Assembly (NCBI GenBank): GCA_039714495.1
Contig: JBDLJD010000001.1
Span: forward strand, 19,318 to 83,317
DNA from: Thermodesulfobacteriota bacterium
GTDB lineage: Bacteria; Desulfobacterota; Desulfobacteria; Desulfobacterales; B30-G6
Reading direction: 5' to 3'
Length of the DNA: 64,000 nucleotides
The notes beneath the pieces are model-generated. The model saw only the letters and a program-made list of their open reading frames with translations, had not been told where the DNA came from and made no database searches. Position numbers and translations under genes: made by a program. This document shows, piece after piece, positions 1-64,000 of the stretch (positions within the stretch are counted from its first letter, which is position 1; each line of letters opens with the position of its first letter).

Positions 1-375
1 AACCCGGCTTTCGCCCAAGGTGTGATGGCGGATATTTGCTTGATCTTTTTCAAACCAATGGCAGATGAAACCACAACGGGCAAATTGGCCGACGGTGCAA
101 CCGTATGCCGCCATCGACTTTTGGACGGCCATGTCATCGATATCGTCCAACGCGGAGACACGCTGTGGGAAACGCGGCTTTATGGCTCAAACCACCGCTT
201 GATGCGCATCGTAAAAGGGACGCGCAAGGAAAACCCGCCCCCGGGAGCACCATGGGGAATTGCAGATAAAATTGAATTGACCGCCCTGGAGAGACCCGGA
301 TATAAACTAGCTTTGGACCTGGTGGAAGCCATACCCATAGGGCCCGAGGATTCAAGGGGTCAAGGGGTCGAGTGA
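1..375 (+). CDS. hypothetical protein, C-terminal fragment (frame open to left window edge)
   Basis: Frame 1 has no stop from nt 1 to TGA at 373-375, so the track start at 22 is probably internal. No motif recognised. Confidence 0.4.
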   Translation, partial: NPAFAQGVMADICLIFFKPMADETTTGKLADGATVCRHRLLDGHVIDIVQRGDTLWETRLYGSNHRLMRIVKGTRKENPPPGAPWGIADKIELTALERPGYKLALDLVEAIPIGPEDSRGQGVE

Positions 376-397
376 TGACAGGGGATGGGAAAAAGAT

Positions 398-477
398 TCA
401 CCACGAAAACACGAAAAAACGAAACCACGAAAAACAGATTACATTTCGTGCTTTCAGGATTTCGTGTTTTCGTGATA
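398..477. repeat. imperfect palindromic intergenic repeat made of CACGAAA / TTTCGTG units (copy 1 of 3)
   Basis: Left arm tcaccacgaaaacacgaaaaaacgaaaccacgaaaaa, right arm tttcgtgctttcaggatttcgtgttttcgtgata. The same arm sequences recur at 5424-5486 and 23574-23649. Confidence 0.8.
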
Positions 478-515
478 AAATAATTATTAATCGTGTGACC
501 GGATAAATATTTACT

Positions 516-1775
516 ATGAAATTCAAACTGATATACCCTAAATGGGCAAAACTTGGCCGGCAATCCGAATTTCACCTGCCGCCCCATGGACCGGTTGTGT
601 TTGCCGCTTCGCTGCCGCAAGATGTTGACGTCTCCTTTGTGGACGAAAATCTTCAGTCCATCGATTTTAACGATACCGTAGATGTGGTGGGCATATCCAT
701 GATGTTGACCGTACAGGTCAAACGGGGATGGGAAATTGCCGACAGGTATCGCCGCAAGGGAATTCCGGTCATTTTCGGCGGCATCGCCACCATGCTGCAT
801 GCCGAAGAAACCGCCGAACATGCCGACGCTGTTTTTCTGGGGGAATCCGAAGGCCGCATGGAACAGGTGCTGGCGGACCTTAAAAACGGCTGTTTGAAAA
901 AAGTGTACGATTATATGGAAATGCAGCCGCCCATTGAATCCGTGGGTACGGCCCGACGGGATATTCTACAGCGCGATCTTTACAATTACAAGGGCATCCA
1001 GATGGTCGATCTGGTGCACGCTTCAAGGGGATGCCGATTTCACTGTTATCCCTGTGCCGTGGCCTACCTGGGCGGCAGAAAGTTCAGGCCGCGACCCATT
1101 GACAAAGCAATCGAAGAGATAGCCAGTATCGACAATAACCGGCTGTTTGTTGTGGACAATTCCCTTGCCCAGGACACCCAGTGGGAAATGGACCTGTTCC
1201 GGGAAATGATCCCCCTTAAAAAAAGCTGGTGCTGCCACCCCATCGAAGACAAACCAGAGGTTCTCGACCTGGCAGCACAGGCCGGGGCCTGGTATGTTTA
1301 CCAGGCGGTGTTCGACACATCGGACTTAATTCGGGAGCGCATCAAACGCTACCATGACCACGGCATCGGCGTGGAAGGCACCATTCTTCTGGGGCTGGAC
1401 CACCACACCGAGGATTTTATCAAACGCTTGATTGATTTCCTGCTTGAAATCGACCTCGACCTGGCCGAATTTACCGTTTTGACTCCCTTTCCACACACCA
1501 AAGTCTACGATGATCTCAAACAACAGGGCCGCATTTTCTCCAATGATTGGAATGATTTCTCGGCCGACAAGGTCGTGTATCACCCCAAACAGATGTCTGC
1601 CGATAAACTGCAGGGACTGCTGGATTATGCCTGGAATACATTTTATCAGGATGAGCCCCAGGAAGTGAAGATGTTCAAGCTGTTTCACAAGGTCGTTGAA
1701 AGGGAAATGGCCAACAACACCTTCAGACCGCGTAACCGGGACCTGGCTTCGCGCGCTTTTGGCCGGGCAGTTTAA
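516..1775 (+). CDS. B12-binding-domain radical SAM protein (class B rSAM, COG1032-like)
   Basis: 419-aa ORF. The N-terminal Rossmann-like region (VVGISMM...IPVIFGGIA) is typical of a cobalamin-binding domain. Radical SAM cluster motif CRFHCYPC (CxxxCxxC). Confidence 0.85.
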   Translation: MKFKLIYPKWAKLGRQSEFHLPPHGPVVFAASLPQDVDVSFVDENLQSIDFNDTVDVVGISMMLTVQVKRGWEIADRYRRKGIPVIFGGIATMLHAEETAEHADAVFLGESEGRMEQVLADLKNGCLKKVYDYMEMQPPIESVGTARRDILQRDLYNYKGIQMVDLVHASRGCRFHCYPCAVAYLGGRKFRPRPIDKAIEEIASIDNNRLFVVDNSLAQDTQWEMDLFREMIPLKKSWCCHPIEDKPEVLDLAAQAGAWYVYQAVFDTSDLIRERIKRYHDHGIGVEGTILLGLDHHTEDFIKRLIDFLLEIDLDLAEFTVLTPFPHTKVYDDLKQQGRIFSNDWNDFSADKVVYHPKQMSADKLQGLLDYAWNTFYQDEPQEVKMFKLFHKVVEREMANNTFRPRNRDLASRAFGRAV

Positions 1776-2539
1776 CGTTCCAGCAGCGACCGTACCTGTG
1801 ACATCGTTTTGGAAAGAGAAAAACGACCGTTGCCATAATCCGGTTCAACAACCGTGATCTGTTCAACCGTGATGGTGCCGGGAACTAGCGTATTCAACAG
1901 AAATCTGCCCGGTACAAACAACTTGCCGGTGCCGCCGATTTTTATTACCTGAATCTGTGCCTGACAACGCCTGGCAATTTTAAAGGCACCGTTGTTGAGA
2001 CGGCCGACGGCGCCATCCCGGCTGCGGGTCCCTTCAGGAAAGATAAACAGATTGCCGCCGGACTCAAGAAAGCCTTCCACAGACTCGATACCCTCGATCA
2101 TTAAAGCCGACAGGCCACCGTGGGCCGTAGAGGGAATATACCCCGATTGTTTCACCATCCACCCGAAAACCGGCACCTTGAAAAACCTGCCCTTGACAAT
2201 GGTTTTATGCCGGGGGAACAACGAAATCAACAGCAGTGGATCCAGGTAGGACAGATGGTTGCAAACGATGATGGAGGATCGAATAGATTTGATTTTATTT
2301 GAAATCCGCCATCTTATGCTCGGGGTCAGGCTTCTCAGGAGTAGAAAAAAGCCCCTGAAAAAGTTGTGGTTCAGGCGCTGAAAAGCGGATTCATGGCTTG
2401 CCGAAAACAGATAGGCTGCGAAAAACTGCGGTGCAAAGAGCAGAACGAACCCAACCGTAAAATAGAACCACATCAGCAAGGTGACCATCAGATCGGAAAC
2501 CGGCTTCAGATATGCATTAGAGACATTCATAATTCGCAT
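1772..2539 (-). CDS. PlsC-family 1-acyl-sn-glycerol-3-phosphate / lysophospholipid acyltransferase
   Basis: 255 aa with N-terminal TM helices. HX4D motif in CNHLSYLDP and the FPEGTRS motif. Its stop overlaps the stop of the convergent rSAM gene (TTAA at 1772-1775). Confidence 0.8.
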   Translation of the reverse strand: MRIMNVSNAYLKPVSDLMVTLLMWFYFTVGFVLLFAPQFFAAYLFSASHESAFQRLNHNFFRGFFLLLRSLTPSIRWRISNKIKSIRSSIIVCNHLSYLDPLLLISLFPRHKTIVKGRFFKVPVFGWMVKQSGYIPSTAHGGLSALMIEGIESVEGFLESGGNLFIFPEGTRSRDGAVGRLNNGAFKIARRCQAQIQVIKIGGTGKLFVPGRFLLNTLVPGTITVEQITVVEPDYGNGRFSLSKTMSQVRSLLER

Positions 2540-2621
2540 TATAGTATCTGTCAGATTAACGTTCCGAATAGACTTGAGGTGTTAGAGTATCCAGATTGTC
2601 CAGAGAATCGACCGCCTGTTT

Positions 2622-3866
2622 CTAATGCTTCTGGTTCATATTTTTTAAGATCAGACAGGTGTTCACGCCCCCAAAAGCGAAATTCTGGATAGATGCGATA
2701 CGGATATTCGCTTCAATGATTTCTGGGGCGTGCTGGATCATGGCGCATTGTTCATCGATATTGTCCAGATTCAGGGTGGGAACAATGAAACCTTCCTGCA
2801 TCATATAAATGGTCATGATCGACTCGATGGCCCCGCAGGATCCCATGGTGTGGCCGGTATAGCTTTTCAGCCCGGAAACAACGGGCGACATTCCATACAC
2901 ACTGCCGGTGGCCTGGGCTTCAATGGCATCGCCGTGCTTGGTGGCGGTGGCGTGGGCGCTGATGAAATCCACGTCATCGGGACTGACGACCGCATCCTCC
3001 AGCCCCAGCTTTATGGTCTGGGTAATGCCGCTCCGGTTGGGCAATACCAGGTCGCCGCCGTTGTTGTTGCAGGAAAAGCCGATAACCTCAGCCAGAATGT
3101 CGGCACCCCTTTTTCGCGCGGATTCATACGATTCCAGCAGAACTGCGCCGGCGCCTTCTCCCACAACCAAACCGTCACGGTCCCGGTCAAAAGGGCGGGG
3201 CGTTAAATGGGGCGTTTCATTGTAATCCGTCGAGCAGGCCATCAAATTGTCAAAAACGGCCACCGTGCTCATGTCATATTCGTCGGCCCCCCCGCAGAGC
3301 ATGGCATCCTGCATGCCGAATTTAATCATTTCATATCCGAATCCGATGGACTGGCTGCTGGTGGTGCAGGCGGTGGATGACGCGATGACCCGGCCAGTTA
3401 TACCGAACATTTTGGTGATGTTGACCGCGGTGGTGTGAACCATGAATTTCAGGTAGTCCACGGCTTTGATGGATGAGTAGCCGGCGTAGGTGTCATCGAA
3501 CAGCGCCTGATATAACTTCCTTTGCACCAGGGGACTGCCATGGGTGGACCCGAAAGCGACACCCATTCGGCCCGAAGTGATTAAATCCTCACCAGGATCG
3601 GCCATTTCCAGGGCCTCCTTGGCAACCTGGCAGGCATAATAAGAGACCGGCCCCATGGTTTTGCGGTCCCTGCGACTGAAATCGTAATCCAATCTATAAT
3701 CCACGGCTCCGAATACACCCGCATCAATATACTTGGAGTACAGATCGTCATGCTTCAGCTTTTTAACCCCGGACATCCCCTTGGTCAGATGCTCCAGGAT
3801 GTCCCTCTTTCCATGACCGATGGGTGTAATGGCCGAGCAGCCTGTGATTACGACTCTGCGTGTCAT
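2622..3866 (-). CDS. beta-ketoacyl-ACP synthase, KAS I/II (FabB/FabF-like, Cys-His-His type)
   Basis: 414 aa starting MTRRVVITGCSAITPIG. Active-site Cys context SSTACTTSS. His motifs SAHATATKHGD and YTGHTMGSCG. C-terminal FAFGGVN. Confidence 0.9.
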   Translation of the reverse strand: MTRRVVITGCSAITPIGHGKRDILEHLTKGMSGVKKLKHDDLYSKYIDAGVFGAVDYRLDYDFSRRDRKTMGPVSYYACQVAKEALEMADPGEDLITSGRMGVAFGSTHGSPLVQRKLYQALFDDTYAGYSSIKAVDYLKFMVHTTAVNITKMFGITGRVIASSTACTTSSQSIGFGYEMIKFGMQDAMLCGGADEYDMSTVAVFDNLMACSTDYNETPHLTPRPFDRDRDGLVVGEGAGAVLLESYESARKRGADILAEVIGFSCNNNGGDLVLPNRSGITQTIKLGLEDAVVSPDDVDFISAHATATKHGDAIEAQATGSVYGMSPVVSGLKSYTGHTMGSCGAIESIMTIYMMQEGFIVPTLNLDNIDEQCAMIQHAPEIIEANIRIASIQNFAFGGVNTCLILKNMNQKH

Positions 3867-3913
3867 TTTTTTATTCGCTGGTTATGTTGTTGGTGACGCT
3901 ATGCGAACAAGGG

Positions 3914-4177
3914 TCAGCTTCGGGTTTTGGCAAGCGATTCAATGTAGTCGAGGATCTGGTTAATGGTCCGGATGTCCATGGCCGCCTTTTTTTCGCTCCG
4001 GGTCAACTCCGACTTGAGCAGTGTCTCGATCTCACTCAAGAGTTCGATGGCATCGATGCTGTCAAACCCGTGCACGTCCCTCAAATCTTCGTCGAGCCCG
4101 GGGTTTTCGATTTCGAACTGTTCGCTGAAAATCCTGATTATGTCTGTTTGTGTCTGGTCTCTGTATATTGTGTTCAT
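3914..4177 (-). CDS. acyl carrier protein (dedicated, cluster-associated)
   Basis: 87 aa, acidic, with phosphopantetheine attachment motif GFDSIDAIELL. Confidence 0.85.
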   Translation of the reverse strand: MNTIYRDQTQTDIIRIFSEQFEIENPGLDEDLRDVHGFDSIDAIELLSEIETLLKSELTRSEKKAAMDIRTINQILDYIESLAKTRS

Positions 4178-4276
4178 AACTTACACGTTTCAAAAACAAT
4201 AAAACCGCTGAAAACATTCAGCAGTCTCATTGCCACATCTTAGCGAAAAAGCCAATAATATAAATTCAAGGTCAGT

Positions 4277-5167
4277 TCAATTGAATTTTTCCGGTTCGAG
4301 AAAAGGCCTGAAGTGATACCACTGCAGCGGATGTTGGCGCAGGGCCTTCTCCAGTACCCGGGCATACGCCTGTGCGGACTGGTGAATGACCACACCTCTC
4401 TCATTGCGGGATGCCGCCTTCAGGTATATGGGCTCTGCCATGGTAAATTGGTAACTGTTTTTCCCCGAGCGGAATGCAAAAAAAGTAAGAATAGGAACGC
4501 CTGACAACAGCGCAAGTATATGGGGGACTTCGGGCAGCAAAATCTCCCGCCCCAGGAACCGGACCGGAACGGTACGCTGTTCTTTTTTCCACACCAGATC
4601 ACCGGTCATGGAAACGATGCCCCCTGACTCGAGAAACTTGATGCCTTCCACCAGGTCCATGGGGGAACCGCCGTCCTTTTCAACGGCAATGATGCGGATG
4701 CCGCTTTGCACGAGGGCTTCTTTCTGCAGACGCTCGATCTTCTCCTTCTGCTTGATACCCATATACAACAGAAGGCGCAGGTCTTTTTGGTTACGCTTGA
4801 GCAAATGGGCGGCCGCCTCCCAGTTCCCCATGTGGGACATGAGCAAAATGCCGCCCCTGCCTTTGGATACCGCCTCTTCAAGGTGGTGCATGCCATCGGA
4901 GGTGTAGGTCAGTTTTCCCGGGCGCTGCAGGACAAACCGGTCCTGATACACATGGGTAAAATTATGAAATTGGCGCCAGGCGCACCACAAATGAAACAAC
5001 CAATGCCGGCCGGGGAACACGGCCCGATAGGTCCTTATGCTGTTGCCCACCCGGCCGGGAAAAAGGATGAAATATCCAGTGGCCACAAACCTGGCGAACA
5101 GCTGGAATACCCATTGCCCCATCTTTCGGGATAAAAACGTGATACTGCTGAAAAAAAAATTGTGCAT
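4277..5167 (-). CDS. LpxL/HtrB-family (lipid A biosynthesis-type) acyl-ACP-dependent acyltransferase
   Basis: Motif LLMSHMGNWEAAAH (H-x-x-NWE) with an N-terminal hydrophobic segment. Start set at ATG 5167 (MHNFFF...). The track's 5' extension to 5320 translates repeat-like sequence. Confidence 0.7.
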   Translation of the reverse strand: MHNFFFSSITFLSRKMGQWVFQLFARFVATGYFILFPGRVGNSIRTYRAVFPGRHWLFHLWCAWRQFHNFTHVYQDRFVLQRPGKLTYTSDGMHHLEEAVSKGRGGILLMSHMGNWEAAAHLLKRNQKDLRLLLYMGIKQKEKIERLQKEALVQSGIRIIAVEKDGGSPMDLVEGIKFLESGGIVSMTGDLVWKKEQRTVPVRFLGREILLPEVPHILALLSGVPILTFFAFRSGKNSYQFTMAEPIYLKAASRNERGVVIHQSAQAYARVLEKALRQHPLQWYHFRPFLEPEKFN

Positions 5168-5423
5168 GTCTCTGATTAGCTTCGAGTCATTAGGGCTTCG
5201 CCCGACATTAGCGCTGACGCGCGTTATTACGCTTCGCTGATATTTATTGTCGCAAACAGCTTGAGGACGAAGGGCAAATGACGTGCGAAGCACGATTGAG
5301 GGCCGGAGGACAAATAGCACGCTATAGCGCTAAGTGAATCCGTGAAACCCGTGTCAAACAATTAAAAAGCCCGCTTCTATTCTCAGCTTTCCGTCCTTGG
5401 TCAAGTCCTGATTAAAAATCTCC

Positions 5424-5486
5424 ATCACGAAATCACGAAAATCTTTCTGAATATTTCGTGATTTTTCGATTTCGTGTTTTCGTGAT
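5424..5486. repeat. CACGAAA/TTTCGTG palindromic repeat (copy 2 of 3)
   Basis: atcacgaaatcacgaaaatctttctgaatatttcgtgatttttcgatttcgtgttttcgtgat, directly abutting the GT2 stop codon (5487). Confidence 0.8.
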
Positions 5487-6281
5487 TCATTTTTTAGATC
5501 TCTGTCTTCTGATCTCTGGAATTCTCCCTACTCGGGCTCGTCTCAAGGGCCGGATCAGCAACCTGTGGGTTATCAAACGGGTAAAGGTGCGGGCGTTGCG
5601 CATGAAATCGACAAAAGGACGAAAGTGGGAGATCCTCGTTCCGGCCGGGGCATAGGTTACACTGACCGGCGCTTCGATTACCGGAAGGCCTGACCGGTGC
5701 GCCCTGACCAAAACCTCCAGTTCAAACTGATAGCCCCCCGCCTTGACATTCAAGTCCATGGTTTCCGGCAGCGGGTATATTCTGAAGCCGCTCTGGGTGT
5801 CGCTGACCTTTGGCCCGCCCGACAACCTGATCCAGAAATTGGAAAATTTGCGACCGAATGAGCTGGTCCACGGTACGTTGCCGCCGCTCATCCCCTTCCT
5901 GGCGCCGACGACGATGGGCCTGGCGGCATCTGGAATGGCCTGCCTGAGGATCTGGGCATCATATGGGTCATGCTGCCCATCCGCATCCAAGGTGATGGCC
6001 CATTCGGCCTTTTCCGCAGCCCGCTCGAATCCGGTCAGAAGGGCCGCCCCCTTGCCCCGGTTGCAGGTATGGTGAAGCACTTCGACATTTTCAAAACAAT
6101 GCAGCCGATCAATACCGCCATCTGTCGAGCCGTCGTCAATGACGATCACCGGCAGATGGAGGTCGAGCGCTTTTTCAACGACAGACTGCACCGTGGTACC
6201 GTGGTTGTATACAGGGATAACAACGGCAAACGCACCCTGTGATCTCCTGTCAGGGTCGCTATCCGTTGGTCCGGATAGCAT
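5487..6281 (-). CDS. family 2 glycosyltransferase (DPM1/ArnC-like, polyprenol-phosphate sugar transferase type)
   Basis: Motifs VIPVYNHG, VIVIDDGSTDG, LDADGQHDP and SGFRIYP. Start chosen at ATG 6281, which overlaps the upstream stop (TGATG at 6279-6283). The track's longer start at 6377 would overlap the upstream gene by 97 nt. Confidence 0.8.
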   Translation of the reverse strand: MLSGPTDSDPDRRSQGAFAVVIPVYNHGTTVQSVVEKALDLHLPVIVIDDGSTDGGIDRLHCFENVEVLHHTCNRGKGAALLTGFERAAEKAEWAITLDADGQHDPYDAQILRQAIPDAARPIVVGARKGMSGGNVPWTSSFGRKFSNFWIRLSGGPKVSDTQSGFRIYPLPETMDLNVKAGGYQFELEVLVRAHRSGLPVIEAPVSVTYAPAGTRISHFRPFVDFMRNARTFTRLITHRLLIRPLRRARVGRIPEIRRQRSKK

Positions 6282-7993
6282 CACGACGGTATATAGGCCA
6301 GGGCCCACGCCCCGGGGCCCATGTGGACGGCGGAGGTGAGGGAGAGGGGCTGCAGTCTTATTTCGGCATGCGGGCAACGTGCTTCAATTTCTTTTCTCAC
6401 CACATTGTCGATCCAGTCGCGGTTGTTGGAATACTCGAGCATGACAAAGGGGGAATCATTTTCATCAAAAGCGTCCTGGAACTTTTCAAGGGCAAATTTG
6501 AGCTGGCCTTTTCGATTTTTAGCGGTGCCGACCTTTATAACTCCTTCGGCCGTAGGGCTGACGATCGGTTTGACGCGCAGCAGCTCCCCGAAAACAGCCT
6601 TGGCCTTGGGCATCCGGCCTCCCGCAGCCAGATATTTAAGCCGGTCCAGACACATGTATTCCCAACTGGATGCCACCACTTTATGTGCAAAGTCAACCAC
6701 CGCCTGCGGGTCATGATTTTGGGCCGCAAATCGAGCCGTGGCAAGGGCGATGGACCCCAGGCGTCCGGAAGCTGCGCCCGTGTCAATGATGGTCAGGCGG
6801 TCCTCAGGATCGTTCCGGGCTTTCCAGTCGACGGCCACATCGTAATTGCCCGTGAAAGCAGACCCCACACAGAGGTAAAGCACATGTTCATACTGATTCA
6901 CGACCCGTTGATAATACTGATGGCGTTCAAACACGGAAGCCTGAGATGTGGAAACCCGGGTGCCTTGCAGCATGGTGTCATAAAGCTCTTCCGGAGAAAA
7001 TAGGGTCTCGGGCAGCGATTTTTCACCGGCAACAATGTAGCTGTCCAAAAGGGTGAGCCCCAGTTCCCGGGCATCCTCACGGGTCACCGAGCCGGCCGCA
7101 TCCGTCATGATATGAACAGCACCCCTTTGCTGCTGGCGCTTGAAGTCCTTTATCTGGGATGCAAGATCGTCATCCTCCCAGCGCACGACATCTCCCAGGG
7201 ACTCGATTTGTGCCTTGGCCTCACGGGAGCTGTCAGTATGCAGATGGACTTTTATGAAATTCTTGTGGGGAATGACTACAACGCTTTCGCCTTGTTGAGA
7301 AAACCTCTCGATGGTTTCCTTATTTTCAGCACTTTGCTGGATGACCGTATCGATGCAAAAGCCGTCCTCCTCCGTGGCCTGGTAGGACGGCGCGATTTCA
7401 AGCAGCCCCTGGAATATGGTTGAAATTGACCGGAATCCATTGTGCTGGCCGATAAGGCGCCTGAAAAAGCCCTCCAGGAAGATGTACAGTCCCAGGGCGC
7501 CGGAGTCCACCACACCGGCCTGTTTCAGCGTGGGCAACAGCTCGGGCGTCGTCCTCACAGACTCTTCCAGAACATCCATGATCCTGTCCACATATTCCAC
7601 ACTGCTTTCAAAATCACGGGTGCTTAAAAAGTCAACCAGGTCGTCCAATAAGGTCAGCATGGTGCCGGCCACAGGCTGGCGAACGGCCCGCTGGGCTTTG
7701 TCCCTGCCGGAGGCCATCGCCTGGGCCAGGGTGGTATGGGATTCCGAATCCAGGAGGCCTGAAAAGAACTGGGCCGCGATATTGCCGGAATTACCCCTGG
7801 CGGACATCAGCAGACTGAAATTTGTATCGTCCGGGTTTTCTTCCAGATATCGCAACGGCGTGAGACTGGCAATCAGGTTGCGCCCTGTATCGCCGTCGGC
7901 CACAGGAAAAACATTGATGTCATCCAGGACGTCCGACCAGGCGGCCACCCTTTCAACGCCGTTAATAAGTGCTTTTGTAAAATCTGGTGTCAT
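6281..7993 (-). CDS. DhaL(Dak2)-domain / DegV-domain fusion protein (fatty-acid-kinase-like)
   Basis: 570 aa. N-terminus has VFPVADGDTGRNL (DhaL/Dak2 motif). The C-terminal ~280 aa are colinear with DegV (AVHIMTDAAGSV, LKYLAAGGRMPKAKAVFGELLRVKPIV, HMGPGAWALAY). Confidence 0.8.
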   Translation of the reverse strand: MTPDFTKALINGVERVAAWSDVLDDINVFPVADGDTGRNLIASLTPLRYLEENPDDTNFSLLMSARGNSGNIAAQFFSGLLDSESHTTLAQAMASGRDKAQRAVRQPVAGTMLTLLDDLVDFLSTRDFESSVEYVDRIMDVLEESVRTTPELLPTLKQAGVVDSGALGLYIFLEGFFRRLIGQHNGFRSISTIFQGLLEIAPSYQATEEDGFCIDTVIQQSAENKETIERFSQQGESVVVIPHKNFIKVHLHTDSSREAKAQIESLGDVVRWEDDDLASQIKDFKRQQQRGAVHIMTDAAGSVTREDARELGLTLLDSYIVAGEKSLPETLFSPEELYDTMLQGTRVSTSQASVFERHQYYQRVVNQYEHVLYLCVGSAFTGNYDVAVDWKARNDPEDRLTIIDTGAASGRLGSIALATARFAAQNHDPQAVVDFAHKVVASSWEYMCLDRLKYLAAGGRMPKAKAVFGELLRVKPIVSPTAEGVIKVGTAKNRKGQLKFALEKFQDAFDENDSPFVMLEYSNNRDWIDNVVRKEIEARCPHAEIRLQPLSLTSAVHMGPGAWALAYIPS

Positions 7994-7995
7994 GA

Positions 7996-8415
7996 CTAAA
8001 ATCCAAGTGTTTTGCGGATATCTTCCGGAATCTCGAACAGTATTTCCGTTTCCGGATATTTAACAGCAACCTGCTCGCTCCTGCCTTTTGCGCACAAGAT
8101 TCCGTTATTGTTCAATCTTATTTCAAAGTCAACCACGATTTTATAACGCGCCTCCTTCACCACGGCCTTGCAGGTAAATTTATCGCGCTGGCGCAGGGAG
8201 ACGATGTGCTTGGTTGCGGTCTTGATGATCGGAAAAAGTATATTGGTGCGTTTGTAATATTTTACCGGGTCAAACCCCAGCGCGTAACAGAGCTCCTCCC
8301 GGGTGGTATCGAAATATTTCAGGTAATTTCCATGCCAGACCACCTGCATGGGGTCCAGGTCGTAAAAGGGCACGGTAAACTTTTTTTCGTGGCTTATAAA
8401 GTTCTGTTTCTTCAT
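7996..8415 (-). CDS. hotdog-fold acyl-CoA/acyl-ACP thioesterase (4HBT/YbgC-like)
   Basis: 139 aa. VPFYDLDPMQVVWHGNYLKYFD is typical of the 4HBT-type catalytic Asp region. Ends 2 nt upstream of the DhaL-DegV start. Confidence 0.75.
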   Translation of the reverse strand: MKKQNFISHEKKFTVPFYDLDPMQVVWHGNYLKYFDTTREELCYALGFDPVKYYKRTNILFPIIKTATKHIVSLRQRDKFTCKAVVKEARYKIVVDFEIRLNNNGILCAKGRSEQVAVKYPETEILFEIPEDIRKTLGF

Positions 8416-8695
8416 CTCAATCCATTCATTGGAAACAGGCTTGGAAAATTTATTCCACCCATGACTAAGCGCTTCAAATACCTGACACTTCTTGTTAAGT
8501 CAAGTTGTAGATAGCGATCCCCCTTGACTAAGAAAAGCAAATCTGGAATAAGGGGGCGATTTAAACGGAAAATGCCAAAAAGAAGATCGTGTGTTATTCC
8601 GAAAACACGGCGTCATGGGTGGCGACATTCAATCTATAATTCCAATGTGCAAAGAGCTGAAAAGTTATCAATTTTAACGTTTAAGGAATCACTGC

Positions 8696-9541
8696 ATGAA
8701 CATTTTACATATCTCTGATCTTCATTTCGGCCCCCGTCACTGGGAGGGAGACGACAATATTCTTCTGAAGAAGATTAACTCGTACGATGCCGATATTGTT
8801 ATCAACACTGGAGACAGTACGACAGATGGTCTGGAAGATGAGTATGCAGAGGCAGGACGCTTCTTAAAAGCTATCGAGTGCAAAAATGTTATCTCCATCA
8901 TCGGGAATCACGACAAAAGAAATATGCGCTCGCATGAACTATTCCTGAAATATATTTTCGATCCAAAGATCTTCTCCCCGTCTGAAATGACACAAACCAC
9001 CAAGAAAAACCTTTTTTTGGACCGGGAGATAACCAAGGTCAGTGAAAATTTCACCGATTTAAATTTTATAAAAACCATCCCTGTAAATGGAAAATCTGTA
9101 TTGATTATCGGCATCGATTCCAATGAACTTTACACCGATGTGGGGTTTGTTGAAGAAGAGATCTTACATGCCGTTTCAGACAAAATCAATCAGATGGAAG
9201 ATGACGTGGCGCTGCTACTGACCCATCATTCCATTTTAGGCACCGATGAAGAACCCCTTAAGAATTCCTTACGCGTAATTGATTTTGTAAGGAAGCACAA
9301 AATCGAAAACGTCTTTTGCGGCCATACCCACGAACTTGAACTGAGACGAACCACCGATCTATATCACGGGCATTCCTTTACCCAGTTTATGTGCGGTACT
9401 CTGTCTTCTTGCAATCATGCCAACGATGACAACATGTTCCTGTATTATGAAAACTTGGGCAGCGATAATATGCACCTGTACCTGGTACGGATTTTTCCGG
9501 AGGAGGGCAAGGTGCATTTCAAAGAGGAACGGGTCTTTTAG
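8696..9541 (+). CDS. calcineurin-like metallophosphoesterase
   Basis: Motifs ILHISDLHFG, NTGDSTTDG, GNHD, THHS and CGHTH. Gene is noticeably AT-rich. Confidence 0.8.
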   Translation: MNILHISDLHFGPRHWEGDDNILLKKINSYDADIVINTGDSTTDGLEDEYAEAGRFLKAIECKNVISIIGNHDKRNMRSHELFLKYIFDPKIFSPSEMTQTTKKNLFLDREITKVSENFTDLNFIKTIPVNGKSVLIIGIDSNELYTDVGFVEEEILHAVSDKINQMEDDVALLLTHHSILGTDEEPLKNSLRVIDFVRKHKIENVFCGHTHELELRRTTDLYHGHSFTQFMCGTLSSCNHANDDNMFLYYENLGSDNMHLYLVRIFPEEGKVHFKEERVF

Positions 9542-9625
9542 GCAGCATTTTATAAAAAAGACTGACACCTTGCAGAAAAAGACGCACTGAAGACTCCAGC
9601 GCTCAATACAAATGCAAACCCATAA

Positions 9626-10900
9626 TTATTCGGAGGGTTTTGCGCTTTCCGACCGAAACCTTCCGGTCGGATCAAACTTTTTTAATACATCCAGCACATA
9701 TTCAATATCAGCGGGAGTATGATCGGCGTTTACCTGAAAACGGATCTCCTCATCTCCCCTGGGCACAACCGGAAAATTCAGTCCGGTAGCCAGGACACTG
9801 TTGTCGGTGAGCCATTGGACGATTGCGGCGGTGCGGGGCGTATCCCCGACCATCAGCGGCACCACGGGATGATCACCGGGAATCGTTTCAAAACCCAGAT
9901 CCAGCAGCCCCTTTTCAAATTTTTTCGTCATCTGATAAAGGTGTTCAAGCCGCTGCATACCCTGCGGGCCGTCAAGAATTTCCAGCGCTTTGAGCGAAGC
10001 AGCCGCTTCAGAACAGGTAATGGGGTTTGAATAGATATACATGGGAGCGCTTTCCCGGAGATATTCGATCAGGGTAGTAGAACCTGTCACATACCCTCCG
10101 TTTACCCCCAACGCCTTGCCCAGGGTACCCACCAAGACATCTACCCGGGCTCCGGTATACTCTTCTGTTCCGCGGCCGGTTTTGCCGAGCGCGCCGACCC
10201 CATGGGAATCATCTGCAATGGTAGTTACACCCTCTATAAACCGGTCTTCATATTTTCGGCAGATGGACACCAGTTCATCCAATGGCGCATGATCGCCGCG
10301 CATACTGAAAATGCCGTCCGTGATGACAAGGCAGCGCTTGCCCTCTTCCACAGCACCCTGCAGTTTGGTTTCCAGATCCTGCATGTCGTTATGGCGGTAA
10401 ATCAATTTTGCCGCCGGCCGGGCCAGCCGCATGGCCTGGATGATGCAGTTATGATTCAGCTCATCACTGATGATAACGGTTTCAGGTGTTGTCAAGGGAA
10501 AGATCACGCCCAGACTGGTTACATAGGCGGAGCTGAACAGCATGGCCGCCTTACGTCCGTGAAAGTGGGCCAGTTTCTTTTCCAGCTCGATATGAGGCCG
10601 GTAGGTTCCGCTGATAAACCGAACAGCTCCGGGACCTGCCCCGAATTCACGGGCGGCTTTTTCCTCGGCTTCGATGACGTCCTCAACCATGGTTATACCA
10701 AGGTATGAATTGGCGTTCATCCTGATAAATTCGCGGTTTCCGTGTCCGGCGACAAGGTAGCGCGGCCCCCTGTTGCCCGAGGCCCGGATCACCTTTTCGA
10801 TGATCATCTCGGGTCCCTTATCCCTTCCACCGGCCCGCAGTTCATCCAGATTCTTATGTAAGGCCGTATCCAGTTTTGACGATATCATAGTTACCCTCAT
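9626..10900 (-). CDS. kbl: 2-amino-3-ketobutyrate CoA ligase (glycine C-acetyltransferase), alpha-oxoamine synthase family
   Basis: Colinear with the Kbl/AONS family (NSYLG, DELNHNCII, DDSHGVG, PLP-lysine GTLGKALG). Lies immediately downstream of tdh. Confidence 0.8.
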   Translation of the reverse strand: MRVTMISSKLDTALHKNLDELRAGGRDKGPEMIIEKVIRASGNRGPRYLVAGHGNREFIRMNANSYLGITMVEDVIEAEEKAAREFGAGPGAVRFISGTYRPHIELEKKLAHFHGRKAAMLFSSAYVTSLGVIFPLTTPETVIISDELNHNCIIQAMRLARPAAKLIYRHNDMQDLETKLQGAVEEGKRCLVITDGIFSMRGDHAPLDELVSICRKYEDRFIEGVTTIADDSHGVGALGKTGRGTEEYTGARVDVLVGTLGKALGVNGGYVTGSTTLIEYLRESAPMYIYSNPITCSEAAASLKALEILDGPQGMQRLEHLYQMTKKFEKGLLDLGFETIPGDHPVVPLMVGDTPRTAAIVQWLTDNSVLATGLNFPVVPRGDEEIRFQVNADHTPADIEYVLDVLKKFDPTGRFRSESAKPSE

Positions 10901-10963
10901 ATGAGTGGTTATTTCCGGTGTCCTTCATTCACAAGTTTATACTCTTTTCTGAAATGGGATGCC

Positions 10964-11989
10964 TTATTTCCAATTCAAAACCACCTTTCCCGAATGACCG
11001 CTGTTCATGACATCGAACCCTTTCTGAAAATCGTCTACGGAAAACCGATGGGTAATGATCGGACGGATATTCAACCCGGACTGTAGAATGCTGACCATCT
11101 TGTACCATGTCTCGAATATTTCCCGGCCATAGATCCCCTTGAGGGTCAGCCCCTTGAAAATCACCTGGTTCGTGTCCAGGGCCGGCGGCTTGGCGTAAAT
11201 GCCGAGCATGGCGATTTTACCACCGTGGTTCATATTTTCGAGCATTTCGTGAAATGCGCCTGGAACGCCCGACATTTCCAGGCCCACATCGAACCCCTCG
11301 CGCATACCCAGCTCTTTCTGCACATCCCTGATGCGCTCCCGGCTGACATTCACCGTGCGGAAATTGCCAAGCTTGGATGCCAGTTCCAGGCGATAGTCAT
11401 TCACATCGGTAATCACGACATATCGGGCCCCGACATGTCCGGCCAGTGTTGCGGCCATGATTCCGATGGGTCCGGCACCGGTGATCAGGACATCCTCCCC
11501 CACCAGATTAAACGACAGGGCCGTATGGGCGGCATTTCCAAAGGGATCGAGGATGGCGGCGATTTCGTCTTCAATATTATCAGGCAGGTGAAAGGCGTTG
11601 CCGGCGGGAATGGACAGATATTCGGCAAAAGCACCGCTACGATTGACCCCGACCCCGACTGTATTGCGGCACAGATGGCGTTTACCGGCCCTGCAGTTTC
11701 GGCAGTAACCACAGGTGATGTGGCCCTCTCCTGAAACGCGGTCGCCTACCTTTATTCCGGTGACCTCTTTACCGACACGATCCACGATTCCGACAAACTC
11801 ATGACCGATAATCATTGGGGTTTTAATGGTTTTTTGGGACCATTCATCCCAGTTGAAAATATGCAGGTCCGTCCCGCAGATGGCTGTCTGCTGAATTTTG
11901 ATGCGAATGTCGTTCCCGTTTAAAACCGGTTCCGGCATCTCCTGCAGCCAAAGACCGGGCTCCGGCGCTGCTTTGACCAAGGCCCTCAT
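10964..11989 (-). CDS. tdh: L-threonine 3-dehydrogenase (Zn-dependent MDR family)
   Basis: 341 aa. Motifs [33 protein letters not shown] and GAGPIG. Paired with kbl. Confidence 0.9.
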
Positions 11990-12013
11990 ACGAATCTCCT
12001 CTTGTATTGACTG

Positions 12014-12474
12014 CTAATAATAATCCACCCACTTTCGGATGGCATCCAGGTAGATAACTGTTTCTGAAGACAATATCCCGCCGATCTGGTTGAGATCTTC
12101 CATCAAAAAAGAGCGTAGTTCTTCGCGGGAATGGAAAAAACTTCCGCTAAAAGATCGTGACGCCCGGTGGCATTGATCACCGATCTGACACCGCTCAACC
12201 GAGCGATTTTTTCCATAATCTGACGATGATCCCTTTTTTCCAGACTCATACCCACCAGGGCAACGATGCTGTTTTCAAAATAGAGTGGATTCACTTGAGC
12301 CGTGATTTTAAGCAGGCCCTCGGCGATCATCTTGCCTACCCTCAAACGGATGGTACCGTCGGAAAGATCCAGCTTCCCGGCGATGTTCTTGAATGATGCC
12401 CTGCCGTATTTTTGAAGCTCGACAATGATTTGCCGGTCAATATCATCAGGCAGATATTTTTGTGATTTGACCAT
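12014..12474 (-). pseudogene. Lrp/AsnC-family transcriptional regulator interrupted by a 1-nt frameshift in a homopolymer
   Basis: Frame a reads MVKSQKYLPDDIDRQIIVELQKYGRASFKNIAGKLDLSDGTIRLRV...RHDLLAEVF and stops at 12103. After the A6 run (plus 12135-12140) the adjacent frame reads FHSREELRSFLMEDLNQIGGILSSETVIYLDAIRKWVDYY to TAG at 12014-12016. One extra A/T restores a 153-aa Lrp-length protein. Confidence 0.7.
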
Positions 12475-12604
12475 AATAGCCCAACTTCTCTGATATGAAT
12501 TCTTTGTAAACCCCGTCTTTTTCCTAGGATAAATCAAATTTGGGTCCCGCTATTTTCCAAGTTTCAATATATTTTCGCCCAACAAGGATGTCAACAATGA
12601 ACCT

Positions 12605-12633
12605 CCCCGCCGCAAGCGACGGGGTATCAAAAT
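12605..12633 (+). repeat. GC-rich REP-like hairpin unit A (ccccgccgcaagcgacggggtatcaaaa)
   Basis: Stem ccccg/cgggg around cgcaagcg, followed by GGGGTATCAAAA. A near-identical unit sits at 12697-12727. Confidence 0.7.
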
Positions 12634-12649
12634 TGATAAAGACCTGATT

Positions 12650-12955
12650 TTAATGGGGGACACGTAGTTTCCCCCAAACCCCCTTCCACTTGCTTACCCC
12701 ACCGCAAGCGGGTGGGGTATTCAAAAGCGAATAATAAACTGTTTGCTTTTTCAGACAACCAAGAATGACCTGCTCGGAGATATTCAAAACAGAAGCAATC
12801 ATCAGATTCTGGGCGACTGCCGGCTTTATGATCTTCTCAAGATAAAACTCATTATTAAACCGCTTATCGATGGTTGTTTCGTAATGCCAGTGCAGATATG
12901 AGCTATTCGATGCCTCCCGGGGGATGCTCTTCGGCTTATACCCTGAGCGCATCAT
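12650..12955 (-). CDS. hypothetical small protein (doubtful; 3' end runs into a REP-like hairpin)
   Basis: 101-aa AT-rich ORF with no recognisable motif. The last ~25 codons translate hairpin unit B. Confidence 0.25.
   Translation of the reverse strand: MMRSGYKPKSIPREASNSSYLHWHYETTIDKRFNNEFYLEKIIKPAVAQNLMIASVLNISEQVILGCLKKQTVYYSLLNTPPACGGVSKWKGVWGKLRVPH
12697..12727 (+). repeat. GC-rich REP-like hairpin unit B (ccccaccgcaagcgggtggggtattcaaaag)
   Basis: 7-bp stem ccccacc/ggtgggg with loop gcaagcg and tail GTATTCAAAAG. A degenerate third unit (gcccaaaggtgggtattttcataagg) lies at about 12984-13009. Confidence 0.7.
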
Positions 12956-13098
12956 TTATTATCCGGTCTTTCATAGTATCAGCCGCCCAAAGGTGGGTAT
13001 TTTCATAAGGCATTAGGGGCGTTTCCCTTTAAATATATTCCGCTACATGATCGGGCCATGTTGTTCTTGAGCCGGAATTTGCAATAACGCTGGTCGGT

Positions 13099-14466
13099 TT
13101 AGGAGAAAAAAGTGGCATGGATGGCATTCACGGCCCGGCTCAGATTTTTTGTTTTGGCCAGAAAATAAAGCGCGGCCCGTGACGGCCCGAATGATATCAT
13201 TTCCACGTTGACCCCCCCTTTTGCTACCGCCGTAAAACAGCGTGCCGCGATTCCTTTCTTTTGAAATAAACCTTCACCCACGATGCTGACCAGTGCCAGG
13301 TCGTCCACTGTCTCAACGGTTCGGTAGGGCTTCGGGGCAATGGTTTTAAGCGCCTGTCGTCCGGCTTCCAAATCACTGCCGGCCAGCAGGAGGCTGATAC
13401 ACGTTTGAGAGGTGACCACCGATTTGATGTTGATACCGTTGTCCGTCAGACTGCCGGCAACAAGGGCCAGAATCCCCGGCCTGGCCCCAACCCCTGAGGC
13501 ATGTACCTTGAGAATGCCGATGTCGGTATCATGGGCAACACTTTTGATGATGCTCTTGTGCCTCGGGCTGCGGGCCGTGATCAGGCTTCCGGGGGCGTCG
13601 GGGTTTAATGTGTTTTTGATTTCAACCTTGATTTTTTTTCTGCGTACCGGTTCCATGGCACGTGGGTGGAGAATACCGGCCCCGAAATAAGCCAACTCCG
13701 CAGCCTCGCTATAGGAAAGTACCGGTATCAGCTTTGCAGCAGAAACCAGATTAGGGTCCGCACTCATGAATCCGTCCACATCTTTCCAGATTTCAAGAAG
13801 CGCAGCTTTTGCAGCGACGGCAGCCACCGCAGCCGAGTAATCCGATCCACCGCGCCCGAAGGTTGTGATATCACCGGTTTTGCTGACCCCGTAAAAACCA
13901 GGAATAAACAGGATAGCATCTTTTTTCAGCAGTGGATTGATGTATTGCTGAAAATTCCGGGTGGTCTGCTTCAGATCGGCGGTGGCATCACCAAACTTTC
14001 CGTCGGTGAGCATGCCTATTTTATGCGGCATCCGGCAGGTCGCTTTGATTCCCCGGCTTCGTAGGATGGCGGTAAGCAGCCGAGCGCTGAAGCGCTCTCC
14101 AAAACTACTGACGATATCATGCAGGCGGGGAGATATTTCTCTTGTAAAATTAAGACCATAGTAAAGCCGTTCGAGTTTGCCGATGTTTTTATTCAAATCA
14201 CGATTGAATTTACCACAATCCTTGCGGTTTTTGATCAGATAGCGGGCAATCAACATGTGTCGGGCTTTTAATCGGCTGATGATTCCCGGAATATTTTCAT
14301 CACTTTCAAGGGCCATGTTCATGCCGTCGATCAGCATGTCGGTGATGCCGTACAAGGCCGATACGACAATGATATGGCCCTTTGCTCTTTCTTCAACGAG
14401 GTCGAGAATTCGGGCGATTGTATTTTTGCCGTGTAGACATCCGCCGCCGATTTTAATTACTTTCAT
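13099..14466 (-). CDS. aspartate kinase (LysC-III-like, with C-terminal ACT domains)
   Basis: 455 aa. Motifs KIGGG and TFGRGGSDYSAAVAA, AELAYFGAGILHP, and a C-terminal pair of ACT-like repeats (LVSIVGEGL...). Confidence 0.85.
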   Translation of the reverse strand: MKVIKIGGGCLHGKNTIARILDLVEERAKGHIIVVSALYGITDMLIDGMNMALESDENIPGIISRLKARHMLIARYLIKNRKDCGKFNRDLNKNIGKLERLYYGLNFTREISPRLHDIVSSFGERFSARLLTAILRSRGIKATCRMPHKIGMLTDGKFGDATADLKQTTRNFQQYINPLLKKDAILFIPGFYGVSKTGDITTFGRGGSDYSAAVAAVAAKAALLEIWKDVDGFMSADPNLVSAAKLIPVLSYSEAAELAYFGAGILHPRAMEPVRRKKIKVEIKNTLNPDAPGSLITARSPRHKSIIKSVAHDTDIGILKVHASGVGARPGILALVAGSLTDNGINIKSVVTSQTCISLLLAGSDLEAGRQALKTIAPKPYRTVETVDDLALVSIVGEGLFQKKGIAARCFTAVAKGGVNVEMISFGPSRAALYFLAKTKNLSRAVNAIHATFFS

Positions 14467-14525
14467 TATTTTCCCTTAAGCTAGACGCACCCTTGACTTT
14501 TGCCAATTTATAATGCGGGTGCCAG

Positions 14526-15458
14526 TCACCGGCCTATCTGCGCTTTAATGGTCTGGTACCCTTCCGCTATAAAAGAAGCCGCCACTTTTTCCTGGGTCTC
14601 ATCGTCGGGTACAAGCGCGGACATGTAACCGCCCCGCCCCCCGCCGGTCACCTTGGCGCCCAAAGCACCCAGTGAAATCGCCCGGTCGCAGAGATCCACC
14701 AGAATTTCGTGGGAAAGATCCATGTCGATGAGGATCTTGTGGTTGGCCGTCATGATTTCGCCCACTTTTTTAAGATTATATGTTTCGAACGCTTTTTTCA
14801 TCTCAACCCCCTGGCTTATGATGGTGTCAAGACGTGATGCAAACAGGCCCGCATCGCGTTCAATTTCCTTTTCGACAAATATGTCCAGCTTGGAAGTATC
14901 GGCCGTTATGCCGCTGTTCCCCAATACCAGCCGGATGGGCTTTTCCAGCTTGATCTGCTCAAAATGTTTTTCCTCGTCCTTTATCCAGTATTTAATCAAA
15001 CCGCCATAGGTTGAAGCCGTGTTGTCTACGCCGCTGGGAATGCCGTGGTAGGCGAATTCACCCTCCCAGCCCACGTGATTGATCTGTTCGATGGTATAGT
15101 TCAGATTGAATTCGTCGTTGAGGGCCCGGGCCAGCGAGACGCAGCTGGCCGCACTGGCACCCACTCCGCTGCCGGCAAGAAGATCTCCGCCATAGGTGAT
15201 CTTGAGCGGTGTTTTTTGTACATCGATCTCCATAACTTCCAAAATATGGTTGATGGAGTCCACCTGTTGGTGTTGCTTTTTCTCTTTGTAGCCCGGAACT
15301 TCCATGCGGTTGTCTTCCAGTGTCCACCCCTCGCCGTCTGTTCGCTCCACCACAGCTTCCGTTACAAACGGCAGTGCCGCAAGAATGGCCGGAACCTCAC
15401 GTAGAACAAACTGGTCACCGATAAAAATTGTTTTTCCAAATGCTGTTCCTTTTCCCAT
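14526..15458 (-). CDS. GHMP-family kinase, mevalonate-kinase-like
   Basis: N-terminal AFGKTIFIGDQFVL (GK-x-I-x-x-G-E/D), GHMP motif LLAGSGVGASAAS, HGIPSGVDNTASTYGG, and C-terminal GAKVTGGGRGGY. Confidence 0.65.
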   Translation of the reverse strand: MGKGTAFGKTIFIGDQFVLREVPAILAALPFVTEAVVERTDGEGWTLEDNRMEVPGYKEKKQHQQVDSINHILEVMEIDVQKTPLKITYGGDLLAGSGVGASAASCVSLARALNDEFNLNYTIEQINHVGWEGEFAYHGIPSGVDNTASTYGGLIKYWIKDEEKHFEQIKLEKPIRLVLGNSGITADTSKLDIFVEKEIERDAGLFASRLDTIISQGVEMKKAFETYNLKKVGEIMTANHKILIDMDLSHEILVDLCDRAISLGALGAKVTGGGRGGYMSALVPDDETQEKVAASFIAEGYQTIKAQIGR

Positions 15459-15534
15459 GATTGACTCCTTATTTTTGTTTTCAAGTATTGCGTAGTAAAT
15501 TTAAATGCCTGATTATATGTATTATTTTTGTCAT

Positions 15535-16746
15535 TTATTGTGGCATTGTCAAAATCTTTTCCATTTCCGCGATGAGCGCTTCCTCTTTGCCGATGGCCAG
15601 AGTTGTCGCAGCGGTAAGACTGTGACAGGCATCGGAAAAGCCCCCTAGATTGCCGGTTGCCTCGGGAAGGAACGTGTCCAGCCCCGGCATCCGACCGGAC
15701 CGGATCTCTTCTTCCACAAAAACGGGGGCCCGCATGGAAATTTTTACTTCGTTAAAGGTGATGGGACCAAAACCGGGTATCTTGTTGGGAATAACCTGGA
15801 ACCCGGCTATGTATTTGCGTGCATCGAATCCCTCGGTTTCTTTATACATATCACAGAAGGCACCGATCATCTTGACACCCATGGGGTCAAAGCGCTCCTG
15901 GACATGAAACCACTGAATATGCTCGCTGTGCTTGATCTTCCCCTGCCGGATTTTTTTGATCTGATCCTCGAAAATTCCCGTTTGAATGTTGCGCAGTTTT
16001 TCCAGCATCTGATCCGATGCGGGCGTTATTCCTTCCAGGCAGACGTTGATACCCATGTCCGGGCCGTTCTGGTAGTAACCCGCCGCCCCCAGGGTATCCA
16101 GGTAAAAGCCTAGTTCGTCACAGGGCATAGGGCCTTTAGGGGTCAGTAAAATATAGTCCTCGCCCCTGTCGTGCTCTTTGATCTCCAGAAGGCCTTGTCG
16201 CTGGGTCTCCAGTGCCACCGCTCGATTCTGTGTCGCCAGGCGGCCGTCTAAAAAGAACTGATCGCCCACCGCTCCGATGGTGGCTATATAAGCCAGATCC
16301 CGGTTTGCAGGGTCCATTGTTTTTGCAAAAAGATAGCACGTTGTGGATGCGGTAATATCAAGATCGCCCTTGAGGCCGAAAAGCTCCGGGTCCAGGTTGT
16401 GCACCATGGGATCGGTGGATGGATTTGCCTTGTGGTGGTCCAGGATCAGGGTGAGATTTTTCCCACTGTTCAGATCCGAGATCAGAGGCGCAATTCTCCC
16501 GGCAAAATCGGTAAAAACAATCAGTTTGCCCTCCTGTTTGAAAACCTTTTTCAAAACGGCAGGGTAGGGTTTTTCCAGACAGTAACGCTTGACTTCAAAT
16601 CCTTTACGTTCAAATGCACGGGTCAAAATGGCGCCGGAAGTAAGACCGTCTGAATCATTGTGGTGGAACAGTTGTACGGCCTTTTCGGGCCATTTGTTTA
16701 CTTCCCGGATCGCCTTTTCCATTGCGTTGATTAACCGTGCCGGCAT
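15535..16746 (-). CDS. DHH-family phosphoesterase
   Basis: Motifs FHHNDSDGLTSGAIL (DxD) and LILDHHK (DHH). Start set at ATG 16746 (MPARLINAMEK), preceded by a caGGAGaag SD. The track start at 16833 is probably an over-extension. Confidence 0.7.
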   Translation of the reverse strand: MPARLINAMEKAIREVNKWPEKAVQLFHHNDSDGLTSGAILTRAFERKGFEVKRYCLEKPYPAVLKKVFKQEGKLIVFTDFAGRIAPLISDLNSGKNLTLILDHHKANPSTDPMVHNLDPELFGLKGDLDITASTTCYLFAKTMDPANRDLAYIATIGAVGDQFFLDGRLATQNRAVALETQRQGLLEIKEHDRGEDYILLTPKGPMPCDELGFYLDTLGAAGYYQNGPDMGINVCLEGITPASDQMLEKLRNIQTGIFEDQIKKIRQGKIKHSEHIQWFHVQERFDPMGVKMIGAFCDMYKETEGFDARKYIAGFQVIPNKIPGFGPITFNEVKISMRAPVFVEEEIRSGRMPGLDTFLPEATGNLGGFSDACHSLTAATTLAIGKEEALIAEMEKILTMPQ

Positions 16747-16855
16747 TTCTCTTCTCCTGTCGATGGATTCCCGTTTGCGGCTCGAAGCCCGTTGCCTATA
16801 AACCTCAGTACCGACAACTTCCGGTAAAGTCAAAAAAAATATTGACCCTCATTTA

Positions 16856-17668
16856 ATGATAACCGAATATGCAACAATGCAACTTTTTAAAGAATTCCCA
16901 TCACAGCCCAAATCCCGGATTCAGTTCGTTCTCACGGATATCGATGACACGTTAACGGTTCATGGACGCTTACCGTCTGTTGTTTTTTCGGCCATGGAAA
17001 AACTGGAGCAAAACAGCATTCTCGTTATCCCGATTACCGGGCGACCTGCTGGTTGGTGTGATCATATTGCCCGGATGTGGCCAGTGGCGGGTTTGGTGGG
17101 AGAAAATGGCGCCTTCTATTTTCGCTACGACACTGAAAAAAAGAAAATGATCCGACGCTATTTCAAGTCGGAAGAAGCACGAAGGAACGACCGAATAGCG
17201 CTGGATGCTGTAAAGCAGGAAATCCTAAAAAAGGTTCCCGGCGCCCGTGTATCTGCTGACCAAGCCTACCGGGAAGCGGACCTTGCCATCGATTTCTGTG
17301 AAGATGTTCCTCCCTTATCGGCGGAAGCCATCGACAATATCGTTCAAATTTTTTTACAGGCCGGCGCCCAGTCCAAGGAAAGCTCCATTCATGTTAATGG
17401 CTGGTTTGGAAATTATGACAAGCTAACCATGAGCCAAATATTTTTTGATGAGGTTTTTAAGCTATCGCTCGATCAGGCTAAAAATCAGGTTCTTTATATC
17501 GGCGACTCGCCCAATGACTGTCCCTTGTTCGCATTTTTTCCCCATTCCGTGGGCGTTGCCAACATCCTCGACTTCAAGGGCCGCCTGGAACATGAACCCG
17601 CCTGGATAACCGATGAACCCGGTGGGCACGGTTTTGCCGAAATGGCTCGTATCCTTTTGTCCCGTTGA
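16856..17668 (+). CDS. HAD-superfamily hydrolase, subfamily IIB-like sugar-phosphate phosphatase type
   Basis: Motif I FVLTDIDDTLT, ITGRPAG, and C-terminal YIGDSPNDCPLF. Divergent from the DHH gene. Confidence 0.7.
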   Translation: MITEYATMQLFKEFPSQPKSRIQFVLTDIDDTLTVHGRLPSVVFSAMEKLEQNSILVIPITGRPAGWCDHIARMWPVAGLVGENGAFYFRYDTEKKKMIRRYFKSEEARRNDRIALDAVKQEILKKVPGARVSADQAYREADLAIDFCEDVPPLSAEAIDNIVQIFLQAGAQSKESSIHVNGWFGNYDKLTMSQIFFDEVFKLSLDQAKNQVLYIGDSPNDCPLFAFFPHSVGVANILDFKGRLEHEPAWITDEPGGHGFAEMARILLSR

Positions 17669-17746
17669 ACAGAACGTCCGGTAGGCTATAACGCAGGCAA
17701 GCTATGCGGCAGATCGATTGTCGTTGCTGATATTTGTGCTGAATAG

Positions 17747-18829
17747 TTAAAATAGGAGTTTACATTTTTGGGGATTTAAAAATAGGTAAATTTCCTGTCC
17801 TTCTTCCTGAGGTAAGTAATGCGATATCTGCACGCGCACCTTTGTGCCGTTCATGCTGACAAAGAGGTACAGAAAGTTACCCAGATAGGCTTTATTGTCA
17901 ATGGTACCCTTGAATACATTTTGTTTTTCCTGCGGTGGATCCGCAAATACTTCCACATCCTCGGGGCGTATCGATGCATATGCTGCCTCGCCGGGTTTGG
18001 CTTCGCCTGAATGCGGTATCTTACACAACAGTTTATCGCTGAAGTCAGTGCGGACGGAAACCTGCTCCTTATCCTGAAATACCTGGGTAATTTCTCCGGA
18101 AATAAAGTTCATGGTGCCGATAAAATCAGCCACAAACCGATCCGCGGGCTGTTCGTAAATCTCCTGTGCTGAACCGAGCTGGACGACATTGCCTGCATTC
18201 ATTACCGCAATACGGTCTGAAATCACCATGGCCTCCGCCTGATCGTGGGTGACATATACCGATGTGATACCCATTCGTCTTACCAGACTCTTAATTTCAA
18301 ATCGCAACTCTTCCCTGAGTTTGGCATCTAGGTTGCTCAACGGCTCGTCCAACAACAATACTTTGGGGTTTCTCACCAGGGCCCTAGCCAGAGCTACTCG
18401 TTGCTGTTGCCCCCCGCTCAGCTGGGAAGGGTATCTGTCTTCCAGGCCACCCAAACCCACCAGATCAAGTACGTTGCGTACCTTTTCACGGATCTCTTTT
18501 TTCGATATCTTCTGAAGTTTCAAGCCATAGGCAACATTATTGAAAACCTTCATGTGCGGCCACACCGCATAGTTTTGGAATACCATGCCAATGCCTCTTT
18601 TTGATGGTTGGACAAACCCTTTTGACAGCAACGACTTTCCGTCGATGACGATATCGCCATCCTCGGGTTTCTCCAATCCGGCAATACAACGCAGTGTGGT
18701 CGTCTTCCCGCATCCGCTGGGTCCCAGCAGCGTCAACATTTCTCCTTTTTCGATATCGAGCTGGATACTATTCACTGCCACGACGTCTTTATAACGCTTG
18801 AGCAGGCTTTTAATTTCTATAAAGGCCAT
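17747..18829 (-). CDS. ABC transporter ATP-binding protein (FbpC/PotA-like with C-terminal TOBE-type domain)
   Basis: Walker A GPSGCGKTT, signature LSGGQQQRVALARA, Walker B LLLDEP. 360 aa. Confidence 0.85.
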   Translation of the reverse strand: MAFIEIKSLLKRYKDVVAVNSIQLDIEKGEMLTLLGPSGCGKTTTLRCIAGLEKPEDGDIVIDGKSLLSKGFVQPSKRGIGMVFQNYAVWPHMKVFNNVAYGLKLQKISKKEIREKVRNVLDLVGLGGLEDRYPSQLSGGQQQRVALARALVRNPKVLLLDEPLSNLDAKLREELRFEIKSLVRRMGITSVYVTHDQAEAMVISDRIAVMNAGNVVQLGSAQEIYEQPADRFVADFIGTMNFISGEITQVFQDKEQVSVRTDFSDKLLCKIPHSGEAKPGEAAYASIRPEDVEVFADPPQEKQNVFKGTIDNKAYLGNFLYLFVSMNGTKVRVQISHYLPQEEGQEIYLFLNPQKCKLLF

Positions 18830-18927
18830 GAAAACTTTCTCCTTGAAACGGCGCTATCGCTACGATATTGCGTATAATAACAATTCATTATCTATTCTTT
18901 GCCATGTTGTTTATGCAACTATGGGGT

Positions 18928-20601
18928 TTAGTCGGCAGCCCCCCAAGCAGCCTTGAGAACCCCCCCGCTGATTCTTGATATGATCAGGAGAAGGATGAAG
19001 GTGATGACGATCATTAAAAAGGCCATGGCCGCGGCAATACCGAATTCCATGCCGCGATGCCAGTTCAAATAGATACCGATGGGTAGTGTTTCCCATCCCC
19101 CCCGATAAAGAAATACCGCTGTTGAGATCTCCTGGAATGCCATGATAAAAAACATCACCACACCCACCAGAACGCCTTTGAGCAGCAAGGGGAGCGAAAT
19201 ATGAAAAAAGGTGTGGACTTTACCGGCTCCGGAAACTTCCGAGGCCTCCTCAAGAGATGGATCCAGCTGTAAATAGGAGGCGTGTGCCATCCGTAAAAAA
19301 TAGGGAAGGCGTCTTGCAAATAAGGCCAAGGGCATGATGATCCAATAGGTTGCCAAGGGGATGGTATCCCAGAAAGCCAAAAGATAACTGACACCAATCG
19401 CAATGCCGGGAAATGCCAGCATCAGGGTAATCACAAAGTCGAGGGCATCTTTACCCCGGACACGTGTTCTGACAATGATATAGGCTACGGGAAGTCCAAA
19501 GGAAACCCCGAGAATCAAGGCAATTCCACTGAAGAGGAAAGAGTTTTTTATCAGGCCTGGACTCTGCAGCAGGATAACCCTGAAGTTTTCAAGGGTCCAA
19601 TAGGTAGGAAAGGCCTCAAATACCCATCTCCTGGAAAAAGCAGCCAGACCTAAAACGACCGGAATCAGCAAGACCAGGAATGAGATAAAAATCATGTATA
19701 CATAGGCGCAGGCTTTCATGACAGGACCCGGGTTGATCACCCGACCCTCGGAGGTCGTCCCCTTGGAAAGACCGGTATACTTGCGCTTTTCAACCCACCA
19801 CCGGGCAAGCAGAAACAGAGAAATGCATACTATGGACGACACCACCACCGCTACGATTCCCATATATTTGCGGTGTATATCGGTAAAATGATAGGCGATG
19901 TTGATATAGGACACCGAGGGCAGGATATCCACCTGTCCCAGAATAAGGGGTGTCAGCCAGTCTGTGAAAGGCCATAAAAATACCAGAACAGCACCCGCCA
20001 GATAACTGGGTGTGCAGAGCGGCAGGGAGATGGTGAAAAACCGGCGAATTCCTCCAGCCCCTTCTACTTCGGCGGCTTCTTCAAATGAGGGATCGATGTT
20101 GGTGAACCCTGCCGAAAGACCCAAAACAATAAAGGGCAGCATGTGCAGGGATTGGATGAATACCAATCCATGGATCCCATATATAAAGTTGATGGGCTTC
20201 TCGATCAGTCCGATATCCATCAGGAGCAGATTCAGTGTGCCGTACTTGCCGAAAAAAATGATGAATGCAAATACACCGGCAAAGGCAGGCAAAACAATGG
20301 GTAACAAAATCAATGCCGTGAAAACAGTCTTGCCCCAGTGCTGGTACCGTGCCAGAATATACGCCAGCGGAATACCGAACACGGTGGTGGTAAGCAACAG
20401 TAAAGTGCTCAGAAGCAAGGTATTGCCAAAACACTTTAAATAATAGGTGTCCTTGAAAAACTCCAGATAGTTGCCGAGGCCCCGGGCGTCGGTTCCGGAG
20501 ATTTTAAAGCTTTCTCCCACCAGGATTGACAACGGATAAATTACAAGAAAGGCAATTACAAGCCACAAGAATGCCGCTAAATAGGTATGCCCCCTAAACA
20601 T
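18928..20601 (-). CDS. ABC transporter permease, duplicated two-domain type (FbpB/ThiP-like)
   Basis: 557 aa with about 12 hydrophobic segments. Two EAA-like loops (FEEAAEVEGAGGIRRF and LEEASEVSGAGKVHTF). Confidence 0.85.
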   Translation of the reverse strand: MFRGHTYLAAFLWLVIAFLVIYPLSILVGESFKISGTDARGLGNYLEFFKDTYYLKCFGNTLLLSTLLLLTTTVFGIPLAYILARYQHWGKTVFTALILLPIVLPAFAGVFAFIIFFGKYGTLNLLLMDIGLIEKPINFIYGIHGLVFIQSLHMLPFIVLGLSAGFTNIDPSFEEAAEVEGAGGIRRFFTISLPLCTPSYLAGAVLVFLWPFTDWLTPLILGQVDILPSVSYINIAYHFTDIHRKYMGIVAVVVSSIVCISLFLLARWWVEKRKYTGLSKGTTSEGRVINPGPVMKACAYVYMIFISFLVLLIPVVLGLAAFSRRWVFEAFPTYWTLENFRVILLQSPGLIKNSFLFSGIALILGVSFGLPVAYIIVRTRVRGKDALDFVITLMLAFPGIAIGVSYLLAFWDTIPLATYWIIMPLALFARRLPYFLRMAHASYLQLDPSLEEASEVSGAGKVHTFFHISLPLLLKGVLVGVVMFFIMAFQEISTAVFLYRGGWETLPIGIYLNWHRGMEFGIAAAMAFLMIVITFILLLIISRISGGVLKAAWGAAD

Positions 20602-20695
20602 ATCACATCCTTACGTAGCAATAGAAATCTGTGTGGACAAAACCATGTTTGTCCACACAGATATATCGGATTAAGAACCTTGGTCCAGTCAGTCT

Positions 20696-21997
20696 TTATG
20701 GGGAGACCAGCAGAGCGCGTGCCTTTGACGCGGCCAACCTTGCCGCTGCGTACTTGCCCTGGTATTCAAATAGTTCCCGGGCTTCTTTTATTTTAGCCTC
20801 GGCCTTGGCCACACTCATGTTCTCAGCTTTGGCCACAGCTATTTCACCTTCCACTTCTTCAATCAGGAACAGACTGCTTTTCAGTTTGCCCCATTTGCGG
20901 TAGATTTCATATTCATATTTTTTATTGACCTCGTCCCATCTCGAAGCAGCCAAATCCAGGTCGTATTCGATGAACCCGACTTTCAGATCCCAGAAAGAAT
21001 CAACGCCTAAGGCTTTCTTGGCGTGTTTGGCCATTTCGACGCCTTCCTTTTCCCACACGGAGAATTTGATGTCTTTTCTGGCAGCAAAGTAGCGACCCTC
21101 CAGAACAGATTTTTGCCCGTCCATACTGAAAAGCCAGTCCAGAAAAATCTTGCCTACCTTTTCATTGGGCGCGCCCTTCAATAGCGCCACCGCTTCCGGT
21201 ACCAGGATGGTTTTTTCAGGTAACAGATCGCGTACGGGATAGCCGTCCTTACGCGCGGCCATGGCGTTCATTTGCGGCTGAGCGATGCCGATAGGGGCCT
21301 CACCGCGGGCCGTTAGCTGGGTCGTATCGGTACTACCGGTGGAAAAACGGGCCAATTGTGCCGCCAAAAGCCGCAGGTATCTCCAGGCCTCCTTTTCTCC
21401 GAAGCCCTGAATTAAGATTTCAATGGTTTCATGCATGGTTCCGGATGCATAAGGTAATGTATGTACGATGTTTCCACGGTATATGGGATTTAACAGATCA
21501 TGCCAGGTTTTTGGGGGGGGCAGTCTCAATTTTTTCAAAACCTTTTGGTTGTACAGATTGGTGACAATCCAGGGTGCAAAACAGGTCCAGTAATCATCCT
21601 GATCCTTTACCTTCATGCCGCCCCATTTGGCTGGCACCATATCCCAATCTTTTGGTCTGTAGGGAACGATCAAGCCCTCTTTCTTGGCAATTTCATGGGC
21701 CGGAGCACCGGCACCCAAAAAAATATCGGCATCCGGTTTTCCACCCCACAGCCTTACCTTATCAAGACACACCGGCCAACCGCCCGGTTTTACGAATGTG
21801 ATATCCACATCCTTGCCATAGGTCTTTTTATAATAGGCCTTAAATCCCCTTGTCAGGCTCTCGGCCAACTCCGTGTAAACCGGTCCGACCCAGCCGAGTT
21901 TGTCCGCGGCCTGCGCATCCGGCCCGGGTACCGCCAAAAACATGAGCGCCATACACAGAAAAATAAAACCAATTTTTACTGAGCTCGTCATCCTCAT
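20696..21997 (-). CDS. ABC transporter periplasmic substrate-binding protein (family 1, Fe3+/Afu-type) with C-terminal helical extension
   Basis: Signal peptide MRMTSSVKIGFIFLCMALMFLAVPGPDAQA. Start ATG 21997 is preceded by GGAGG 5 nt upstream. An extra ~90-aa Ala/Lys/Glu-rich C-terminus is present. Confidence 0.8.
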   Translation of the reverse strand: MRMTSSVKIGFIFLCMALMFLAVPGPDAQAADKLGWVGPVYTELAESLTRGFKAYYKKTYGKDVDITFVKPGGWPVCLDKVRLWGGKPDADIFLGAGAPAHEIAKKEGLIVPYRPKDWDMVPAKWGGMKVKDQDDYWTCFAPWIVTNLYNQKVLKKLRLPPPKTWHDLLNPIYRGNIVHTLPYASGTMHETIEILIQGFGEKEAWRYLRLLAAQLARFSTGSTDTTQLTARGEAPIGIAQPQMNAMAARKDGYPVRDLLPEKTILVPEAVALLKGAPNEKVGKIFLDWLFSMDGQKSVLEGRYFAARKDIKFSVWEKEGVEMAKHAKKALGVDSFWDLKVGFIEYDLDLAASRWDEVNKKYEYEIYRKWGKLKSSLFLIEEVEGEIAVAKAENMSVAKAEAKIKEARELFEYQGKYAAARLAASKARALLVSP

Positions 21998-22458
21998 GGT
22001 AACCTCCTTTTTTGTTATGGGTCGCAATTCTGGAACAAAGAATGGGTCACGTTCTTCAGAGGTAAAAATGTTTTAAGCCTTTAGGGAACTATCCGTTCAC
22101 CATAAAGCTTCTAACACTACAGCACTTTTAACAAGGATAGAAAGTTAACGCTCGCTAGTTATGGCAGTACGTGCCAAAAATATGGGCCGACGTTTGAAGA
22201 GATTACGATAATTGCTGGTAAAAAAATACTATATCGTGAGACCATTTCTTGTCAAATACTAAACAGTACGTTGCCTAATTTTCTTGATGCCGTACATAGC
22301 GGCATCACGATCTCTTGGGTGTGCGTTTTTTTCGAGGGCTCGAAAATAGACAATCTACTTGATTTATAGTAAATATGTGCTATGTGAATAATCCTGCAAA
22401 GAGGTCATTAATCATAGTGCCATGCTTTACTCTGGCATCTTTTTCAAAGAAGGAGGAT

Positions 22459-23526
22459 ATGATGCAAACAACCGTTACAAAATCCCAGACATTGAAACCT
22501 AAACCGGATGAGACCAACCTCGGTTTCGGCACCATATTCACCGATCACATGTTCAACATGGATTACGGCGTTGAAAAGGGGTGGCACAATCCCAGAATCG
22601 AGCCTTATGCCTCCATCCCTATGGACCCCTCCACGATGGTGCTGCACTATGGCCAGGGGGTGTTCGAAGGGTTGAAAGCCTACCGTACCGACGCGGGCGG
22701 CGTACAGCTTTTCCGGCCCCTGGACAATTTCAAGCGTATGAACCGCTCTTCCAAACTGCTCTGCATTCCCGAGCACGACGAGGCCGTTGCCCTGGATGCG
22801 CTCAAACAGCTTTTGACCATCGAAAAGAACTGGGTTCCCAGTCAGCCGGGAACCAGCCTCTACATCCGGCCCACCATTGTAGCCACCGATCCCTTTCTGG
22901 GGGTGCGTGCATCCTTTACCTACCGGTTTTTCATCATTTTATCCCCCGTGGGCGCCTATTATCCCGAAGGGTTCAACCCGGTTAAGATCCTGGTTTCAAA
23001 AGACCATGTAAGGGCTGTCAGGGGGGGGGTCGGCGAGGCCAAAACCATGGGCAATTATGCCGCCAGCCTGCTGGCCGGCGACAAGGCCCATGATGAAGGC
23101 TACACACAGGTCCTCTGGCTGGACGGGGTGGAGCAGAAATATATCGAGGAAGTCGGTTCCATGAACATCTTTTTCGTTATTGACGACGAAATCGTCACCC
23201 CCGAGCTTAGCGGCAGCATCCTGCCCGGCATCACCCGCAACTCGGTCATCCGGCTGGCCCAGCACTGGGGCATAAAGGTCACCGAAAGAAAAATCAGCAT
23301 CGATGAAGTCATGCAGGCCCAGGCTTCGGGCAAGCTGTCGGAAATATTCGGATCCGGAACGGCGGCCGTGGTCTCACCCGTGGGTGAACTCAAATACGGA
23401 GACAAGGTTATCCCCATCGGCGACGGTAATGTCGGACCGGTTGCCCAGCGCCTTTTCGATGCCATTCAGGATATTCAGTACGGCAAAATCGAAGACCCCA
23501 TGGGATGGATCGAGCCGGTCGTATAA
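22459..23526 (+). CDS. ilvE: branched-chain amino acid aminotransferase (class IV, long form)
   Basis: MMQTTVTKS...GFGTIFTDHMF, YGQGVFEGLKAY, GGVGEAKTMGNYAAS. Start 22459 is preceded by aGGAGGa. The track start at 22375 is an upstream extension. Confidence 0.9.
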   Translation: MMQTTVTKSQTLKPKPDETNLGFGTIFTDHMFNMDYGVEKGWHNPRIEPYASIPMDPSTMVLHYGQGVFEGLKAYRTDAGGVQLFRPLDNFKRMNRSSKLLCIPEHDEAVALDALKQLLTIEKNWVPSQPGTSLYIRPTIVATDPFLGVRASFTYRFFIILSPVGAYYPEGFNPVKILVSKDHVRAVRGGVGEAKTMGNYAASLLAGDKAHDEGYTQVLWLDGVEQKYIEEVGSMNIFFVIDDEIVTPELSGSILPGITRNSVIRLAQHWGIKVTERKISIDEVMQAQASGKLSEIFGSGTAAVVSPVGELKYGDKVIPIGDGNVGPVAQRLFDAIQDIQYGKIEDPMGWIEPVV

Positions 23527-23538
23527 GCCCCATAAAAA

Positions 23539-23566
23539 CCACAAAGGCACAAAGGATACAAAGAAG
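23539..23566 (+). repeat. CACAAAG short tandem array (ccacaaaggcacaaaggatacaaagaag)
   Basis: Three CACAAAG-type units directly after the ilvE stop. A 25/27-identical copy in inverted orientation lies at 60766-60792. Confidence 0.75.
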
Positions 23567-23573
23567 AATTTTC

Positions 23574-23649
23574 ATCACGAAATCACGAAAAGATGAAAAC
23601 ACGAAAGAACGTATTATTTCGTGCATTTTGAATTTCGTGTTTTCGTGAT
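23574..23649. repeat. CACGAAA/TTTCGTG palindromic repeat (copy 3 of 3)
   Basis: atcacgaaatcacgaaaagatgaaaacacgaaagaacgtattatttcgtgcattttgaatttcgtgttttcgtgat. Confidence 0.8.
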
Positions 23650-23677
23650 TCTTTTTTCATCCAAACGGAGAAATGCC

Positions 23678-25063
23678 ATGCCCACTCTGAATAACAATCT
23701 GTCCGCTTTTGTCGAAAAGATGGAAAAGGCCGGATTGGCGCCTCCGGTCATCGAAACCTTTTGCCATTATTATCGCCAGGTCATCGCCGGTGAGACCGGG
23801 CTTATGCCGGAAAGCGATATCGCACCCATACCGCCAGAAGAGGTTCAGGCGGCTGACACACTTTCAAAGTACAGGAGCGCGGGCCAAAAAGCCCTCAAGA
23901 AATCAGCTATCGTCGTTCTCAACGGCGGATTGGGAACCAGCATGGGCCTGACCCGGGCCAAATCGCTCATCAAGGTGAAAGACGGGCTGTCGTTTCTGGA
24001 AATAAAGTTGAGGCAATCCGAAAAAACAGGGGCCCGTCTGGTTCTCATGAACTCCTTCAACACCCATGCGGACACCCTTAAGGTCCTGGCTGATATCCCC
24101 AAAACGACGGATCCGCTCTGTTTCGTACAAAATAAATTCCCTAAAATATCCCGAGCCGATTTCAGCCCGGCATCCTGGCCCAACAATCCGGAATTGGAGT
24201 GGAACCCGCCCGGACATGGCGACATTTACATTGCCCTGTACGCTTCGGGCCTGCTTGAAAAGCTGCTGGAACAAGGCATTGCCTACGCCTTTATCTCCAA
24301 TTCAGACAACCTTGGTGCAACCCTGGATCCATCCCTTTTGGGGTACGTTTCCTCCCTTAAGCTGCCCTTCATGATGGAGGTTGCCCGGCGCACACCTGCC
24401 GACCGCAAAGGGGGCCACATCGCCCGTCACAAAGACGGCCGTATTATCTTAAGGGAAATCGCCCAGTGCCCGGAAGATGAGATCAAAGCCTTTCAGGACA
24501 TCCGGCGCTACGCACACTTCAACACCAACAATATCTGGGTAAACCTGTCTCAATTGTATGCGCTCATCCAAAAAAAGGGCGCCCTCAAGCTGCCCATCAT
24601 TATGAACCCCAAGCCCCTCGATCCCCGCAACGAAAGCAGTCCCAAGGTGTATCAGGTCGAAACGGCCATGGGGTCGGCCATATCTCTTTTCAAGCAGGCT
24701 GCCGTGACCCAAATATCTGATGATCGCTTCTATCCGGTAAAAAATTGCACCGACCTTTTGGCCATACAGTCCGATTGCTATCATATGACCCCGGACTTCA
24801 ACGTCGTGAAAAACCCCGCCAGACAATTAAACCGCATTCAGATCAGCCTCGATCCGGTGTTTTTCGGAAACATCGACATGTACAACGCGCGCTTCAGCCA
24901 CGGGGTTCCCAGCCTGGTGGAATGCGCATCCCTGGATATTTCCGGCGATATTTTTTTTGAAGGAAATGTAGTGATCAAGGGAAGGGTGGCCATAAAAAAC
25001 CAGTCCAACACGCCAGTCGTCGTGAAACAGGGTACCGTCATCGAGAACGACCTCATGCTCTGA
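23678..25063 (+). CDS. UTP--glucose-1-phosphate (UDP-sugar) uridylyltransferase, eukaryote-type UDPGP family
   Basis: VLNGGLGTSMG, LMNSFNTHADT, NPPGHGD. Start 23678 (MPTLNNN) follows acGGAG. The track start at 23621 lies inside the palindromic repeat. Confidence 0.8.
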   Translation: MPTLNNNLSAFVEKMEKAGLAPPVIETFCHYYRQVIAGETGLMPESDIAPIPPEEVQAADTLSKYRSAGQKALKKSAIVVLNGGLGTSMGLTRAKSLIKVKDGLSFLEIKLRQSEKTGARLVLMNSFNTHADTLKVLADIPKTTDPLCFVQNKFPKISRADFSPASWPNNPELEWNPPGHGDIYIALYASGLLEKLLEQGIAYAFISNSDNLGATLDPSLLGYVSSLKLPFMMEVARRTPADRKGGHIARHKDGRIILREIAQCPEDEIKAFQDIRRYAHFNTNNIWVNLSQLYALIQKKGALKLPIIMNPKPLDPRNESSPKVYQVETAMGSAISLFKQAAVTQISDDRFYPVKNCTDLLAIQSDCYHMTPDFNVVKNPARQLNRIQISLDPVFFGNIDMYNARFSHGVPSLVECASLDISGDIFFEGNVVIKGRVAIKNQSNTPVVVKQGTVIENDLML

Positions 25064-25260
25064 TACTACAGAAACACCTATGTTCTGGACAATATCGACA
25101 AAATCGGTTATTATAGGGTACGTTTTAATACTGTTCTAGACTCTGAACGCTATTGATTGAACGTACCCTCTGCTCCAGCAGCTTCAATTCCTCTCTTTGG
25201 TAATTGGCACGTTTGTATCGGAACAAAACAACAACAACAACCGGTATAGGAGGTGTCATT

Positions 25261-26145
25261 ATGAAAATCAGTTTTAAAAACATTCTGTGCACCACGGATC
25301 TGTCGGACCATTCCAACACCGCCATGACATACGGTGCGGCGCTGGCCAAAGAATTCAACGCCAAGTTGTACGTCTGTCACGTTGTCGATCTGACAGCCAC
25401 CGTGGCATACGGAGAGGTGCTTTTCGCACCCATCGAGATTCAAGATAAAACCGTTACCTTTGCCAGAGAACAGATCGAGGACAACATGCGTTTGGCATCT
25501 TTTGACTGGGAGGCACTGATCTCCATCGGTCACCCGGCCGATGAAATTACCGGTATGGTGGCCGAACACGCCATCGACCTGGTGATTTCAGCCACCCAGG
25601 GACGCACCGGCCTAAAACGGGTCATCCTAGGGTCGGTTACCGGAAGGCTCATGCGTTCTCTGGAATGCCCCTTTTTAATTGTCCGCAGCCTGGAAAACGG
25701 TCGGGTTTCCATGTTCAAGCGCATAGTGGTGGGTTGCGACTTTTCAGAGGATTCCAACCTGGCTTTTCAATACGGGCTCAGCCTGGCCCAGGAATTTGAA
25801 TCGGAGCTCCACCTGGTGCATGTCATGGAAACCACTGATTATAAGGATTTGGTAAAAAGTGAAGTGGGGGCGGATGCTGAAAACCCCGAACACGAAGAAA
25901 AGAGGGAACAGTTGCGACGCATGCTGCCGGAAGAATCCTACAATTGGTGTCAGCCCAAACTGGTTATATTGGCCGGCAGGCCTTTTGAAGAAATTACCAA
26001 ATACGCTCTGTTCAACCAGATGGACCTGATCGTTTTGGGTATTAGGGGCCACAACCTCATCGAGACCCTGCTGGCCGGTTCCACCACAGACCGGGTATCC
26101 CGCCAATCTCCATGCCCGGTTCTTTCGGTCTGCCCTATGGCATAG
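25261..26145 (+). CDS. universal stress protein, tandem UspA domains
   Basis: Two Usp repeats (ILCTTDLSD...LVISATQGRTGLKRVILGSVT and IVVGCDFSE...LIVLGIRGHN...LAGSTTDRV). Start is preceded by aGGAGGt. Confidence 0.85.
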   Translation: MKISFKNILCTTDLSDHSNTAMTYGAALAKEFNAKLYVCHVVDLTATVAYGEVLFAPIEIQDKTVTFAREQIEDNMRLASFDWEALISIGHPADEITGMVAEHAIDLVISATQGRTGLKRVILGSVTGRLMRSLECPFLIVRSLENGRVSMFKRIVVGCDFSEDSNLAFQYGLSLAQEFESELHLVHVMETTDYKDLVKSEVGADAENPEHEEKREQLRRMLPEESYNWCQPKLVILAGRPFEEITKYALFNQMDLIVLGIRGHNLIETLLAGSTTDRVSRQSPCPVLSVCPMA

Positions 26146-26214
26146 CAATGTGGCCGGCCTTGCTGCGACGGGTATTCAGGATTATGTTGCCTTCGAATCT
26201 TCTATAGATATTGA

Positions 26215-26240
26215 ATAACATCGCCGCGAGGCGATGTTAT
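26215..26240. terminator. 11-bp stem / GCGA-loop hairpin between convergent usp and pspC
   Basis: ataacatcgcc-gcga-ggcgatgttat. Overlaps the pspC stop codon (26237-26239). Confidence 0.5.
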
Positions 26241-26620
26241 GTGTGGAACTTCCGCTCCCAGTCGAATTCCCTGGCCGTGACCGTGTCCTCCATACGGCGA
26301 ATACGCCGCTCGAGATTCTGAAACCGCCGTTTCAGGCGCCCCACGGCCCTGGCCCGCGAATAGGTATAGCTGTCGTAAAACTCTCTTTCATCTTCGGTTT
26401 CAAGGGGCCGTATGGGTTCCGGCTTCATCAGCAGAGAGGCCACGAGGTAGATAAAAACCATGGGCCAGATGCCGCTGACCAGGAACAGGGCAAGCATTAT
26501 GACGCGCACCCAGAACACCTTGAGGTTGAAGTAGTCTGCCACCCCCCGGCACACGCCGAGGATAACGCCGTCCCTTGAGCGGTACAGCGGTCCCTGATAT
26601 CTATGTCTCCATCTTCTCAT
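26237..26620 (-). CDS. pspC: envelope stress response membrane protein PspC
   Basis: PspC domain LYRSRDGVILGVCRGVADYF followed by a TM helix. Overlaps pspB by 4 nt. Confidence 0.85.
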   Translation of the reverse strand: MRRWRHRYQGPLYRSRDGVILGVCRGVADYFNLKVFWVRVIMLALFLVSGIWPMVFIYLVASLLMKPEPIRPLETEDEREFYDSYTYSRARAVGRLKRRFQNLERRIRRMEDTVTAREFDWERKFHT

Positions 26621-26865
26621 GACGGTCGATCCTTTCTATGGTAGTCCATCAAAATGGTTTCAAGGCTCTCCACCCGCTTTTCCATTTCCTGAAACCCCTG
26701 GTACAGTTCCTGGATCAGACGGGCCTCTTCGGCCTGATCTTTTCGACTTTTGGCCGACAGGCCGCCCTGCCGCATGCGCATTCCCATGAGAATTGTCCCG
26801 GCAATGATGGCAATACACATGACGAATCCGCCGAAAACAATGGCAACAATGAGCACTGGGGTCAT
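26617..26865 (-). CDS. pspB: phage shock protein B
   Basis: 82 aa with a single N-terminal TM helix, then EEARLIQELYQGFQEMEKRVESLETIL, colinear with E. coli PspB. Sits between pspA and pspC. Confidence 0.75.
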   Translation of the reverse strand: MTPVLIVAIVFGGFVMCIAIIAGTILMGMRMRQGGLSAKSRKDQAEEARLIQELYQGFQEMEKRVESLETILMDYHRKDRPS

Positions 26866-26965
26866 ACTCTCTCCTAGCTGGGCTTTTCAATGATACTTAA
26901 TAAAAACCGTATCACATTTCATAGAAAATTCAGGTGAAGGGGTTTTAGCGGCTTATGAATTATTC

Positions 26966-27637
26966 CTAAACGGATTCCTTTTCCTTGCGGGAAGACTTCA
27001 GGGCCGCCAGCTCTGATTCAATATCATTATCCACATATAGATTGTCAAATGCTTCCTCGAGGGTCGGTTTCCGGCCGAAATTAACCAGGTCGGCCTCGGC
27101 CTCCATGCGTTCGATCCGGTTTTCAAGGTTGTCAAAGCGATTCATGGTTTCAAAATTGTCCATACGGCGGATTTCTTCCTGGGCCCTTCTTTTCCTGCGC
27201 GCCCGAATATGCCGCTGGATGAGCATACGCTGTTTTTCCCTGGCATTGTGAAGTTTGTCCTCGAGTTGGCGGATGTCATTTTGGTACTGCTCCACCATGT
27301 CATCGTGCTCTTCCAGTTCCCGTTTGATCGCTTCCGTCATCTCGGCAAAACGCCGCTTTTCAGCCAGGGCCTCCCTGGCCAGGTCATCCCTGCCTTTATC
27401 AACCGCCAGGCTGGCCATCTCCTGCCAGTAGGCCCTACGGTTTTCCACATCGCTCAACCGGCGGTTTAGCTTTTTACGGCCGGCAAGTACCCCCGCACAG
27501 GCGGCCTTTATTTCCACCAGGGTGTCTTCCATTTCTCGAATCATCATCTTGATCAGTTTTTCCGGATCTTCCGCCCTGTCCAGCATGGTGTTGATGTTCG
27601 AACTTATGATATCCCTGAAACGTGTAAAAATACCCAT
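26966..27637 (-). CDS. pspA: phage shock protein A (PspA/IM30 family)
   Basis: MGIFTRFRDIISSNINTMLDRAEDPEKLIKMMIREMEDTL. Coiled-coil, 223 aa. Confidence 0.9.
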   Translation of the reverse strand: MGIFTRFRDIISSNINTMLDRAEDPEKLIKMMIREMEDTLVEIKAACAGVLAGRKKLNRRLSDVENRRAYWQEMASLAVDKGRDDLAREALAEKRRFAEMTEAIKRELEEHDDMVEQYQNDIRQLEDKLHNAREKQRMLIQRHIRARRKRRAQEEIRRMDNFETMNRFDNLENRIERMEAEADLVNFGRKPTLEEAFDNLYVDNDIESELAALKSSRKEKESV

Positions 27638-27709
27638 TGTTTTTCTCCTGTCATTGCATTGGCTTGCTTCTCTTGTGGTCTGTAAGCGCTCGCTTTAGAT
27701 TTCACAATG

Positions 27710-27725
27710 AGCAGAAACTGTGCCA
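27710..27725 (-). promoter_or_regulatory. sigma54 (-24/-12) promoter of pspABC
   Basis: The minus strand reads TGGCACAGTTTCTGCT, with GG-N10-GC spacing correct, about 74 nt upstream of the pspA ATG. Divergent pspF encodes the cognate bEBP. An inverted repeat aacacaat (27737-27744) / attgtgtt (27775-27782) further upstream is a candidate UAS. Confidence 0.7.
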
Positions 27726-27859
27726 TCCTGGAGAAAAACACAATATCCCCTTGTTATTTCAGATAAAATTTTACATTGTGTTGGTTTACCCAATATGGTA
27801 TATTTTACCATGTTTTGGCAAATACAACCACTTAATGGTAATTATTAATAAATCAGACA

Positions 27860-28882
27860 ATGCCTTCGCCGTCCAAGACCATAGACATGGATGCCATCGG
27901 GCAGTCCGAAGCCTTTCTCGACTTCCAGGAAAAACTCTCCCGGGTGGCGCCGATCAATCGCCCCTTGCTTTTGATGGGAGAGCGCGGCACCGGAAAAGAA
28001 CTGGCAGCCTCGCGCCTGCATTACCTCTCTTTGCGCTGGCAGGAACCTTTTGTGGCCTTGAATTGTGCAGCGCTTTCACCCACGCTCATCGAGTCAGAGC
28101 TTTTCGGGCATGAAAAAGGCGCTTATACCGGTGCTACCGGCCTGCGCCAGGGACGGTTCGAAGCCGCGGACGGCGGCACTCTTTTTCTGGATGAAATCGG
28201 CATGATTCCTCTGGAAACCCAGGAAAAGATTTTGCGCGTCGTGGAATACGGCACCTTTGAAAGGGTGGGCGGCTCCACACCTGTAGATGTGGACGTGCGT
28301 ATTGTCGGTGCAACCAATGCAGACCTTCTGCGCCTCACCCGTGAGGGCACTTTTAAAAGGGACCTTCTGGATCGGTTATCTTTCGAGGTGCTTTTCCTGC
28401 CCCCCTTAAGGGCGCGCCAAGGGGATATCCCTTTGATGGCCGACTATTTTGCCCGCCGCATGGCCTATGAGTTGAATTGGGAAGAGATGCCCATCTTCAG
28501 TGAAGCGGTGCTTTCGCAAATGGAAAAACATCCCTGGAAGGGGAATGTGCGTGAACTAAAAAATGTTGTCGAGCGGGGTGTTTACCGGTCGGCCGGCCCC
28601 CGGATCACCCACGTGGATTTTGAGCCGTTTCAATCGCCTTATTTGCTGCCCGATGAACCGTCAGAACCGGTCTCATCGGAATTATCAGAACGCCTGGAAA
28701 ACAGGGGAAACATCACCCACACAAACCTGCCTCTCAAAGAGGCGGTCCATAACCTGGAGATATCCATGCTGAAACAAGCCCTTGTGGCAGCTCGGCACAA
28801 CCAGAAAAAGGCCGCAAAATTACTGGGGCTTACCTATGACCAAATCAGGGGGTTGATGCGGAAATATAAAAATGAAATTTGA
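27860..28882 (+). CDS. pspF: sigma54-dependent transcriptional activator PspF (AAA+ and HTH, no receiver domain)
   Basis: Walker [15 protein letters not shown]-like variant GAYTGA, C-terminal [21 protein letters not shown]. Divergent from pspA. Confidence 0.85.
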
Positions 28883-28916
28883 CGGTTATGCATGCGCCAA
28901 TGCATGCATAACCGTC
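28881..28916. terminator. bidirectional intrinsic terminator (15-bp perfect stem)
   Basis: gacggttatgcatgc-gccaat-gcatgcataaccgtc with T-rich tracts on both sides. Lies between convergent pspF and the lytic transglycosylase gene. Confidence 0.8.
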
Positions 28917-28921
28917 ACGTT

Positions 28922-29494
28922 TCATTTTTCTTGGAACACGTGGTAATAATTGATCACCTTTTTAACATAGTCCTCTGTCTCCCTGATGGGCGGAATGCCG
29001 CGATAACGGTCAACGGCGGTTGGTCCGGCGTTGTAGGCTGCCAGCGCCAGGGGGAGCTTGCCATTGTAGCGATCCATCATCATTTGAAAGTATTTTGACC
29101 CGCCTAAAATATTTTCCCGGGGGTCAAACGGGTCGTCGATATCAAGGGAGTCATAGTTTTTAGGCATGATCTGCATCAGGCCCTTGGCGCCTTTTTTTGA
29201 TACGGCTTTGGTATCGAAGTTTGACTCCACACGAATCATGGCCTTTATCAAAGCAAAAGAAATACCTGAAATATGCGAGGCCTCGCTGATCAGATGATCA
29301 TATTGATTCACAGGCTCTTCTGACGGCAATTTTTTCTGCTTTTCCTTGATGTATAATTTATAGTTCGATGATGTGGGGGTGTTGGTGAAATGAAGGATCC
29401 CATCACTGTCCAGATACATGTAAATGTCGGCAAAAACGGGAGCCGTTTTCAATAACAAGATCATGCACAGGGCGAGACAACCTAACTTATTCAT
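28922..29494 (-). CDS. lytic transglycosylase (SLT domain) with N-terminal DUF4124-like region
   Basis: Signal peptide, then YMYLDSDGILHFTN, and SLT catalytic region IRVESNFDTKAVSKKGAKGLMQIMP. ATGA overlap with the upstream helicase gene. Confidence 0.85.
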   Translation of the reverse strand: MNKLGCLALCMILLLKTAPVFADIYMYLDSDGILHFTNTPTSSNYKLYIKEKQKKLPSEEPVNQYDHLISEASHISGISFALIKAMIRVESNFDTKAVSKKGAKGLMQIMPKNYDSLDIDDPFDPRENILGGSKYFQMMMDRYNGKLPLALAAYNAGPTAVDRYRGIPPIRETEDYVKKVINYYHVFQEK

Positions 29495-32400
29495 ATGGAA
29501 AACAGTTCCAGCTGGGTGTGACCCTTTTTACGAGGGCGGCCCTCAGCCACGCGATGATAATTTTTAAGGTTCTGTTCGATGTCACGGATAAACCTGGATG
29601 GTTCCCTTGATTCATTTTTTCCAAAAACCGTGCGTTTTTTCACATAGCTTAAAAACAACGCCTGCTTGGCGCGTGTCATGGCCACATACAACAGTCGGCG
29701 CTCCTCCTCTATATTTTCGGCATCCCCATTCTGCGGTTTGAAAGGAATATAGCCCTCTTCACAACCACTCACAAAAACCACTGGAAATTCAAGTCCTTTG
29801 GATGCATGCATGGTCATCAGGGATACTTTCTCAGTGTTGGCATCAAACAGGTCTGTGTCTGTCTGCAGCGATGTTGTCTGACAAAGCACAGCCGTTGTGG
29901 GATATTGATTTGAATGCTCGACGAATTTTTCCAGTGCAGCCCTTGATTCCCTGTCGGGTGCCGCTTTTTCACGAATCTGGCTGTTGTCCAGTATAAACCT
30001 TATTTTCTGTTGCGGGGTTAATCCCTTCATTTGCAGGCGAAGAGTGTTTATTTTATCAATAAACTTAACGATTTTTAGCTGGCGCTCCTTCTTCATCCCA
30101 ATCACCGGAAAACGACGGGTGTTGTCCAGTGCTTCCAGAAGAGCGTAGTTGTTTTCAAATGCCCATTTTTTCCATTTCTGTACGGTATTGGGTCCCAGAC
30201 CGGACCCCGCATATTTAAAAATCCTTTCCATATCCATATATGATCCTGTTTTTTCAATTATTTTCAGAAAGGAAAGGGTAAAGTCTACACTTTTTTCAGA
30301 AAATGCTTCATCCTTGGAAGCAACCTGGAACGGTATGCCGGCCCGTTTGAGCACATCGGCAAACACCTCACACTGGCGCCCGGTCCGGAACAACACGGCA
30401 AAATCGCCAAAAGAACAATCCTCCATGGTTGTGTCGGTTTTCTCGAAATCAATGGAATAAAACCCCAACCCACCGACCATACGCTCAATTTCTTTTCCAA
30501 TGGCCACGGCTTCACCCTGCTCGTCAGCGCAGGGTAGAACATTGATGCTTTCCGGTCCATCGATCTTCGAAAAAATTTTTATAGCGTCCCGGCCCTCCTT
30601 GGTGGACCCTATCATCTGTTGCGAGGCTTCGAGCACCACCTGCACCGAACGGTAATTTCGGGACAGATTGATGGAAAGCGCCTGGGGATAGTCTTTGGTA
30701 TACCGGTTGAAGAAACGCGCATCAGATCCTCTGAACCCGTAGATAGACTGGTCAGGATCCCCAATGACACAGATGTTGGCATTCTGCGGGGCCAGGTGTT
30801 TTATAATGCGATATTGTGCAAAATTAACGTCTTGATATTCATCTACAAAAATATATTTAAACTGTTTTTGAAATCGATTTACCCGCTCCGGGGAATCATC
30901 AAATATCTTGACCACATTATAAATCAAATCCTCGAAGTCCCACAGATGGTCCCTTGATAGCTGGTTTTGATAATTTATATAAACCTGTTGAAATAGCCTC
31001 TGGGAAACGTCTTTGATGGTGCCGGGCCGTTTATGAGGTCCGCGGATCTGCTGCTTTTCTCCAGCCACCCAGTTGGCCAGGTCACCTAATTTTATGCCGA
31101 TATCGACACGTGCCTTTTTTAGACTATTGGCTGCCTGTTCGAAAAAATACCTTCTTTCGTTTTCATCTACTATCCTGAAAGAATTCATTTTTTCCATATC
31201 CTGGAGCACTTGGACACAAAAAGCATGAAATGTCGTCGCCAGCGGGGCTTTTGTTTTATCCCCTAATATCTGTTTAAGCCGATGGTGCATCTCTTCGGCA
31301 GCTTTGTTGGTAAAGGTAAGCGCCAGAATATTATCGGGTTTTGCCTGATGGCTGTCGATCAGATGCGCTATTCTATGGGTTATGGTCAGGGTTTTGCCCG
31401 TTCCAGGACCGGCAACGATGATCAGGGGGCCTTTTCCATGAAGAACGGCCTGTTGCTGTTGTTTATTGAGAATAGATTTTTGGTTAGCTGTCGTCTTTTT
31501 TTTTTTACCGGTTTTCTTCTTGATAAAAAGACGGCCTTTGGGGGAGTTTTTTTTTTTAGATTCTTGCTTGGGAATATTGAAAAGCTTTTTCTGCCCGGAC
31601 AGGGTCTCTTTTTCTTTGGCGTCAAAAAGGGAAATTCTACCGAATTCACCATCATATCCTGGATGGACTTTCACCTCGTTTCGGCGGGCGCGCAGGATGG
31701 CTTCACTAAAATACGGCAAATCAACGGTTTCTATCTGATCAACATCAAGGAAATTGATAATATCCAACTCCGGCCCGAGTTGGCCTAACAGACGGTCATA
31801 ATGATAGGACACTTTCTTGGTATTGGGGCCCACACTCAATATTTCCGAAAGTATTTCTCTCAACGGTATTATACTCTGAAAGGCATGTCTTTTTTCGGGC
31901 TGGATGCCTTCTTCACGGTCCGCCAACTCTTCGACCCGGTACAGCACTCCCAGGGTCATGGGTTTATGGCAGACCGGGCAGATACCTTCATGGATTATGG
32001 TATCCCGCGGCCAGGAGCGCACATTGCACTTCCGGTGTCCGTCCAGATGATATTTGCCCTCTTCAGGATAAAACTCCAGCGTTCCCAGAAAGGTTGAAGG
32101 GTCCCCTTCTTCCATGGCCTGGCGGATATGTTTAAAGGATAGTTCTGTATTAAACATATTCGCCTCTCTACCCAGTTTACTGGGCGAATGGGCATCGGAA
32201 TTGGATATCAATGTCATATCATCGAGGAATTTTATCCGCCAGTTCATGGGGGGATCAGAGGAAAGACCCGTTTCAACGGCAAAAATATAAGGCGTCAGAT
32301 CTTCAAAACATTCTTCTATGGTGTCAAATCCTGATTTAGATCCCAAAATAGAAAACCAGGGTGTCCATATATGCGCGGGAACTAAAAAGTTTTTTTCAGA

Positions 32401-32862
32401 TTTTTTCAGAACAATTTCAAGAAGATGTTTGGCATCGAGGCCCAGGATAGGCCTTCCGTCGGAGTGGATATTGCCTATTTTTTCCAATTCTTTATTAAAG
32501 GACGCAGCAATGGTAAGATCGGGGATAAAGACCAGGTTGTGGTTTTTCCTGGTTTTCCCGTCTTTTTTATAAATATTACTTATTTCCGTTGTCAGAACAA
32601 ATCGCACATCACCCCTACAGGCAGCTGGAACATGTTCGTCTAAGGATGTAGCTATATCCTCCCTCAGTTTAAAAAGGCCTTCCTCCGCCGGTATTAACTT
32701 TGTTTCAATTTCGTCAAACCATCCGGGATGGGTAAAATCACCTGTCCCGATGACATGTATACCTTTTAGCTGAGCTGATATATAAAGATTTTCAAGATCT
32801 AAATTTTTAGCGGTTGCGCGAGAGTATTTTGAATGGATGTGAAAGTCGGCAATAAATTTCAT
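29491..32862 (-). CDS. fusion protein: N-terminal EndoQ-like PHP nuclease with Zn finger, then a Lys-rich linker and a UvrD/PcrA/Rep SF1 helicase
   Basis: 1123 aa. Residues 1-~425 carry FIADFHIHSKYSRAT, GTGDFTHPGW, PAHIWTPW, SNSDAHSPSKLGREAN, GKYH and CPVCHKPMTLGVLYRVEELAD, colinear with archaeal endonuclease Q. Residues ~475-1123 carry Walker A AGPGTGKT, DEYQDVN, and YRSV and TMHASKGLEF helicase motifs. Confidence 0.8.
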   Translation of the reverse strand: MKFIADFHIHSKYSRATAKNLDLENLYISAQLKGIHVIGTGDFTHPGWFDEIETKLIPAEEGLFKLREDIATSLDEHVPAACRGDVRFVLTTEISNIYKKDGKTRKNHNLVFIPDLTIAASFNKELEKIGNIHSDGRPILGLDAKHLLEIVLKKSEKNFLVPAHIWTPWFSILGSKSGFDTIEECFEDLTPYIFAVETGLSSDPPMNWRIKFLDDMTLISNSDAHSPSKLGREANMFNTELSFKHIRQAMEEGDPSTFLGTLEFYPEEGKYHLDGHRKCNVRSWPRDTIIHEGICPVCHKPMTLGVLYRVEELADREEGIQPEKRHAFQSIIPLREILSEILSVGPNTKKVSYHYDRLLGQLGPELDIINFLDVDQIETVDLPYFSEAILRARRNEVKVHPGYDGEFGRISLFDAKEKETLSGQKKLFNIPKQESKKKNSPKGRLFIKKKTGKKKKTTANQKSILNKQQQQAVLHGKGPLIIVAGPGTGKTLTITHRIAHLIDSHQAKPDNILALTFTNKAAEEMHHRLKQILGDKTKAPLATTFHAFCVQVLQDMEKMNSFRIVDENERRYFFEQAANSLKKARVDIGIKLGDLANWVAGEKQQIRGPHKRPGTIKDVSQRLFQQVYINYQNQLSRDHLWDFEDLIYNVVKIFDDSPERVNRFQKQFKYIFVDEYQDVNFAQYRIIKHLAPQNANICVIGDPDQSIYGFRGSDARFFNRYTKDYPQALSINLSRNYRSVQVVLEASQQMIGSTKEGRDAIKIFSKIDGPESINVLPCADEQGEAVAIGKEIERMVGGLGFYSIDFEKTDTTMEDCSFGDFAVLFRTGRQCEVFADVLKRAGIPFQVASKDEAFSEKSVDFTLSFLKIIEKTGSYMDMERIFKYAGSGLGPNTVQKWKKWAFENNYALLEALDNTRRFPVIGMKKERQLKIVKFIDKINTLRLQMKGLTPQQKIRFILDNSQIREKAAPDRESRAALEKFVEHSNQYPTTAVLCQTTSLQTDTDLFDANTEKVSLMTMHASKGLEFPVVFVSGCEEGYIPFKPQNGDAENIEEERRLLYVAMTRAKQALFLSYVKKRTVFGKNESREPSRFIRDIEQNLKNYHRVAEGRPRKKGHTQLELFSI

Positions 32863-33198
32863 GGAAGGTTTATTTAACTGCCCGTTTTAGGTTAAAATTT
32901 TCTTGTATATTTTTGAGTAGCAGGCTATATATCTTCATTTAATATATTACTTAATACAATATATAGTATATTTCGCGTTTTTTTAGAATACAATGTTTTC
33001 ATTCATTGTTAATAAATATCCACTTATGAACATCGCCTTGAAAAATGTACACAACCGGGCTGTTCTTTATACGTATTCAACACATTTATTGAAAACCTTT
33101 TATCAAATTAAATTAAATATAGTCAATTTATTATAGACTTATTAGTTTTATTGACACTCTATACTTATACTTATTTTAAATTTAAATAAGGAATAGAT

Positions 33199-36758
<3,560 letters not shown>

Positions 36759-36792
36759 ATAATATTTATAAAATTGAGTTGTAGTATTTATA

Positions 36793-36824
36793 AAAGGGCA
36801 ATCTAATTATATAGGTTGCCCTTT
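36793..36824. terminator. bidirectional terminator hairpin between gyrB and the FabH-like gene
   Basis: aaagggcaa-N14-ttgcccttt, followed by tgaatttt. Confidence 0.7.
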
Positions 36825-36846
36825 TGAATTTTGGTATAAATTTTTA

Positions 36847-38367
36847 TTATAGGCGCTGCAGAAAAGAGCTGCGCGTCATACCTGCACCCACGGAATCGTT
36901 GAGGATGATCTTCGCCGATCTGAGCGCTTCCAGGTTGCGATTGATGGGCAAGCCGTTGATGGTGTCCGGTTTGAGCGCGCTTTTGGCCAGGTCATAGGGC
37001 AATCGCTGCATACAGACCACCGAGCAGTTGCCCCTTTCATGGATATTGGTGATCATTTTGTTGGCCAGGTAATCCACGATATCCTGCTTAAGGTCGGGTT
37101 GGCCGTCGTCCAATACTTTTTCCAGGGTCAAGGGGAGCATGGCAAAGTTGGCCTGGTGTTCGACCAGAAGGTCAAGCTTTTGCATAGTAAGATTATTGTC
37201 ACCAAGCAGGGCGTCCATATGGCTGCGGGCACCTCGTGTGGCATAGAGAAAAACACCCTTGCCGTTCATTTCGCCGAACAGTTCACCGTCCCGTTCAACT
37301 GCTTGAATATACGGGGCAAAGCAGCCATGGGTTCTGGTGCGGGCATCAACGATGCCATTTTCCGGCTGTGTAAATTCATACGATTCGCTCTTGTGGACAG
37401 TCACCTCCACGGAATAATCCTGTTGGAGATAAATAGAGATGATATTCTTTTGTTTTCCCGACAGGATGTATGTTTTGGCAAAGGTTTTGACGAGCTCGGG
37501 ATCATCGTTGAGGGTGTTGATGTCAAAAGCAAAGGAATCTACATGGTTTTCATACAGGCCCATGAGGCTTTTGAAACTGGTTGCCTGGTCAGCCTGTTCC
37601 GGGTGCATGTGTTGGACCAGGCAATGCTGCACCCGGGCTGATATGGCCGGAACCCGCATGGGAAGAATGCCCAGTTTGTTGTCGATGATGATGCCGTCAA
37701 TTTTGTCGTTTCCGTTCAGATTATAGATGATATTTGCCAGTTGGTCGGTGAAATCCTTTTTCAGGGCCCCTTTAAATGTCTTGGTTTCAATGTTGTTTTG
37801 AGGCATTTCCTGGCTGCAGGTTGTTTCCAGGGCTGTGGCCACGGAATCGTCCCCAAAGATGATGTTGGATGTGTTCTTGGGTTTGAAGGCTTTGCAGCGG
37901 TGGATGTTTTCCGCTCCCACAACAATGGAGATATCCCCCTCCTTAAGGTAGCCGGTGAGGGAAAGCATCAGTAACAGTTCAACGGAGACATTGTAGCCCG
38001 GGCATCCGGCATACAGGTCAAGGGCAGTGGCATTCGGGCACTTGTCCTTGATGATGTCGAACGGGTAACGGATAAGCGGTCCCGGGTCGAATTTGTCATC
38101 CCCCACATTGGTGGCCCCGATTATGAGCTTTACCCGGGCGGGATCGAACGCATTGGTTTCCATGAGGTCATCAACGGAAATGGTACCAATTCTGACATCA
38201 TCGGGCGCCACCACACGGGTGCGGATACCGATGCGTTCTTCGATGGTTTTATGGGTTACCGGTATATTCCCCTTGAAGAACATACCTTTGTTTTCATACA
38301 TGGCGTTGTCGGTGAGGGTACCGCCGTTCCATGCACCATAACCCAGGATCTGCAGTGCTGAATTCAT
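36847..38367 (-). CDS. FabH/KAS III-like thiolase-fold condensing enzyme with ~150-aa internal insertion
   Basis: 506 aa. Putative Cys-His-Asn triad contexts LYAGCPGYN, VEHQANFAML and RGNCSVVCM. FabH-like MNGKGVFLYATRG and a C-terminal DSVGAGMT. The region between the halves has no FabH counterpart. Confidence 0.65.
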   Translation of the reverse strand: MNSALQILGYGAWNGGTLTDNAMYENKGMFFKGNIPVTHKTIEERIGIRTRVVAPDDVRIGTISVDDLMETNAFDPARVKLIIGATNVGDDKFDPGPLIRYPFDIIKDKCPNATALDLYAGCPGYNVSVELLLMLSLTGYLKEGDISIVVGAENIHRCKAFKPKNTSNIIFGDDSVATALETTCSQEMPQNNIETKTFKGALKKDFTDQLANIIYNLNGNDKIDGIIIDNKLGILPMRVPAISARVQHCLVQHMHPEQADQATSFKSLMGLYENHVDSFAFDINTLNDDPELVKTFAKTYILSGKQKNIISIYLQQDYSVEVTVHKSESYEFTQPENGIVDARTRTHGCFAPYIQAVERDGELFGEMNGKGVFLYATRGARSHMDALLGDNNLTMQKLDLLVEHQANFAMLPLTLEKVLDDGQPDLKQDIVDYLANKMITNIHERGNCSVVCMQRLPYDLAKSALKPDTINGLPINRNLEALRSAKIILNDSVGAGMTRSSFLQRL

Positions 38368-38629
38368 CGGGGGGTAAATCTCCTTGGTGAATAATTGTAT
38401 TGATTATGAATAATACTATATGGGAAGAAGAAGAAAAGGTCTTTAAGTAGAAATTACCACTGATTTTGTAAAAGAAATGTAAAAATAAATTTTCATGCAT
38501 CTTATTTACATGAGCAGATGAAAACATCGGTAATATAATTGGCTTTCATGCTTTGTTAAGCGTATCTGAGCATGAAAATTTATGGAATGCGGCTTCGCCG
38601 CTCAATTATCAATGATGGGAGCCAAATCA

Positions 38630-39421
38630 ATGAACATACATAATATACAAGCGAGGGACCTGCCGGATCTGTGGTTCCAGGCCGTGCATGACATTCTGGA
38701 CAACGGCCGCCGGTTTACAATCGACAGAGGGTCATATGCCGGGCAAACCCGGTTGGAATACGACTATTTCTGCGGGCATGTGATCCACCCGTACACCGAA
38801 CCCCTTATTCCCGACATACCGCCGGCTTGCGGCATTCCCAACCCTGTGGAAGAGGCCTATATCTACGGTGGTGACGGTTACGAGCGGTCCTATATCGAAT
38901 ATCTGATGACCGGCCATAAGGAACCGGGCGAGTCCTATACGTACGGTGAGCGACTGACCCGCGCACCGATCTCCGGAAACAAAAAGATCTGGTGGGATGA
39001 AGAAAACCAGGAGATCATCGACCGGCGGGAAGTGGACGGGAAAATTGTTTTCAAAGAGGATGAGGAACTTTTTCTCAACCAGATCGAATGGATCATCGAT
39101 ACGTATAAGAATTTCGGTTACCGCAACAACCAGATGGTTTTGCAGGTGGCGCATCCATCGGATATGACCCTCCTGGATCCACCCTGTCTGCGTTCCATTG
39201 ACACGCGCATCCAGGACGGCAAGCTCAATTTTTTCGTTTATTTCAGGTCGTGGGATCTATGGGGGGGGCTGCCGGCCAACCTGGCCGGGGTCCAGAACCT
39301 GAAGAGCTATATGGCGGCGGAGATCGGTGTGGATGACGGCGAAATGGTTGTGGAGAGCAAGGGACTGCACCTTTATGGCTACGCCGAGGACCTGGCCAAG
39401 CTGCGCTGCCTCCGCGACTAA
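38630..39421 (+). CDS. thymidylate synthase-like protein, archaeal (MJ0757-like) type
   Basis: YTYGERLTR, LDPPCLRSID (catalytic Cys context), YFRSWDLWGGLPANLAG. Start 38630 (MNIHNIQ) follows a gatGGGAG SD. Confidence 0.65.
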   Translation: MNIHNIQARDLPDLWFQAVHDILDNGRRFTIDRGSYAGQTRLEYDYFCGHVIHPYTEPLIPDIPPACGIPNPVEEAYIYGGDGYERSYIEYLMTGHKEPGESYTYGERLTRAPISGNKKIWWDEENQEIIDRREVDGKIVFKEDEELFLNQIEWIIDTYKNFGYRNNQMVLQVAHPSDMTLLDPPCLRSIDTRIQDGKLNFFVYFRSWDLWGGLPANLAGVQNLKSYMAAEIGVDDGEMVVESKGLHLYGYAEDLAKLRCLRD

Positions 39422-39571
39422 AGAATGGTACCCATTCTTTAGATAACACGGCTGCGCCGCTAGATAGCCCTCAAGCCTATATACAAGACAGAGGCAAAAT
39501 CCCAAGCCGGAGGGTTATCCCGATTCGAATTTAATACGGTCGGTACTGGTTCACCATCCGGCGAAAACACA

Positions 39572-40957
39572 TTAGAATTCAATGCTATTGGGCGTCCTGG
39601 GAAAGGGAATCACGTCGCGGATGTTGGCGGCGCCGGTGAGCAGCATTAAAAGGCGCTCAAACCCCAAACCGAACCCGCTGTGGGGAACCGAGCCGAAGCG
39701 CCGGGAATCAAGATACCACCAGTAATTCTCTTTGGAAAGCCCGGTTTCAGCAATCCGCTGCTCAAGGACGGAAAGACGTTCCTCCCTTTGGGATCCGCCG
39801 ATGATTTCACCTATCTTGGGGACCAGAACATCCATGGCCGCCACCGTCTGGCCATCGTCATTGAGGCGCATGTAAAACGCTTTGATGTCCTTGGGATAAT
39901 CGTAAACAATGACCGGCTTCTTGAAGTGTTCTTCCGTAAGATAGCGTTCGTGCTCGGATTGCAGATCCAAACCGTCCTTGATGTTGAAGTCGAATTTTTT
40001 ATGCGCGTGTTTCAGGATGTCCACAGCCTCTTTGTAAGGCAGCCTGACAAATGGTGATCCGACAATGGCCTCGAGGGTTTTCATAAGGCTTTTATCCACA
40101 AACCGGGCAAATAGCTCTATGTCCTCTTTGCTGTTCTGCATGATGGTGCTGCAGATATTCTGAACCATCTCCTCCCCCAGGTCCATGTTTCCCTCCAGGT
40201 CGCAGAAGGCCATTTCCGGCTCGACCATCCAGAACTCTGCCACGTGGCGGCTGGTGTTTGAATTCTCTGCCCGGAACGTGGGGCCAAAGGTGTATACGTC
40301 TCCCAGGGACAGGGCAAACATTTCCACGGCAAGCTGTCCTGAAACGGTAAGACCGGTTTCTTGGCCGAAGAAGTCCTCGAGGTAGTCGGGTCTGCCGTCT
40401 TTTAGCGGCAGGTTGTCAAGGGGCATGGTGGTGACCCGGAAAAGTTCACCGGCACCCTCGGCATCCGATGAGGTGATAATGGGGGTGTGAATGTAGCGAA
40501 ATCCCCGTTGTTTGAAGAAGCGGTGGATGGCGTAGGACAATTCGGAGCGAATACGGAATATAGCCCCATATTTATTGGTGCGCGGCCGCAAATGGGCGAT
40601 TGTTCTTAGAAATTCATCGCTGTGCCGTTTTTTCTGCAACGGGAAATCCTCCGGCGCCAGGTGAACAATCGCTACCTGGGAAGCGATAAGTTCCCAGCTT
40701 TGTCCCTTGCCTTGGGATGCCACCAGTTTGCCCTGAATGGCGACAGCCGAACCGGTGGTTATTTTTTTTATCTCTTCGTAGTTGCCCAGGGTGCTGTCGG
40801 CAATTACCTGAATGTTTTTGAGACAGGACCCGTCATTGACCTCGATAAAGGAAAAGGTTTTGGTGTCCCGGCGCGTCCTCACCCACCCCTTGATCAGCAC
40901 ATCGTCCCAGGGTTCCGATGAATTCAATATGACGTCGATCTTCGTTCGTTTTGCCAT
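39572..40957 (-). CDS. asnS: asparagine--tRNA ligase
   Basis: Start MAKRTKIDVIL at 40957. OB-fold GWVRTRRD, class II motifs FRAENSNTSRHVAEFWMVEPE and GFGLGFERL. Confidence 0.93.
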   Translation of the reverse strand: MAKRTKIDVILNSSEPWDDVLIKGWVRTRRDTKTFSFIEVNDGSCLKNIQVIADSTLGNYEEIKKITTGSAVAIQGKLVASQGKGQSWELIASQVAIVHLAPEDFPLQKKRHSDEFLRTIAHLRPRTNKYGAIFRIRSELSYAIHRFFKQRGFRYIHTPIITSSDAEGAGELFRVTTMPLDNLPLKDGRPDYLEDFFGQETGLTVSGQLAVEMFALSLGDVYTFGPTFRAENSNTSRHVAEFWMVEPEMAFCDLEGNMDLGEEMVQNICSTIMQNSKEDIELFARFVDKSLMKTLEAIVGSPFVRLPYKEAVDILKHAHKKFDFNIKDGLDLQSEHERYLTEEHFKKPVIVYDYPKDIKAFYMRLNDDGQTVAAMDVLVPKIGEIIGGSQREERLSVLEQRIAETGLSKENYWWYLDSRRFGSVPHSGFGLGFERLLMLLTGAANIRDVIPFPRTPNSIEF

Positions 40958-40985
40958 TGTGTCCTCTGCTGTTGTTGCCAATAAT

Positions 40986-42404
40986 TTAGAGTTTGACACT
41001 GATGTAGTACCCTTGTTCTCCGCGCTGAATAAGGAGCACAACGGTTTTTTTCTGGCGGCAGCGGATCATCGCTTTTTTAAAATCATCGAGCGATTCAATG
41101 TTGAAATCATCCATCTGGCGGATGACGTCGCCCGGTTCAACACCTATTTTGGCCAGGTAGGCCTGGGGCATCACTTCCGACACCACAACCCCTGCCGGGC
41201 TGTTGATTCTGAAAGCCTTGCGGTTTTTAGAGGAGAGGGATTCGACCCGGATGCCGAACAGGTTGTGGGCAAGATCCAGGGCGCGCTCCTCTGGGTAGGC
41301 ACTTGTTTTCAAGGCAATAGTCAGTTTTTTCCCTCTGCGCAGGACGGTGAGGTGGACGGTGGAATCCACGGGATAATCCCTCATCGCCTGGTTAAAGCTC
41401 GAAATCGAAGAAACCGGCCTTTTTTCAATGGCCTGGAGGATATCCTCTTTCTTGATGCCGGCGCGTGTGGCCGGGCTGTCCGGCTCGACCGCTTTGACAA
41501 GCAGGCCCTTTTCTCCCGAAACCTTCAGGTAGCGGGCCAGGTCCGGGTCCATGTTTTGCAGCAACAGGCCGGTCCAGGAGAGCACCACCTCGCCATACTG
41601 GATAAGATCGGTAATGATACGCCGGGCCTTGTTGATGGGAATGGCAAAACCGATTCCCTGGGCTTTAACATAGATGGCAGTGTTGATACCTATCAGATCG
41701 CCATTGATATTGAGCAGCGGTCCCCCGCTGTTGCCGGGGTTGATGGAGGCGTCGGTCTGAATGAAGTTGTGGTAGATGGTGTCGTTGGAGCGAATGCTGC
41801 GGTTGAGGGCGCTGATGACCCCGGTGGTTACCGTGTGGGAGAAACCAAAGGGGTTGCCGATGGCGATGACGGTTTCGCCGATCATGAGGTCGTCCGAGAG
41901 GCCCATTTCAATGGCTGGAAGATCCTCTTCGGATTTGATGCGCAGAACCGCCAGGTCTGAATCCGGGTCAGCGCCCACCAGTTGAGCCTTGAATGTTCGT
42001 TCATCCTGGAGCACCACGGAAATATCTTCGGCCTTGGCAATGACATGCGCATTGGTAAGGATGAACCCTCTTTTCCCGTCGATGATGACCCCGGATCCGA
42101 GGCTGGTTCTTTTGTCGCTCTGTCTGAACCCCGGATCAAAAAAATCTTTGAAAAACGAATCGAAGAAGGGGTTCATGCCGAATCCCGAAAACGGGTGGGA
42201 TTGTCTGGTAATTTCATATTCGGAGCTGACATTGACCACAGCAGTGCTTACTTTTTCAACTGCGCTGACAATGGCATCCCGACGGTTGTACTCGGACCGA
42301 CTATTCGTCGGTAGACATAAGGTTATAAAAAAAATGACAATAATGATGTTCGTGCGTATTATGTGTTTTATCATAAGAGTTAATTTGTTATAGATAGTGT
42401 GCAA
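40986..42404 (-). CDS. periplasmic serine endoprotease, HtrA/DegP/DegQ family (trypsin domain and 2 PDZ)
   Basis: TNAHV, DSDLAVL, GNSGGPLLNINGDLIGINTAI, followed by two PDZ-like regions. Confidence 0.9.
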   Translation of the reverse strand: MHTIYNKLTLMIKHIIRTNIIIVIFFITLCLPTNSRSEYNRRDAIVSAVEKVSTAVVNVSSEYEITRQSHPFSGFGMNPFFDSFFKDFFDPGFRQSDKRTSLGSGVIIDGKRGFILTNAHVIAKAEDISVVLQDERTFKAQLVGADPDSDLAVLRIKSEEDLPAIEMGLSDDLMIGETVIAIGNPFGFSHTVTTGVISALNRSIRSNDTIYHNFIQTDASINPGNSGGPLLNINGDLIGINTAIYVKAQGIGFAIPINKARRIITDLIQYGEVVLSWTGLLLQNMDPDLARYLKVSGEKGLLVKAVEPDSPATRAGIKKEDILQAIEKRPVSSISSFNQAMRDYPVDSTVHLTVLRRGKKLTIALKTSAYPEERALDLAHNLFGIRVESLSSKNRKAFRINSPAGVVVSEVMPQAYLAKIGVEPGDVIRQMDDFNIESLDDFKKAMIRCRQKKTVVLLIQRGEQGYYISVKL

Positions 42405-42549
42405 CGGAACCCAACACTAAGCTATTTAATTTTAATATAAAAATTAACATTAAAAACAGGCAGACAACCGTGGTTTTGATTAGAGGGTAACCATGAAGGG
42501 GGTGGTATCAGTGGACAACGCCCCAGCTTTGTTTTTAATGTGACATAAC

Positions 42550-45078
42550 ATGATACCAAAAAGCATTCAAGATCTCTTACCCCTTGTGGAGCGGCCCAGC
42601 CGCTATCTGGGCAGTGAAATCAACACGATTCGCAAGGATCTGTCGCAAACAGCACTTACGTTTGCGCTTGCATTTCCCGATCTCTATGAAATCGGAACAT
42701 CCCATTTCGGTGTTCAGATTCTATACCATGTTCTGAACGGACATCCGAATATTGCCGCGGAAAGGGTGTTTGCCCCGGCCGAAGACGTGGAGGCGCTGCT
42801 GCGTTCGACCCAAACACCTCTCACCAGTCTCGAAACCCATACCCCCTTGAACAATTTCGACATAATCGGTTTCAGCCTGTTGTATGAACTGAATTACACT
42901 AATATTTTAACCATACTGGACCTGGCCGGGATTCCCTTTTTTGCCCGTGACCGGGACCCGGCCTTTCCGCTTGTGGTGGGCGGGGGGCCTTGTGCCTGTA
43001 ATCCGGAGCCGTTGGCTGATTTTTTCGATGCGTTTGTCATCGGAGATGGCGAGGAGGCGGTCCTCGAGATGGCGGAAGCCTGGCTTGCGCAAAAAAAAGC
43101 CGGTGCTGTTGACAGGGCCGCGGTCCTTGATGCCTGGTCTTCCATTACCGGTGTGTATATACCGGCCAGGTTCCCCGTACGCTATAGCCCGTCTGGTTTT
43201 CAGGCGCTCGATCAGCCTTTTCAGGAAGCCGATCAAAAACCCGCAACGGTTAAAAGGGCCGTTCTGGCCGATCTGAACGGTGCCGCATTTCCAGCGACCC
43301 CGATTCTTCCCTTTGGAAGACCGGTTCACGATCGACTGCGGCTCGAGGTTTCCAGGGGGTGTACCAGGGGATGCCGGTTCTGTCAGGCGGGTATGATCTA
43401 CCGTCCTGTCAGGGAGCGTTCGGAGGCGACCCTCATGAACATGTCCCGGGCATCCCTGGACAGCACCGGTTATGAAGATATTTCCCTGCTTTCTCTCAGT
43501 ACCGGCGATTACAGTTGTATCGCGTCTCTCATGGCCGGGCTTATGGATGCGAACGCATCAAATCACACGGCCGTATCCCTGCCGTCTTTGAGGGCCGGGA
43601 CGCTGACGCCGGAGTTGATGGCGCATATAAAAAGGGTTCGGAAAACCGGTTTTACCATTGCCCCCGAAGCCGGGAGCCAGCGGTTGAGAAATGTGATCAA
43701 TAAAAACATAAGCCGGGAAGAAATTCTTGTAACGGTAAAAAATGCGTTCGGTCTGGGGTGGCAGGTAATCAAGCTCTATTTTATGATCGGCCTGCCTACG
43801 GAAACAGATCAGGATCTTGAGGGAATTGTCGAACTTGTGGAAGACTTGAGGAAAATTAAGGGCCACAAGGGACGACCGGGCAAGATCAATGTCAGTGTTA
43901 CCACCTTTATTCCCAAACCCCACACGCCGTTTCAATGGCACTCTCAGATTTCGCTTGAGGAATCCAGGGAAAAAATCAACTGGCTGAGGGCCCGCTTGAA
44001 AAAGCCCGGGGTTCAGTTCAAGTGGCAGAATCCGGATGTCAGTTTTCTCGAAGGGCTTTGGGCCCGCGGCGATCGACGGCTGTCAAAACTACTGATTACA
44101 GCATACCAGAAAGGCTGCCGCTTCGACGGCTGGAGTGACCATTTCAATTTCCGGGTGTGGGAGACCGCCTTTTCCGAAGCGGGTATGGATGTTCCTTTTT
44201 ATGTAAATCGAAAAAGGGATCTGGATGAACCGCTTCCCTGGGACCATATAGATATGAGGGTGCATAAGTCCTTTCTGGTACAAGAGTGGCAGGCTGCCCA
44301 TGATGAGCGGGTGGTTTTGGATTGCCGGTGGAATCCGTGCAACGACTGTGGTGTCTGTGATTTTGAAACCATTCAGCCCCGCCTGCACGAGCGGTGTGAA
44401 AATCGGTCCGTGACCCACACCGCAGTGGTCGAGAACGAGCCGGGATTCTACAAGGTCTTTGAACTGGCCTATTCCAAAACCGGCAGCGCAAAGTACTTTG
44501 CCCACCTGGAGTTGGCCAATATCATGATACGCGCCCTGAGGCGCGCCAGGATCCCCGTGAAATATTCCGAGGGGTATCATCCCATGCCTAAAATCTCCTT
44601 TGACGACCCCCTGCCTGTTGGCATCGAGAGTCTCAAAGAGCGGCTTTTTATCACCGTCCCCGGGCACCTGGACGGCAAGGATATTCTGTCGCGTTTAGCA
44701 CCCGAGCTGCCGGAAGGGATCGCGCTGAAAACATGCACCCTGGCCAGCAAAAAGAGAAAACCAGACAAGGACACCGAGGAAAACTATTCTGTTGAATTAC
44801 AGGAAGGCGTATTCGAATCCGGTCATCTGGAGCGATTTTCCAATTGTCGGGAATACCTGTATGTGCGCCAAAACCGAAAAGGCAGGCAAAAAAGCTTTGA
44901 CTTGAAAAAAGCAGTGCCCCATATAGTGTTGAAAAGTGTGAAGAAAATAGAGGTGCGGATCCGCAAGGAAAACGGTGTGACCCTGCGGCCCCATGAAATA
45001 TTAAGCCAGATATTCGGCTTGTCCCGGGATGAGCTGAAAACGGCAACCGTAATCAAAGGGTTGGGGGAACATGTATAA
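42550..45078 (+). CDS. B12-binding-like radical SAM protein (TIGR03960-like) fused to a DUF2344/TIGR03936-like C-terminal domain
   Basis: 842 aa with SRGCTRGCRFCQAGMIYRPVRER. The C-terminal ~230 aa (YSKTGSAKYFAHLELANIMIRALRRARIPVKYSEGYHPMPKISF) match the domain usually encoded beside or fused to this rSAM. Overlaps rng by 8 nt. Confidence 0.8.
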   Translation: MIPKSIQDLLPLVERPSRYLGSEINTIRKDLSQTALTFALAFPDLYEIGTSHFGVQILYHVLNGHPNIAAERVFAPAEDVEALLRSTQTPLTSLETHTPLNNFDIIGFSLLYELNYTNILTILDLAGIPFFARDRDPAFPLVVGGGPCACNPEPLADFFDAFVIGDGEEAVLEMAEAWLAQKKAGAVDRAAVLDAWSSITGVYIPARFPVRYSPSGFQALDQPFQEADQKPATVKRAVLADLNGAAFPATPILPFGRPVHDRLRLEVSRGCTRGCRFCQAGMIYRPVRERSEATLMNMSRASLDSTGYEDISLLSLSTGDYSCIASLMAGLMDANASNHTAVSLPSLRAGTLTPELMAHIKRVRKTGFTIAPEAGSQRLRNVINKNISREEILVTVKNAFGLGWQVIKLYFMIGLPTETDQDLEGIVELVEDLRKIKGHKGRPGKINVSVTTFIPKPHTPFQWHSQISLEESREKINWLRARLKKPGVQFKWQNPDVSFLEGLWARGDRRLSKLLITAYQKGCRFDGWSDHFNFRVWETAFSEAGMDVPFYVNRKRDLDEPLPWDHIDMRVHKSFLVQEWQAAHDERVVLDCRWNPCNDCGVCDFETIQPRLHERCENRSVTHTAVVENEPGFYKVFELAYSKTGSAKYFAHLELANIMIRALRRARIPVKYSEGYHPMPKISFDDPLPVGIESLKERLFITVPGHLDGKDILSRLAPELPEGIALKTCTLASKKRKPDKDTEENYSVELQEGVFESGHLERFSNCREYLYVRQNRKGRQKSFDLKKAVPHIVLKSVKKIEVRIRKENGVTLRPHEILSQIFGLSRDELKTATVIKGLGEHV

Positions 45079-46627
45079 ACAGATTGTCATCAATGTAGCC
45101 GACCACGAGACGCGCGTGGCCCTGTTGGAGGATGGCACCATCGCCGAGCTTTTCATAGAAAGAAAAGACGGTACCGACAGCGCCGGGAATATCTATAAGG
45201 GCAGGGTGCAGCGGGTGCTGCCGGGCATGCAGGCCGCTTTTGTGGATATTGGTCTGACGCAGGCGGCGTTTATTTATGTGGATGACGTGATTGGGGCGCG
45301 TATCGAAGATGTCGAACGCTACTTTAACGAAAAAAAGAAACAGGAAGAAAGCGAACCTGAAAATTCCGAAGAAGCCGAGGGACGCGAAGGAAATGGGCGG
45401 AAAGACACTTTTTTTGCCCGGCAAAACATAGAGGGACTTATAACGGAAGGTCAGGAAATACTGGTGCAGGTGGCAAAATCGCCCATGGAGACCAAGGGAG
45501 CCAGGATAACCTCCCATGTGTCGCTGCCCGGACGCTTCCTGGTGCTGATGCCGACATCTGATCACATCGGCATATCCCGCCGCATAGAAGATCCCGTGGA
45601 AAGGGATCGCTTGAAAGAGATTGTCGCCTCACTGAGAACCGAACAGTTGGGGTATATTGTGAGAACGGCAGCCGAAGGCGTGCGTCAGGAAAAGCTTGCC
45701 TATGAAATGGGATTTCTGAAAAACCTCTGGGAAGGGATTAAAAACAAACACAGCAGTATGCCGGCCCCCTCCCTGTTGCACAAGGAGTTGTCGGTGAGCC
45801 TCAGGGCGGTGCGGGACCTCCTTATTCAAGAGGCCGAAAAGCTGATTGTCGACTCGAGAACGGGGTATGAAAGCATCCTCTCTTTTCTGGACACATTCAT
45901 GCCCAGCCTCAAGGATTCGGTGGAACTGTACGAGGGGCGTGAACCGATTTTTGACGCCTATAATCTGGAAGGGGATATTTCAAGGGCGCTCAGGAGAAAA
46001 GTGTGGCTGAAATCAGGCGGGTATATCGTTATTGAACATACGGAGGCTCTGGTGGCCATCGATGTCAATACCGGCAGGTATGTGGGCAAACACAACCTTG
46101 AAGAGACGATCACCAAGACCAATCTCGAGGCTGTCAAGGAAATCGCCTACCAGATCCGTTTAAGGGACATCGGCGGCATCATCATTATCGATTTTATCGA
46201 TATGGAAAAAAAGTCCAACCAGGAAAAAGTATTCAATTCCCTTCAGGATGCCCTTAAAAAAGACCGGAGCAAGACCAATGTGCTGCCCATGTCGGAGATG
46301 GGGTTGATCCAGATGACCCGCAAACGTATCCGTAAGCCGCTCACGCGCCTGTTGTGTGAACCCTGCTTTTACTGTGAGGGGGAAGGCTATTTAATATCTA
46401 AAAAAACAATATGTTATAATATATACCGAGATGTGATCCGCGACTCCAGGGATATGTTGGGCAAACGACTGACCTTAAGGGTCAACCCTGAAATTGCCGA
46501 ACAGCTTTATGGTGAGGAAAGCCACCTTATTCTGGCCCTGGAGCGGCAGATTGAAAAACGGGTCGTTGTCTATCCCAATCCGGAATTTCATATGGAGCAG
46601 TTCGATATTCTTGAAAACATGAGCTGA
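45071..46627 (+). CDS. rng: ribonuclease G/E family endoribonuclease
   Basis: S1 domain NIYKGRVQRVLPGMQAAFVDIG, GGYIVIEHTEALVAIDVNTG, GGIIIIDFIDM. Confidence 0.9.
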   Translation: MYKQIVINVADHETRVALLEDGTIAELFIERKDGTDSAGNIYKGRVQRVLPGMQAAFVDIGLTQAAFIYVDDVIGARIEDVERYFNEKKKQEESEPENSEEAEGREGNGRKDTFFARQNIEGLITEGQEILVQVAKSPMETKGARITSHVSLPGRFLVLMPTSDHIGISRRIEDPVERDRLKEIVASLRTEQLGYIVRTAAEGVRQEKLAYEMGFLKNLWEGIKNKHSSMPAPSLLHKELSVSLRAVRDLLIQEAEKLIVDSRTGYESILSFLDTFMPSLKDSVELYEGREPIFDAYNLEGDISRALRRKVWLKSGGYIVIEHTEALVAIDVNTGRYVGKHNLEETITKTNLEAVKEIAYQIRLRDIGGIIIIDFIDMEKKSNQEKVFNSLQDALKKDRSKTNVLPMSEMGLIQMTRKRIRKPLTRLLCEPCFYCEGEGYLISKKTICYNIYRDVIRDSRDMLGKRLTLRVNPEIAEQLYGEESHLILALERQIEKRVVVYPNPEFHMEQFDILENMS

Positions 46628-46732
46628 TGACCCGCAATAAAAGTTTTATTGACAACAACCTTGAGTTGTGATTAGGTCGCTTGATTAAGCTTTTGAATAT
46701 AAATAAATAGCAATAATACAAGGAAAAGAAGC

Positions 46733-46867
46733 ATGAAAAGAACATATCAGCCAAGTAAAATCAAACGCGCCCGGACGCATGGGTTTCTCAAAAGGATGTC
46801 CACGAAGCAGGGCAGGAAAATTATCAATAGAAGAAGGCAAAAGGGGAGAAAACGGTTGACGGTATAA
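46733..46867 (+). CDS. rpmH: 50S ribosomal protein L34
   Basis: Not in the ORF track (44 aa): [44 protein letters not shown], translated by hand. Stop TAA at 46865-46867. Confidence 0.95.
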
Positions 46868-46960
46868 AACCGAGTATCCTTGAAAAACCCCTAAACCGCA
46901 TCAGCGGAAAGGAATGCTAATCGGTTTCAATTAATTATTTGGCGGAAAAGAAGAGCCTTC

Positions 46961-47338
46961 TTGGTGCAGAGAGACTGGTTGTTGACAAAGCAGACATTTA
47001 CCAAGGCAGACCGACTAAGAAAACGCCCGGAGTTCGTACACCTTTCAAAGACCGGGCGACGCGTACACGACTCGCACTTCATCGTTCTGTTTGCTCCCGG
47101 TCATCATCAGCGGTCACGCCTTGGCGTTACTGCAACCAAGCGGGTTGGGAATGCGGTTACCAGAAATCGGATCAAACGGTTGTCTCGTGAATTTTTTCGG
47201 TTAAAACAAGATACAGTCGGAACGCATCTGGACATTAACATCATCGCGAAAAAAGCGGCAACCGGACTGACGTCGGCAGAGACGTTCACAAAACTCGAGA
47301 GTTTGTTTAAAAAAATTGAGAGATACTGTGTTTGTTAA
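46961..47338 (+). CDS. rnpA: ribonuclease P protein component
   Basis: [29 protein letters not shown]...[28 protein letters not shown] start. Follows rpmH. Confidence 0.85.
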
Positions 47339-47543
47339 AAAGATATTTCTTACACTCATCACCCTCTATCAAACATTCATATCTCCCTTGATGATGCCGG
47401 CATGCAGGTTCTACCCCAGTTGTTCCGAATACGCACACGAGGCCATCGATCGTTATGGGATCGCAAAAGGACTCGTACTTGCTTTAAAAAGAATTTCAAG
47501 GTGCCATCCCTTCAATCCGGGAGGGGTTGACCCTGTTCCTTGA
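47316..47543 (+). CDS. yidD: membrane protein insertion efficiency factor YidD
   Basis: [32 protein letters not shown]. Non-ATG start (TTG 47316, or more likely GTG 47328). Overlaps the rnpA 3' end. Confidence 0.85.
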
Positions 47544-47672
47544 ATTTTTACCCAACCTGTGGAAACCCTTAAACATCGACCGACACAAGGGTCGACTCCT
47601 CTTTCCCTTATCCGATTTGACGTAGACCTCTAGGTCCGCCGTTCCGGACCTAGAGATTTCCAGGAGAATATT

Positions 47673-49340
47673 ATGGAACAAGGCCGAGTATTGATCGCCA
47701 TCGCTCTTTCGTTCGCTGTTTTTTTGGTATGGAATTTTTTCTTTGTTGAAAAACCAGAAGTTGGGCAACAGCCAGCTGGAATGACAGAGCCTGCCGCGGA
47801 AAATCAGCCCGCATCCACCACTGCATCATCCAACGAGGCGCCGGAAAAGGCGTCTGATACCTTTGTTGCCGAGGAAAAGGCCAGTTCTAAGGAGGCTGCT
47901 GAGGCCAGGATCATTACTGTAAAAACACCTCTTTATACGGTTCACATCTCAGAGGATGGCGCGGTTTTTAAGGGTTTCGAACTTGAGAACTACAGGGAAA
48001 GTGCGGATAAGAACGCGGCCAGGAAAAGCCTGCTCGACCCGGAGATCAACAGCCAGAACATGAAGGTGTCTTTGGCCGGCAACGGTCTGCCCGGGCTTGA
48101 GACGGCGGTTTTTGAGGCAGACGATCCCGGCGACATGATCGCTGTGACCGACATGGAGCGTACGCTGACCTTTACCTGGCAGTCCGAAAGCGGTGTGGTC
48201 GTTGAAAAGCGGTTTACTTTTTCACCGGACACCTATCTGATCGACCTGGGGCTTGTTTTTAGAAACGGGTCAGGCAACGGCTTTACAGATCGTGCCATGG
48301 TTGAAATTCAGCATGCACTGCCGCAAAAGAAGGGCGGGTATGCCTTTGAGGGCCCCAGTGTCTTGCTTAACGGCAAGCTCGAGCAAATAAAAGTAAAGAA
48401 AATTGAGGACAACAACCGGCTCACTGGATCCTTAAGCTGGTTGGCCATCGAGGACCGTTATTTCATGCGCAGCCTCATTCCCGCCGAACCCGTGGACGGA
48501 ACCGTGAGGCTGGCCGTCAAGGACGAAGGTCTCGTTGTCGGTCAACTTCAACGTCCTGAACGTACGTTCCTGCCCGGGGAATCCGTGAGCTATGGCTACA
48601 AAGTGTATTTCGGCCCCAAAAGCATGCAGTTGTTGAACACCCTGGGCTACGACCTGGGCAAGGCTGTCCAGTTCGGTATGTTCAGTATTATTGCCAAACC
48701 GCTGCTGTGGTTTATGAACTTCATCTACAGTGTCATTCCAAACTACGGCATCGCCATCATCCTCCTGACCATTGTCACCAAAATTGTTTTGTGGCCGCTG
48801 GGAAATAAAAGCTACAAATCCATGAGTGAAATGAAAAAAATTCAGCCGCTCATGGGTGAAGTGAGGGAAAAGTACAAAAACGACAAGAAGCAGATGAACC
48901 AGGAATTGATGGCCCTTTACAAGACCTATAAGATCAACCCCATGGGTGGCTGTCTCCCCATGGTGTTGCAAATACCTGTTTTTTTTGCATTATATAGAAT
49001 GTTGTACTCCGCGATTGAATTACGGCATACACCATTCGTTCTGTGGATCAATGATTTGTCGGCTCCGGACCGGTTGTTCGAATTTGGTTTTTCCATTCCG
49101 TTTATGCAGCCGCCTTATGGAATACCGGTGTTGACCCTTGTTATGGGGGCTACCATGTTTCTGCAGCAAAAGATGTCACCAGCTCCGGGGGATCCAGCCC
49201 AGGCCAAAATGATGATGCTCATGCCCGTTGTATTCACGTTTATTTTCATCAACTTTTCGTCTGGTCTGGTTCTTTACTGGCTTGTCAATAATGTCCTGTC
49301 CATAGCTCAACAGTATTACATTCAGAAAAAATATGCCTAG
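47673..49340 (+). CDS. yidC: membrane protein insertase YidC
   Basis: 555 aa with a large periplasmic P1 domain, then GIAIILLTIVTKIVLWPL...KINPMGGCLPMVLQIPVFFALY. Confidence 0.95.
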   Translation: MEQGRVLIAIALSFAVFLVWNFFFVEKPEVGQQPAGMTEPAAENQPASTTASSNEAPEKASDTFVAEEKASSKEAAEARIITVKTPLYTVHISEDGAVFKGFELENYRESADKNAARKSLLDPEINSQNMKVSLAGNGLPGLETAVFEADDPGDMIAVTDMERTLTFTWQSESGVVVEKRFTFSPDTYLIDLGLVFRNGSGNGFTDRAMVEIQHALPQKKGGYAFEGPSVLLNGKLEQIKVKKIEDNNRLTGSLSWLAIEDRYFMRSLIPAEPVDGTVRLAVKDEGLVVGQLQRPERTFLPGESVSYGYKVYFGPKSMQLLNTLGYDLGKAVQFGMFSIIAKPLLWFMNFIYSVIPNYGIAIILLTIVTKIVLWPLGNKSYKSMSEMKKIQPLMGEVREKYKNDKKQMNQELMALYKTYKINPMGGCLPMVLQIPVFFALYRMLYSAIELRHTPFVLWINDLSAPDRLFEFGFSIPFMQPPYGIPVLTLVMGATMFLQQKMSPAPGDPAQAKMMMLMPVVFTFIFINFSSGLVLYWLVNNVLSIAQQYYIQKKYA

Positions 49341-49354
49341 TCAGGGAGGGATAG

Positions 49355-50134
49355 ATGGCGCCCATAGTCGAATTTGAAGGCAAAACCGTAGAAGGGGCGG
49401 TCAAAGAAGCGAGTGAAAAACTGAACATTCCAGTGCGAAAGCTAAAGCACGATGTCATTTCGCATGGTTCCACCGGGATTTTCGGGCTGGTAGGCGCAAA
49501 AAGGGCCAAAATTCGTGTCTCGGTCCCTGAAACCGACTTGCCGCAAGTGCCTGAAGTGTCACCGCCCCCCCCGCCAACGGAAGAAAATGAAGCCGTGTCC
49601 TTGGTGGAGGAAGCCTTTGAGACCCAGGAGGTCGAAGAAGATTGGGATGCGGTGGAAAAGATCGGCCTGGAGGCCCTGCAAAAACTGGTGGACTATATAA
49701 CCGCGGATGCCGCCATTGAATTCGACCGGAAAGAGGAAAAACTATTTTACAACATTGCCGGCGGCAATACAGCCGTTTTGATCGGCAAGCGGGGGCAGAC
49801 TCTGGAAGCCATGCAGTACCTGGTGGAAAAGATCGTAAACAAACGGAGTGAAAAACGGGTCCGGGTCGAAATCGATGTTGAGGGGTATCTCGAAAAGAAA
49901 AGAGAAAAGCTGAGAAGCCTGGCAATCAAGCTGGGCGAAAAGGTAAAGCAGACCAAGAAACCGGCCACGGTCGGCCAACTGAATGCCTATGACCGCAGAA
50001 TTGTTCACCTTGCCTTGAAAGCGGACGGTGAACTGCGAACCCACAGCATCGGTGAAGGATATTACCGCAAGTTGAAAATATTTCCCAAACAGCGCAGACG
50101 CAGAGGAAAAGGCGGCAAAACAGACACCAAATAG
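49355..50134 (+). CDS. jag: RNA-binding protein Jag/KhpB (Jag_N, KH and R3H)
   Basis: N-terminal VEFEGKTVEGAVKEASEKLN, KH-like VLIGKRGQTLEAMQYL, R3H LNAYDRRIVHLAL. Confidence 0.85.
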   Translation: MAPIVEFEGKTVEGAVKEASEKLNIPVRKLKHDVISHGSTGIFGLVGAKRAKIRVSVPETDLPQVPEVSPPPPPTEENEAVSLVEEAFETQEVEEDWDAVEKIGLEALQKLVDYITADAAIEFDRKEEKLFYNIAGGNTAVLIGKRGQTLEAMQYLVEKIVNKRSEKRVRVEIDVEGYLEKKREKLRSLAIKLGEKVKQTKKPATVGQLNAYDRRIVHLALKADGELRTHSIGEGYYRKLKIFPKQRRRRGKGGKTDTK

Positions 50135-50244
50135 GGGGACTGTCGGCCAGATAGTGTCCTTCATCACACCCAGCTATAAACGCCAGCGCGACGCATACAA
50201 AGAAGTCCAATCAGGCGAAGCGAATGTCCCCCACGGATTGAACA

Positions 50245-51633
50245 ATGGAACCAGCCACCATAGCCGCCATAGCAACGCCGCCGGGCAGCGGCGGTATTGG
50301 CATCATTAGAATATCGGGTACGGCGTGCCAGACCATTCTGACCGATATATTTCGCCCTTCAGGGAACCGGTCTGCGCAAGGGCCCATCTCTTCAACCCGG
50401 ATGCATTCACATCGCTTGTACATGGGGCATATTGTCGATTCCGGCAGCAACACCCGGGTGGACGAAGTGCTGGTGGTTGTCATGCGGTCCCCCAAATCAT
50501 ATACAACGGAAGATGTTGTCGAGATCCAATCCCACTCCGGATACATTGTTTTAAACAAGATTCTGAAGCTGGTGCTTGAGAAAGGGGCCCGCCTTGCTGA
50601 ACCGGGTGAGTTCACACGCCGGGCGTATATGAATGGCAGAATTGACCTGACCCAGGCCGAAGCCGTTATCGACATTATCAACGCCCGAACCGGTCGATCC
50701 CTGGATTTGGCTGCCGAACAACTCCAAGGCGAAATCGGTCGGCGGATTAACGCGATTCGGGACTCTATTCTGTCTGTGCTGGCCGAAATAGACGCGAACA
50801 TTGATTTTGCCGACGATATGGACGGGGCCGACATCGATTGGCAATGGGAGGAATCCATAAAAAATGATGTTGTGGACCCCCTTGACCGGTTGATCGCAGC
50901 CTATGAACAGAACCACTACTTTCGGGACGGGATCAGAATGGCCATCGTCGGAAGGCCCAATGTCGGTAAGTCGAGCCTCTTGAACCGGTTGACCCGCAAG
51001 GAAAGGGCGATTGTCACTGAGATTCCCGGCACCACCCGGGACACCATCGAAGAGATGATTAACATAAAAGGACTTCCGGTCATTCTCATCGACACCGCCG
51101 GTCTGCATGACACCACACAACAAATAGAAATGATAGGCATTGAACGCACGCATGCGACCATTAAGTCCGCAGATATCGTTCTTTTTGTGGTGGATTCCAG
51201 CCAGGGGGTCAAGCCGGACGATCACGCTATTTTTACACAACTCGGCGGGGTTAAGCACATTATCGTCATGAACAAGGTCGATTTGAACAGCAACATGGCG
51301 TTACCACCCGAGTGGGCGGAAAGCGCGATTGTCAGGGTTTCCGCCCTGGAGGGCACCCACATCCAAACGCTAAAAGAGACTATTTTTGACATGGGGGTTG
51401 GGCGGCAGCCGAATTCCAGCACATCCTCCATTGTGCCAAACCTGCGGCAGGCAGAAGGCCTGAAAAATGCCCGGCATCTAGCCTCCAATGCTATGGCCGT
51501 TATCCACCGCGAGCCTGAACTGGCAGCCGTGGATCTCAAGGAGGCAATGGGAGCGCTGGATCGTATCTTAGGGTTAAGCTCCAGCGAAGATGTGCTTGAC
51601 CGGATTTTCAGCCAATTTTGTATCGGCAAATAA
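50245..51633 (+). CDS. mnmE: tRNA uridine-5-carboxymethylaminomethyl modification GTPase MnmE
   Basis: TIAAIATPPGSGGIGIIRISG, G-domain GRPNVGKSSLLN / DTAG / NKVD, C-terminal FCIGK. Confidence 0.95.
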   Translation: MEPATIAAIATPPGSGGIGIIRISGTACQTILTDIFRPSGNRSAQGPISSTRMHSHRLYMGHIVDSGSNTRVDEVLVVVMRSPKSYTTEDVVEIQSHSGYIVLNKILKLVLEKGARLAEPGEFTRRAYMNGRIDLTQAEAVIDIINARTGRSLDLAAEQLQGEIGRRINAIRDSILSVLAEIDANIDFADDMDGADIDWQWEESIKNDVVDPLDRLIAAYEQNHYFRDGIRMAIVGRPNVGKSSLLNRLTRKERAIVTEIPGTTRDTIEEMINIKGLPVILIDTAGLHDTTQQIEMIGIERTHATIKSADIVLFVVDSSQGVKPDDHAIFTQLGGVKHIIVMNKVDLNSNMALPPEWAESAIVRVSALEGTHIQTLKETIFDMGVGRQPNSSTSSIVPNLRQAEGLKNARHLASNAMAVIHREPELAAVDLKEAMGALDRILGLSSSEDVLDRIFSQFCIGK

Positions 51634-51666
51634 TGTTTCACGTGAAACAATTTAAGGAGACAGGTC

Positions 51667-52356
51667 ATGGGTATAGATTTCGAGCCATTTTTTAAGGAAT
51701 ATGAAGCGTTGTTGGCGTTGGCGGATAAAACGTTCGAAAAGGTACGGCAGGATTTTCCTGATCTGGTAAAATGCAAGAACGGGTGCGCAGACTGCTGTTA
51801 TGCGTTGTTTGATCTGCCCCTCATCGAGGCTCTTTACATCAACTATCACTTTAACCGTACCTTCAAGGGACAGCAAAAAGAAGCTTTGCTGGAAGCAATC
51901 AATCAGATCGACCGCCGGATACATAAACTAAAAAGGACAGCCAACCAGAGCCTGGAGGCCGGTACGCCCGAGGAGGAGATTTTGACGGAACTGGCCGCAG
52001 CAAGGGTCCGGTGCCCTCTGCTCAACGACCAGGACCAGTGCGACCTTTACGGTTTTCGCCCCATCACCTGTCGTTTGTACGGAATTCCCACCCAGATCGG
52101 CGGGAAAGGGCACACCTGCAGATTGTCGGGATTCAAGGCCGGGGAATCGTATCCTACGGTGAACATCGACATCCTTCAAAAAAAGCTGTTCCAGTTATCA
52201 GAGCGGTTTGCCAGGGTCGTTAAATCCAGGTATGGTGGGTTGGGCGAAATTCTTGTACCTTTATCCATGGCGCTCTTAACTGATTATGATGAAACCTACC
52301 TGGGCATTAAGGCCGAGGGCGGAGCCACGGAAGACAACCCCACGGATGCTGAATAG
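51667..52356 (+). CDS. YkgJ/UPF0153-family Cys-cluster (putative Fe-S/Zn) protein
   Basis: CKNGCADCC ... RCPLLNDQDQCDLYGFRPITCRLYG. Confidence 0.75.
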   Translation: MGIDFEPFFKEYEALLALADKTFEKVRQDFPDLVKCKNGCADCCYALFDLPLIEALYINYHFNRTFKGQQKEALLEAINQIDRRIHKLKRTANQSLEAGTPEEEILTELAAARVRCPLLNDQDQCDLYGFRPITCRLYGIPTQIGGKGHTCRLSGFKAGESYPTVNIDILQKKLFQLSERFARVVKSRYGGLGEILVPLSMALLTDYDETYLGIKAEGGATEDNPTDAE

Positions 52357-52364
52357 GAGGCGAC

Positions 52365-52712
52365 ATGGTTGATAATTCCAAAGCGGATGAAGATCGGAAA
52401 AAAGCCATATTCGATGCCATGGGCCCTCGCAACCAAAAGGCGATATTGAAAAGGGGGTATGACAAGTGGGACCCGTTTCAGGAACCCAAGGATCCCATCG
52501 ATATCCGCAAAGACAAGTCCAAGAGGACCACCCAGATGCTGGTCAGGGAATTTTTGCAGAGCCGTAGCAGCGAAGAATACAGCTCGGCCTATGGGCGAGG
52601 TGTGTTGGAGCTGGCTCTCGGGATCGTCAACGACGAGGACCGCTTCCGGGGAATGTATGAGTTTTCCTGCTGGTATCGGGATTTGTTGATCCGTGAAGGC
52701 CACCAAGAGTAA
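52365..52712 (+). CDS. hypothetical protein
   Basis: 115-aa ORF 8 nt after the ykgJ-like stop, followed by a terminator. No motif recognised. Confidence 0.5.
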   Translation: MVDNSKADEDRKKAIFDAMGPRNQKAILKRGYDKWDPFQEPKDPIDIRKDKSKRTTQMLVREFLQSRSSEEYSSAYGRGVLELALGIVNDEDRFRGMYEFSCWYRDLLIREGHQE

Positions 52713-52737
52713 AAGAATCGCCAACGACGATTCTTTT
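52712..52737 (+). terminator. intrinsic terminator after the mnmE-ykgJ-hypothetical unit
   Basis: aaagaatcg-ccaacga-cgattcttt followed by t. The stem ends in a T tract. Confidence 0.7.
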
Positions 52738-53048
52738 ACGAAACGCGACTGCGTCGCTATTATTACATAAAGGTCATCAACGTTTAGATCTATTCGGTTG
52801 CCCTGGTACGGCTCAATACATTATTCAATATAGATTTTGGCCCTCTATATGACGCATTTCTTGTGCCTGAAATAAGAAAATACCACTATATATAGTATAA
52901 TCAGCTGAATTACTGCGCGTATGTGGCATCTTGGCTATCGAGAAGCAAGGGTTGAGGATTTGGTTCTTGGATATAAAGTTTTCTTGTGAAATCTTATTAC
53001 ATATAATAGCGGCGAAACCGCGGTACGTAAAAATTGTCCAGGCAATTT

Positions 53049-54482
53049 TTACGCGGAGAGCCACTCTTCCAGCCTGTGGTGCTGAACCGTACACGCCGAA
53101 ACAGGGTTCCACTGGCATTGGGCACTGACTTCAATCCCTTCCTGAATGGTTGATACCGGCCTGTCCGAGGATACCACCACGACAATGAGGTTGCGGTGTT
53201 CGGCGGTAAACCGCAAAGCTGAGTTGAAGCGGGCTCCCCTGGCCCGGTCTTCGCCGGGTATGCTGCGCCCGTCCAACAGGCAGGCGAAGGCATGCAGTTT
53301 GAGATCCCGGCAGATGTGCAGGGCCCCGTCAACCTTAGCAAGGGATTTGGCAAGTTCGAGGTAGTTCAATTGCCTGAGGTCAATGGGTCGCTCCAGTTTC
53401 TGGCCGGACAGGGCGACCGGATCATCGTTTAAATCCAGAATGAGCGTGCACCCGAATTTTCCGTTTTCTGCAAAGTGGGCCAGGCTGCAGACAATTTTGA
53501 AGAGAAAGCTGCTGCGTTCGGGGTCCAGGTCGGATTCCAGGAGCATTTCCTCCACGTGAACCAGTTTAGCCTGGTGGGTGGTGGAACGGAAGCTTCCGTC
53601 AGAAAAGCTGCAGGCGGTTTCTCTATTCAGCCGGATAAATCCATGCCGGCCGTTAAACTGGGCATGGATGCAGAACTCATTGATATAGTCCTCGGATATC
53701 CCTAGAATGGTCTGACCTTGCGAAACGAGTTTGCGGTCGGAATTTTCAACGGCCAGCAGCAGTTTACGGACATGTTTGAAATTATTGATGCTGGGTTGTT
53801 CCATTTCCGGAAAACTGGTGACGAACCCGATGTTCGATAGCGCTCTTTTTTCCATAAACACCAGCTCGCCCCTGGGCCAGGCCCCCTCTTCGCGCGTATT
53901 GCCGATGCCGAGGATGGTGTCGAGAATGGGGTACACCCTCAACTGCGTATCCCAGCCAAGCTTTACATTCATTTCATCCACGATGAAATCCCGCACCGCA
54001 TGGGCGGCGTATTCCCTGAGAAAGCTGCCGGATATTCCGGTATAAAGCTCCTGGTTGTTGGCAATATCCTGTGAGAAACGCCAGGCAGCGTGTTCGAGCC
54101 ACCTTTCGGTGGGACCGATGGAGCACATGTCCGGGTGGTGTTCCGTAAACCACATCTGATAAAATACCGAGTTGGATCTCCCGCCAAATGAGATCAGCCC
54201 GGCCATCTGCAGGTTTTTTTCGGGCACCATGTGAAAGGTGCCGTTTTGTATAAAGTAGTGCCCGCCATTGCCTTGCCAGTCAAGGTTGTCCAGGTAAATT
54301 TCCTTGAAGCGGGGTTCGTGGCCGCGTAAAAGGTTTTGGGGGTCATAGATATGAACCGGCTCATCCGGTGACAAGGCATAAATGACCGCCGCCCGACTGG
54401 GGCCCGAGAAGTGAGAAAGGCCGTCACGCAGACCGTCGGCCAAGTCCGCCAGACAATTGCAGATGAACGTGGATTCATTCAT
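53049..54482 (-). CDS. protein with C-terminal degenerate diadenylate-cyclase (DAC/DisA_N)-like domain and ~320-aa unknown N-terminal region
   Basis: Residues ~325-450 are colinear with CdaA/DisA DAC domains: GKFGCTLILD (cf. IGALIVIE), KVDGALHI (cf. HDGAVI), RGARFNSALRFTAEHRNLIVVVVSSDRPVSTI (cf. GTRHRAALGISE.TDA..IVVSEETG.IS). DGA is retained and RHR is replaced by ARF. Confidence 0.6.
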   Translation of the reverse strand: MNESTFICNCLADLADGLRDGLSHFSGPSRAAVIYALSPDEPVHIYDPQNLLRGHEPRFKEIYLDNLDWQGNGGHYFIQNGTFHMVPEKNLQMAGLISFGGRSNSVFYQMWFTEHHPDMCSIGPTERWLEHAAWRFSQDIANNQELYTGISGSFLREYAAHAVRDFIVDEMNVKLGWDTQLRVYPILDTILGIGNTREEGAWPRGELVFMEKRALSNIGFVTSFPEMEQPSINNFKHVRKLLLAVENSDRKLVSQGQTILGISEDYINEFCIHAQFNGRHGFIRLNRETACSFSDGSFRSTTHQAKLVHVEEMLLESDLDPERSSFLFKIVCSLAHFAENGKFGCTLILDLNDDPVALSGQKLERPIDLRQLNYLELAKSLAKVDGALHICRDLKLHAFACLLDGRSIPGEDRARGARFNSALRFTAEHRNLIVVVVSSDRPVSTIQEGIEVSAQCQWNPVSACTVQHHRLEEWLSA

Positions 54483-54486
54483 AAAT

Positions 54487-54641
54487 TATACCGGTTGTCA
54501 TAAATGTTCCGATACAAACTTGGTTTATCATAAGGAATATTTTTTCGAGGCAGTCAAATCGTCAAAAAGCATGACAACCGCTATAACCCATAGCATGATT
54601 CTTACAAATTTTCATGCTCTATTACATTATAGCATTTGTCA
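54487..54641 (-). promoter_or_regulatory. 5' leader with three copies of a TGACAA-N4-TATA motif in alternating orientation (upstream of the DAC-like gene)
   Basis: Plus strand: tataccggttgtcat (54487-54501), atgacaaccgctata (54571-54585), tatagcatttgtca (54628-54641). The first lies 5 nt from the start codon. Confidence 0.55.
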
Positions 54642-54809
54642 CCAATACGTTCCGAATGTCTTAAGAGCTATACCTCTCGTCGAGATGCTGAACCGGAACA
54701 TATTTAGGGCAATCGGTATAGAAACATGTATAGGCTCTGACAATGATAAAGGTTTCTGATGATGGGAAAGGGAGCCTGATTTCAAAGATGGCGGACTGTT
54801 TTTAATGTG

Positions 54810-55676
54810 TTAGAGAGATGTGATGAAATCGAGGATAACCTGGGCGACATCTTTGGGCTTTTCCATGGGTACAAAATGACTGTTTTCCTCGAAACAGACG
54901 AACCTGGCCCGGGGCAGCGCCGTTTTAAACTGTTTGGCTGCCTGTTCTCGAAAGGTGTCTGATCGGCCGCCGTAAACAACCAATATGGGTTGCTTAATGC
55001 GGGGGATGAAGCGCCAAAGGTCATGCGGGTAAACGGAAAAACAGCGGGATTCCCAGGCCGGGGTGCAGCTGAGCCGGATCTGTTCATCACCATTGCCCTG
55101 GGTGCCGTCTTTAAGATAACCGTCCAGGCAGGCCGGGTCCCAACTGCGGAACATACTCTTTTTTCGGTACGCCGCATGGATGGTCGCCAGATCCGGCCAG
55201 ACATCCCTCCTTTTGGCTGCCCGCGAGGCAATCGGTATGAAGCGTATTAATCCGGTCTTTTTGAGGAGATAGATATACCCCATGGCGGATTTTGACAAAA
55301 TGGTAGGGTCAATGAGCACCAGGGCCTTGACAAGATCGGGCCTTCTATAAGCCAGGCGCAGGCTGGAAACCGCTCCCCGGGAATGTCCCATGGCCACGAA
55401 AGGGGCGTCAAAGCTGTCAAAAAAGCGTTCCATGTCACGTGCAAAAATATCCCATTCCTTTAAGCGGGCAGTATCGGCAGCGGCTGTGGTTCGGCCGTGC
55501 CCGCGGTCATCCATCCCCAGAACATGTAGATTTCCGGTCAGATGTTGGACAAGCGGTGCATACACGGCGGCACAAAGTCCTGTGGCATGTGAAAAATGGG
55601 CCAGTTGATGGCGGCCGCCCCAGTCAATGTAATGAAAATCGCCGCCGCGGCCATGGTACTGGCAATTTTCTTTCAT
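54810..55676 (-). CDS. alpha/beta-fold hydrolase
   Basis: 288 aa with nucleophile elbow AMGHSRGA and a HG-type oxyanion region. ATGA overlap with the upstream ORF. Confidence 0.8.
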   Translation of the reverse strand: MKENCQYHGRGGDFHYIDWGGRHQLAHFSHATGLCAAVYAPLVQHLTGNLHVLGMDDRGHGRTTAAADTARLKEWDIFARDMERFFDSFDAPFVAMGHSRGAVSSLRLAYRRPDLVKALVLIDPTILSKSAMGYIYLLKKTGLIRFIPIASRAAKRRDVWPDLATIHAAYRKKSMFRSWDPACLDGYLKDGTQGNGDEQIRLSCTPAWESRCFSVYPHDLWRFIPRIKQPILVVYGGRSDTFREQAAKQFKTALPRARFVCFEENSHFVPMEKPKDVAQVILDFITSL

Positions 55677-56200
55677 GGTTCAGAAACCCAGTTTTTCAGT
55701 TCCGGGATGAGTTTTTCCTTCCAGGCCGGCGAAACCCTCAAATGGATGAAGGTATTGAAAAGAAAATCCTTGTACTGCAGGATCTGTTCGAGGAGGTAGG
55801 CCTTTTCCAGAACGGCGCCCTCGGTATCCTCGAGGGTATCTACCGGGCCGCGCTGAGGGGTTTTCAGGTTGGTGATGGCGAAGCTTTCACCTTTAAGGGT
55901 GAACTGCCACTCTTGTTCATTGAATTTGTAAACCAGGTTGATTTCCGTGACCAGCGCACCGTTTTTAAGCGATAAAAGTGCTGCATCGAGATTCGGGTCG
56001 TCTCCCTTGATGGTAATGCTTTCGGTTTTGTCTTTGGTAAAGTTCTCCAGGACGATGCGGTTGCCGATGCTGATGGAACCGGAATCGCCGCTTTGGGACT
56101 GCAGCGATCCAGGGGAACGTTCAATGGCAAACCAGAGCCAGGTCAGAAATTCATACCCGATAAATTTGTAGCGGTTGTAGGCAACGGCGATGTCCAGCAT
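55673..56200 (-). CDS. hypothetical protein (co-operonic with the RdgC-like gene)
   Basis: 175-aa ORF starting 3 nt after the upstream stop. No confident motif. Confidence 0.55.
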   Translation of the reverse strand: MLDIAVAYNRYKFIGYEFLTWLWFAIERSPGSLQSQSGDSGSISIGNRIVLENFTKDKTESITIKGDDPNLDAALLSLKNGALVTEINLVYKFNEQEWQFTLKGESFAITNLKTPQRGPVDTLEDTEGAVLEKAYLLEQILQYKDFLFNTFIHLRVSPAWKEKLIPELKNWVSEP

Positions 56201-56203
56201 GGT

Positions 56204-56818
56204 TTACTCCATTAGGTTGCTCGGCGCGAGCCGGTTAAAGGTATCATATTCTTCACCGGACAGCTTCCCGTAAAACTCGGCCATGGTGTATGGGAACAAC
56301 CGGATCAGTTTCAGGTGGAACGAGGTTAGAAAGAAGGTTTCCAGCTCCTCGCAGGCACTCTTCAAATTGGTGAAAAACCACAGGCTTTCCTCCTCGTGGT
56401 TCCAGAGGAGGTTGTAGATGTTCGGTGTGGCCGGTATGCGCAGGGTAAGCAGGTTGATGACATGCTCCTTGAGCATCTTTTTTTCATTCCTGGACAAAAA
56501 CTCGCGCCCGGAAGCTTTGAGCTTTTTAAAAAGCTCTATGGCATAGTATTTCTGTATGACTTTGGCCGGGATCGTTTTTTTATCGATACGCAAAGAGAAA
56601 AGAAAATACGTTCCAATGGTAAAGCTAGATCCCTCGAAGGTTGGTACAAACGGCTCATGGAAGGCGGTCCAGCCAATGGCCCTTTCTGCGGCATTATCGT
56701 CGATGTCGGAAATGGCATTGCGGGTAAGACCGGCATAAATGTTCTCCATGACCGGGTTTTCCAGTTTACCCTCTACGCGGTAGCGGGTCAGGGATGTGCT
56801 TGCGGATAGAAACCCCAT
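56204..56818 (-). CDS. RdgC-like (recombination-associated) protein, short form
   Basis: 204 aa, loosely colinear with the N-terminal two thirds of E. coli RdgC (LRIDKKTIPAKVIQKY...LSRNEKKMLKEHVINLL vs ARKEEKILPSPVIKQA...LKKTEKDSLKDEVLHSLL). Confidence 0.5.
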   Translation of the reverse strand: MGFLSASTSLTRYRVEGKLENPVMENIYAGLTRNAISDIDDNAAERAIGWTAFHEPFVPTFEGSSFTIGTYFLFSLRIDKKTIPAKVIQKYYAIELFKKLKASGREFLSRNEKKMLKEHVINLLTLRIPATPNIYNLLWNHEEESLWFFTNLKSACEELETFFLTSFHLKLIRLFPYTMAEFYGKLSGEEYDTFNRLAPSNLME

Positions 56819-56838
56819 ATTGAATTCCTTTCACAAAT

Positions 56839-56872
56839 GAAATCTCCGCACGGCAAGCCGCGCGGAGATTTC
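56839..56872. terminator. 11-bp-stem hairpin downstream of the ABM gene
   Basis: gaaatctccgc-N12-gcggagatttc. Confidence 0.55.
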
Positions 56873-56948
56873 ACTTGTTATCGTAAGATATCAAGAGTGA
56901 TATTCATAGCTTTTCCCGGAGGTACTTACAAGGGAAAAATCGAATATG

Positions 56949-57251
56949 CTATTGGCTGAACCCTGTACCCACCACATACGCCTCGTATTGGGTCGGTACA
57001 TTCTGATAGACTTCAAGCAGGGATTCCAGACGAATCCTTTGACCATTGGATTTCCAGTTGTTCCAATCTTCCAGGGTCTGCCAGGTCGAGATGACCAGCA
57101 TTTTGCTCGGATTTTCAGGTTCCATGAGCGTCAGCCCCGAGAGGTAGCCGCCCTGGCCCATGGCAGCCGAGCGCATATCGTTGAGCAGGGCAACAATTTC
57201 TTGGGCGTGTCCGGGCTTAAATTGTCTTTTGATGAGGACTTTGGCAAGCAT
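56949..57251 (-). CDS. antibiotic-biosynthesis-monooxygenase (ABM) domain protein
   Basis: 100 aa with a ferredoxin-like ABM pattern (MLAKVLIKRQFKPG...LVISTWQTLEDWNNWKSN). Confidence 0.75.
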   Translation of the reverse strand: MLAKVLIKRQFKPGHAQEIVALLNDMRSAAMGQGGYLSGLTLMEPENPSKMLVISTWQTLEDWNNWKSNGQRIRLESLLEVYQNVPTQYEAYVVGTGFSQ

Positions 57252-57261
57252 TTTAACCCCC

Positions 57262-57363
57262 TATACCGGTTGTCAAAATACCGTTTCGCAAAATGGGCGT
57301 GTCTCGACAAGAAAAGTCTATGCAGAGAGATCAAGGTTCCATGAGATGATGACAACCGTTATT
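57262..57363 (-). promoter_or_regulatory. 5' leader with paired TGACAA-N4-TAT motif (upstream of the ABM gene)
   Basis: tataccggttgtca (57262-57275) and atgacaaccgttatt (57349-57363). Same 9-mer core, orientation and ~82-nt spacing as upstream of the DAC-like gene. Confidence 0.5.
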
Positions 57364-57537
57364 ATATGGATTTATTGGAAAATATCACCCATTCGTACGG
57401 TACGGTCAGGAACAATACCAATATTGTTGTGTCAGTATAATTCAATGATGGTTTCGAAATAGTATTGAGACCCATTTAAAAAAAGACTTCACGCCTTGGG
57501 ATCAGGCCTCTTTAGCACCAGCTTGGATGAGAAACCA

Positions 57538-58665
57538 TCATACCATGAAGGACCATAAAATACCAGCGCAGATGGCCGAGCCGATGACACCGGATGAGTT
57601 GCAGGCCATGGCGTGCATCAGGAGATAGTTGCCGGGATCTTCCTGCTGGCCTACCAGGTGAACCTCCCGGGCCGAGCCTGGAACGGCAGATACCCCGGCG
57701 GCACCCAGCAGGGGATTGATCTTGTTTTTGGAGAAAAGGTTGAGGAGCTTGGCAAAAAGCACACCGGACGCTGTGGCAATGCTGAAGGCAACGGCACCCA
57801 GAGCAAATATAAGAACTGACTTGGGGGTAAGGAATACGTCACCCTGGGTGCTGGCGCCCACGGTGAAGCCAAGGAAAATCGTCGCCGTATCGATAATGGC
57901 CGAGCTGGCGGTTTTGGCCAGGCGGTCAACAACCCCTGAAACCCGCATGAGGTTACCAAAAAAGAAGGTTCCCAAAAGCGGAATGGATGCGGGCGCCAGA
58001 AAACAACAGAGGATAACGCCGATAACCGGGAAGAGCAGCAGTTCCTTTCTGGATACCGTTCGATCAGTGTCCGGCATCCTGATCCGGCGTTCCTCTTTTG
58101 TGGTCAGCAGCCGCATGATCGGCGGCTGGATGATGGGAATAAGCGCCATGTAGGAATAGGCGGCAATGGCAATGGGCCCGATCAGGTGCGGCGCCAGCTT
58201 GGCGGTTAAAAATATGGATGTCGGGCCGTCTGCGCCGCCAATGATGGCGATGGATGCGGCTTCTTTGGGCATGAAACCCAATGCCAAAGCGCTTAACAAG
58301 GTGAAATAAATGCCCAATTGGGCGGCAGCTCCCAGCAGCATCAGTTTGGGTCTTTGAAGCAGTGATGAAAAATCCGTCATGGCCCCGAGTCCCAGAAAAA
58401 CAATGGATGGGTAGAGACCGGAGGTGACACCGAAATAGAGGTAGTGCAGCACGGAGTTGGATTCATAGATGCCGAGACCAAATCCCTTGAAAAAGGGAAC
58501 ATTGCCCACAATGACCCCAAAACCGATGGGCAGCAGCAAAAGGGGTTCATATTGTTTGGCGATGGCCAGGTACACAAAGGTACAGCCGACGCAGAGCATG
58601 ATGATATGCCGATAATCGGCAAGGTAATATCCGGTATTGGTAAGAAATTGAAATAAGAGTTCCAT
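57538..58665 (-). CDS. Na+-translocating decarboxylase beta subunit (OadB/GcdB/MmdB family)
   Basis: 375-aa polytopic membrane protein with GLGAMTDFSSLL, LLGAAAQLGIY and IIGGADGPT. Confidence 0.9.
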   Translation of the reverse strand: MELLFQFLTNTGYYLADYRHIIMLCVGCTFVYLAIAKQYEPLLLLPIGFGVIVGNVPFFKGFGLGIYESNSVLHYLYFGVTSGLYPSIVFLGLGAMTDFSSLLQRPKLMLLGAAAQLGIYFTLLSALALGFMPKEAASIAIIGGADGPTSIFLTAKLAPHLIGPIAIAAYSYMALIPIIQPPIMRLLTTKEERRIRMPDTDRTVSRKELLLFPVIGVILCCFLAPASIPLLGTFFFGNLMRVSGVVDRLAKTASSAIIDTATIFLGFTVGASTQGDVFLTPKSVLIFALGAVAFSIATASGVLFAKLLNLFSKNKINPLLGAAGVSAVPGSAREVHLVGQQEDPGNYLLMHAMACNSSGVIGSAICAGILWSFMV

Positions 58666-58748
58666 GATTGCAGCACTTTCTATTTTATGAAGCGTGTTAA
58701 GAGGGCAATATTTTTCAGGGACCGGGTTGGGTCAATGGGATTCCGGCC

Positions 58749-59153
58749 CTATTTATTCCAGGAGAACATGCCTTCGTCAGCCGGTACCAGAAAACCTTCT
58801 TCCTTAAGCGTGCGTATGGTCAGGTGCGGATGGGGGAAGTCGCATTCCTGGAATACGGTAAAGAGATCCTGAAGGGTGAAGGCATTGCCCAGCCCTGCGG
58901 TTTCATCGCAGTAGTAGGAAAAGCTGTCCTCCAAGTTGGACAGGTCGTGATCCACCGCCGCCGCCGGCTTTGGTTCCGGGGTTGACGGCACATCGATGCT
59001 GCCGGGCTTTTTTCTGTTTTCCATTAAGTCCAATACTTTGTGGAGTTTTGAGATAATGAAAGACAGGAGAGACAAGCCGCTCATGACAATAATTGCACCG
59101 GCTAGCGCCATGGCCCAGCCGTTATGGGCATTGATCGCCTGAATGCCGTACAT
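58749..59153 (-). CDS. OadG-like decarboxylase gamma subunit with extra C-terminal domain
   Basis: N-terminal single TM (GWAMALAGAIIVMSGLSLLSFIISKL), a Pro/Ala linker, then an ~60-aa unknown C-terminal region. Immediately upstream of the beta subunit. Confidence 0.6.
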   Translation of the reverse strand: MYGIQAINAHNGWAMALAGAIIVMSGLSLLSFIISKLHKVLDLMENRKKPGSIDVPSTPEPKPAAAVDHDLSNLEDSFSYYCDETAGLGNAFTLQDLFTVFQECDFPHPHLTIRTLKEEGFLVPADEGMFSWNK

Positions 59154-59459
59154 GTTTCACCTCCTGAAAATGATCATTTTAACAAACTTTTGAAAGATCA
59201 CATGGCACGCTGAATGTCAACCCAAACAATCTTCAATCTCCTCTGAGGCTAATTCTATTCAGATGGCTGGATAAAGACCTTAGAGATTCTAAAATTTAGA
59301 ATGCGCAGTACCGGACACGAAGAGATTTGATCAGGGATTAATCCAGATGTTGACTTGCAGGACCGGACTGTCGTATTAGTTCAGCTCAATCCAATCTGAA
59401 TAGAAAGCTGACCATTTAATAACAGTAAACCGAATCAAAATTAGGAAGGGGAAAAGAAG

Positions 59460-60614
59460 ATGAGATTTGTTTTCAGGATATTAGCTGTTTGCCTGTGTGT
59501 ACTGCTGATCGGCGGTGTTGCCTCAGCTGCGGAGAAAAAACTCAAAGCCGGTTTTATCTACGTCGGTCCGGTGGGGGATTTGGGCTGGTCGCATGCCCAT
59601 GATGTGGGCAGGAAGTTTGCCGAGTCTAAACTGCCCTGGCTGGAGAGTGTGTTTATCGAGTCAATTCCCGAGGCAGATTCGGCCCGGATTATCGATCGTT
59701 ATATTCAGGAAGAAAAGTGCGATGTGGTGTTTACCGCCAGTTTTGGCTATATGGACGACACCATCAAGGCGGGTATGAAATATCCGGACAAGCATTTTAT
59801 GCACTGTTCCGGGTTCAAGCAGTCCAAAAACGTGGGCACCTACTTTGCCGACCTTTACCAGATGTACTATTTGAACGGACTGATGGCCGGCGCCCTGACC
59901 AAAAGCAACAAAATTGGCTACGTCGGGGCCTTTCCGATTCCGGAAGTCGTACGCCATATCGATGCATTCGCCTTGGGTGCCAAGGCCGCCAACCCGGATG
60001 TCAAGGTGCACGTGCGCTGGATCTATGCCTGGGTTGGCCCGGACAAGGCCAAAGAGGCGGCCGAGGCGCTGATTGCGGAGGGCTGTGACAATCTGGCGTT
60101 TACCGAAGACACGCCGGCCGTGATTGAAGTGGGCCAGGAGCATACGGAAAAGGGCAAGCAAATTTATACATACGCACACTACAGCCCCATGCAGAAGTAC
60201 GGCGTTGATTCGGTTGTTTCCGGCCAGCTGGTGGACTGGGGGGTCATGTATGTCAAAATCCTGCAAAGCCTCTATGACGGCACATGGACCAAGGATGACC
60301 TCTGGTGGCTGGCAGCTGACGGTGCGGCTATTCTGGGCGGTGATTTTGACAACATCATCAACCCCAAGTTTGTGGGCGATCTGAAGGCTGTCAAGATCAA
60401 GACACCTGATCTTGGTGACATTTCTGCCTACGACCTGGTGGTCAAGCGCTATGAGCAGATGAAAAAGGGATCTGATGTTTTCGAACCATTTACCGGACCG
60501 ATCCACGACAACACCGGTGCTCTCAAGGTAAAAAAAGACGTCAAAGCTTCCAAGGGCGAACTGTTGAGCATTATGTACTATGTGGATAATGTCGTGGGCT
60601 CCATCCCCAAATAA
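59460..60614 (+). CDS. BMP-family (PnrA/Med-like) ABC transporter substrate-binding protein, probable nucleoside/purine binding
   Basis: Signal peptide, then KAGFIYVGPVGDLGWSHAHD. 384 aa. Followed by a two-domain ATPase and two permeases. Confidence 0.85.
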   Translation: MRFVFRILAVCLCVLLIGGVASAAEKKLKAGFIYVGPVGDLGWSHAHDVGRKFAESKLPWLESVFIESIPEADSARIIDRYIQEEKCDVVFTASFGYMDDTIKAGMKYPDKHFMHCSGFKQSKNVGTYFADLYQMYYLNGLMAGALTKSNKIGYVGAFPIPEVVRHIDAFALGAKAANPDVKVHVRWIYAWVGPDKAKEAAEALIAEGCDNLAFTEDTPAVIEVGQEHTEKGKQIYTYAHYSPMQKYGVDSVVSGQLVDWGVMYVKILQSLYDGTWTKDDLWWLAADGAAILGGDFDNIINPKFVGDLKAVKIKTPDLGDISAYDLVVKRYEQMKKGSDVFEPFTGPIHDNTGALKVKKDVKASKGELLSIMYYVDNVVGSIPK

Positions 60615-60658
60615 TTTTCTTTTTAATCTTGTGAAATGCACCAATTCATAAATATAAG

Positions 60659-60690
60659 CGGGGAGCAGACTGGGTCGGCTCCCCGTTTTT
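60659..60690 (+). terminator. intrinsic terminator or attenuator after the SBP gene
   Basis: cggggagc-N11-gctccccg followed by TTTTT. Confidence 0.8.
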
Positions 60691-60765
60691 ACATTATAGT
60701 TGTTTTAGTCGATAGAGAATGGAGCTCCAGGGGTAACCCCGTGATCTTCTGCCAAGGCTGATAAA

Positions 60766-60792
60766 CTTTGTGTCCTTTGTGTCTTTGTGGTT
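60766..60792 (-). repeat. CACAAAG array, inverted copy
   Basis: The reverse complement aaccacaaagacacaaaggacacaaag matches aaccacaaaggcacaaaggatacaaag at 23538-23564 in 25 of 27 positions. Confidence 0.75.
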
Positions 60793-60840
60793 CAGGCATG
60801 TCTACCTCAGGCGGTTTCATCAGGGTTGGGGCATGAGATA

Positions 60841-62367
60841 ATGGTTAAAAAAATCGAAAAACTCGAAATGCGGGGCATCTCCAAGTCGTTTCACGGGATT
60901 CCTGCCAATCAAGAGATTGATCTGACGATTTCATCTGGTGAAATTCTGGGCCTTTTGGGTGAAAACGGGGCCGGCAAGACCACATTGATGAACATCCTTT
61001 ACGGCCTGTACCAGCCCGAGGCCGGCGAGATCAGGATAAACGGGGAAAGGGTCCGCATCTCGTCGCCTTTGGAATCCATCAACCTGGGGATTGGCATGGT
61101 CCACCAGCATTTCATGCTCGTGGACAATCACACGGCTGCGGAAAATATTGCCCTCGGCTACAAGCAAGCGCCCTTCCTTTTTCCCCAGAAGAAAATCAAG
61201 GATGATATTGTCGCGCTTTCGAAAAAATTCAATCTTGAAATCGACCCCTTAAAAAAGATCTGGCAGCTTTCCGCAGGTGAGCAGCAGCGGGTGGAGATCA
61301 TCAAGACCCTGTTCAATGGTGCCGACCTGCTTATTTTGGATGAACCCACCTCCGTTCTGACCCCCCAGGAAGCCCAGGATCTTTTTCGCGTTTTGAAAGA
61401 CATGAAAGCGGCCGGGCACCTCATTATCCTGATCAGCCACAAGCTGGATGAGATCATGGACCTCTGCGACCGGGTGACCGTACTGCAGAAGGGGCGCATC
61501 GTGGGGCATGCGCAAACTGCGGATGTCGATAAAAGCACGTTGGCCAGAATGATGGTCGGCCGTGATGTCATTTTCGATATCCAGCGCGAAAAGATGCCCC
61601 CCAGCAGACAAGTGCTGCGCGTTTCCAATGTGACGGTGAACAGCGACAAAGGGTTTCCGGCGGTCAAGGGCGTGTCCTTTGATATTCACAGGAACGAAAT
61701 ATTCGGTATCGCGGGTGTTTCCGGTAATGGTCAGCGGGAACTGGTGGAATCCATCACCGGCCTGAGGAAGCTGGTATCCGGCAAAATAACGGTCAACGGA
61801 AAGGACATATCCAACCAGTCACCCCGCAAGATCTACAACAGCGGCGTTTCCCACGTGCCCGAAGAGCGCATTAAATTCGGTATCGCCCCGGGCCTTTATC
61901 TATATGAGAACGCCATTCTCAAGCAACACCACCTGAAGGAATACTCGCGGAACTCCATGTTGGCGTACGGGAACATCAAGTCACATGCCAGGAGCCTGGT
62001 GGATGCGTTTCAGGTTCTGGCGCCGTCAATCAATGTTCAGACCAAGGATCTTTCCGGCGGGAATATACAGAAACTGATCCTGGGCCGTGAAATCAGCCAT
62101 GAACCAGACCTTCTGGTGGCCTCCCACCCCACCTATGGCTTGGATGTGGGGGCTACGGAGTATCTGCGCAAGCAGCTGCTCAAACAGCGCAAGGCCGGCG
62201 GTGCCGTGCTGCTGGTTTCCGAAGACCTGGAAGAAATTTTTGAGCTCTGCGATCGCATTGCCGTCATCTTTCAGGGGGAGTTCATGGGGATATTGAACAG
62301 TGACGATCCACAAGTTTCCGACATCGGCCTGATGATGGCCGGATCACTGAAACTGCCGGCCGCCTGA
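60841..62367 (+). CDS. ABC transporter ATP-binding protein, duplicated ATPase (sugar/nucleoside CUT2 type)
   Basis: Start MVKKIEKLEMRGISKSF at 60841. Walker A GENGAGKTT, signature LSAGEQQRVEI. The second half has a degenerate P-loop (GVSGNGQ) and LSGGNIQK. Confidence 0.9.
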   Translation: MVKKIEKLEMRGISKSFHGIPANQEIDLTISSGEILGLLGENGAGKTTLMNILYGLYQPEAGEIRINGERVRISSPLESINLGIGMVHQHFMLVDNHTAAENIALGYKQAPFLFPQKKIKDDIVALSKKFNLEIDPLKKIWQLSAGEQQRVEIIKTLFNGADLLILDEPTSVLTPQEAQDLFRVLKDMKAAGHLIILISHKLDEIMDLCDRVTVLQKGRIVGHAQTADVDKSTLARMMVGRDVIFDIQREKMPPSRQVLRVSNVTVNSDKGFPAVKGVSFDIHRNEIFGIAGVSGNGQRELVESITGLRKLVSGKITVNGKDISNQSPRKIYNSGVSHVPEERIKFGIAPGLYLYENAILKQHHLKEYSRNSMLAYGNIKSHARSLVDAFQVLAPSINVQTKDLSGGNIQKLILGREISHEPDLLVASHPTYGLDVGATEYLRKQLLKQRKAGGAVLLVSEDLEEIFELCDRIAVIFQGEFMGILNSDDPQVSDIGLMMAGSLKLPAA

Positions 62368-62453
62368 ATGTAAATAAGCGGCGACCTGTCTCGGTGTAGC
62401 TCGAAGAGCGAAGACGGAAGCCGTGTAGAATAAAAAGCGTGTAGCAATTTTAT

Positions 62454-63521
62454 ATGAAAATAAGAATTACCGACAGGGCAAAAATTACCCCCAGGGATCA
62501 GGTGCTGGCGCTTGTGTTTTCGATCATGGCCGGGTTGTTTGTTATCGGGCTGATCTTCCTGGCCTTTGGCGTCAATCCGGTGTTTGCCATCACAAAAATA
62601 TTCGCGGGTTCGTTCGGCAGTTTGTACGGTTTCAAGGAAACCATCACCAAGGCCATCCCCCTGATTTTAATCGGTGTGGGGCTGACCATTGCCTTCAGGG
62701 CCAAATTCTGGAACATCGGGGCCGAGAGCCAGCTTTTAATGGGGGCCATCTTCGGCACCTGGGTGGGACTGAACTGGGGACCGCATCTTCCCGCACCCGT
62801 GATCATTCCCCTCATGTTTCTGGCGGGATTCATCGGCGGCGCCATCTGGGGGCTGATACCGGCCTTTTTCAAAGTCAAGTTCGCTATCAACGAGGTCATC
62901 TCGACCCTGATGATGAACTATATCTGTGCCGAGTTTTTGACGTTTCTGATCGTGGGCCCCTGGAAGGGAAAGACCAAGTTCGGCTTCCCCTATACCGACG
63001 ACCTGCCTGAATCGGCGATTCTGGGATTGATTTCCGGTTCGCGGATTCATTATGTCACCCTGATTTTGGCCGTTTTGACGGTGGTCATTCTGGGCATGAT
63101 TGTTTACAAAACCCGATTCGGCTACGAAGTCCGGGTTATCGGTGAAAACCCCGAGGCAGCCCGATATGCGGGCATCGATTTCTTCAGAACCACGCTGATC
63201 ATCATGGCCATCAGCGGCGGTGTGGCCGGGTTGGCCGGTGTCGGCGAGGTGGCCGGGATCCATCATTACTTGAGCTATCCGGCCTCCATCTCTTCGGGTT
63301 ACGGCTTCACAGCCATCATTGTGGCCTGGCTGGCCAAGCTCAACCCGTTCTTTGTCATTGTGTCCGGCATATTCTTTGCCGGCATTCTGGTGGGTGGGGA
63401 TGCCATTCAGATCTCCCTGGGCCTGCCCGCGGCCACGGTGGAAATATTCAACGGAACCCTACTGGTGTTTTTGATTATGGGAGACTATTTTCTGAAACAC
63501 AAAATCAGCATAGAAAGATAA
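62454..63521 (+). CDS. ABC transporter permease (BMP/CUT2 system)
   Basis: 355-aa polytopic protein: KAIPLILIGVGLTIAFRAKFWNIGAESQ. Confidence 0.85.
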   Translation: MKIRITDRAKITPRDQVLALVFSIMAGLFVIGLIFLAFGVNPVFAITKIFAGSFGSLYGFKETITKAIPLILIGVGLTIAFRAKFWNIGAESQLLMGAIFGTWVGLNWGPHLPAPVIIPLMFLAGFIGGAIWGLIPAFFKVKFAINEVISTLMMNYICAEFLTFLIVGPWKGKTKFGFPYTDDLPESAILGLISGSRIHYVTLILAVLTVVILGMIVYKTRFGYEVRVIGENPEAARYAGIDFFRTTLIIMAISGGVAGLAGVGEVAGIHHYLSYPASISSGYGFTAIIVAWLAKLNPFFVIVSGIFFAGILVGGDAIQISLGLPAATVEIFNGTLLVFLIMGDYFLKHKISIER

Positions 63522-63524
63522 ATC

Positions 63525-64000
63525 ATGGAAGACATCATCGTTTCGGTTGCCCAGAGAACACTGATTGCAGGGACCCCGCTGTTGCTGGGAACCACCGGAG
63601 AGGTCATCTGCGAACGGTCCGGAATACTCAATCTCGGTGTGGAAGGGGTGATGGCTATCGGTGCGGTAGCGGCCTTTATCGTCACTTTTTACACCCAGAA
63701 CCCCTGGCTGGGGATCATGGCCGCAATTGCCGCCGGAATGATGATTTCGATCATCCATGCTTTTGCCTCGGTCAGTCTGCAATCCAACCAGGTGGTTTCG
63801 GGCCTGGCGTTGACCATGCTGGGGCTGGGTATATCCAGTTTGGCCGGCAAACCCTATGTTGGCAAAGCCCTGGATGAAAAAATGGGCACCCTGGCCATAC
63901 CGTTTCTTTCCGACATCCCCATTCTGGGAAGGATATTTTTCGATCAGACCCCGTTTTTCTACATGGCGATTGTACTGGCGCTGGCTGCCTGGTTTATACT
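63525..64000 (+). CDS. ABC transporter permease 2, N-terminal part (runs off right window edge)
   Basis: Hand translation: MEDIIVSVAQRTLIAGTPLLLGTTGEVICERSGILNLGVEGVMAIGAVAAF. No stop before nt 64000, and the ORF is not in the track. Confidence 0.8.
   Translation, partial: MEDIIVSVAQRTLIAGTPLLLGTTGEVICERSGILNLGVEGVMAIGAVAAFIVTFYTQNPWLGIMAAIAAGMMISIIHAFASVSLQSNQVVSGLALTMLGLGISSLAGKPYVGKALDEKMGTLAIPFLSDIPILGRIFFDQTPFFYMAIVLALAAWFI

Follow-up and report, generated by a model that had tools for sequence, protein, structure and literature searches.

The eight genes between positions 516 and 8,415 of the analyzed window (a 64,000-nucleotide stretch of DNA from a Thermodesulfobacteriota bacterium) probably represent the lipid-anchor right half of a ∼27 kb type II PKS/FAS-like cluster of ∼22 genes, which is split by the window edge and whose left arm is known from relatives. 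We judge this explanation, taken as a whole and including the kinase-dependent sn-1 acylation route described below, to be reasonably probable. The cluster is of the aryl-polyene-like/ladderane-type kind, is conserved in Desulfobacterota and is common in sulfate-reducing bacteria. Its genes with their homologies, its synteny, and the conservation of catalytic residues were observed directly, and the wider family to which it belongs has already been recognized bioinformatically. To our knowledge, no product is known for this family.

Layout of the locus and likeness to aryl-polyene proteins

For all eight ORFs, translation and direct reading of the DNA gave the same coordinates, domains, motifs, and junctions as an earlier sequence-only reading of the window, and Pfam and NCBIfam searches, which that reading had recommended, confirmed every domain. 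These ORFs and the partial gene to their left are as follows:

1..375, plus strand: lipoprotein gene, 3′ half (124 codons of ∼225–233 aa), in the LolB/ApeN position, DUF3261-like
516..1775, plus strand: rSAM419, a 419-aa B12-binding-domain radical SAM protein (Pfam B12-binding)
1772..2539, minus strand: PlsC-type lysophospholipid acyltransferase, ApeD-like (HX4D = NHLSYLD)
2622..3866, minus strand: ApeR-type beta-ketoacyl-ACP synthase (KAS; triad C167/H305/H339)
3914..4177, minus strand: dedicated acyl carrier protein (ACP; DSID serine motif)
4277..5167 (ORF to 5320), minus strand: LpxL/PatA-family acyltransferase with the motif HMGNWE, homologous to ApeJ (C-terminal half)
5487..6281, minus strand: DPM1/PpgS-like family-2 glycosyltransferase (GT2), homologous to ApeJ (N-terminal half)
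6281..7993, minus strand: predicted single-chain fatty acid kinase (Dak2 + FakA_M + DegV)
7996..8415, minus strand: hotdog (4HBT) thioesterase, ApeK-like (Pfam 4HBT_2 and 4HBT)

A 2-nt gap separates the thioesterase stop (TAG, 7998-7996) from the kinase ATG (7993), the kinase stop overlaps the GT2 ATG (TGATG at 6283-6279), and the rSAM419 and PlsC-type genes overlap stop to stop (TTAA at 1772-1775). The ACP and the ApeR-like KAS share one operon with the kinase, and the thioesterase gene is outermost in this minus-strand operon. The right flank beyond it (metallophosphoesterase, kbl, and tdh) is unrelated and is syntenic in no related locus.

The sequence-only reading had likened these genes to the lipid-anchor part of aryl-polyene clusters. 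Comparison with the ape cluster of E. coli CFT073, in which six of the seven minus-strand proteins found matches, bore this out. The KAS resembles ApeR over its full length (40% identity, E 1e-102) and ApeO at only 26%; among NCBIfam models it fits PRK09116 best (414 bits, cutoff 470), with FabF reaching 297 bits (cutoff 494). The GT2 aligns with residues 8–231 of ApeJ (31% identity, E 1e-25) and the LpxL-type protein with residues 358–553 (30%, E 3e-15), while the PlsC-type protein matches ApeD (29%, E 2.5e-17), the thioesterase matches ApeK (27%, E 8e-19), and the ACP matches ApeF weakly (E 0.005). In the profile searches, the PlsC-type protein scored 73.5 bits with Pfam Acyltransferase and fell under the NCBIfam PlsC cutoffs, and the ACP scored 34.3 bits with PP-binding and fell under the AcpP equivalog cutoffs. 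The GT2 scored 78.7 bits with Glycos_transf_2; its top NCBIfam model, polyprenyl-phospho-GalNAc synthase PpgS, stayed below cutoff (E 4e-22). For the LpxL-type protein, the scores were 62.5 bits with Lip_A_acyltrans and, as the top NCBIfam model, 58 bits with a PIM acyltransferase (cutoff 209). Its homology begins at ORF residue 49 in the alignment with a relative (L001), and its start is likely the ATG at 5167.

Conservation within the cluster is highest for rSAM419, whose median identity is 79% compared with 46–60% for its neighbors, and which is 77–91% identical in the best 80 loci of 553 stretches encoding a relative. It scored 33.8 bits with Pfam B12-binding (cutoff 32.1) and 23.8 bits, below cutoff, with Radical_SAM; its CX3CX2C motif (C173/C177/C180) is invariant. 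It reached no NCBIfam family, the top model being TIGR04013 (57 bits, cutoff 251). The protein belongs to the lipid-anchor arm, and its probable role is to modify either the lipid or an acyl intermediate.

The predicted fatty acid kinase and a proposed pathway

The domains of the protein called a DhaL-DegV fusion in the sequence-only reading were correctly identified, and the protein is more precisely described as a FakA(N+L)-FakB fusion. Its Pfam domains are Dak2, FakA-like_M, and DegV, the last covering positions 2–279 of the 280 in the profile. The NCBIfam DegV domain model gave 158 bits (cutoff 99.7), and the YloV and FakA models cover residues 5–296 only. Matches in the PDB were to FakA_N (8vip/7rm7, E 6e-27), FakA (7w7h), and FakB/DegV chains. 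Comparison of 112 homologues showed no variation at N27, D33, D35, T36, D163, C213, H250, H252, R460, or H557 and 97–98% conservation at N68 and S350; these residues match the FakA site Asn32/Asp38/Asp40/Thr41 and the triad Cys240/His282/His284. The gene is thus predicted to encode a single-chain fatty acid kinase in which a FakB-type DegV domain replaces FakA_C, and this built-in kinase is the one unusual feature of the arm in the window. FakA_NL is active alone, with FakB binding ∼10-fold weaker (PMC9136124), and the carboxylate-stabilizing Arg lies in FakB, not in FakA_C (PMC10848957).

Homology to the Ape proteins supports the general idea, already put forward from the sequence, that the lipid is glycosylated and carries several acyl chains. 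Taking the solved aryl-polyene lipid of Xenorhabdus as an analogue, we propose that the product is an acylated phosphatidyl-hexosamine lipid for export; all substrates, the step order, and the product are what we infer from this analogy. In the other arm, as known from relatives, an unsaturated acyl chain would be built on its own ACP and then modified, using a KS-CLF fusion, a KR, ApeI- and ApeP-like dehydratases, a TIGR04072 B12-radical SAM protein, and methyltransferases. The hotdog thioesterase would release an acyl chain from its carrier thioester, the DegV domain of the kinase would bind the free acid for phosphorylation with ATP, and a PlsY-type enzyme would use the acyl-phosphate for sn-1 acylation of glycerol-3-phosphate. 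This route would be a hard-wired version of the Firmicutes bypass of PlsX, in which a thioesterase and Fak supply PlsY (E. faecalis and S. pneumoniae; PMC12288450). The ApeR-type ketosynthase and ACP might start or extend a second chain, to be placed at sn-2 by the ApeD-like PlsC protein. The PpgS/DPM1-like GT2 (ApeJ-N) would then add a hexosamine to the lipid phosphate, and the LpxL/PatA-like acyltransferase (ApeJ-C) would acylate the sugar with the ACP-bound specialized chain. The functions of ApeD and ApeJ, as well as the glycerol-phosphate-GalNAc structure, are described in bioRxiv 10.1101/2020.12.19.423268. Finally, LolA, the lipoprotein, and the MMPL protein would move the product to the outer membrane. 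The other arm of the relatives also encodes a NodB-like deacetylase.

Several observations bear on the first steps of this route. The thioesterase belongs to a subfamily that is always found directly upstream of the kinase fusion. In the 31 type-B loci, on the other hand, the kinase is preceded by an ApeH-like ligase rather than a thioesterase, so that a strict thioesterase-then-kinase relay does not fit there. A PlsY gene was found in one of 98 loci (the distant cluster L096) and in none of the window-type clusters.

A different role for the kinase would be to activate a starter acid for the adjacent ACP and ApeR-type ketosynthase, standing in for the ApeH ligase missing from window-type clusters. 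Their common operon is consistent with this, as are the reported requirement for ApeR in initiation and its activity as an initiating ketosynthase in vitro (PMC8253772) and the known PlsX-type chemistry from acyl-phosphate to acyl-ACP (PMC12288450). Neither of the aryl-starter genes, ApeH and TAL, turned up in the window-type lineage, and the chain may therefore not be an aryl polyene; the absence of ammonia-lyase and adenylation genes noted earlier holds for the visible relatives. However, type-B clusters and L096 hold both an ApeH-like ligase and the kinase, no PlsX-like transacylase was found in any cluster examined, the PlsY-family protein of L096 points to glycerol-3-phosphate acylation, and a thioesterase immediately upstream would be hard to explain if a starter were being loaded. 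We consider a starter-activating role unlikely.

Slightly less likely still is a housekeeping unit for free-fatty-acid recycling, formed by the thioesterase and kinase beside a pathway that would comprise only the GT2, LpxL-like, ACP, KAS, and PlsC proteins and rSAM419. Solitary thioesterase-Fak pairs do occur in unrelated neighborhoods (L095 and L098), far from any such cluster, so that a role of the kinase in general lipid metabolism is conceivable. With the thioesterases of these solitary pairs the window thioesterase shares 54–58% identity, more than with ApeK (27%), its identity to the Fak-adjacent thioesterase of L096 being 46%, and its outermost position would also suit such a unit. The gene junctions argue otherwise: translational coupling links the kinase gene to the genes on either side, here and in type-B clusters, where it is internal and overlaps both neighbors, and in L096 the pair lies mid-cluster and overlaps the radical SAM gene. 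Moreover, of 50 loci whose sequence extends 8 kb or more downstream of rSAM419, 29 have the kinase.

Probable continuation of the cluster beyond the left window edge

Along its entire length of 124 aa, the frame-1 translation of nt 1-375 shares 67% identity with residues 110–233 of a lipoprotein in the close relative L005 (L005:9159-9857). The window thus starts inside a gene of the other arm, and the description of the operon as an orphan in the sequence-only reading, which had itself named continuation past nt 1 as a ground against its view, is not supported. Full-length homologues have a lipobox Cys; five of 15 members gave sub-threshold DUF3261 matches (best E 0.0045), and the correspondence to ApeN is weak. 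The lipoprotein gene comes after LolA in 52 of 58 loci.

Five relatives (L001, L002, L003, L005, and L089) share the gene order of the window, followed by lipoprotein, LolA, KR, and ApeP-DH genes, with a divergent arm of ACP, KS-CLF fusion, TIGR04072 ladder B12-radical SAM, and ApeI-DH genes; in the window lineage this arm adds an MMPL-methyltransferase, a NodB-like deacetylase, a CLF, and a KS. In L001, L005, and L089, whose proteins are 79–91% identical, LolA, KR, an ApeP-like DH, a second ACP, and KS-CLF lie directly beyond the radical SAM gene, as do an ApeI-like DH and an MMPL-methyltransferase, and in the closest relatives, L005 and L089, both arms are on a single contig. The KR/DH pair and LolA/MMPL export genes thought to be lacking are therefore present in these relatives, and their apparent lack most likely reflects the window edge cutting the cluster. 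The statement that the cluster is neither housekeeping FAS II nor a recognizable aryl-polyene cluster is not supported in its second part, the relatives' other arm matching ApeQ (47%), ApeE (36%), fused ApeO and ApeC, ApeL, and ApeI of E. coli.

Conservation of the neighborhood, a check suggested earlier, was assessed in GTDB species representatives anchored on rSAM419. The lipoprotein-LolA-KR-DH genes upstream of it are retained in 52–53 of 58 loci, and at least three module genes, in two architectures, in 32 of the 49 loci that extend 8 kb or more on its downstream side. Retention at this frequency indicates that the arrangement is not due to chance.

That the cluster makes ladderanes or ladderane-like cyclized lipids, which the arm in the window would esterify into phospholipids, is suggested by the antiSMASH and NCBIfam labels. 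The ladder radical SAM proteins of L005 and L003 pass the TIGR04072 'rSAM_ladder_B12' equivalog (391 and 408 bits, cutoff 360). In relatives, such a gene lies beside ACP, KS-CLF, and FabZ-like DH genes, and anammox 'Cluster I' has this same set (bioRxiv 10.64898/2026.05.19.726425); Kuenenia and Desulfotalea are also reported to show synteny (PMC2649909). Nevertheless, ladderanes were not detected by Rattray et al. in Desulfotalea psychrophila (PMC2649909), and anammox Planctomycetota are their only known source (PMC9902471). The remaining genes best match aryl-polyene and flexirubin systems (ApeQ, FlxB, LolA2), and a tyrosine or histidine ammonia-lyase and a coumarate-ligase-like gene are present in some members. 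Such a product is very improbable.

Hardly credible, finally, is a self-contained operon in which DegV/DhaL and KAS/ACP capture a chain for a glycolipid without a chain-building partner: the window itself holds no KR, DH, CLF, LolA, or MMPL gene, its right flank is unrelated, and in 17 of the 49 loci with enough flank the module is not beside the radical SAM arm, but the truncated lipoprotein gene, the single contigs of L005 and L089, the Ape counterparts, and the two conserved architectures all argue for the split cluster, and synteny extends to the distant L096 (TE-Fak-rSAM-KS-GT2-LpxL, with a PlsY-family paralogue alongside).

Genes of the window arm and extent of the cluster

All eight genes listed below, and their domains, stand as the sequence-only reading had described them: the coordinates agree with the ORF list, and Pfam and NCBIfam confirm each domain. 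The motifs it had cited are present in the translations, including the catalytic triad of a CHH-type ketosynthase. Three junctions were also read directly. The PlsC and radical SAM genes overlap stop to stop (TTAA at 1772-1775), the kinase and GT2 genes share a TGATG stop-start overlap at 6283-6279, and a 2-nt gap at 7995-7994 separates the thioesterase gene from the kinase gene.

Genes of the window arm and the convergent radical SAM gene (coordinates from the ORF list; domains from Pfam and NCBIfam, for the ACP from Pfam PP-binding)
516-1775, plus strand: B12-binding/radical SAM protein (rSAM419)
1772-2539, minus strand: PlsC-type acyltransferase
2622-3866, minus strand: ketosynthase (KAS), triad C167/H305/H339
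3914-4177, minus strand: ACP, DSID motif
4277-5320, minus strand: Lip_A_acyltrans protein (LpxL-like)
5487-6281, minus strand: GT2
6281-7993, minus strand: kinase fusion (Dak2 + FakA-like_M + DegV)
7996-8415, minus strand: 4HBT thioesterase (TE)

Because alignment of the LpxL-like protein with an orthologue begins only at ORF residue 49, its true start is probably the ATG at 5167. This start leaves a 319-nt gap 3' of the GT2 gene (5168-5486) without homology-supported coding; the mechanical LpxL-like ORF reaches into it (to 5320), with no similarity there to orthologues. The same junction measures 24 nt in the related locus L001 and ∼270 nt in L002. The stretch might serve as an internal promoter or have a regulatory function. 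A promoter/terminator scan of 1-9700 was uninformative (11 and 15 sites vs 9.7 and 11.9 expected), and no tRNA or Rfam family was found across the whole window. Assignment of the arm to housekeeping enzymes of FAS II, phospholipid or lipid A synthesis (FabF, AcpP, PlsC, LpxL) was rejected, since no protein reaches the NCBIfam equivalog cutoff (FabF, 297 bits vs 494; ACP, 25.8 vs 70.5; PlsC domain, 66.9 vs 103; LpxL, 21 vs 298).

The observation was therefore confirmed at the level of the genes; its interpretation as an orphan operon was not. Read in frame 1, nt 1-375 give 124 residues that align gap-free, at 67% identity, with the C-terminal half of a lipoprotein from the other arm of a related cluster (locus L005), so the window edge cuts the cluster. 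The sequence-only reading had itself named a cluster running on past nt 1 as grounds for giving up its interpretation, and the cluster does run on. An 'orphan' call made at the edge of a window calls for checking past that edge.

Close homologues of the kinase fusion and of rSAM419 number in the hundreds among Desulfobacterota metagenomes and genomes, the best rSAM match in a scan of GTDB species representatives being 91% identical. The same seven genes plus the rSAM gene, followed by further cluster genes, were found in L001 (fusion 79% identical), L002, L003 and L005 (rSAM 91% identical). Beyond the rSAM gene, the relatives encode a 225-233-aa lipoprotein, LolA, a KR and an ApeP-like dehydratase, and next a divergent arm with an ACP, a 722-aa KS-CLF fusion, a B12-radical SAM protein, an ApeI-like dehydratase and more. 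At the far end, metagenome loci from the window's own lineage hold an MMPL-methyltransferase fusion (∼1,020 aa), a NodB-like deacetylase, an LCM-type methyltransferase, a CLF and a KS, after which an unrelated ABC transporter follows. In L089, a relative with an 88% identical fusion, PlsC, rSAM and the entire other arm lie on one contig. The KR/DH pair and LolA/MMPL genes that had been called lacking thus adjoin the rSAM side in relatives whose contigs carry both arms, and from these relatives we infer the remaining left-arm genes of the window's own cluster.

Neighborhood conservation across Desulfobacterota, proposed in the sequence-only reading as a check, was found on scanning a single genome for each GTDB species; 553 stretches encoded an rSAM relative, and 80 loci were kept. 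At least three window-module genes are retained in 32 of the 49 loci having at least 8 kb downstream. The lipoprotein-LolA-KR-DH set is kept in 52-53 of 58 loci having at least 4 kb upstream, and the ACP, KS-CLF and ladder rSAM in 37-42 of 48 having at least 9.5 kb upstream. Two architectures were seen. In the window type (mostly Desulfobacterales), the module and the rSAM gene run toward each other and the TE comes first; the second, type-B (31 loci; Desulfocapsa, Desulforhopalus, Desulfopila, Desulfobulbus and others), has a co-directional module in which an ApeH-like ligase comes first in place of the TE.

To the right of the TE gene, the metallophosphoesterase, kbl and tdh genes recur in none of the 98 related loci, so the cluster ends at 8415; a link of these genes to the operon was rejected on the same count (syntenic in 0/98 loci). 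Judging from their translations, two minus-strand ORFs at 9626-11989, near the cluster, encode a kbl-type 2-amino-3-ketobutyrate CoA ligase (424 aa) and threonine 3-dehydrogenase (341 aa). Ordinary threonine catabolism is favored by the tdh partner and by the absence of synteny with the cluster, and both speak against reading the kbl-type alpha-oxoamine synthase as a serine palmitoyltransferase.

In L003 (Desulfatitalea tepidiphila, 18194-18865), and also in L004 and L016, two small genes that are missing from the window lie between kinase and GT2; they encode a TRL-domain lipoprotein (Lsa14-like, E 3e-9) and a 121-aa protein without a family match. L019 (CAZHPS010000070.1) carries two divergent rSAM419 homologues on one contig, with no other query gene detected around them. 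A distant relative, L096 (JGI 3300021561, Ga0226655_10001053, 83-16004), is one co-directional block. It encodes a PPTase (ACPS) and a PlsY-family paralogue, along with two small radical SAMs, an aromatic ammonia-lyase, a 4-coumarate-ligase-like protein and two distinct thioesterases. Its order around the kinase is TE-Fak-rSAM-KS-GT2-LpxL, followed by three genes without a family match and a thaumatin-domain protein.

Comparison with aryl-polyene and ladderane-type clusters

Aryl-polyene-type clusters rank with the most widespread biosynthetic gene clusters of bacteria. The sequence-only reading had noted a likeness to their lipid-anchor part but had found no recognizable aryl-polyene (APE) cluster. 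The likeness holds: in BLASTP comparisons with the ape cluster of E. coli CFT073, window proteins match ApeK, ApeJ (two genes), ApeR and ApeD. The denial of an APE cluster does not, as the Ape families correspond one to one across the window and its relatives. Only the kinase fusion and rSAM419 have no Ape counterpart, so the window arm reads as the lipid-anchor set of an aryl-polyene cluster.

BLASTP matches of window proteins and of proteins from relatives to the E. coli CFT073 ape cluster (identity, E-value)
Window TE: ApeK, 27%, E 8e-19
Window GT2: ApeJ residues 8-231, 31%, E 1e-25
Window LpxL-like: ApeJ residues 358-553, 30%, E 3e-15
Window KAS: ApeR, full length, 40%, E 1e-102
Window PlsC: ApeD, 29%, E 2.5e-17
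Window ACP: ApeF (weak), 27%, E 0.005
KR of relatives: ApeQ, 47%, E 1e-73
Second ACP of relatives: ApeE, 36%, E 3e-12

Measured against the APE core used by Grammbitter et al. 2020 (KS apeO/R, ACP apeE/F, CLF apeC, DH apeI/P, KR apeQ, transporter apeM), membership appears to be partial: the anchor enzymes and ApeR are present, the rest of the core is found only in relatives, and no aryl-starter genes were found in this lineage. An ApeR-type KS with a dedicated ACP lies in the window (KAS with a C/H/H triad, only 26% identical to ApeO; ACP with a PP-binding domain and DSID), as do counterparts of the anchor enzymes ApeD, ApeJ and ApeK. Inside the window there is no ApeO-type KS with CLF, no KR and no ApeI/ApeP pair; these are found directly beyond the rSAM gene in L005 and L089 (KS-CLF, KR 47% identical to ApeQ, Pfam ApeI-like and ApeP-like domains). 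The KS-CLF of the relatives matches ApeO plus ApeC and their LolA matches ApeL, and an export set of LolA (Pfam) and MMPL-methyltransferase fusion likewise occurs in relatives. The lipoprotein family represented at nt 1-375 matches DUF3261 at sub-threshold level only (5/15 members, best E 0.0045), and hhalign gave no significant match to the single E. coli ApeN sequence.

Neither the window nor its window-type relatives yielded an ApeH- or TAL-like gene, with the whole cluster covered in L005, L089 and L093, and the earlier statement that an ammonia-lyase/adenylation gene is lacking is upheld to that extent. The label 'aryl' is for this reason unproven for the window lineage. The 31 type-B loci and L096 do have ApeH-like starter machinery.

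In Xenorhabdus, the product of the lipid-anchor set is built on glycerol-phosphate-GalNAc and carries an ordinary fatty acyl chain; ApeD places a conjugated fatty acyl and ApeJ attaches the aryl polyene to the sugar (bioRxiv 10.1101/2020.12.19.423268). The best NCBIfam match of the window GT2, a polyprenyl-phospho-GalNAc synthase (below cutoff), suggests that a sugar is moved onto a lipid phosphate, and that of the LpxL-like protein, a phosphatidylinositol-mannoside acyltransferase (below cutoff), suggests that this sugar is then acylated. The predicted logic equals that of the ape cluster of E. coli CFT073 and Xenorhabdus doucetiae with its product APEL (aryl-polyene lipid), to which the gene families correspond one to one (ApeK, ApeJ, ApeR and ApeD in the window; ApeQ, ApeE, ApeO/ApeC, ApeI, ApeP, ApeL and the MMPL protein in relatives): a phosphatidyl-hexosamine would be acylated with ACP-borne specialized chains and then exported by a Lol-like/MMPL route. 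Unlike in ape clusters, ApeJ is divided into two adjacent genes, a FakA-FakB single-chain kinase without an Ape counterpart is inserted, and there are 1-5 radical SAM genes, of which canonical ape clusters have none. In relatives, KS is fused with CLF and MMPL with methyltransferase, and a NodB-like deacetylase is present; no ApeH/ApeG was seen in the window-type lineage. The host also differs, being an anaerobic sulfate reducer.

Flexirubin clusters share some of these features. In L005, the closest relative, LolA has flexirubin LolA2 as its best NCBIfam match (below the equivalog cutoff) and the KR matches FlxB with 303 bits, below the cutoff of 340. Some family members (L096, L054, L048) have, like flexirubin clusters, an aromatic ammonia-lyase, unlike the window-type lineage, where none was seen. 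Neither radical SAM genes nor the kinase fusion are known from flexirubin or xanthomonadin clusters.

The second likeness is to ladderane-type clusters, to which no product is known to have been assigned outside anammox bacteria since 2009. The relatives have an ACP, a KS plus CLF, a FabZ-like DH and a TIGR04072 (rSAM_ladder_B12) protein side by side, as in anammox Cluster I (amxACP, amxFabZ, amxFabF2/FabFmut, B12-rSAM), and also two small radical SAMs, a ligase and a GT. The other-arm B12-radical SAM passes the TIGR04072 cutoff of 360 bits in L003 (408) and L005 (391). In contrast, the core of ladderane-type clusters lies outside the window, and rSAM419 was rejected as a 'ladder' rSAM, since its 49 bits on the same model place it in a different family. 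The cluster family is known bioinformatically: the Kuenenia and Desulfotalea psychrophila clusters were reported as syntenic by Rattray et al. 2009, who found no ladderanes in D. psychrophila (PMC2649909), and antiSMASH 'ladderane' clusters were reported in Desulfobacterota MAGs without an assigned function, ladderanes being known from anammox bacteria alone (PMC9902471).

Taken together, the region appears to be the truncated anchor arm of an aryl-polyene-like/ladderane-type cluster found widely in Desulfobacterota. In these bacteria the Ape-like lipid-anchor arm is complete, and the product class predicted from it is an acylated phosphatidyl-hexosamine that LolA and an MMPL protein would export. 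The new elements are an integrated TE and single-chain kinase, a split ApeJ and a highly conserved rSAM419. Two of these components, the TE-coupled FakA-FakB kinase and an rSAM that is ∼79% identical across orders, have no counterpart in studied ape clusters.

The putative kinase fusion and its thioesterase partner

The protein that had been called a DhaL-DegV fusion does contain Dak2 and DegV domains, but it is more precisely the FakA N-terminal and middle domains fused to a FakB-type DegV domain. Residues 5-296 match the YloV/FakA models (N-terminal plus middle domain) and no further, and the whole of the DegV/FakB model is covered by residues 293-569 (158 bits vs a cutoff of 99.7). PDB matches are FakA_N (8vip/7rm7), FakA (7w7h) and many FakB/DegV chains; the fusion falls below the NCBIfam FakA and FakB equivalog cutoffs. 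Residue conservation was assessed in an alignment of 112 full-length homologues. The ATP/2Mg site of the S. aureus FakA N-domain (Asn32, Asp38, Asp40, Thr41, Asn82, Asp185; PMC9136124) aligns via 8vip/7rm7 with N27, D33, D35, T36, N68 and D163, of which N68 is 97% conserved and the other five are invariant. The FakA_L Cys-His-His triad (PMC9136124) is matched, by motif (GxC, HxH) and not by structure, by C213, H250 and H252, all invariant and inside the Pfam FakA-like_M match (211-282). The DegV domain has an invariant GGR motif (R460) ∼172 residues in, with a 6alw alignment offset consistent with FakB1 Arg173, an invariant H557, and S350/S353 conserved at 98-100%. The conserved FakB Arg (Arg173 of S. 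aureus FakB1) lies at the carboxylate and is lacking in FakA_C (PMC10848957, PMC9136124).

The FakA_C domain that docks a separate FakB is absent, and FakB is covalently fused in its place. In S. aureus, the FakA N and L domains are active together, and without FakA_C they bind FakB ∼10x more weakly (PMC9136124). Putting FakB itself where FakA_C would be could be a simple way to hold the substrate-presenting partner, and because this swap keeps that partner in place, we read the fusion as a putative single-chain fatty acid kinase. Like Firmicutes FakA/FakB, it keeps the nucleotide/Mg site and the FakA_L triad and has a complete DegV/FakB domain with candidate counterparts of the conserved Arg, Ser and His; unlike them, it is one polypeptide with FakB replacing the docking domain and occurs in a Gram-negative anaerobe, embedded in a specialized-lipid cluster. 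The architecture is not rare (∼65 representative clusters, 36-49% identity, full-length coverage). No link of DegV/Fak to aryl-polyene or ladderane clusters was found in the searchable literature.

The TE and the kinase form a unit, solitary in L095 and L098 and inside the distant cluster of L096, where the fusion is only 36% identical to that of the window. The window TE is 46-58% identical to the Fak-adjacent TEs of these three loci, compared with 27% to ApeK and 23% to the second thioesterase of L096. The solitary pairs, which overlap, lie at 9588-11704 in L095 (GCA_054007915.1) and 9604-11785 in L098 (GCA_054920695.1), and because of them the pair is regarded as a portable unit in its own right. 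One adjoins an acyl-CoA dehydrogenase; the other sits a few kb from yidC-jag-mnmE, near dsrC.

In Firmicutes, a thioesterase (TesS/TesE) acting with Fak converts acyl-ACP to free acid and then to acyl-phosphate for PlsY, and can bypass PlsX (PMC12288450 and its references); here, too, the TE gene is directly upstream of the kinase gene. By analogy, the reading we prefer is that the pair would feed a chain, as acyl-phosphate, into sn-1 of glycerol-3-phosphate, and that the rest of the window arm would then act like ApeD, ApeJ and ApeR. L096 also has a PlsY-family paralogue (TIGR00023, 90 bits over its full length, below the cutoff of 137). Three points stand against sn-1 feeding. No PlsY gene was found in window-type clusters, type-B clusters hold a ligase at the TE position, and the pair exists outside such clusters too. 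Starter activation by the kinase and a housekeeping role for the pair are rival readings, both of which we judge improbable.

Radical SAM genes and other features of the window

In rSAM419, the CX3CX2C motif (C173/C177/C180) is invariant and is accompanied by an N-terminal B12-binding Rossmann domain (residues 18-118; Pfam 33.8 bits, barely over the cutoff of 32.1), the combination expected of class B (cobalamin-dependent) radical SAM enzymes. An auxiliary cluster is unlikely, because C239 is the sole further invariant Cys, with no second Cys cluster. The protein reaches no NCBIfam family; among solved structures, AprD4 (6fd2, E 4e-7) is nearest to it in sequence. An AlphaFold2 model was too poor to use (mean pLDDT 54.6) because its 18-sequence alignment (79-90% identity) was too shallow. 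rSAM419 is the most conserved protein of the cluster, with a median identity of 79% (84 loci) vs 46-60% for its neighbors; in L096, where it lies between the kinase and an ApeR-like KS, it is still 66% identical, the kinase there being at 36%. Nothing was found that explains such strong constraint. As it nearly always adjoins the lipoprotein gene or sits inside the anchor module, it is counted with the anchor-and-export side and not with the chain-building side.

A broader proposal, which we advance as a tentative and rather unlikely one, joins the preferred sn-1 reading to rSAM419. The TE and single-chain kinase would be a dedicated gate from a private ACP to glycerolipid synthesis, passing a radical-SAM-modified polyketide-like chain as acyl-phosphate, in effect a hard-wired PlsX bypass in a Gram-negative anaerobe; rSAM419 would catalyze an undescribed lipid modification, and the product would be a new class of outer-membrane glycerophospho-hexosamine lipids in sulfate reducers. 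If this is true, the cluster would provide a culturable, tractable model for radical SAM chemistry common to the anammox ladderane cluster. Some carriers are in culture (Desulfatitalea tepidiphila, D. alkaliphila, Desulforhopalus, Desulfopila and Hydrosulfovibrio), and the predictions are therefore open to lipidomics and enzymology.

Lineages differ in how many radical SAM genes they have, since PlsC directly abuts rSAM419 in the window and many relatives have extra genes that the window lacks. These include a 496-aa BchE/HpnR-like B12-rSAM 3' of PlsC (L003 12516-14006), two small radical SAMs (∼332 and 365 aa) beside a third ACP, and a SPASM-domain rSAM (L097 17274-18320). Elsewhere in the window (42550-46627), a second radical SAM gene, unrelated to the first and coding for 842 aa (Radical_SAM_N2 + Radical_SAM + DUF2344), immediately precedes RNase E/G; yidC is at 47673-49340. 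The same rSAM-RNase G-yidC order occurs in L098, and on that basis this region is a conserved housekeeping neighborhood outside the lipid cluster.

A probable chromosomal replication origin, centered on ∼32.9-33.2 kb, lies within 29491-36758. GC content falls to 0.39 at 32-34 kb, the cumulative GC skew has its minimum there, and gene orientation changes from mostly minus to mostly plus. Directly after the skew minimum come dnaN (33199-34317) and gyrB (34317-36758); no dnaA was found upstream of dnaN. Divergent from dnaN, 29491-32862 encodes a 1,123-aa UvrD-like helicase whose N-terminal ∼460 aa have no assignment. The lipid cluster lies ∼25-33 kb from this probable origin.

Follow-up and report, generated by a model that had tools for sequence, protein, structure and literature searches.

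A bacterial endonuclease Q-like module fused to a UvrD/PcrA-type helicase: a putative clamp-tethered enzyme for the repair of deaminated or abasic DNA

The window analysed here, a 64,000-nucleotide stretch of a Thermodesulfobacteriota bacterium contig (JBDLJD010000001.1), encodes a protein in which an endonuclease Q (EndoQ) module is joined to a complete UvrD/PcrA-type helicase and which probably repairs deaminated or abasic DNA as a clamp-tethered, single-chain incise-and-unwind enzyme. The fusion is genuine and occurs widely among anaerobic bacteria, its nuclease and helicase halves co-evolve as one evolutionary unit and its genomic context is that of a housekeeping gene. An earlier note on this DNA had proposed an incise-and-unwind repair machine, a reading that agrees with all of the computed evidence, from which we infer the function. 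That note knew of no experimental work on the fusion and, likewise, no biochemical or genetic data on any long-form EndoQ were found in the searchable literature.

Domain layout and active sites

The ORF at 29491..32862 is a single 1123-aa frame on the minus strand with an ATG start, organised as follows.

29491..32862, minus strand: whole ORF, comprising EndoQ module, disordered linker, UvrD/PcrA-type helicase and clamp-motif tail
32068..32862, minus strand: PHP catalytic domain, about residues 1-265 (alignment to PfuEndoQ)
31867..32067, minus strand: Zn-binding domain, about residues 266-332, H276-x2-C279 ... C295-x2-C298 (ligand codons 31969-32037)
31618..31866, minus strand: EndoQ C-terminal helical domain, about residues 333-415, including K349, equivalent to Pfu K320 (PfuEndoQ alignment; pLDDT 80-92)
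31471..31617, minus strand: Lys-rich, poorly conserved linker, predicted disordered, residues 416-464 (pLDDT, family alignment)
31579..31593, minus strand: internal QxxLF, Q424-K-K-L427-F428, putative beta-clamp-binding motif (motif conservation)
29593..31470, minus strand: SF1A UvrD/PcrA-type helicase core, about residues 465-1090 (Pfam, PcrA profile, PDB PcrA/UvrD)
31390-31413, minus strand: Walker A, residues 484-491
30829-30843, minus strand: motif II DEYQD, residues 674-678
29500..29514, minus strand: C-terminal QLELF, residues 1117-1121, which follows a variable, Lys-rich tail and is a putative beta-clamp-binding motif

All motifs quoted in the earlier note were located in the translation, on the EndoQ side DFHIHSKYS (residues 6-14), GTGDFTHPGW (39-48), PAHIWTPW (162-169), SNSDAHSPSKLGRE (220-233) and CPVCHKPMTLGVLYRVEELAD (295-315), and on the helicase side AGPGTGKT (484-491), DEYQD (674-678) and TMHASKGLEF (1017-1026); profile, PDB and fold matches likewise bore out its EndoQ-like module and complete UvrD-type helicase. 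Residues 5-413 align end to end with residues 5-383 of Pyrococcus furiosus EndoQ (PfuEndoQ, 5zb8/7k30; E 1e-47), and the predicted model compares with 5zb8 at a target-normalised TM of 0.80, a reading that also covers 7k30, and an rmsd of 3.8-4.2 A. The N-terminal region covers the whole TIGR00375 profile (2-374/374, E 2e-44), and the module is EndoQ-like and not another PHP family. Its score of 152.6 bits falls under the curated cutoff of 326.6, which counts against the incise-and-unwind reading, and a Pfam search of the ORF gave no N-terminal match.

With residue roles taken from PMC5961232 and PMC8307549, alignment to PfuEndoQ predicts H8, H10, E93, H108, H164, D223 and H225 as metal ligands and T167, E197, T198, G199, L200, S201 and N221 as the lesion pocket, whilst W169 corresponds to Pfu W144. 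These positions are invariant or nearly so across 80 fusion proteins, and the pocket residues excluding normal T and A (H139, G169, S171), together with the published metal ligands, are invariant in 80/80. The PHP ligand motifs listed previously are all present, but the list had missed E93 and H108, and GTGD..HP.W, although conserved, lies outside the published EndoQ metal-ligand motifs. The Zn finger given there also needs a small correction, as it has four ligands in the alignment in the order H-C-C-C; Pfu C249 is replaced by His in 80/80 fusion proteins and the remaining three Cys are invariant. With this finger, and with Thr in place of Leu in the wall of the pocket, the module could differ in specificity from archaeal EndoQ, a possible shift that would weigh against the proposed function.

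A complete SF1 helicase of the UvrD/PcrA type occupies residues 465-1109, matching Pfam UvrD-helicase (465-726, E 9e-77) and UvrD_C (731-1075, E 1e-46) as well as PcrA 1pjr (C-terminal region, E 2e-100), as the earlier note had expected of UvrD models. Motifs III, IV, V and VI are also present in the core and, in 74 proteins, Walker A, motif II DExQD and the motif III/IV/VI Gln/Arg residues are 100% conserved; from these intact motifs the helicase half is expected to be active.

The linker differs greatly in length and sequence among members of the fusion family, with pLDDT of 31-46 over residues 423-477, and the fusion structure model (pTM 0.44) shows no confident packing between domains, a further point against an incise-and-unwind machine. 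Inside this hypervariable, low-pLDDT region the internal QxxLF is kept, at the place where short stand-alone bacterial EndoQs end: it is invariant in 39 Desulfobacterales proteins and across phyla retains Q in 62/74, L in 69/74 and F in 69/74. Short-form bacterial EndoQ clamp motifs lie at residues 401-464, and long bacterial homologs are listed with the same C-terminal clamp motif (PMC4858679 Suppl. Fig. S1). A Q[LIVMF]x[LIVMF][FLWY] terminus occurs in 53/74 complete family members, with close variants in most others. Archaeal EndoQ is stimulated by its PIP-PCNA interaction, and the same authors noted clamp motifs in bacterial homologs (PMC4858679). Both QxxLF motifs are expected to dock the enzyme on DnaN, the predicted partner; that this clamp binding is predicted only from the conservation of short motifs counts against our reading.

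Family spread and genomic context

Full-length fusions form over 120 clusters, and a survey of their spread found relatives in at least 320 species genomes from about 10 phyla. A search with the EndoQ module gave 1035 clusters at E <= 1e-30. Of the 150 best matches, 128 were at least 900 aa long; the other 22 were shorter, and the four inspected were fragments or frameshifted ORFs. Pairwise identities of the EndoQ and helicase halves correlate (r = 0.92). Across phyla identity is 29-38% for the helicase half vs 50-58% for the nuclease half, and such faster helicase evolution is unexpected if the halves form a tightly integrated machine, a point counted against the incise-and-unwind reading.

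These data also bear on whether a frameshift or a chimeric contig has merged adjacent endoQ and uvrD/pcrA genes, a prior possibility raised by the earlier note with nothing further in its favour. The uninterrupted 1030-1240 aa architecture recurs throughout the clusters and in 80 independently assembled genomes, including the complete chromosomes of Desulfonema magnum (8.0 Mb), Desulfobacterales CP070768 and Sporomusa aerivorans DSM 13326, and both halves co-evolve. An assembly or annotation artefact, to which we assign a negligible probability, is rejected on the cluster count, the species genomes and the correlation between halves.

The neighbouring features are as follows.

28880..28917, no strand: hairpin with 17-bp stem, bidirectional terminator for the fusion-SLT unit and a convergent pspF gene
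28922..29494, minus strand: SLT-domain lytic transglycosylase with signal peptide (PF01464, E 3e-27)
32863..33198, no strand: AT-rich divergent intergenic region shared with dnaN, GC about 0.36
33199..34317, plus strand: dnaN, beta sliding clamp, divergent neighbour (Pfam DNA_pol3_beta N, central and C domains)

Read base by base, the fusion stop and the SLT start share the 4-nt ATGA (29491-29494) described previously, an overlap restricted to close relatives. The two genes belong to one transcription unit here, but the link to the transglycosylase is a local arrangement: SLT lies downstream of the fusion in only 10-13/80 related loci, each of them from Desulfobacterales and most showing a gap of 70-500 bp, and so is not part of the system. 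At the probable replication origin the fusion is divergent from dnaN-gyrB, an arrangement that occurs in 27-30 Desulfobacterales loci, and 32863..33198 contains the promoter region of the fusion and is a candidate replication-origin spacer. In Sporomusa the order is fusion-pcrA-ligA, with the fusion upstream; outside Desulfobacterales no conserved neighbours were found among the related loci compared. Searches with the EndoQ module gave no match in 50,697 phage records and one in 72,556 plasmids.

Comparison with known systems

The description of EndoQ as a stand-alone enzyme proved incomplete, as 34 bacterial EndoQ homologs of 945-1244 aa were listed by Shiraishi et al. 2016 (Sci Rep 6:25532; PMC4858679, Suppl. 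Fig. S1), including Desulfobacter curvatus WP_020586011 (1088 aa, ...QLELF), Desulfobacterium autotrophicum WP_015906045 (1156 aa) and Cloacimonetes WP_029157127 (1073 aa). The novelty of the fusion is therefore limited, and lower than the earlier note implied. The window protein shares taxa, length class and terminal QLxLF with these homologs and is very probably their ortholog; the Cloacimonadota loci of the present set yield proteins of 1072-1073 aa whose C-termini read QQELF or QQQLF, in line with the 1073-aa entry of that list. A 2018 EndoQ structure paper refers to three EndoQ families set apart by domain organisation, and the long form is probably the 'EndoQ family 3' of Shiraishi et al. 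2017. The word 'helicase' occurs 0 times in the main text of PMC4858679, and the present work adds the internal second QxxLF, the H-C-C-C finger and the analysis of co-evolution between the halves.

EndoQ of P. furiosus and Thermococcus kodakarensis (PDB 5ZB8, 7K30-33) has the same PHP, Zn-binding and C-terminal helical layout, agrees at every metal ligand and pocket residue, and likewise carries a C-terminal motif for clamp docking behind a disordered tail. At about 33% identity, the window protein differs from it in two PHP insertions (~67-83, ~97-106), in having His for Cys249 and Thr for Leu168, in a bacterial beta-clamp type motif instead of a PIP box and in the additional 660-aa helicase. 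Short bacterial EndoQs (Bacillus pumilus / B. subtilis type; Brevibacillus laterosporus WP_031414379, 393 aa, 'endonuclease Q family protein') belong to the same family with the same catalytic residues, and the B. pumilus enzyme cuts at dU, dI and AP sites (cited in PMC5961232 and PMC6202378). They share only 28-29% identity with the fusion-type module and lack the helicase, and the Brevibacillus protein has a C4 finger, His at the Pfu W144 equivalent and no terminal QxxLF.

The helicase shares motifs and 1A/1B/2A/2B architecture with PcrA, UvrD and Rep (PDB 3PJR, 2IS4, 1UAA), with a TM of about 0.62 to DNA-bound forms, but is not a PcrA ortholog (478 bits vs a PcrA cutoff of 911). It covers 4-645/725 of the PcrA profile, whereas Sporomusa PcrA, which coexists with the fusion, reaches 724/725; the last ~80 residues of PcrA/UvrD are absent and the clamp-motif tail stands in place of the C-terminal domain. 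This loss, the H-C-C-C finger and the two QxxLF motifs are traits specific to the fusion family. AddA, RecB and AdnB likewise join a UvrD-like SF1 motor covalently to a nuclease, yet theirs is a C-terminal PD-(D/E)xK nuclease acting at DNA ends whilst the window protein has an N-terminal PHP endonuclease predicted to be lesion-specific, and the likeness is limited to the motor.

Alternative functions

The motor might serve turnover or hand-off, using ATP mainly to strip the EndoQ module off its nicked product or to pass the nick to a clamp-bound polymerase, with no unwound repair tract and the lesion removed by strand-displacement synthesis and flap cleavage. UvrD-family motors are well-known displacers of proteins, and the helicase half diverges fast, keeping only ATPase and translocation motifs. 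The linker is long and predicted disordered, and PfuEndoQ stays bound to its nicked product (PMC5961232). We nevertheless consider this unlikely, as the full four-subdomain architecture is kept, including the variable 2B region, along with the resemblance to DNA-bound PcrA and UvrD; turnover and true unwinding are not separated by sequence and are not mutually exclusive. It is improbable that the protein is an anti-phage nuclease-helicase nicking and unwinding invading DNA with uracil or other non-canonical bases, even though a review credits Shiraishi 2017 with suggesting a role for Bacillus EndoQ in antiviral defence and the phage protein Ugi does not inhibit BsuEndoQ (PMC8307549). The helicase half does match Gabija GajB models (306 bits), but these matches reflect generic UvrD homology and are weaker than that to PcrA; no GajA-like or other defence partner was found nearby, no neighbour is kept outside Desulfobacterales and dnaN-gyrB synteny at the origin is stable. 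The foreign-DNA alternative, already ranked lower in the earlier note, is thus disfavoured by the housekeeping context, by the module's absence from phage records and near-absence from plasmids, and by two putative clamp-binding motifs that would point to the host replisome.

More remote is a non-specific PHP phosphoesterase or exonuclease, comparable to the PHP domain in PolX or in Pol III alpha, that trims helicase-made DNA ends in AddAB-like fashion in place of lesion-specific incision. The PHP fold is indeed common to 3'-5' exonucleases and phosphoesterases, and both the empty N-terminal Pfam result and the sub-cutoff TIGR00375 score fit this account. However, the match continues past the PHP barrel across the Zn-binding and C-terminal helical domains, which are specific to EndoQ, residues G199, L200, S201, T167 and N221 of the lesion pocket are invariant, and the non-helicase matches among the 50 PDB matches listed in the fold search are all EndoQ. 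AddA and RecB matches span only the helicase core, and a profile search of the fusion protein found no PD-(D/E)xK nuclease domain.

Proposed function

In mismatch and excision repair, UvrD starts unwinding at nicks. For the incise-and-unwind enzyme that we favour, we infer substrate range, unwinding direction, clamp binding and downstream steps as follows. The EndoQ module would first flip the lesion, an abasic site or a deaminated base such as uracil, hypoxanthine or xanthine, into its pocket. It would next incise the phosphodiester bond directly 5' to this lesion, so that the nick has a 3'-OH and the damaged nucleotide carries the 5'-phosphate. The linked UvrD/PcrA-type 3'-5' helicase would load at this nick, move along the undamaged strand and peel off the lesion-bearing 5' end, and would probably also free the tightly bound nuclease from its product. 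The linker and C-terminal QxxLF would hold the enzyme on the beta clamp, much as the C-terminal PIP box holds archaeal EndoQ on PCNA, and a 5' flap nuclease or exonuclease, polymerase and LigA would then complete the repair.

Domain organisation of the fusion protein

Window positions 29491-32862 (minus strand) hold a single uninterrupted ORF of 1123 aa with an ATG start, in which every motif quoted in the earlier note was found. That note had read the protein as an Endonuclease Q (EndoQ)-like nuclease joined to a complete UvrD-type helicase, and both assignments held. Pfam places UvrD-helicase at residues 465-726 (258.8 bits; gathering threshold 23) and UvrD_C at residues 731-1075 (160 bits; gathering threshold 25.6), and no model in the local Pfam copy matched the N-terminus. 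There the NCBIfam model TIGR00375 is covered over positions 2-374 of 374 (E 2e-44, 152.6 bits), and residues 5-413 align to residues 5-383 of Pyrococcus furiosus EndoQ (PfuEndoQ; E 1e-47). Every homologue in the cluster search carries the precomputed Pfam accession PF27218.1, which is not in the local copy and probably models the EndoQ-type module.

In an AlphaFold model of the protein, generated using 39 homologues (mean pLDDT 71), the N-terminal part superimposed by Foldseek on the PfuEndoQ structures 5zb8 and 7k30 with a TM-score of 0.80 and an rmsd of 3.8-4.2 A, and the C-terminal part on DNA-bound PcrA/UvrD with a TM-score of about 0.62. Of the 50 PDB matches displayed, those that were not helicases were all EndoQ. 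The model informs on the separate domains, inter-domain geometry not being readable from it because of the pTM of 0.44 and low-confidence stretches inside the helicase.

The EndoQ module

Eighty fusion proteins were aligned to PfuEndoQ, with residue roles taken from the structural literature (PMC5961232, PMC8307549). The three-domain EndoQ layout of PHP barrel, Zn-binding domain and C-terminal helical domain was matched end to end. PfuEndoQ binds its catalytic metals through His8, His10, Glu76, His84, His139 and Asp193, together with His195 (PMC5961232), and the window ligands H8, H10, E93, H108, H164, D223 and H225 are each kept in 80/80 fusion proteins. The PfuEndoQ pocket for the deaminated base comprises Thr142, Glu167, Leu168, Gly169, Leu170, Ser171 and Asn191 (PMC5961232); T167, E197, G199, L200 and S201 are conserved in 80/80 fusion proteins and N221 in 79/80, with Leu168, a residue that contacts the base via its main chain (PMC5961232), changed to an invariant Thr198 throughout the family. 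The family likewise retains the counterparts of Pfu S14, R114 and W144. By analogy with the archaeal enzyme, the module is predicted to incise immediately 5' of dU, dI, dX or AP sites.

The PfuEndoQ zinc finger is of the C4 type (Cys249, Cys252, Cys268 and Cys271; PMC5961232). In the fusion family C279, C295 and C298 are invariant and His276 replaces the first Cys in all 80 proteins, so that the finger reads H-x2-C ... C-x2-C, a likely HCCC zinc site since His can bind zinc. The short Bacillus-type EndoQ of Brevibacillus keeps all four Cys. The TIGR00375 score lies below the curated cutoff of 326.6 bits: within the EndoQ superfamily the module forms a subfamily of its own and is no equivalog of the archaeal enzyme. 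Membership of a non-EndoQ PHP family, an outcome that the earlier note had allowed for, was rejected, as the match continues through the EndoQ-specific Zn-binding and helical domains; the 50 PDB matches displayed by the fold search likewise speak against it.

The helicase module

Motifs Q, I, Ia, II, III, IV, V and VI were all found in the window helicase, and the key residues of Walker A, of motif II (D-E-x-Q-D) and of motifs III, IV, V and VI were 100% conserved across 74 family members. The best NCBIfam model was PcrA (TIGR01073), with 477.7 bits against an equivalog cutoff of 911.2 over profile positions 4-645 of 725, and the UvrD model (TIGR01075) gave 360.4 bits against a cutoff of 1144; PcrA of known structure (PDB 1pjr) was matched with an E value of 2e-100. 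The module differs from PcrA/UvrD orthologues both in falling below the two cutoffs and in lacking their C-terminal, RNA-polymerase-interacting domain, the profile match stopping at 645, whereas the true PcrA encoded beside the Sporomusa fusion gene scores 997.5 bits over positions 2-724. Similarity to AddA/RecB is confined to partial motor-domain matches far below the cutoffs; those proteins have a C-terminal PD-(D/E)xK nuclease, whereas nothing of this type follows residue 1090 in the window protein, and neither an AddB nor a RecC partner was present among the window neighbours.

Clamp-type motifs at the linker and the C-terminus

The protein ends ...TQLELFSI, placing the motif QLELF at residues 1117-1121. 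The pattern Q-[LIVMF]-x-[LIVMF]-[FLWY] occurs within the last 25 residues of 53 of 74 complete family members, and most of the others have close variants such as QSTLF, QRSLF or QQELF. In Desulfobacterales the terminal motif usually forms the final five residues; the Lys-rich tail ahead of it is not conserved. An internal motif, QKKLF (Q424-K-K-L427-F428, residues 424-428), lies at the linker start, at the end of the EndoQ module, within about 50 hypervariable residues of pLDDT 31-46. This internal QxxLF is invariant in 39 Desulfobacterales proteins, and across phyla its Q is kept in 62/74, its L in 69/74 and its F in 69/74.

Both elements are putative beta-clamp docking motifs, and a sliding-clamp motif following a disordered tail resembles EndoQ itself. 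In archaeal EndoQ a C-terminal PIP box binds PCNA and cleavage is thereby stimulated, and short, stand-alone bacterial EndoQs end with a clamp motif of their own, at residues 401-464 (PMC4858679, Suppl. Fig. S1). The internal motif of the fusion sits where these short proteins end. We infer that the helicase may have been added behind an ancestral clamp-binding tail, the second motif now occupying the new C-terminus.

Other variation was seen in this region. A second linker element, R-x-[LM]-I-N-F-D-L-x-E-[YF]-x-x-L, occurs about 25 residues past the internal QxxLF in non-Desulfobacterales relatives (loci L034-L079), being common to Cloacimonadota, Spirochaetota, Aminicenantes, Bacteroidales and others and missing from the window protein and other Desulfobacterales. 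The Sporomusa protein terminates in ...QACLFD, and its internal motif is degenerate (QMCFL).

Distribution and evolution of the fusion

Database searching returned more than 120 full-length clusters (1120-1160 aa, 49-93% identity), including one homologue from the complete Desulfonema magnum chromosome, and relatives were present in at least 320 genomes when one genome per species was scanned. Of the 80 loci retrieved, most matched over essentially the whole query length. The fusion spans about ten phyla, mostly anaerobic, with representatives in Desulfobacterales, Cloacimonadota, Moduliflexus/UASB14, Calditrichaceae, Spirochaetota, Elusimicrobia, Aminicenantes, Armatimonadota, Omnitrophota, Bacteroidales and Sporomusa aerivorans DSM 13326.

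With the EndoQ module as the only query, an exhaustive search gave 1035 clusters at 50% identity (E <= 1e-30), and 128 of the best 150 of these were at least 900 aa long. Four of the 22 shorter hits, the two shortest included, were inspected, and each proved to be either a contig-end fragment or a frameshifted ORF. None was retained as a stand-alone EndoQ: P0229 (423 aa) ends just past the EndoQ module, has no clamp motif at its terminus and resembles a contig-end fragment; P0166, also a fragment, extends into the helicase; the ORFs P0207 and P0262 are frameshifted or aberrant. By these lengths the closest relatives are nearly all fused, and the helicase fusion is the dominant bacterial form of EndoQ.

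Pairwise identities of the EndoQ and helicase halves are strongly correlated over 74 proteins (Pearson 0.92, Spearman 0.87), and hence the halves have been inherited together. On the question of one or several fusion events this correlation favours co-inheritance, but helicase halves from different clades are no closer to one another than to canonical PcrA (about 31%). Rates are unequal within the polypeptide, cross-phylum identity being 50-58% for the EndoQ half and 29-38% for the helicase half. Together with the number of clusters and genomes, the correlation of the two halves rules out an assembly chimera, which had been raised in the earlier note.

Genomic context

The features around the fusion gene are as follows.

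26237-26620, minus strand: pspC
26617-26865, minus strand: pspB
26966-27637, minus strand: pspA
27860-28882, plus strand: pspF-like sigma-54 activator, divergent from pspA-B-C
28880-28917: hairpin with a 17-bp stem, terminating the fusion-SLT two-gene unit and the convergent pspF gene
directly 3' of the fusion gene: SLT-domain lytic transglycosylase, 190 aa, with a signal peptide
32863-33198: fusion-dnaN spacer, 336 bp, AT-rich (GC 0.36)
33199-34317: dnaN, divergent from the fusion gene on its upstream side
34317-36758: gyrB, beyond dnaN on the upstream side
36847-38367, minus strand: 506-aa ORF without a Pfam match
38582-39421, plus strand: thymidylate-synthase-like gene of methanogen type

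Downstream the order is SLT, then pspF and pspA-B-C, the psp genes at 26237-28882 being a complete phage-shock module. Co-translation with the transglycosylase had been proposed from the overlap of the fusion TGA stop with the SLT ATG; these do share four bases (ATGA, 29491-29494), but an SLT gene lies 3' of the fusion gene in only 10-13 of 80 related loci, mostly after a gap, so that the link is incidental and a functional one was dismissed as lineage-specific. The dnaN-gyrB pair is the divergent neighbour in 27-30 of the 80 loci, all Desulfobacterales, and among the 80 no neighbour is conserved across phyla outside that order.

The region at 30000-34000 is probably the chromosomal replication origin. 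The cumulative GC skew is lowest at about 30-33 kb, yidC-jag-mnmE lie 14 kb off (47673-51633), and dnaN is followed directly by gyrB, without dnaA or recF. No DnaA-box cluster was found in the 336-bp spacer, which has three degenerate sites only (33007, 33024 and 33148), and DnaA boxes were not enriched beyond chance window-wide. G+C is 0.39-0.45 at 30000-38000 and about 0.50 in the rest of the window; because the dip spans fusion gene, dnaN and gyrB alike, it is regional and origin-proximal and does not mark recent acquisition of the fusion gene.

In Sporomusa aerivorans DSM 13326 (locus L073, 8001-15781) pcrA (752 aa) and ligA (676 aa; 883 bits) come after the fusion gene on its own strand, with gaps of 108 and 25 bp, which may constitute a repair operon. 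Given this bona fide pcrA, the fusion coexists with the housekeeping helicase and adjoins a ligase. The context of the fusion gene is one of housekeeping replication and repair.

Several further genes were observed nearby. In Desulfosarcinaceae/Desulfatitalea-type genomes (L014, L016-L020, L022, L053, L058, L076 and L080) two small genes lie between dnaN and the fusion gene, encoding a weakly RdgC-like protein of 204 aa and a 175-aa protein without a family match. The thymidylate-synthase-like gene matches TIGR03283 with 96 bits, below the cutoff of 174, and homologues directly follow gyrB in 13 related Desulfobacterales loci; this places a conserved dTMP enzyme of archaeal type within a few genes of a uracil endonuclease of archaeal type. 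The 506-aa ORF has weak, split NCBIfam matches of FabH type (beta-ketoacyl-ACP synthase III) and is conserved in the two closest loci (L055 and L056; 62-82% identity).

Proposed mechanism and alternatives

The sequence describes a protein that combines the active site and lesion pocket of an EndoQ with an intact SF1A motor, and that also has a flexible tether and two conserved QxxLF motifs, and we consider it probable that this is a clamp-tethered incise-and-unwind repair enzyme. The steps are taken from established EndoQ and UvrD biochemistry. The beta clamp would recruit or stimulate the enzyme, and the nuclease module would nick 5' of dU, dI, dX or AP sites. The 3'-5' motor would load on the intact strand where the nick lies and displace the lesion-bearing 5' end, a geometry shared with UvrD when it starts from a 5' nick during mismatch repair. 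Repair would be completed by a polymerase and LigA together with a flap nuclease or 5' exonuclease. A more specific version is put forward tentatively: the two QxxLF motifs may fill the two clefts of a single beta2 ring that has stayed behind on newly replicated DNA, the nuclease then nicking 5' of uracil, hypoxanthine or an AP site and the fused motor unwinding the damaged strand at once.

That the motor serves mainly to free the product-bound nuclease, as a means of turnover, seems to us rather improbable. A nuclease-helicase acting on foreign DNA, the earlier note's second choice, is unlikely. The helicase half does match GajB in PADLOC (306 bits), but below its PcrA match, and such matches are generic UvrD homology. 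In Gabija, GajB stands beside GajA, an OLD-family ATPase-nuclease; the window locus has no GajA, nor, pspF-type regulators excepted, any other PADLOC partner among its neighbours, and no defence-type neighbour is conserved in the 80 loci. The EndoQ module had no match in 50,697 phage records and one in 72,556 plasmids. With generic matches, no partner genes and essentially empty phage and plasmid searches, a defence system was dismissed; the remaining alternatives are less probable still. Overall, the interpretation in the earlier note is partly supported, its domains being right and its proposed function plausible.

Relation to previous work and significance

The architecture is not new, being present both in databases and in the literature, and its novelty had been overstated. 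Bacterial EndoQ homologues bear C-terminal beta-clamp motifs (Shiraishi et al., 2016; PMC4858679), and Suppl. Fig. S1 of that study gives 10 short homologues of 405-464 aa and 34 long ones of 945-1244 aa. Among the long ones are those of Desulfobacter curvatus (1088 aa, QLELF) and Desulfobacterium autotrophicum (1156 aa) and a 1073-aa Cloacimonetes entry whose length and terminal motif recur in our Cloacimonadota loci; Geobacter metallireducens, Desulfovibrio vulgaris, Zymomonas mobilis and Myxococcales also appear there as carriers of the long form. A division of EndoQ into three families 'based on the domain organization' has been mentioned, citing Shiraishi 2017 (Miyazono et al., 2018; PMC5961232). 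Our literature search on TIGR00375 and on EndoQ with helicase or UvrD fusions, which extended to work other than Shiraishi 2017, returned no study naming the helicase or experimenting on the long form; the window gene is therefore of a catalogued, uncharacterised kind. The present analysis adds a test of family membership residue by residue, the H-C-C-C finger, the second clamp motif inside the protein, the missing PcrA C-terminal domain, the co-evolution of the halves and their unequal rates, the origin-proximal dnaN synteny and the incidental nature of the SLT overlap.

The suspicion that the architecture sits unannotated in databases was borne out: homologues are labelled 'DNA 3'-5' helicase', 'TIGR00375 family', 'PcrA' or, usually, just 'UvrD-helicase domain-containing protein', and annotation can be improved. 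To our knowledge, work on EndoQ has been confined almost entirely to the enzymes of hyperthermophilic archaea and one from Bacillus. The value of the present analysis lies in this annotation and in a sharper, testable description; the protein is a good biochemical target, but would not surprise EndoQ specialists. As PfuEndoQ already serves in deaminase assays, the enzyme is also a candidate reagent. If the proposal is true, one protein docked on the sliding clamp would lead from lesion recognition to strand removal, answering, at least in bacteria, what acts downstream of the EndoQ nick. The bivalent version, if true, would give many anaerobic bacteria a replication-coupled, glycosylase-independent, single-polypeptide alternative to base excision repair.
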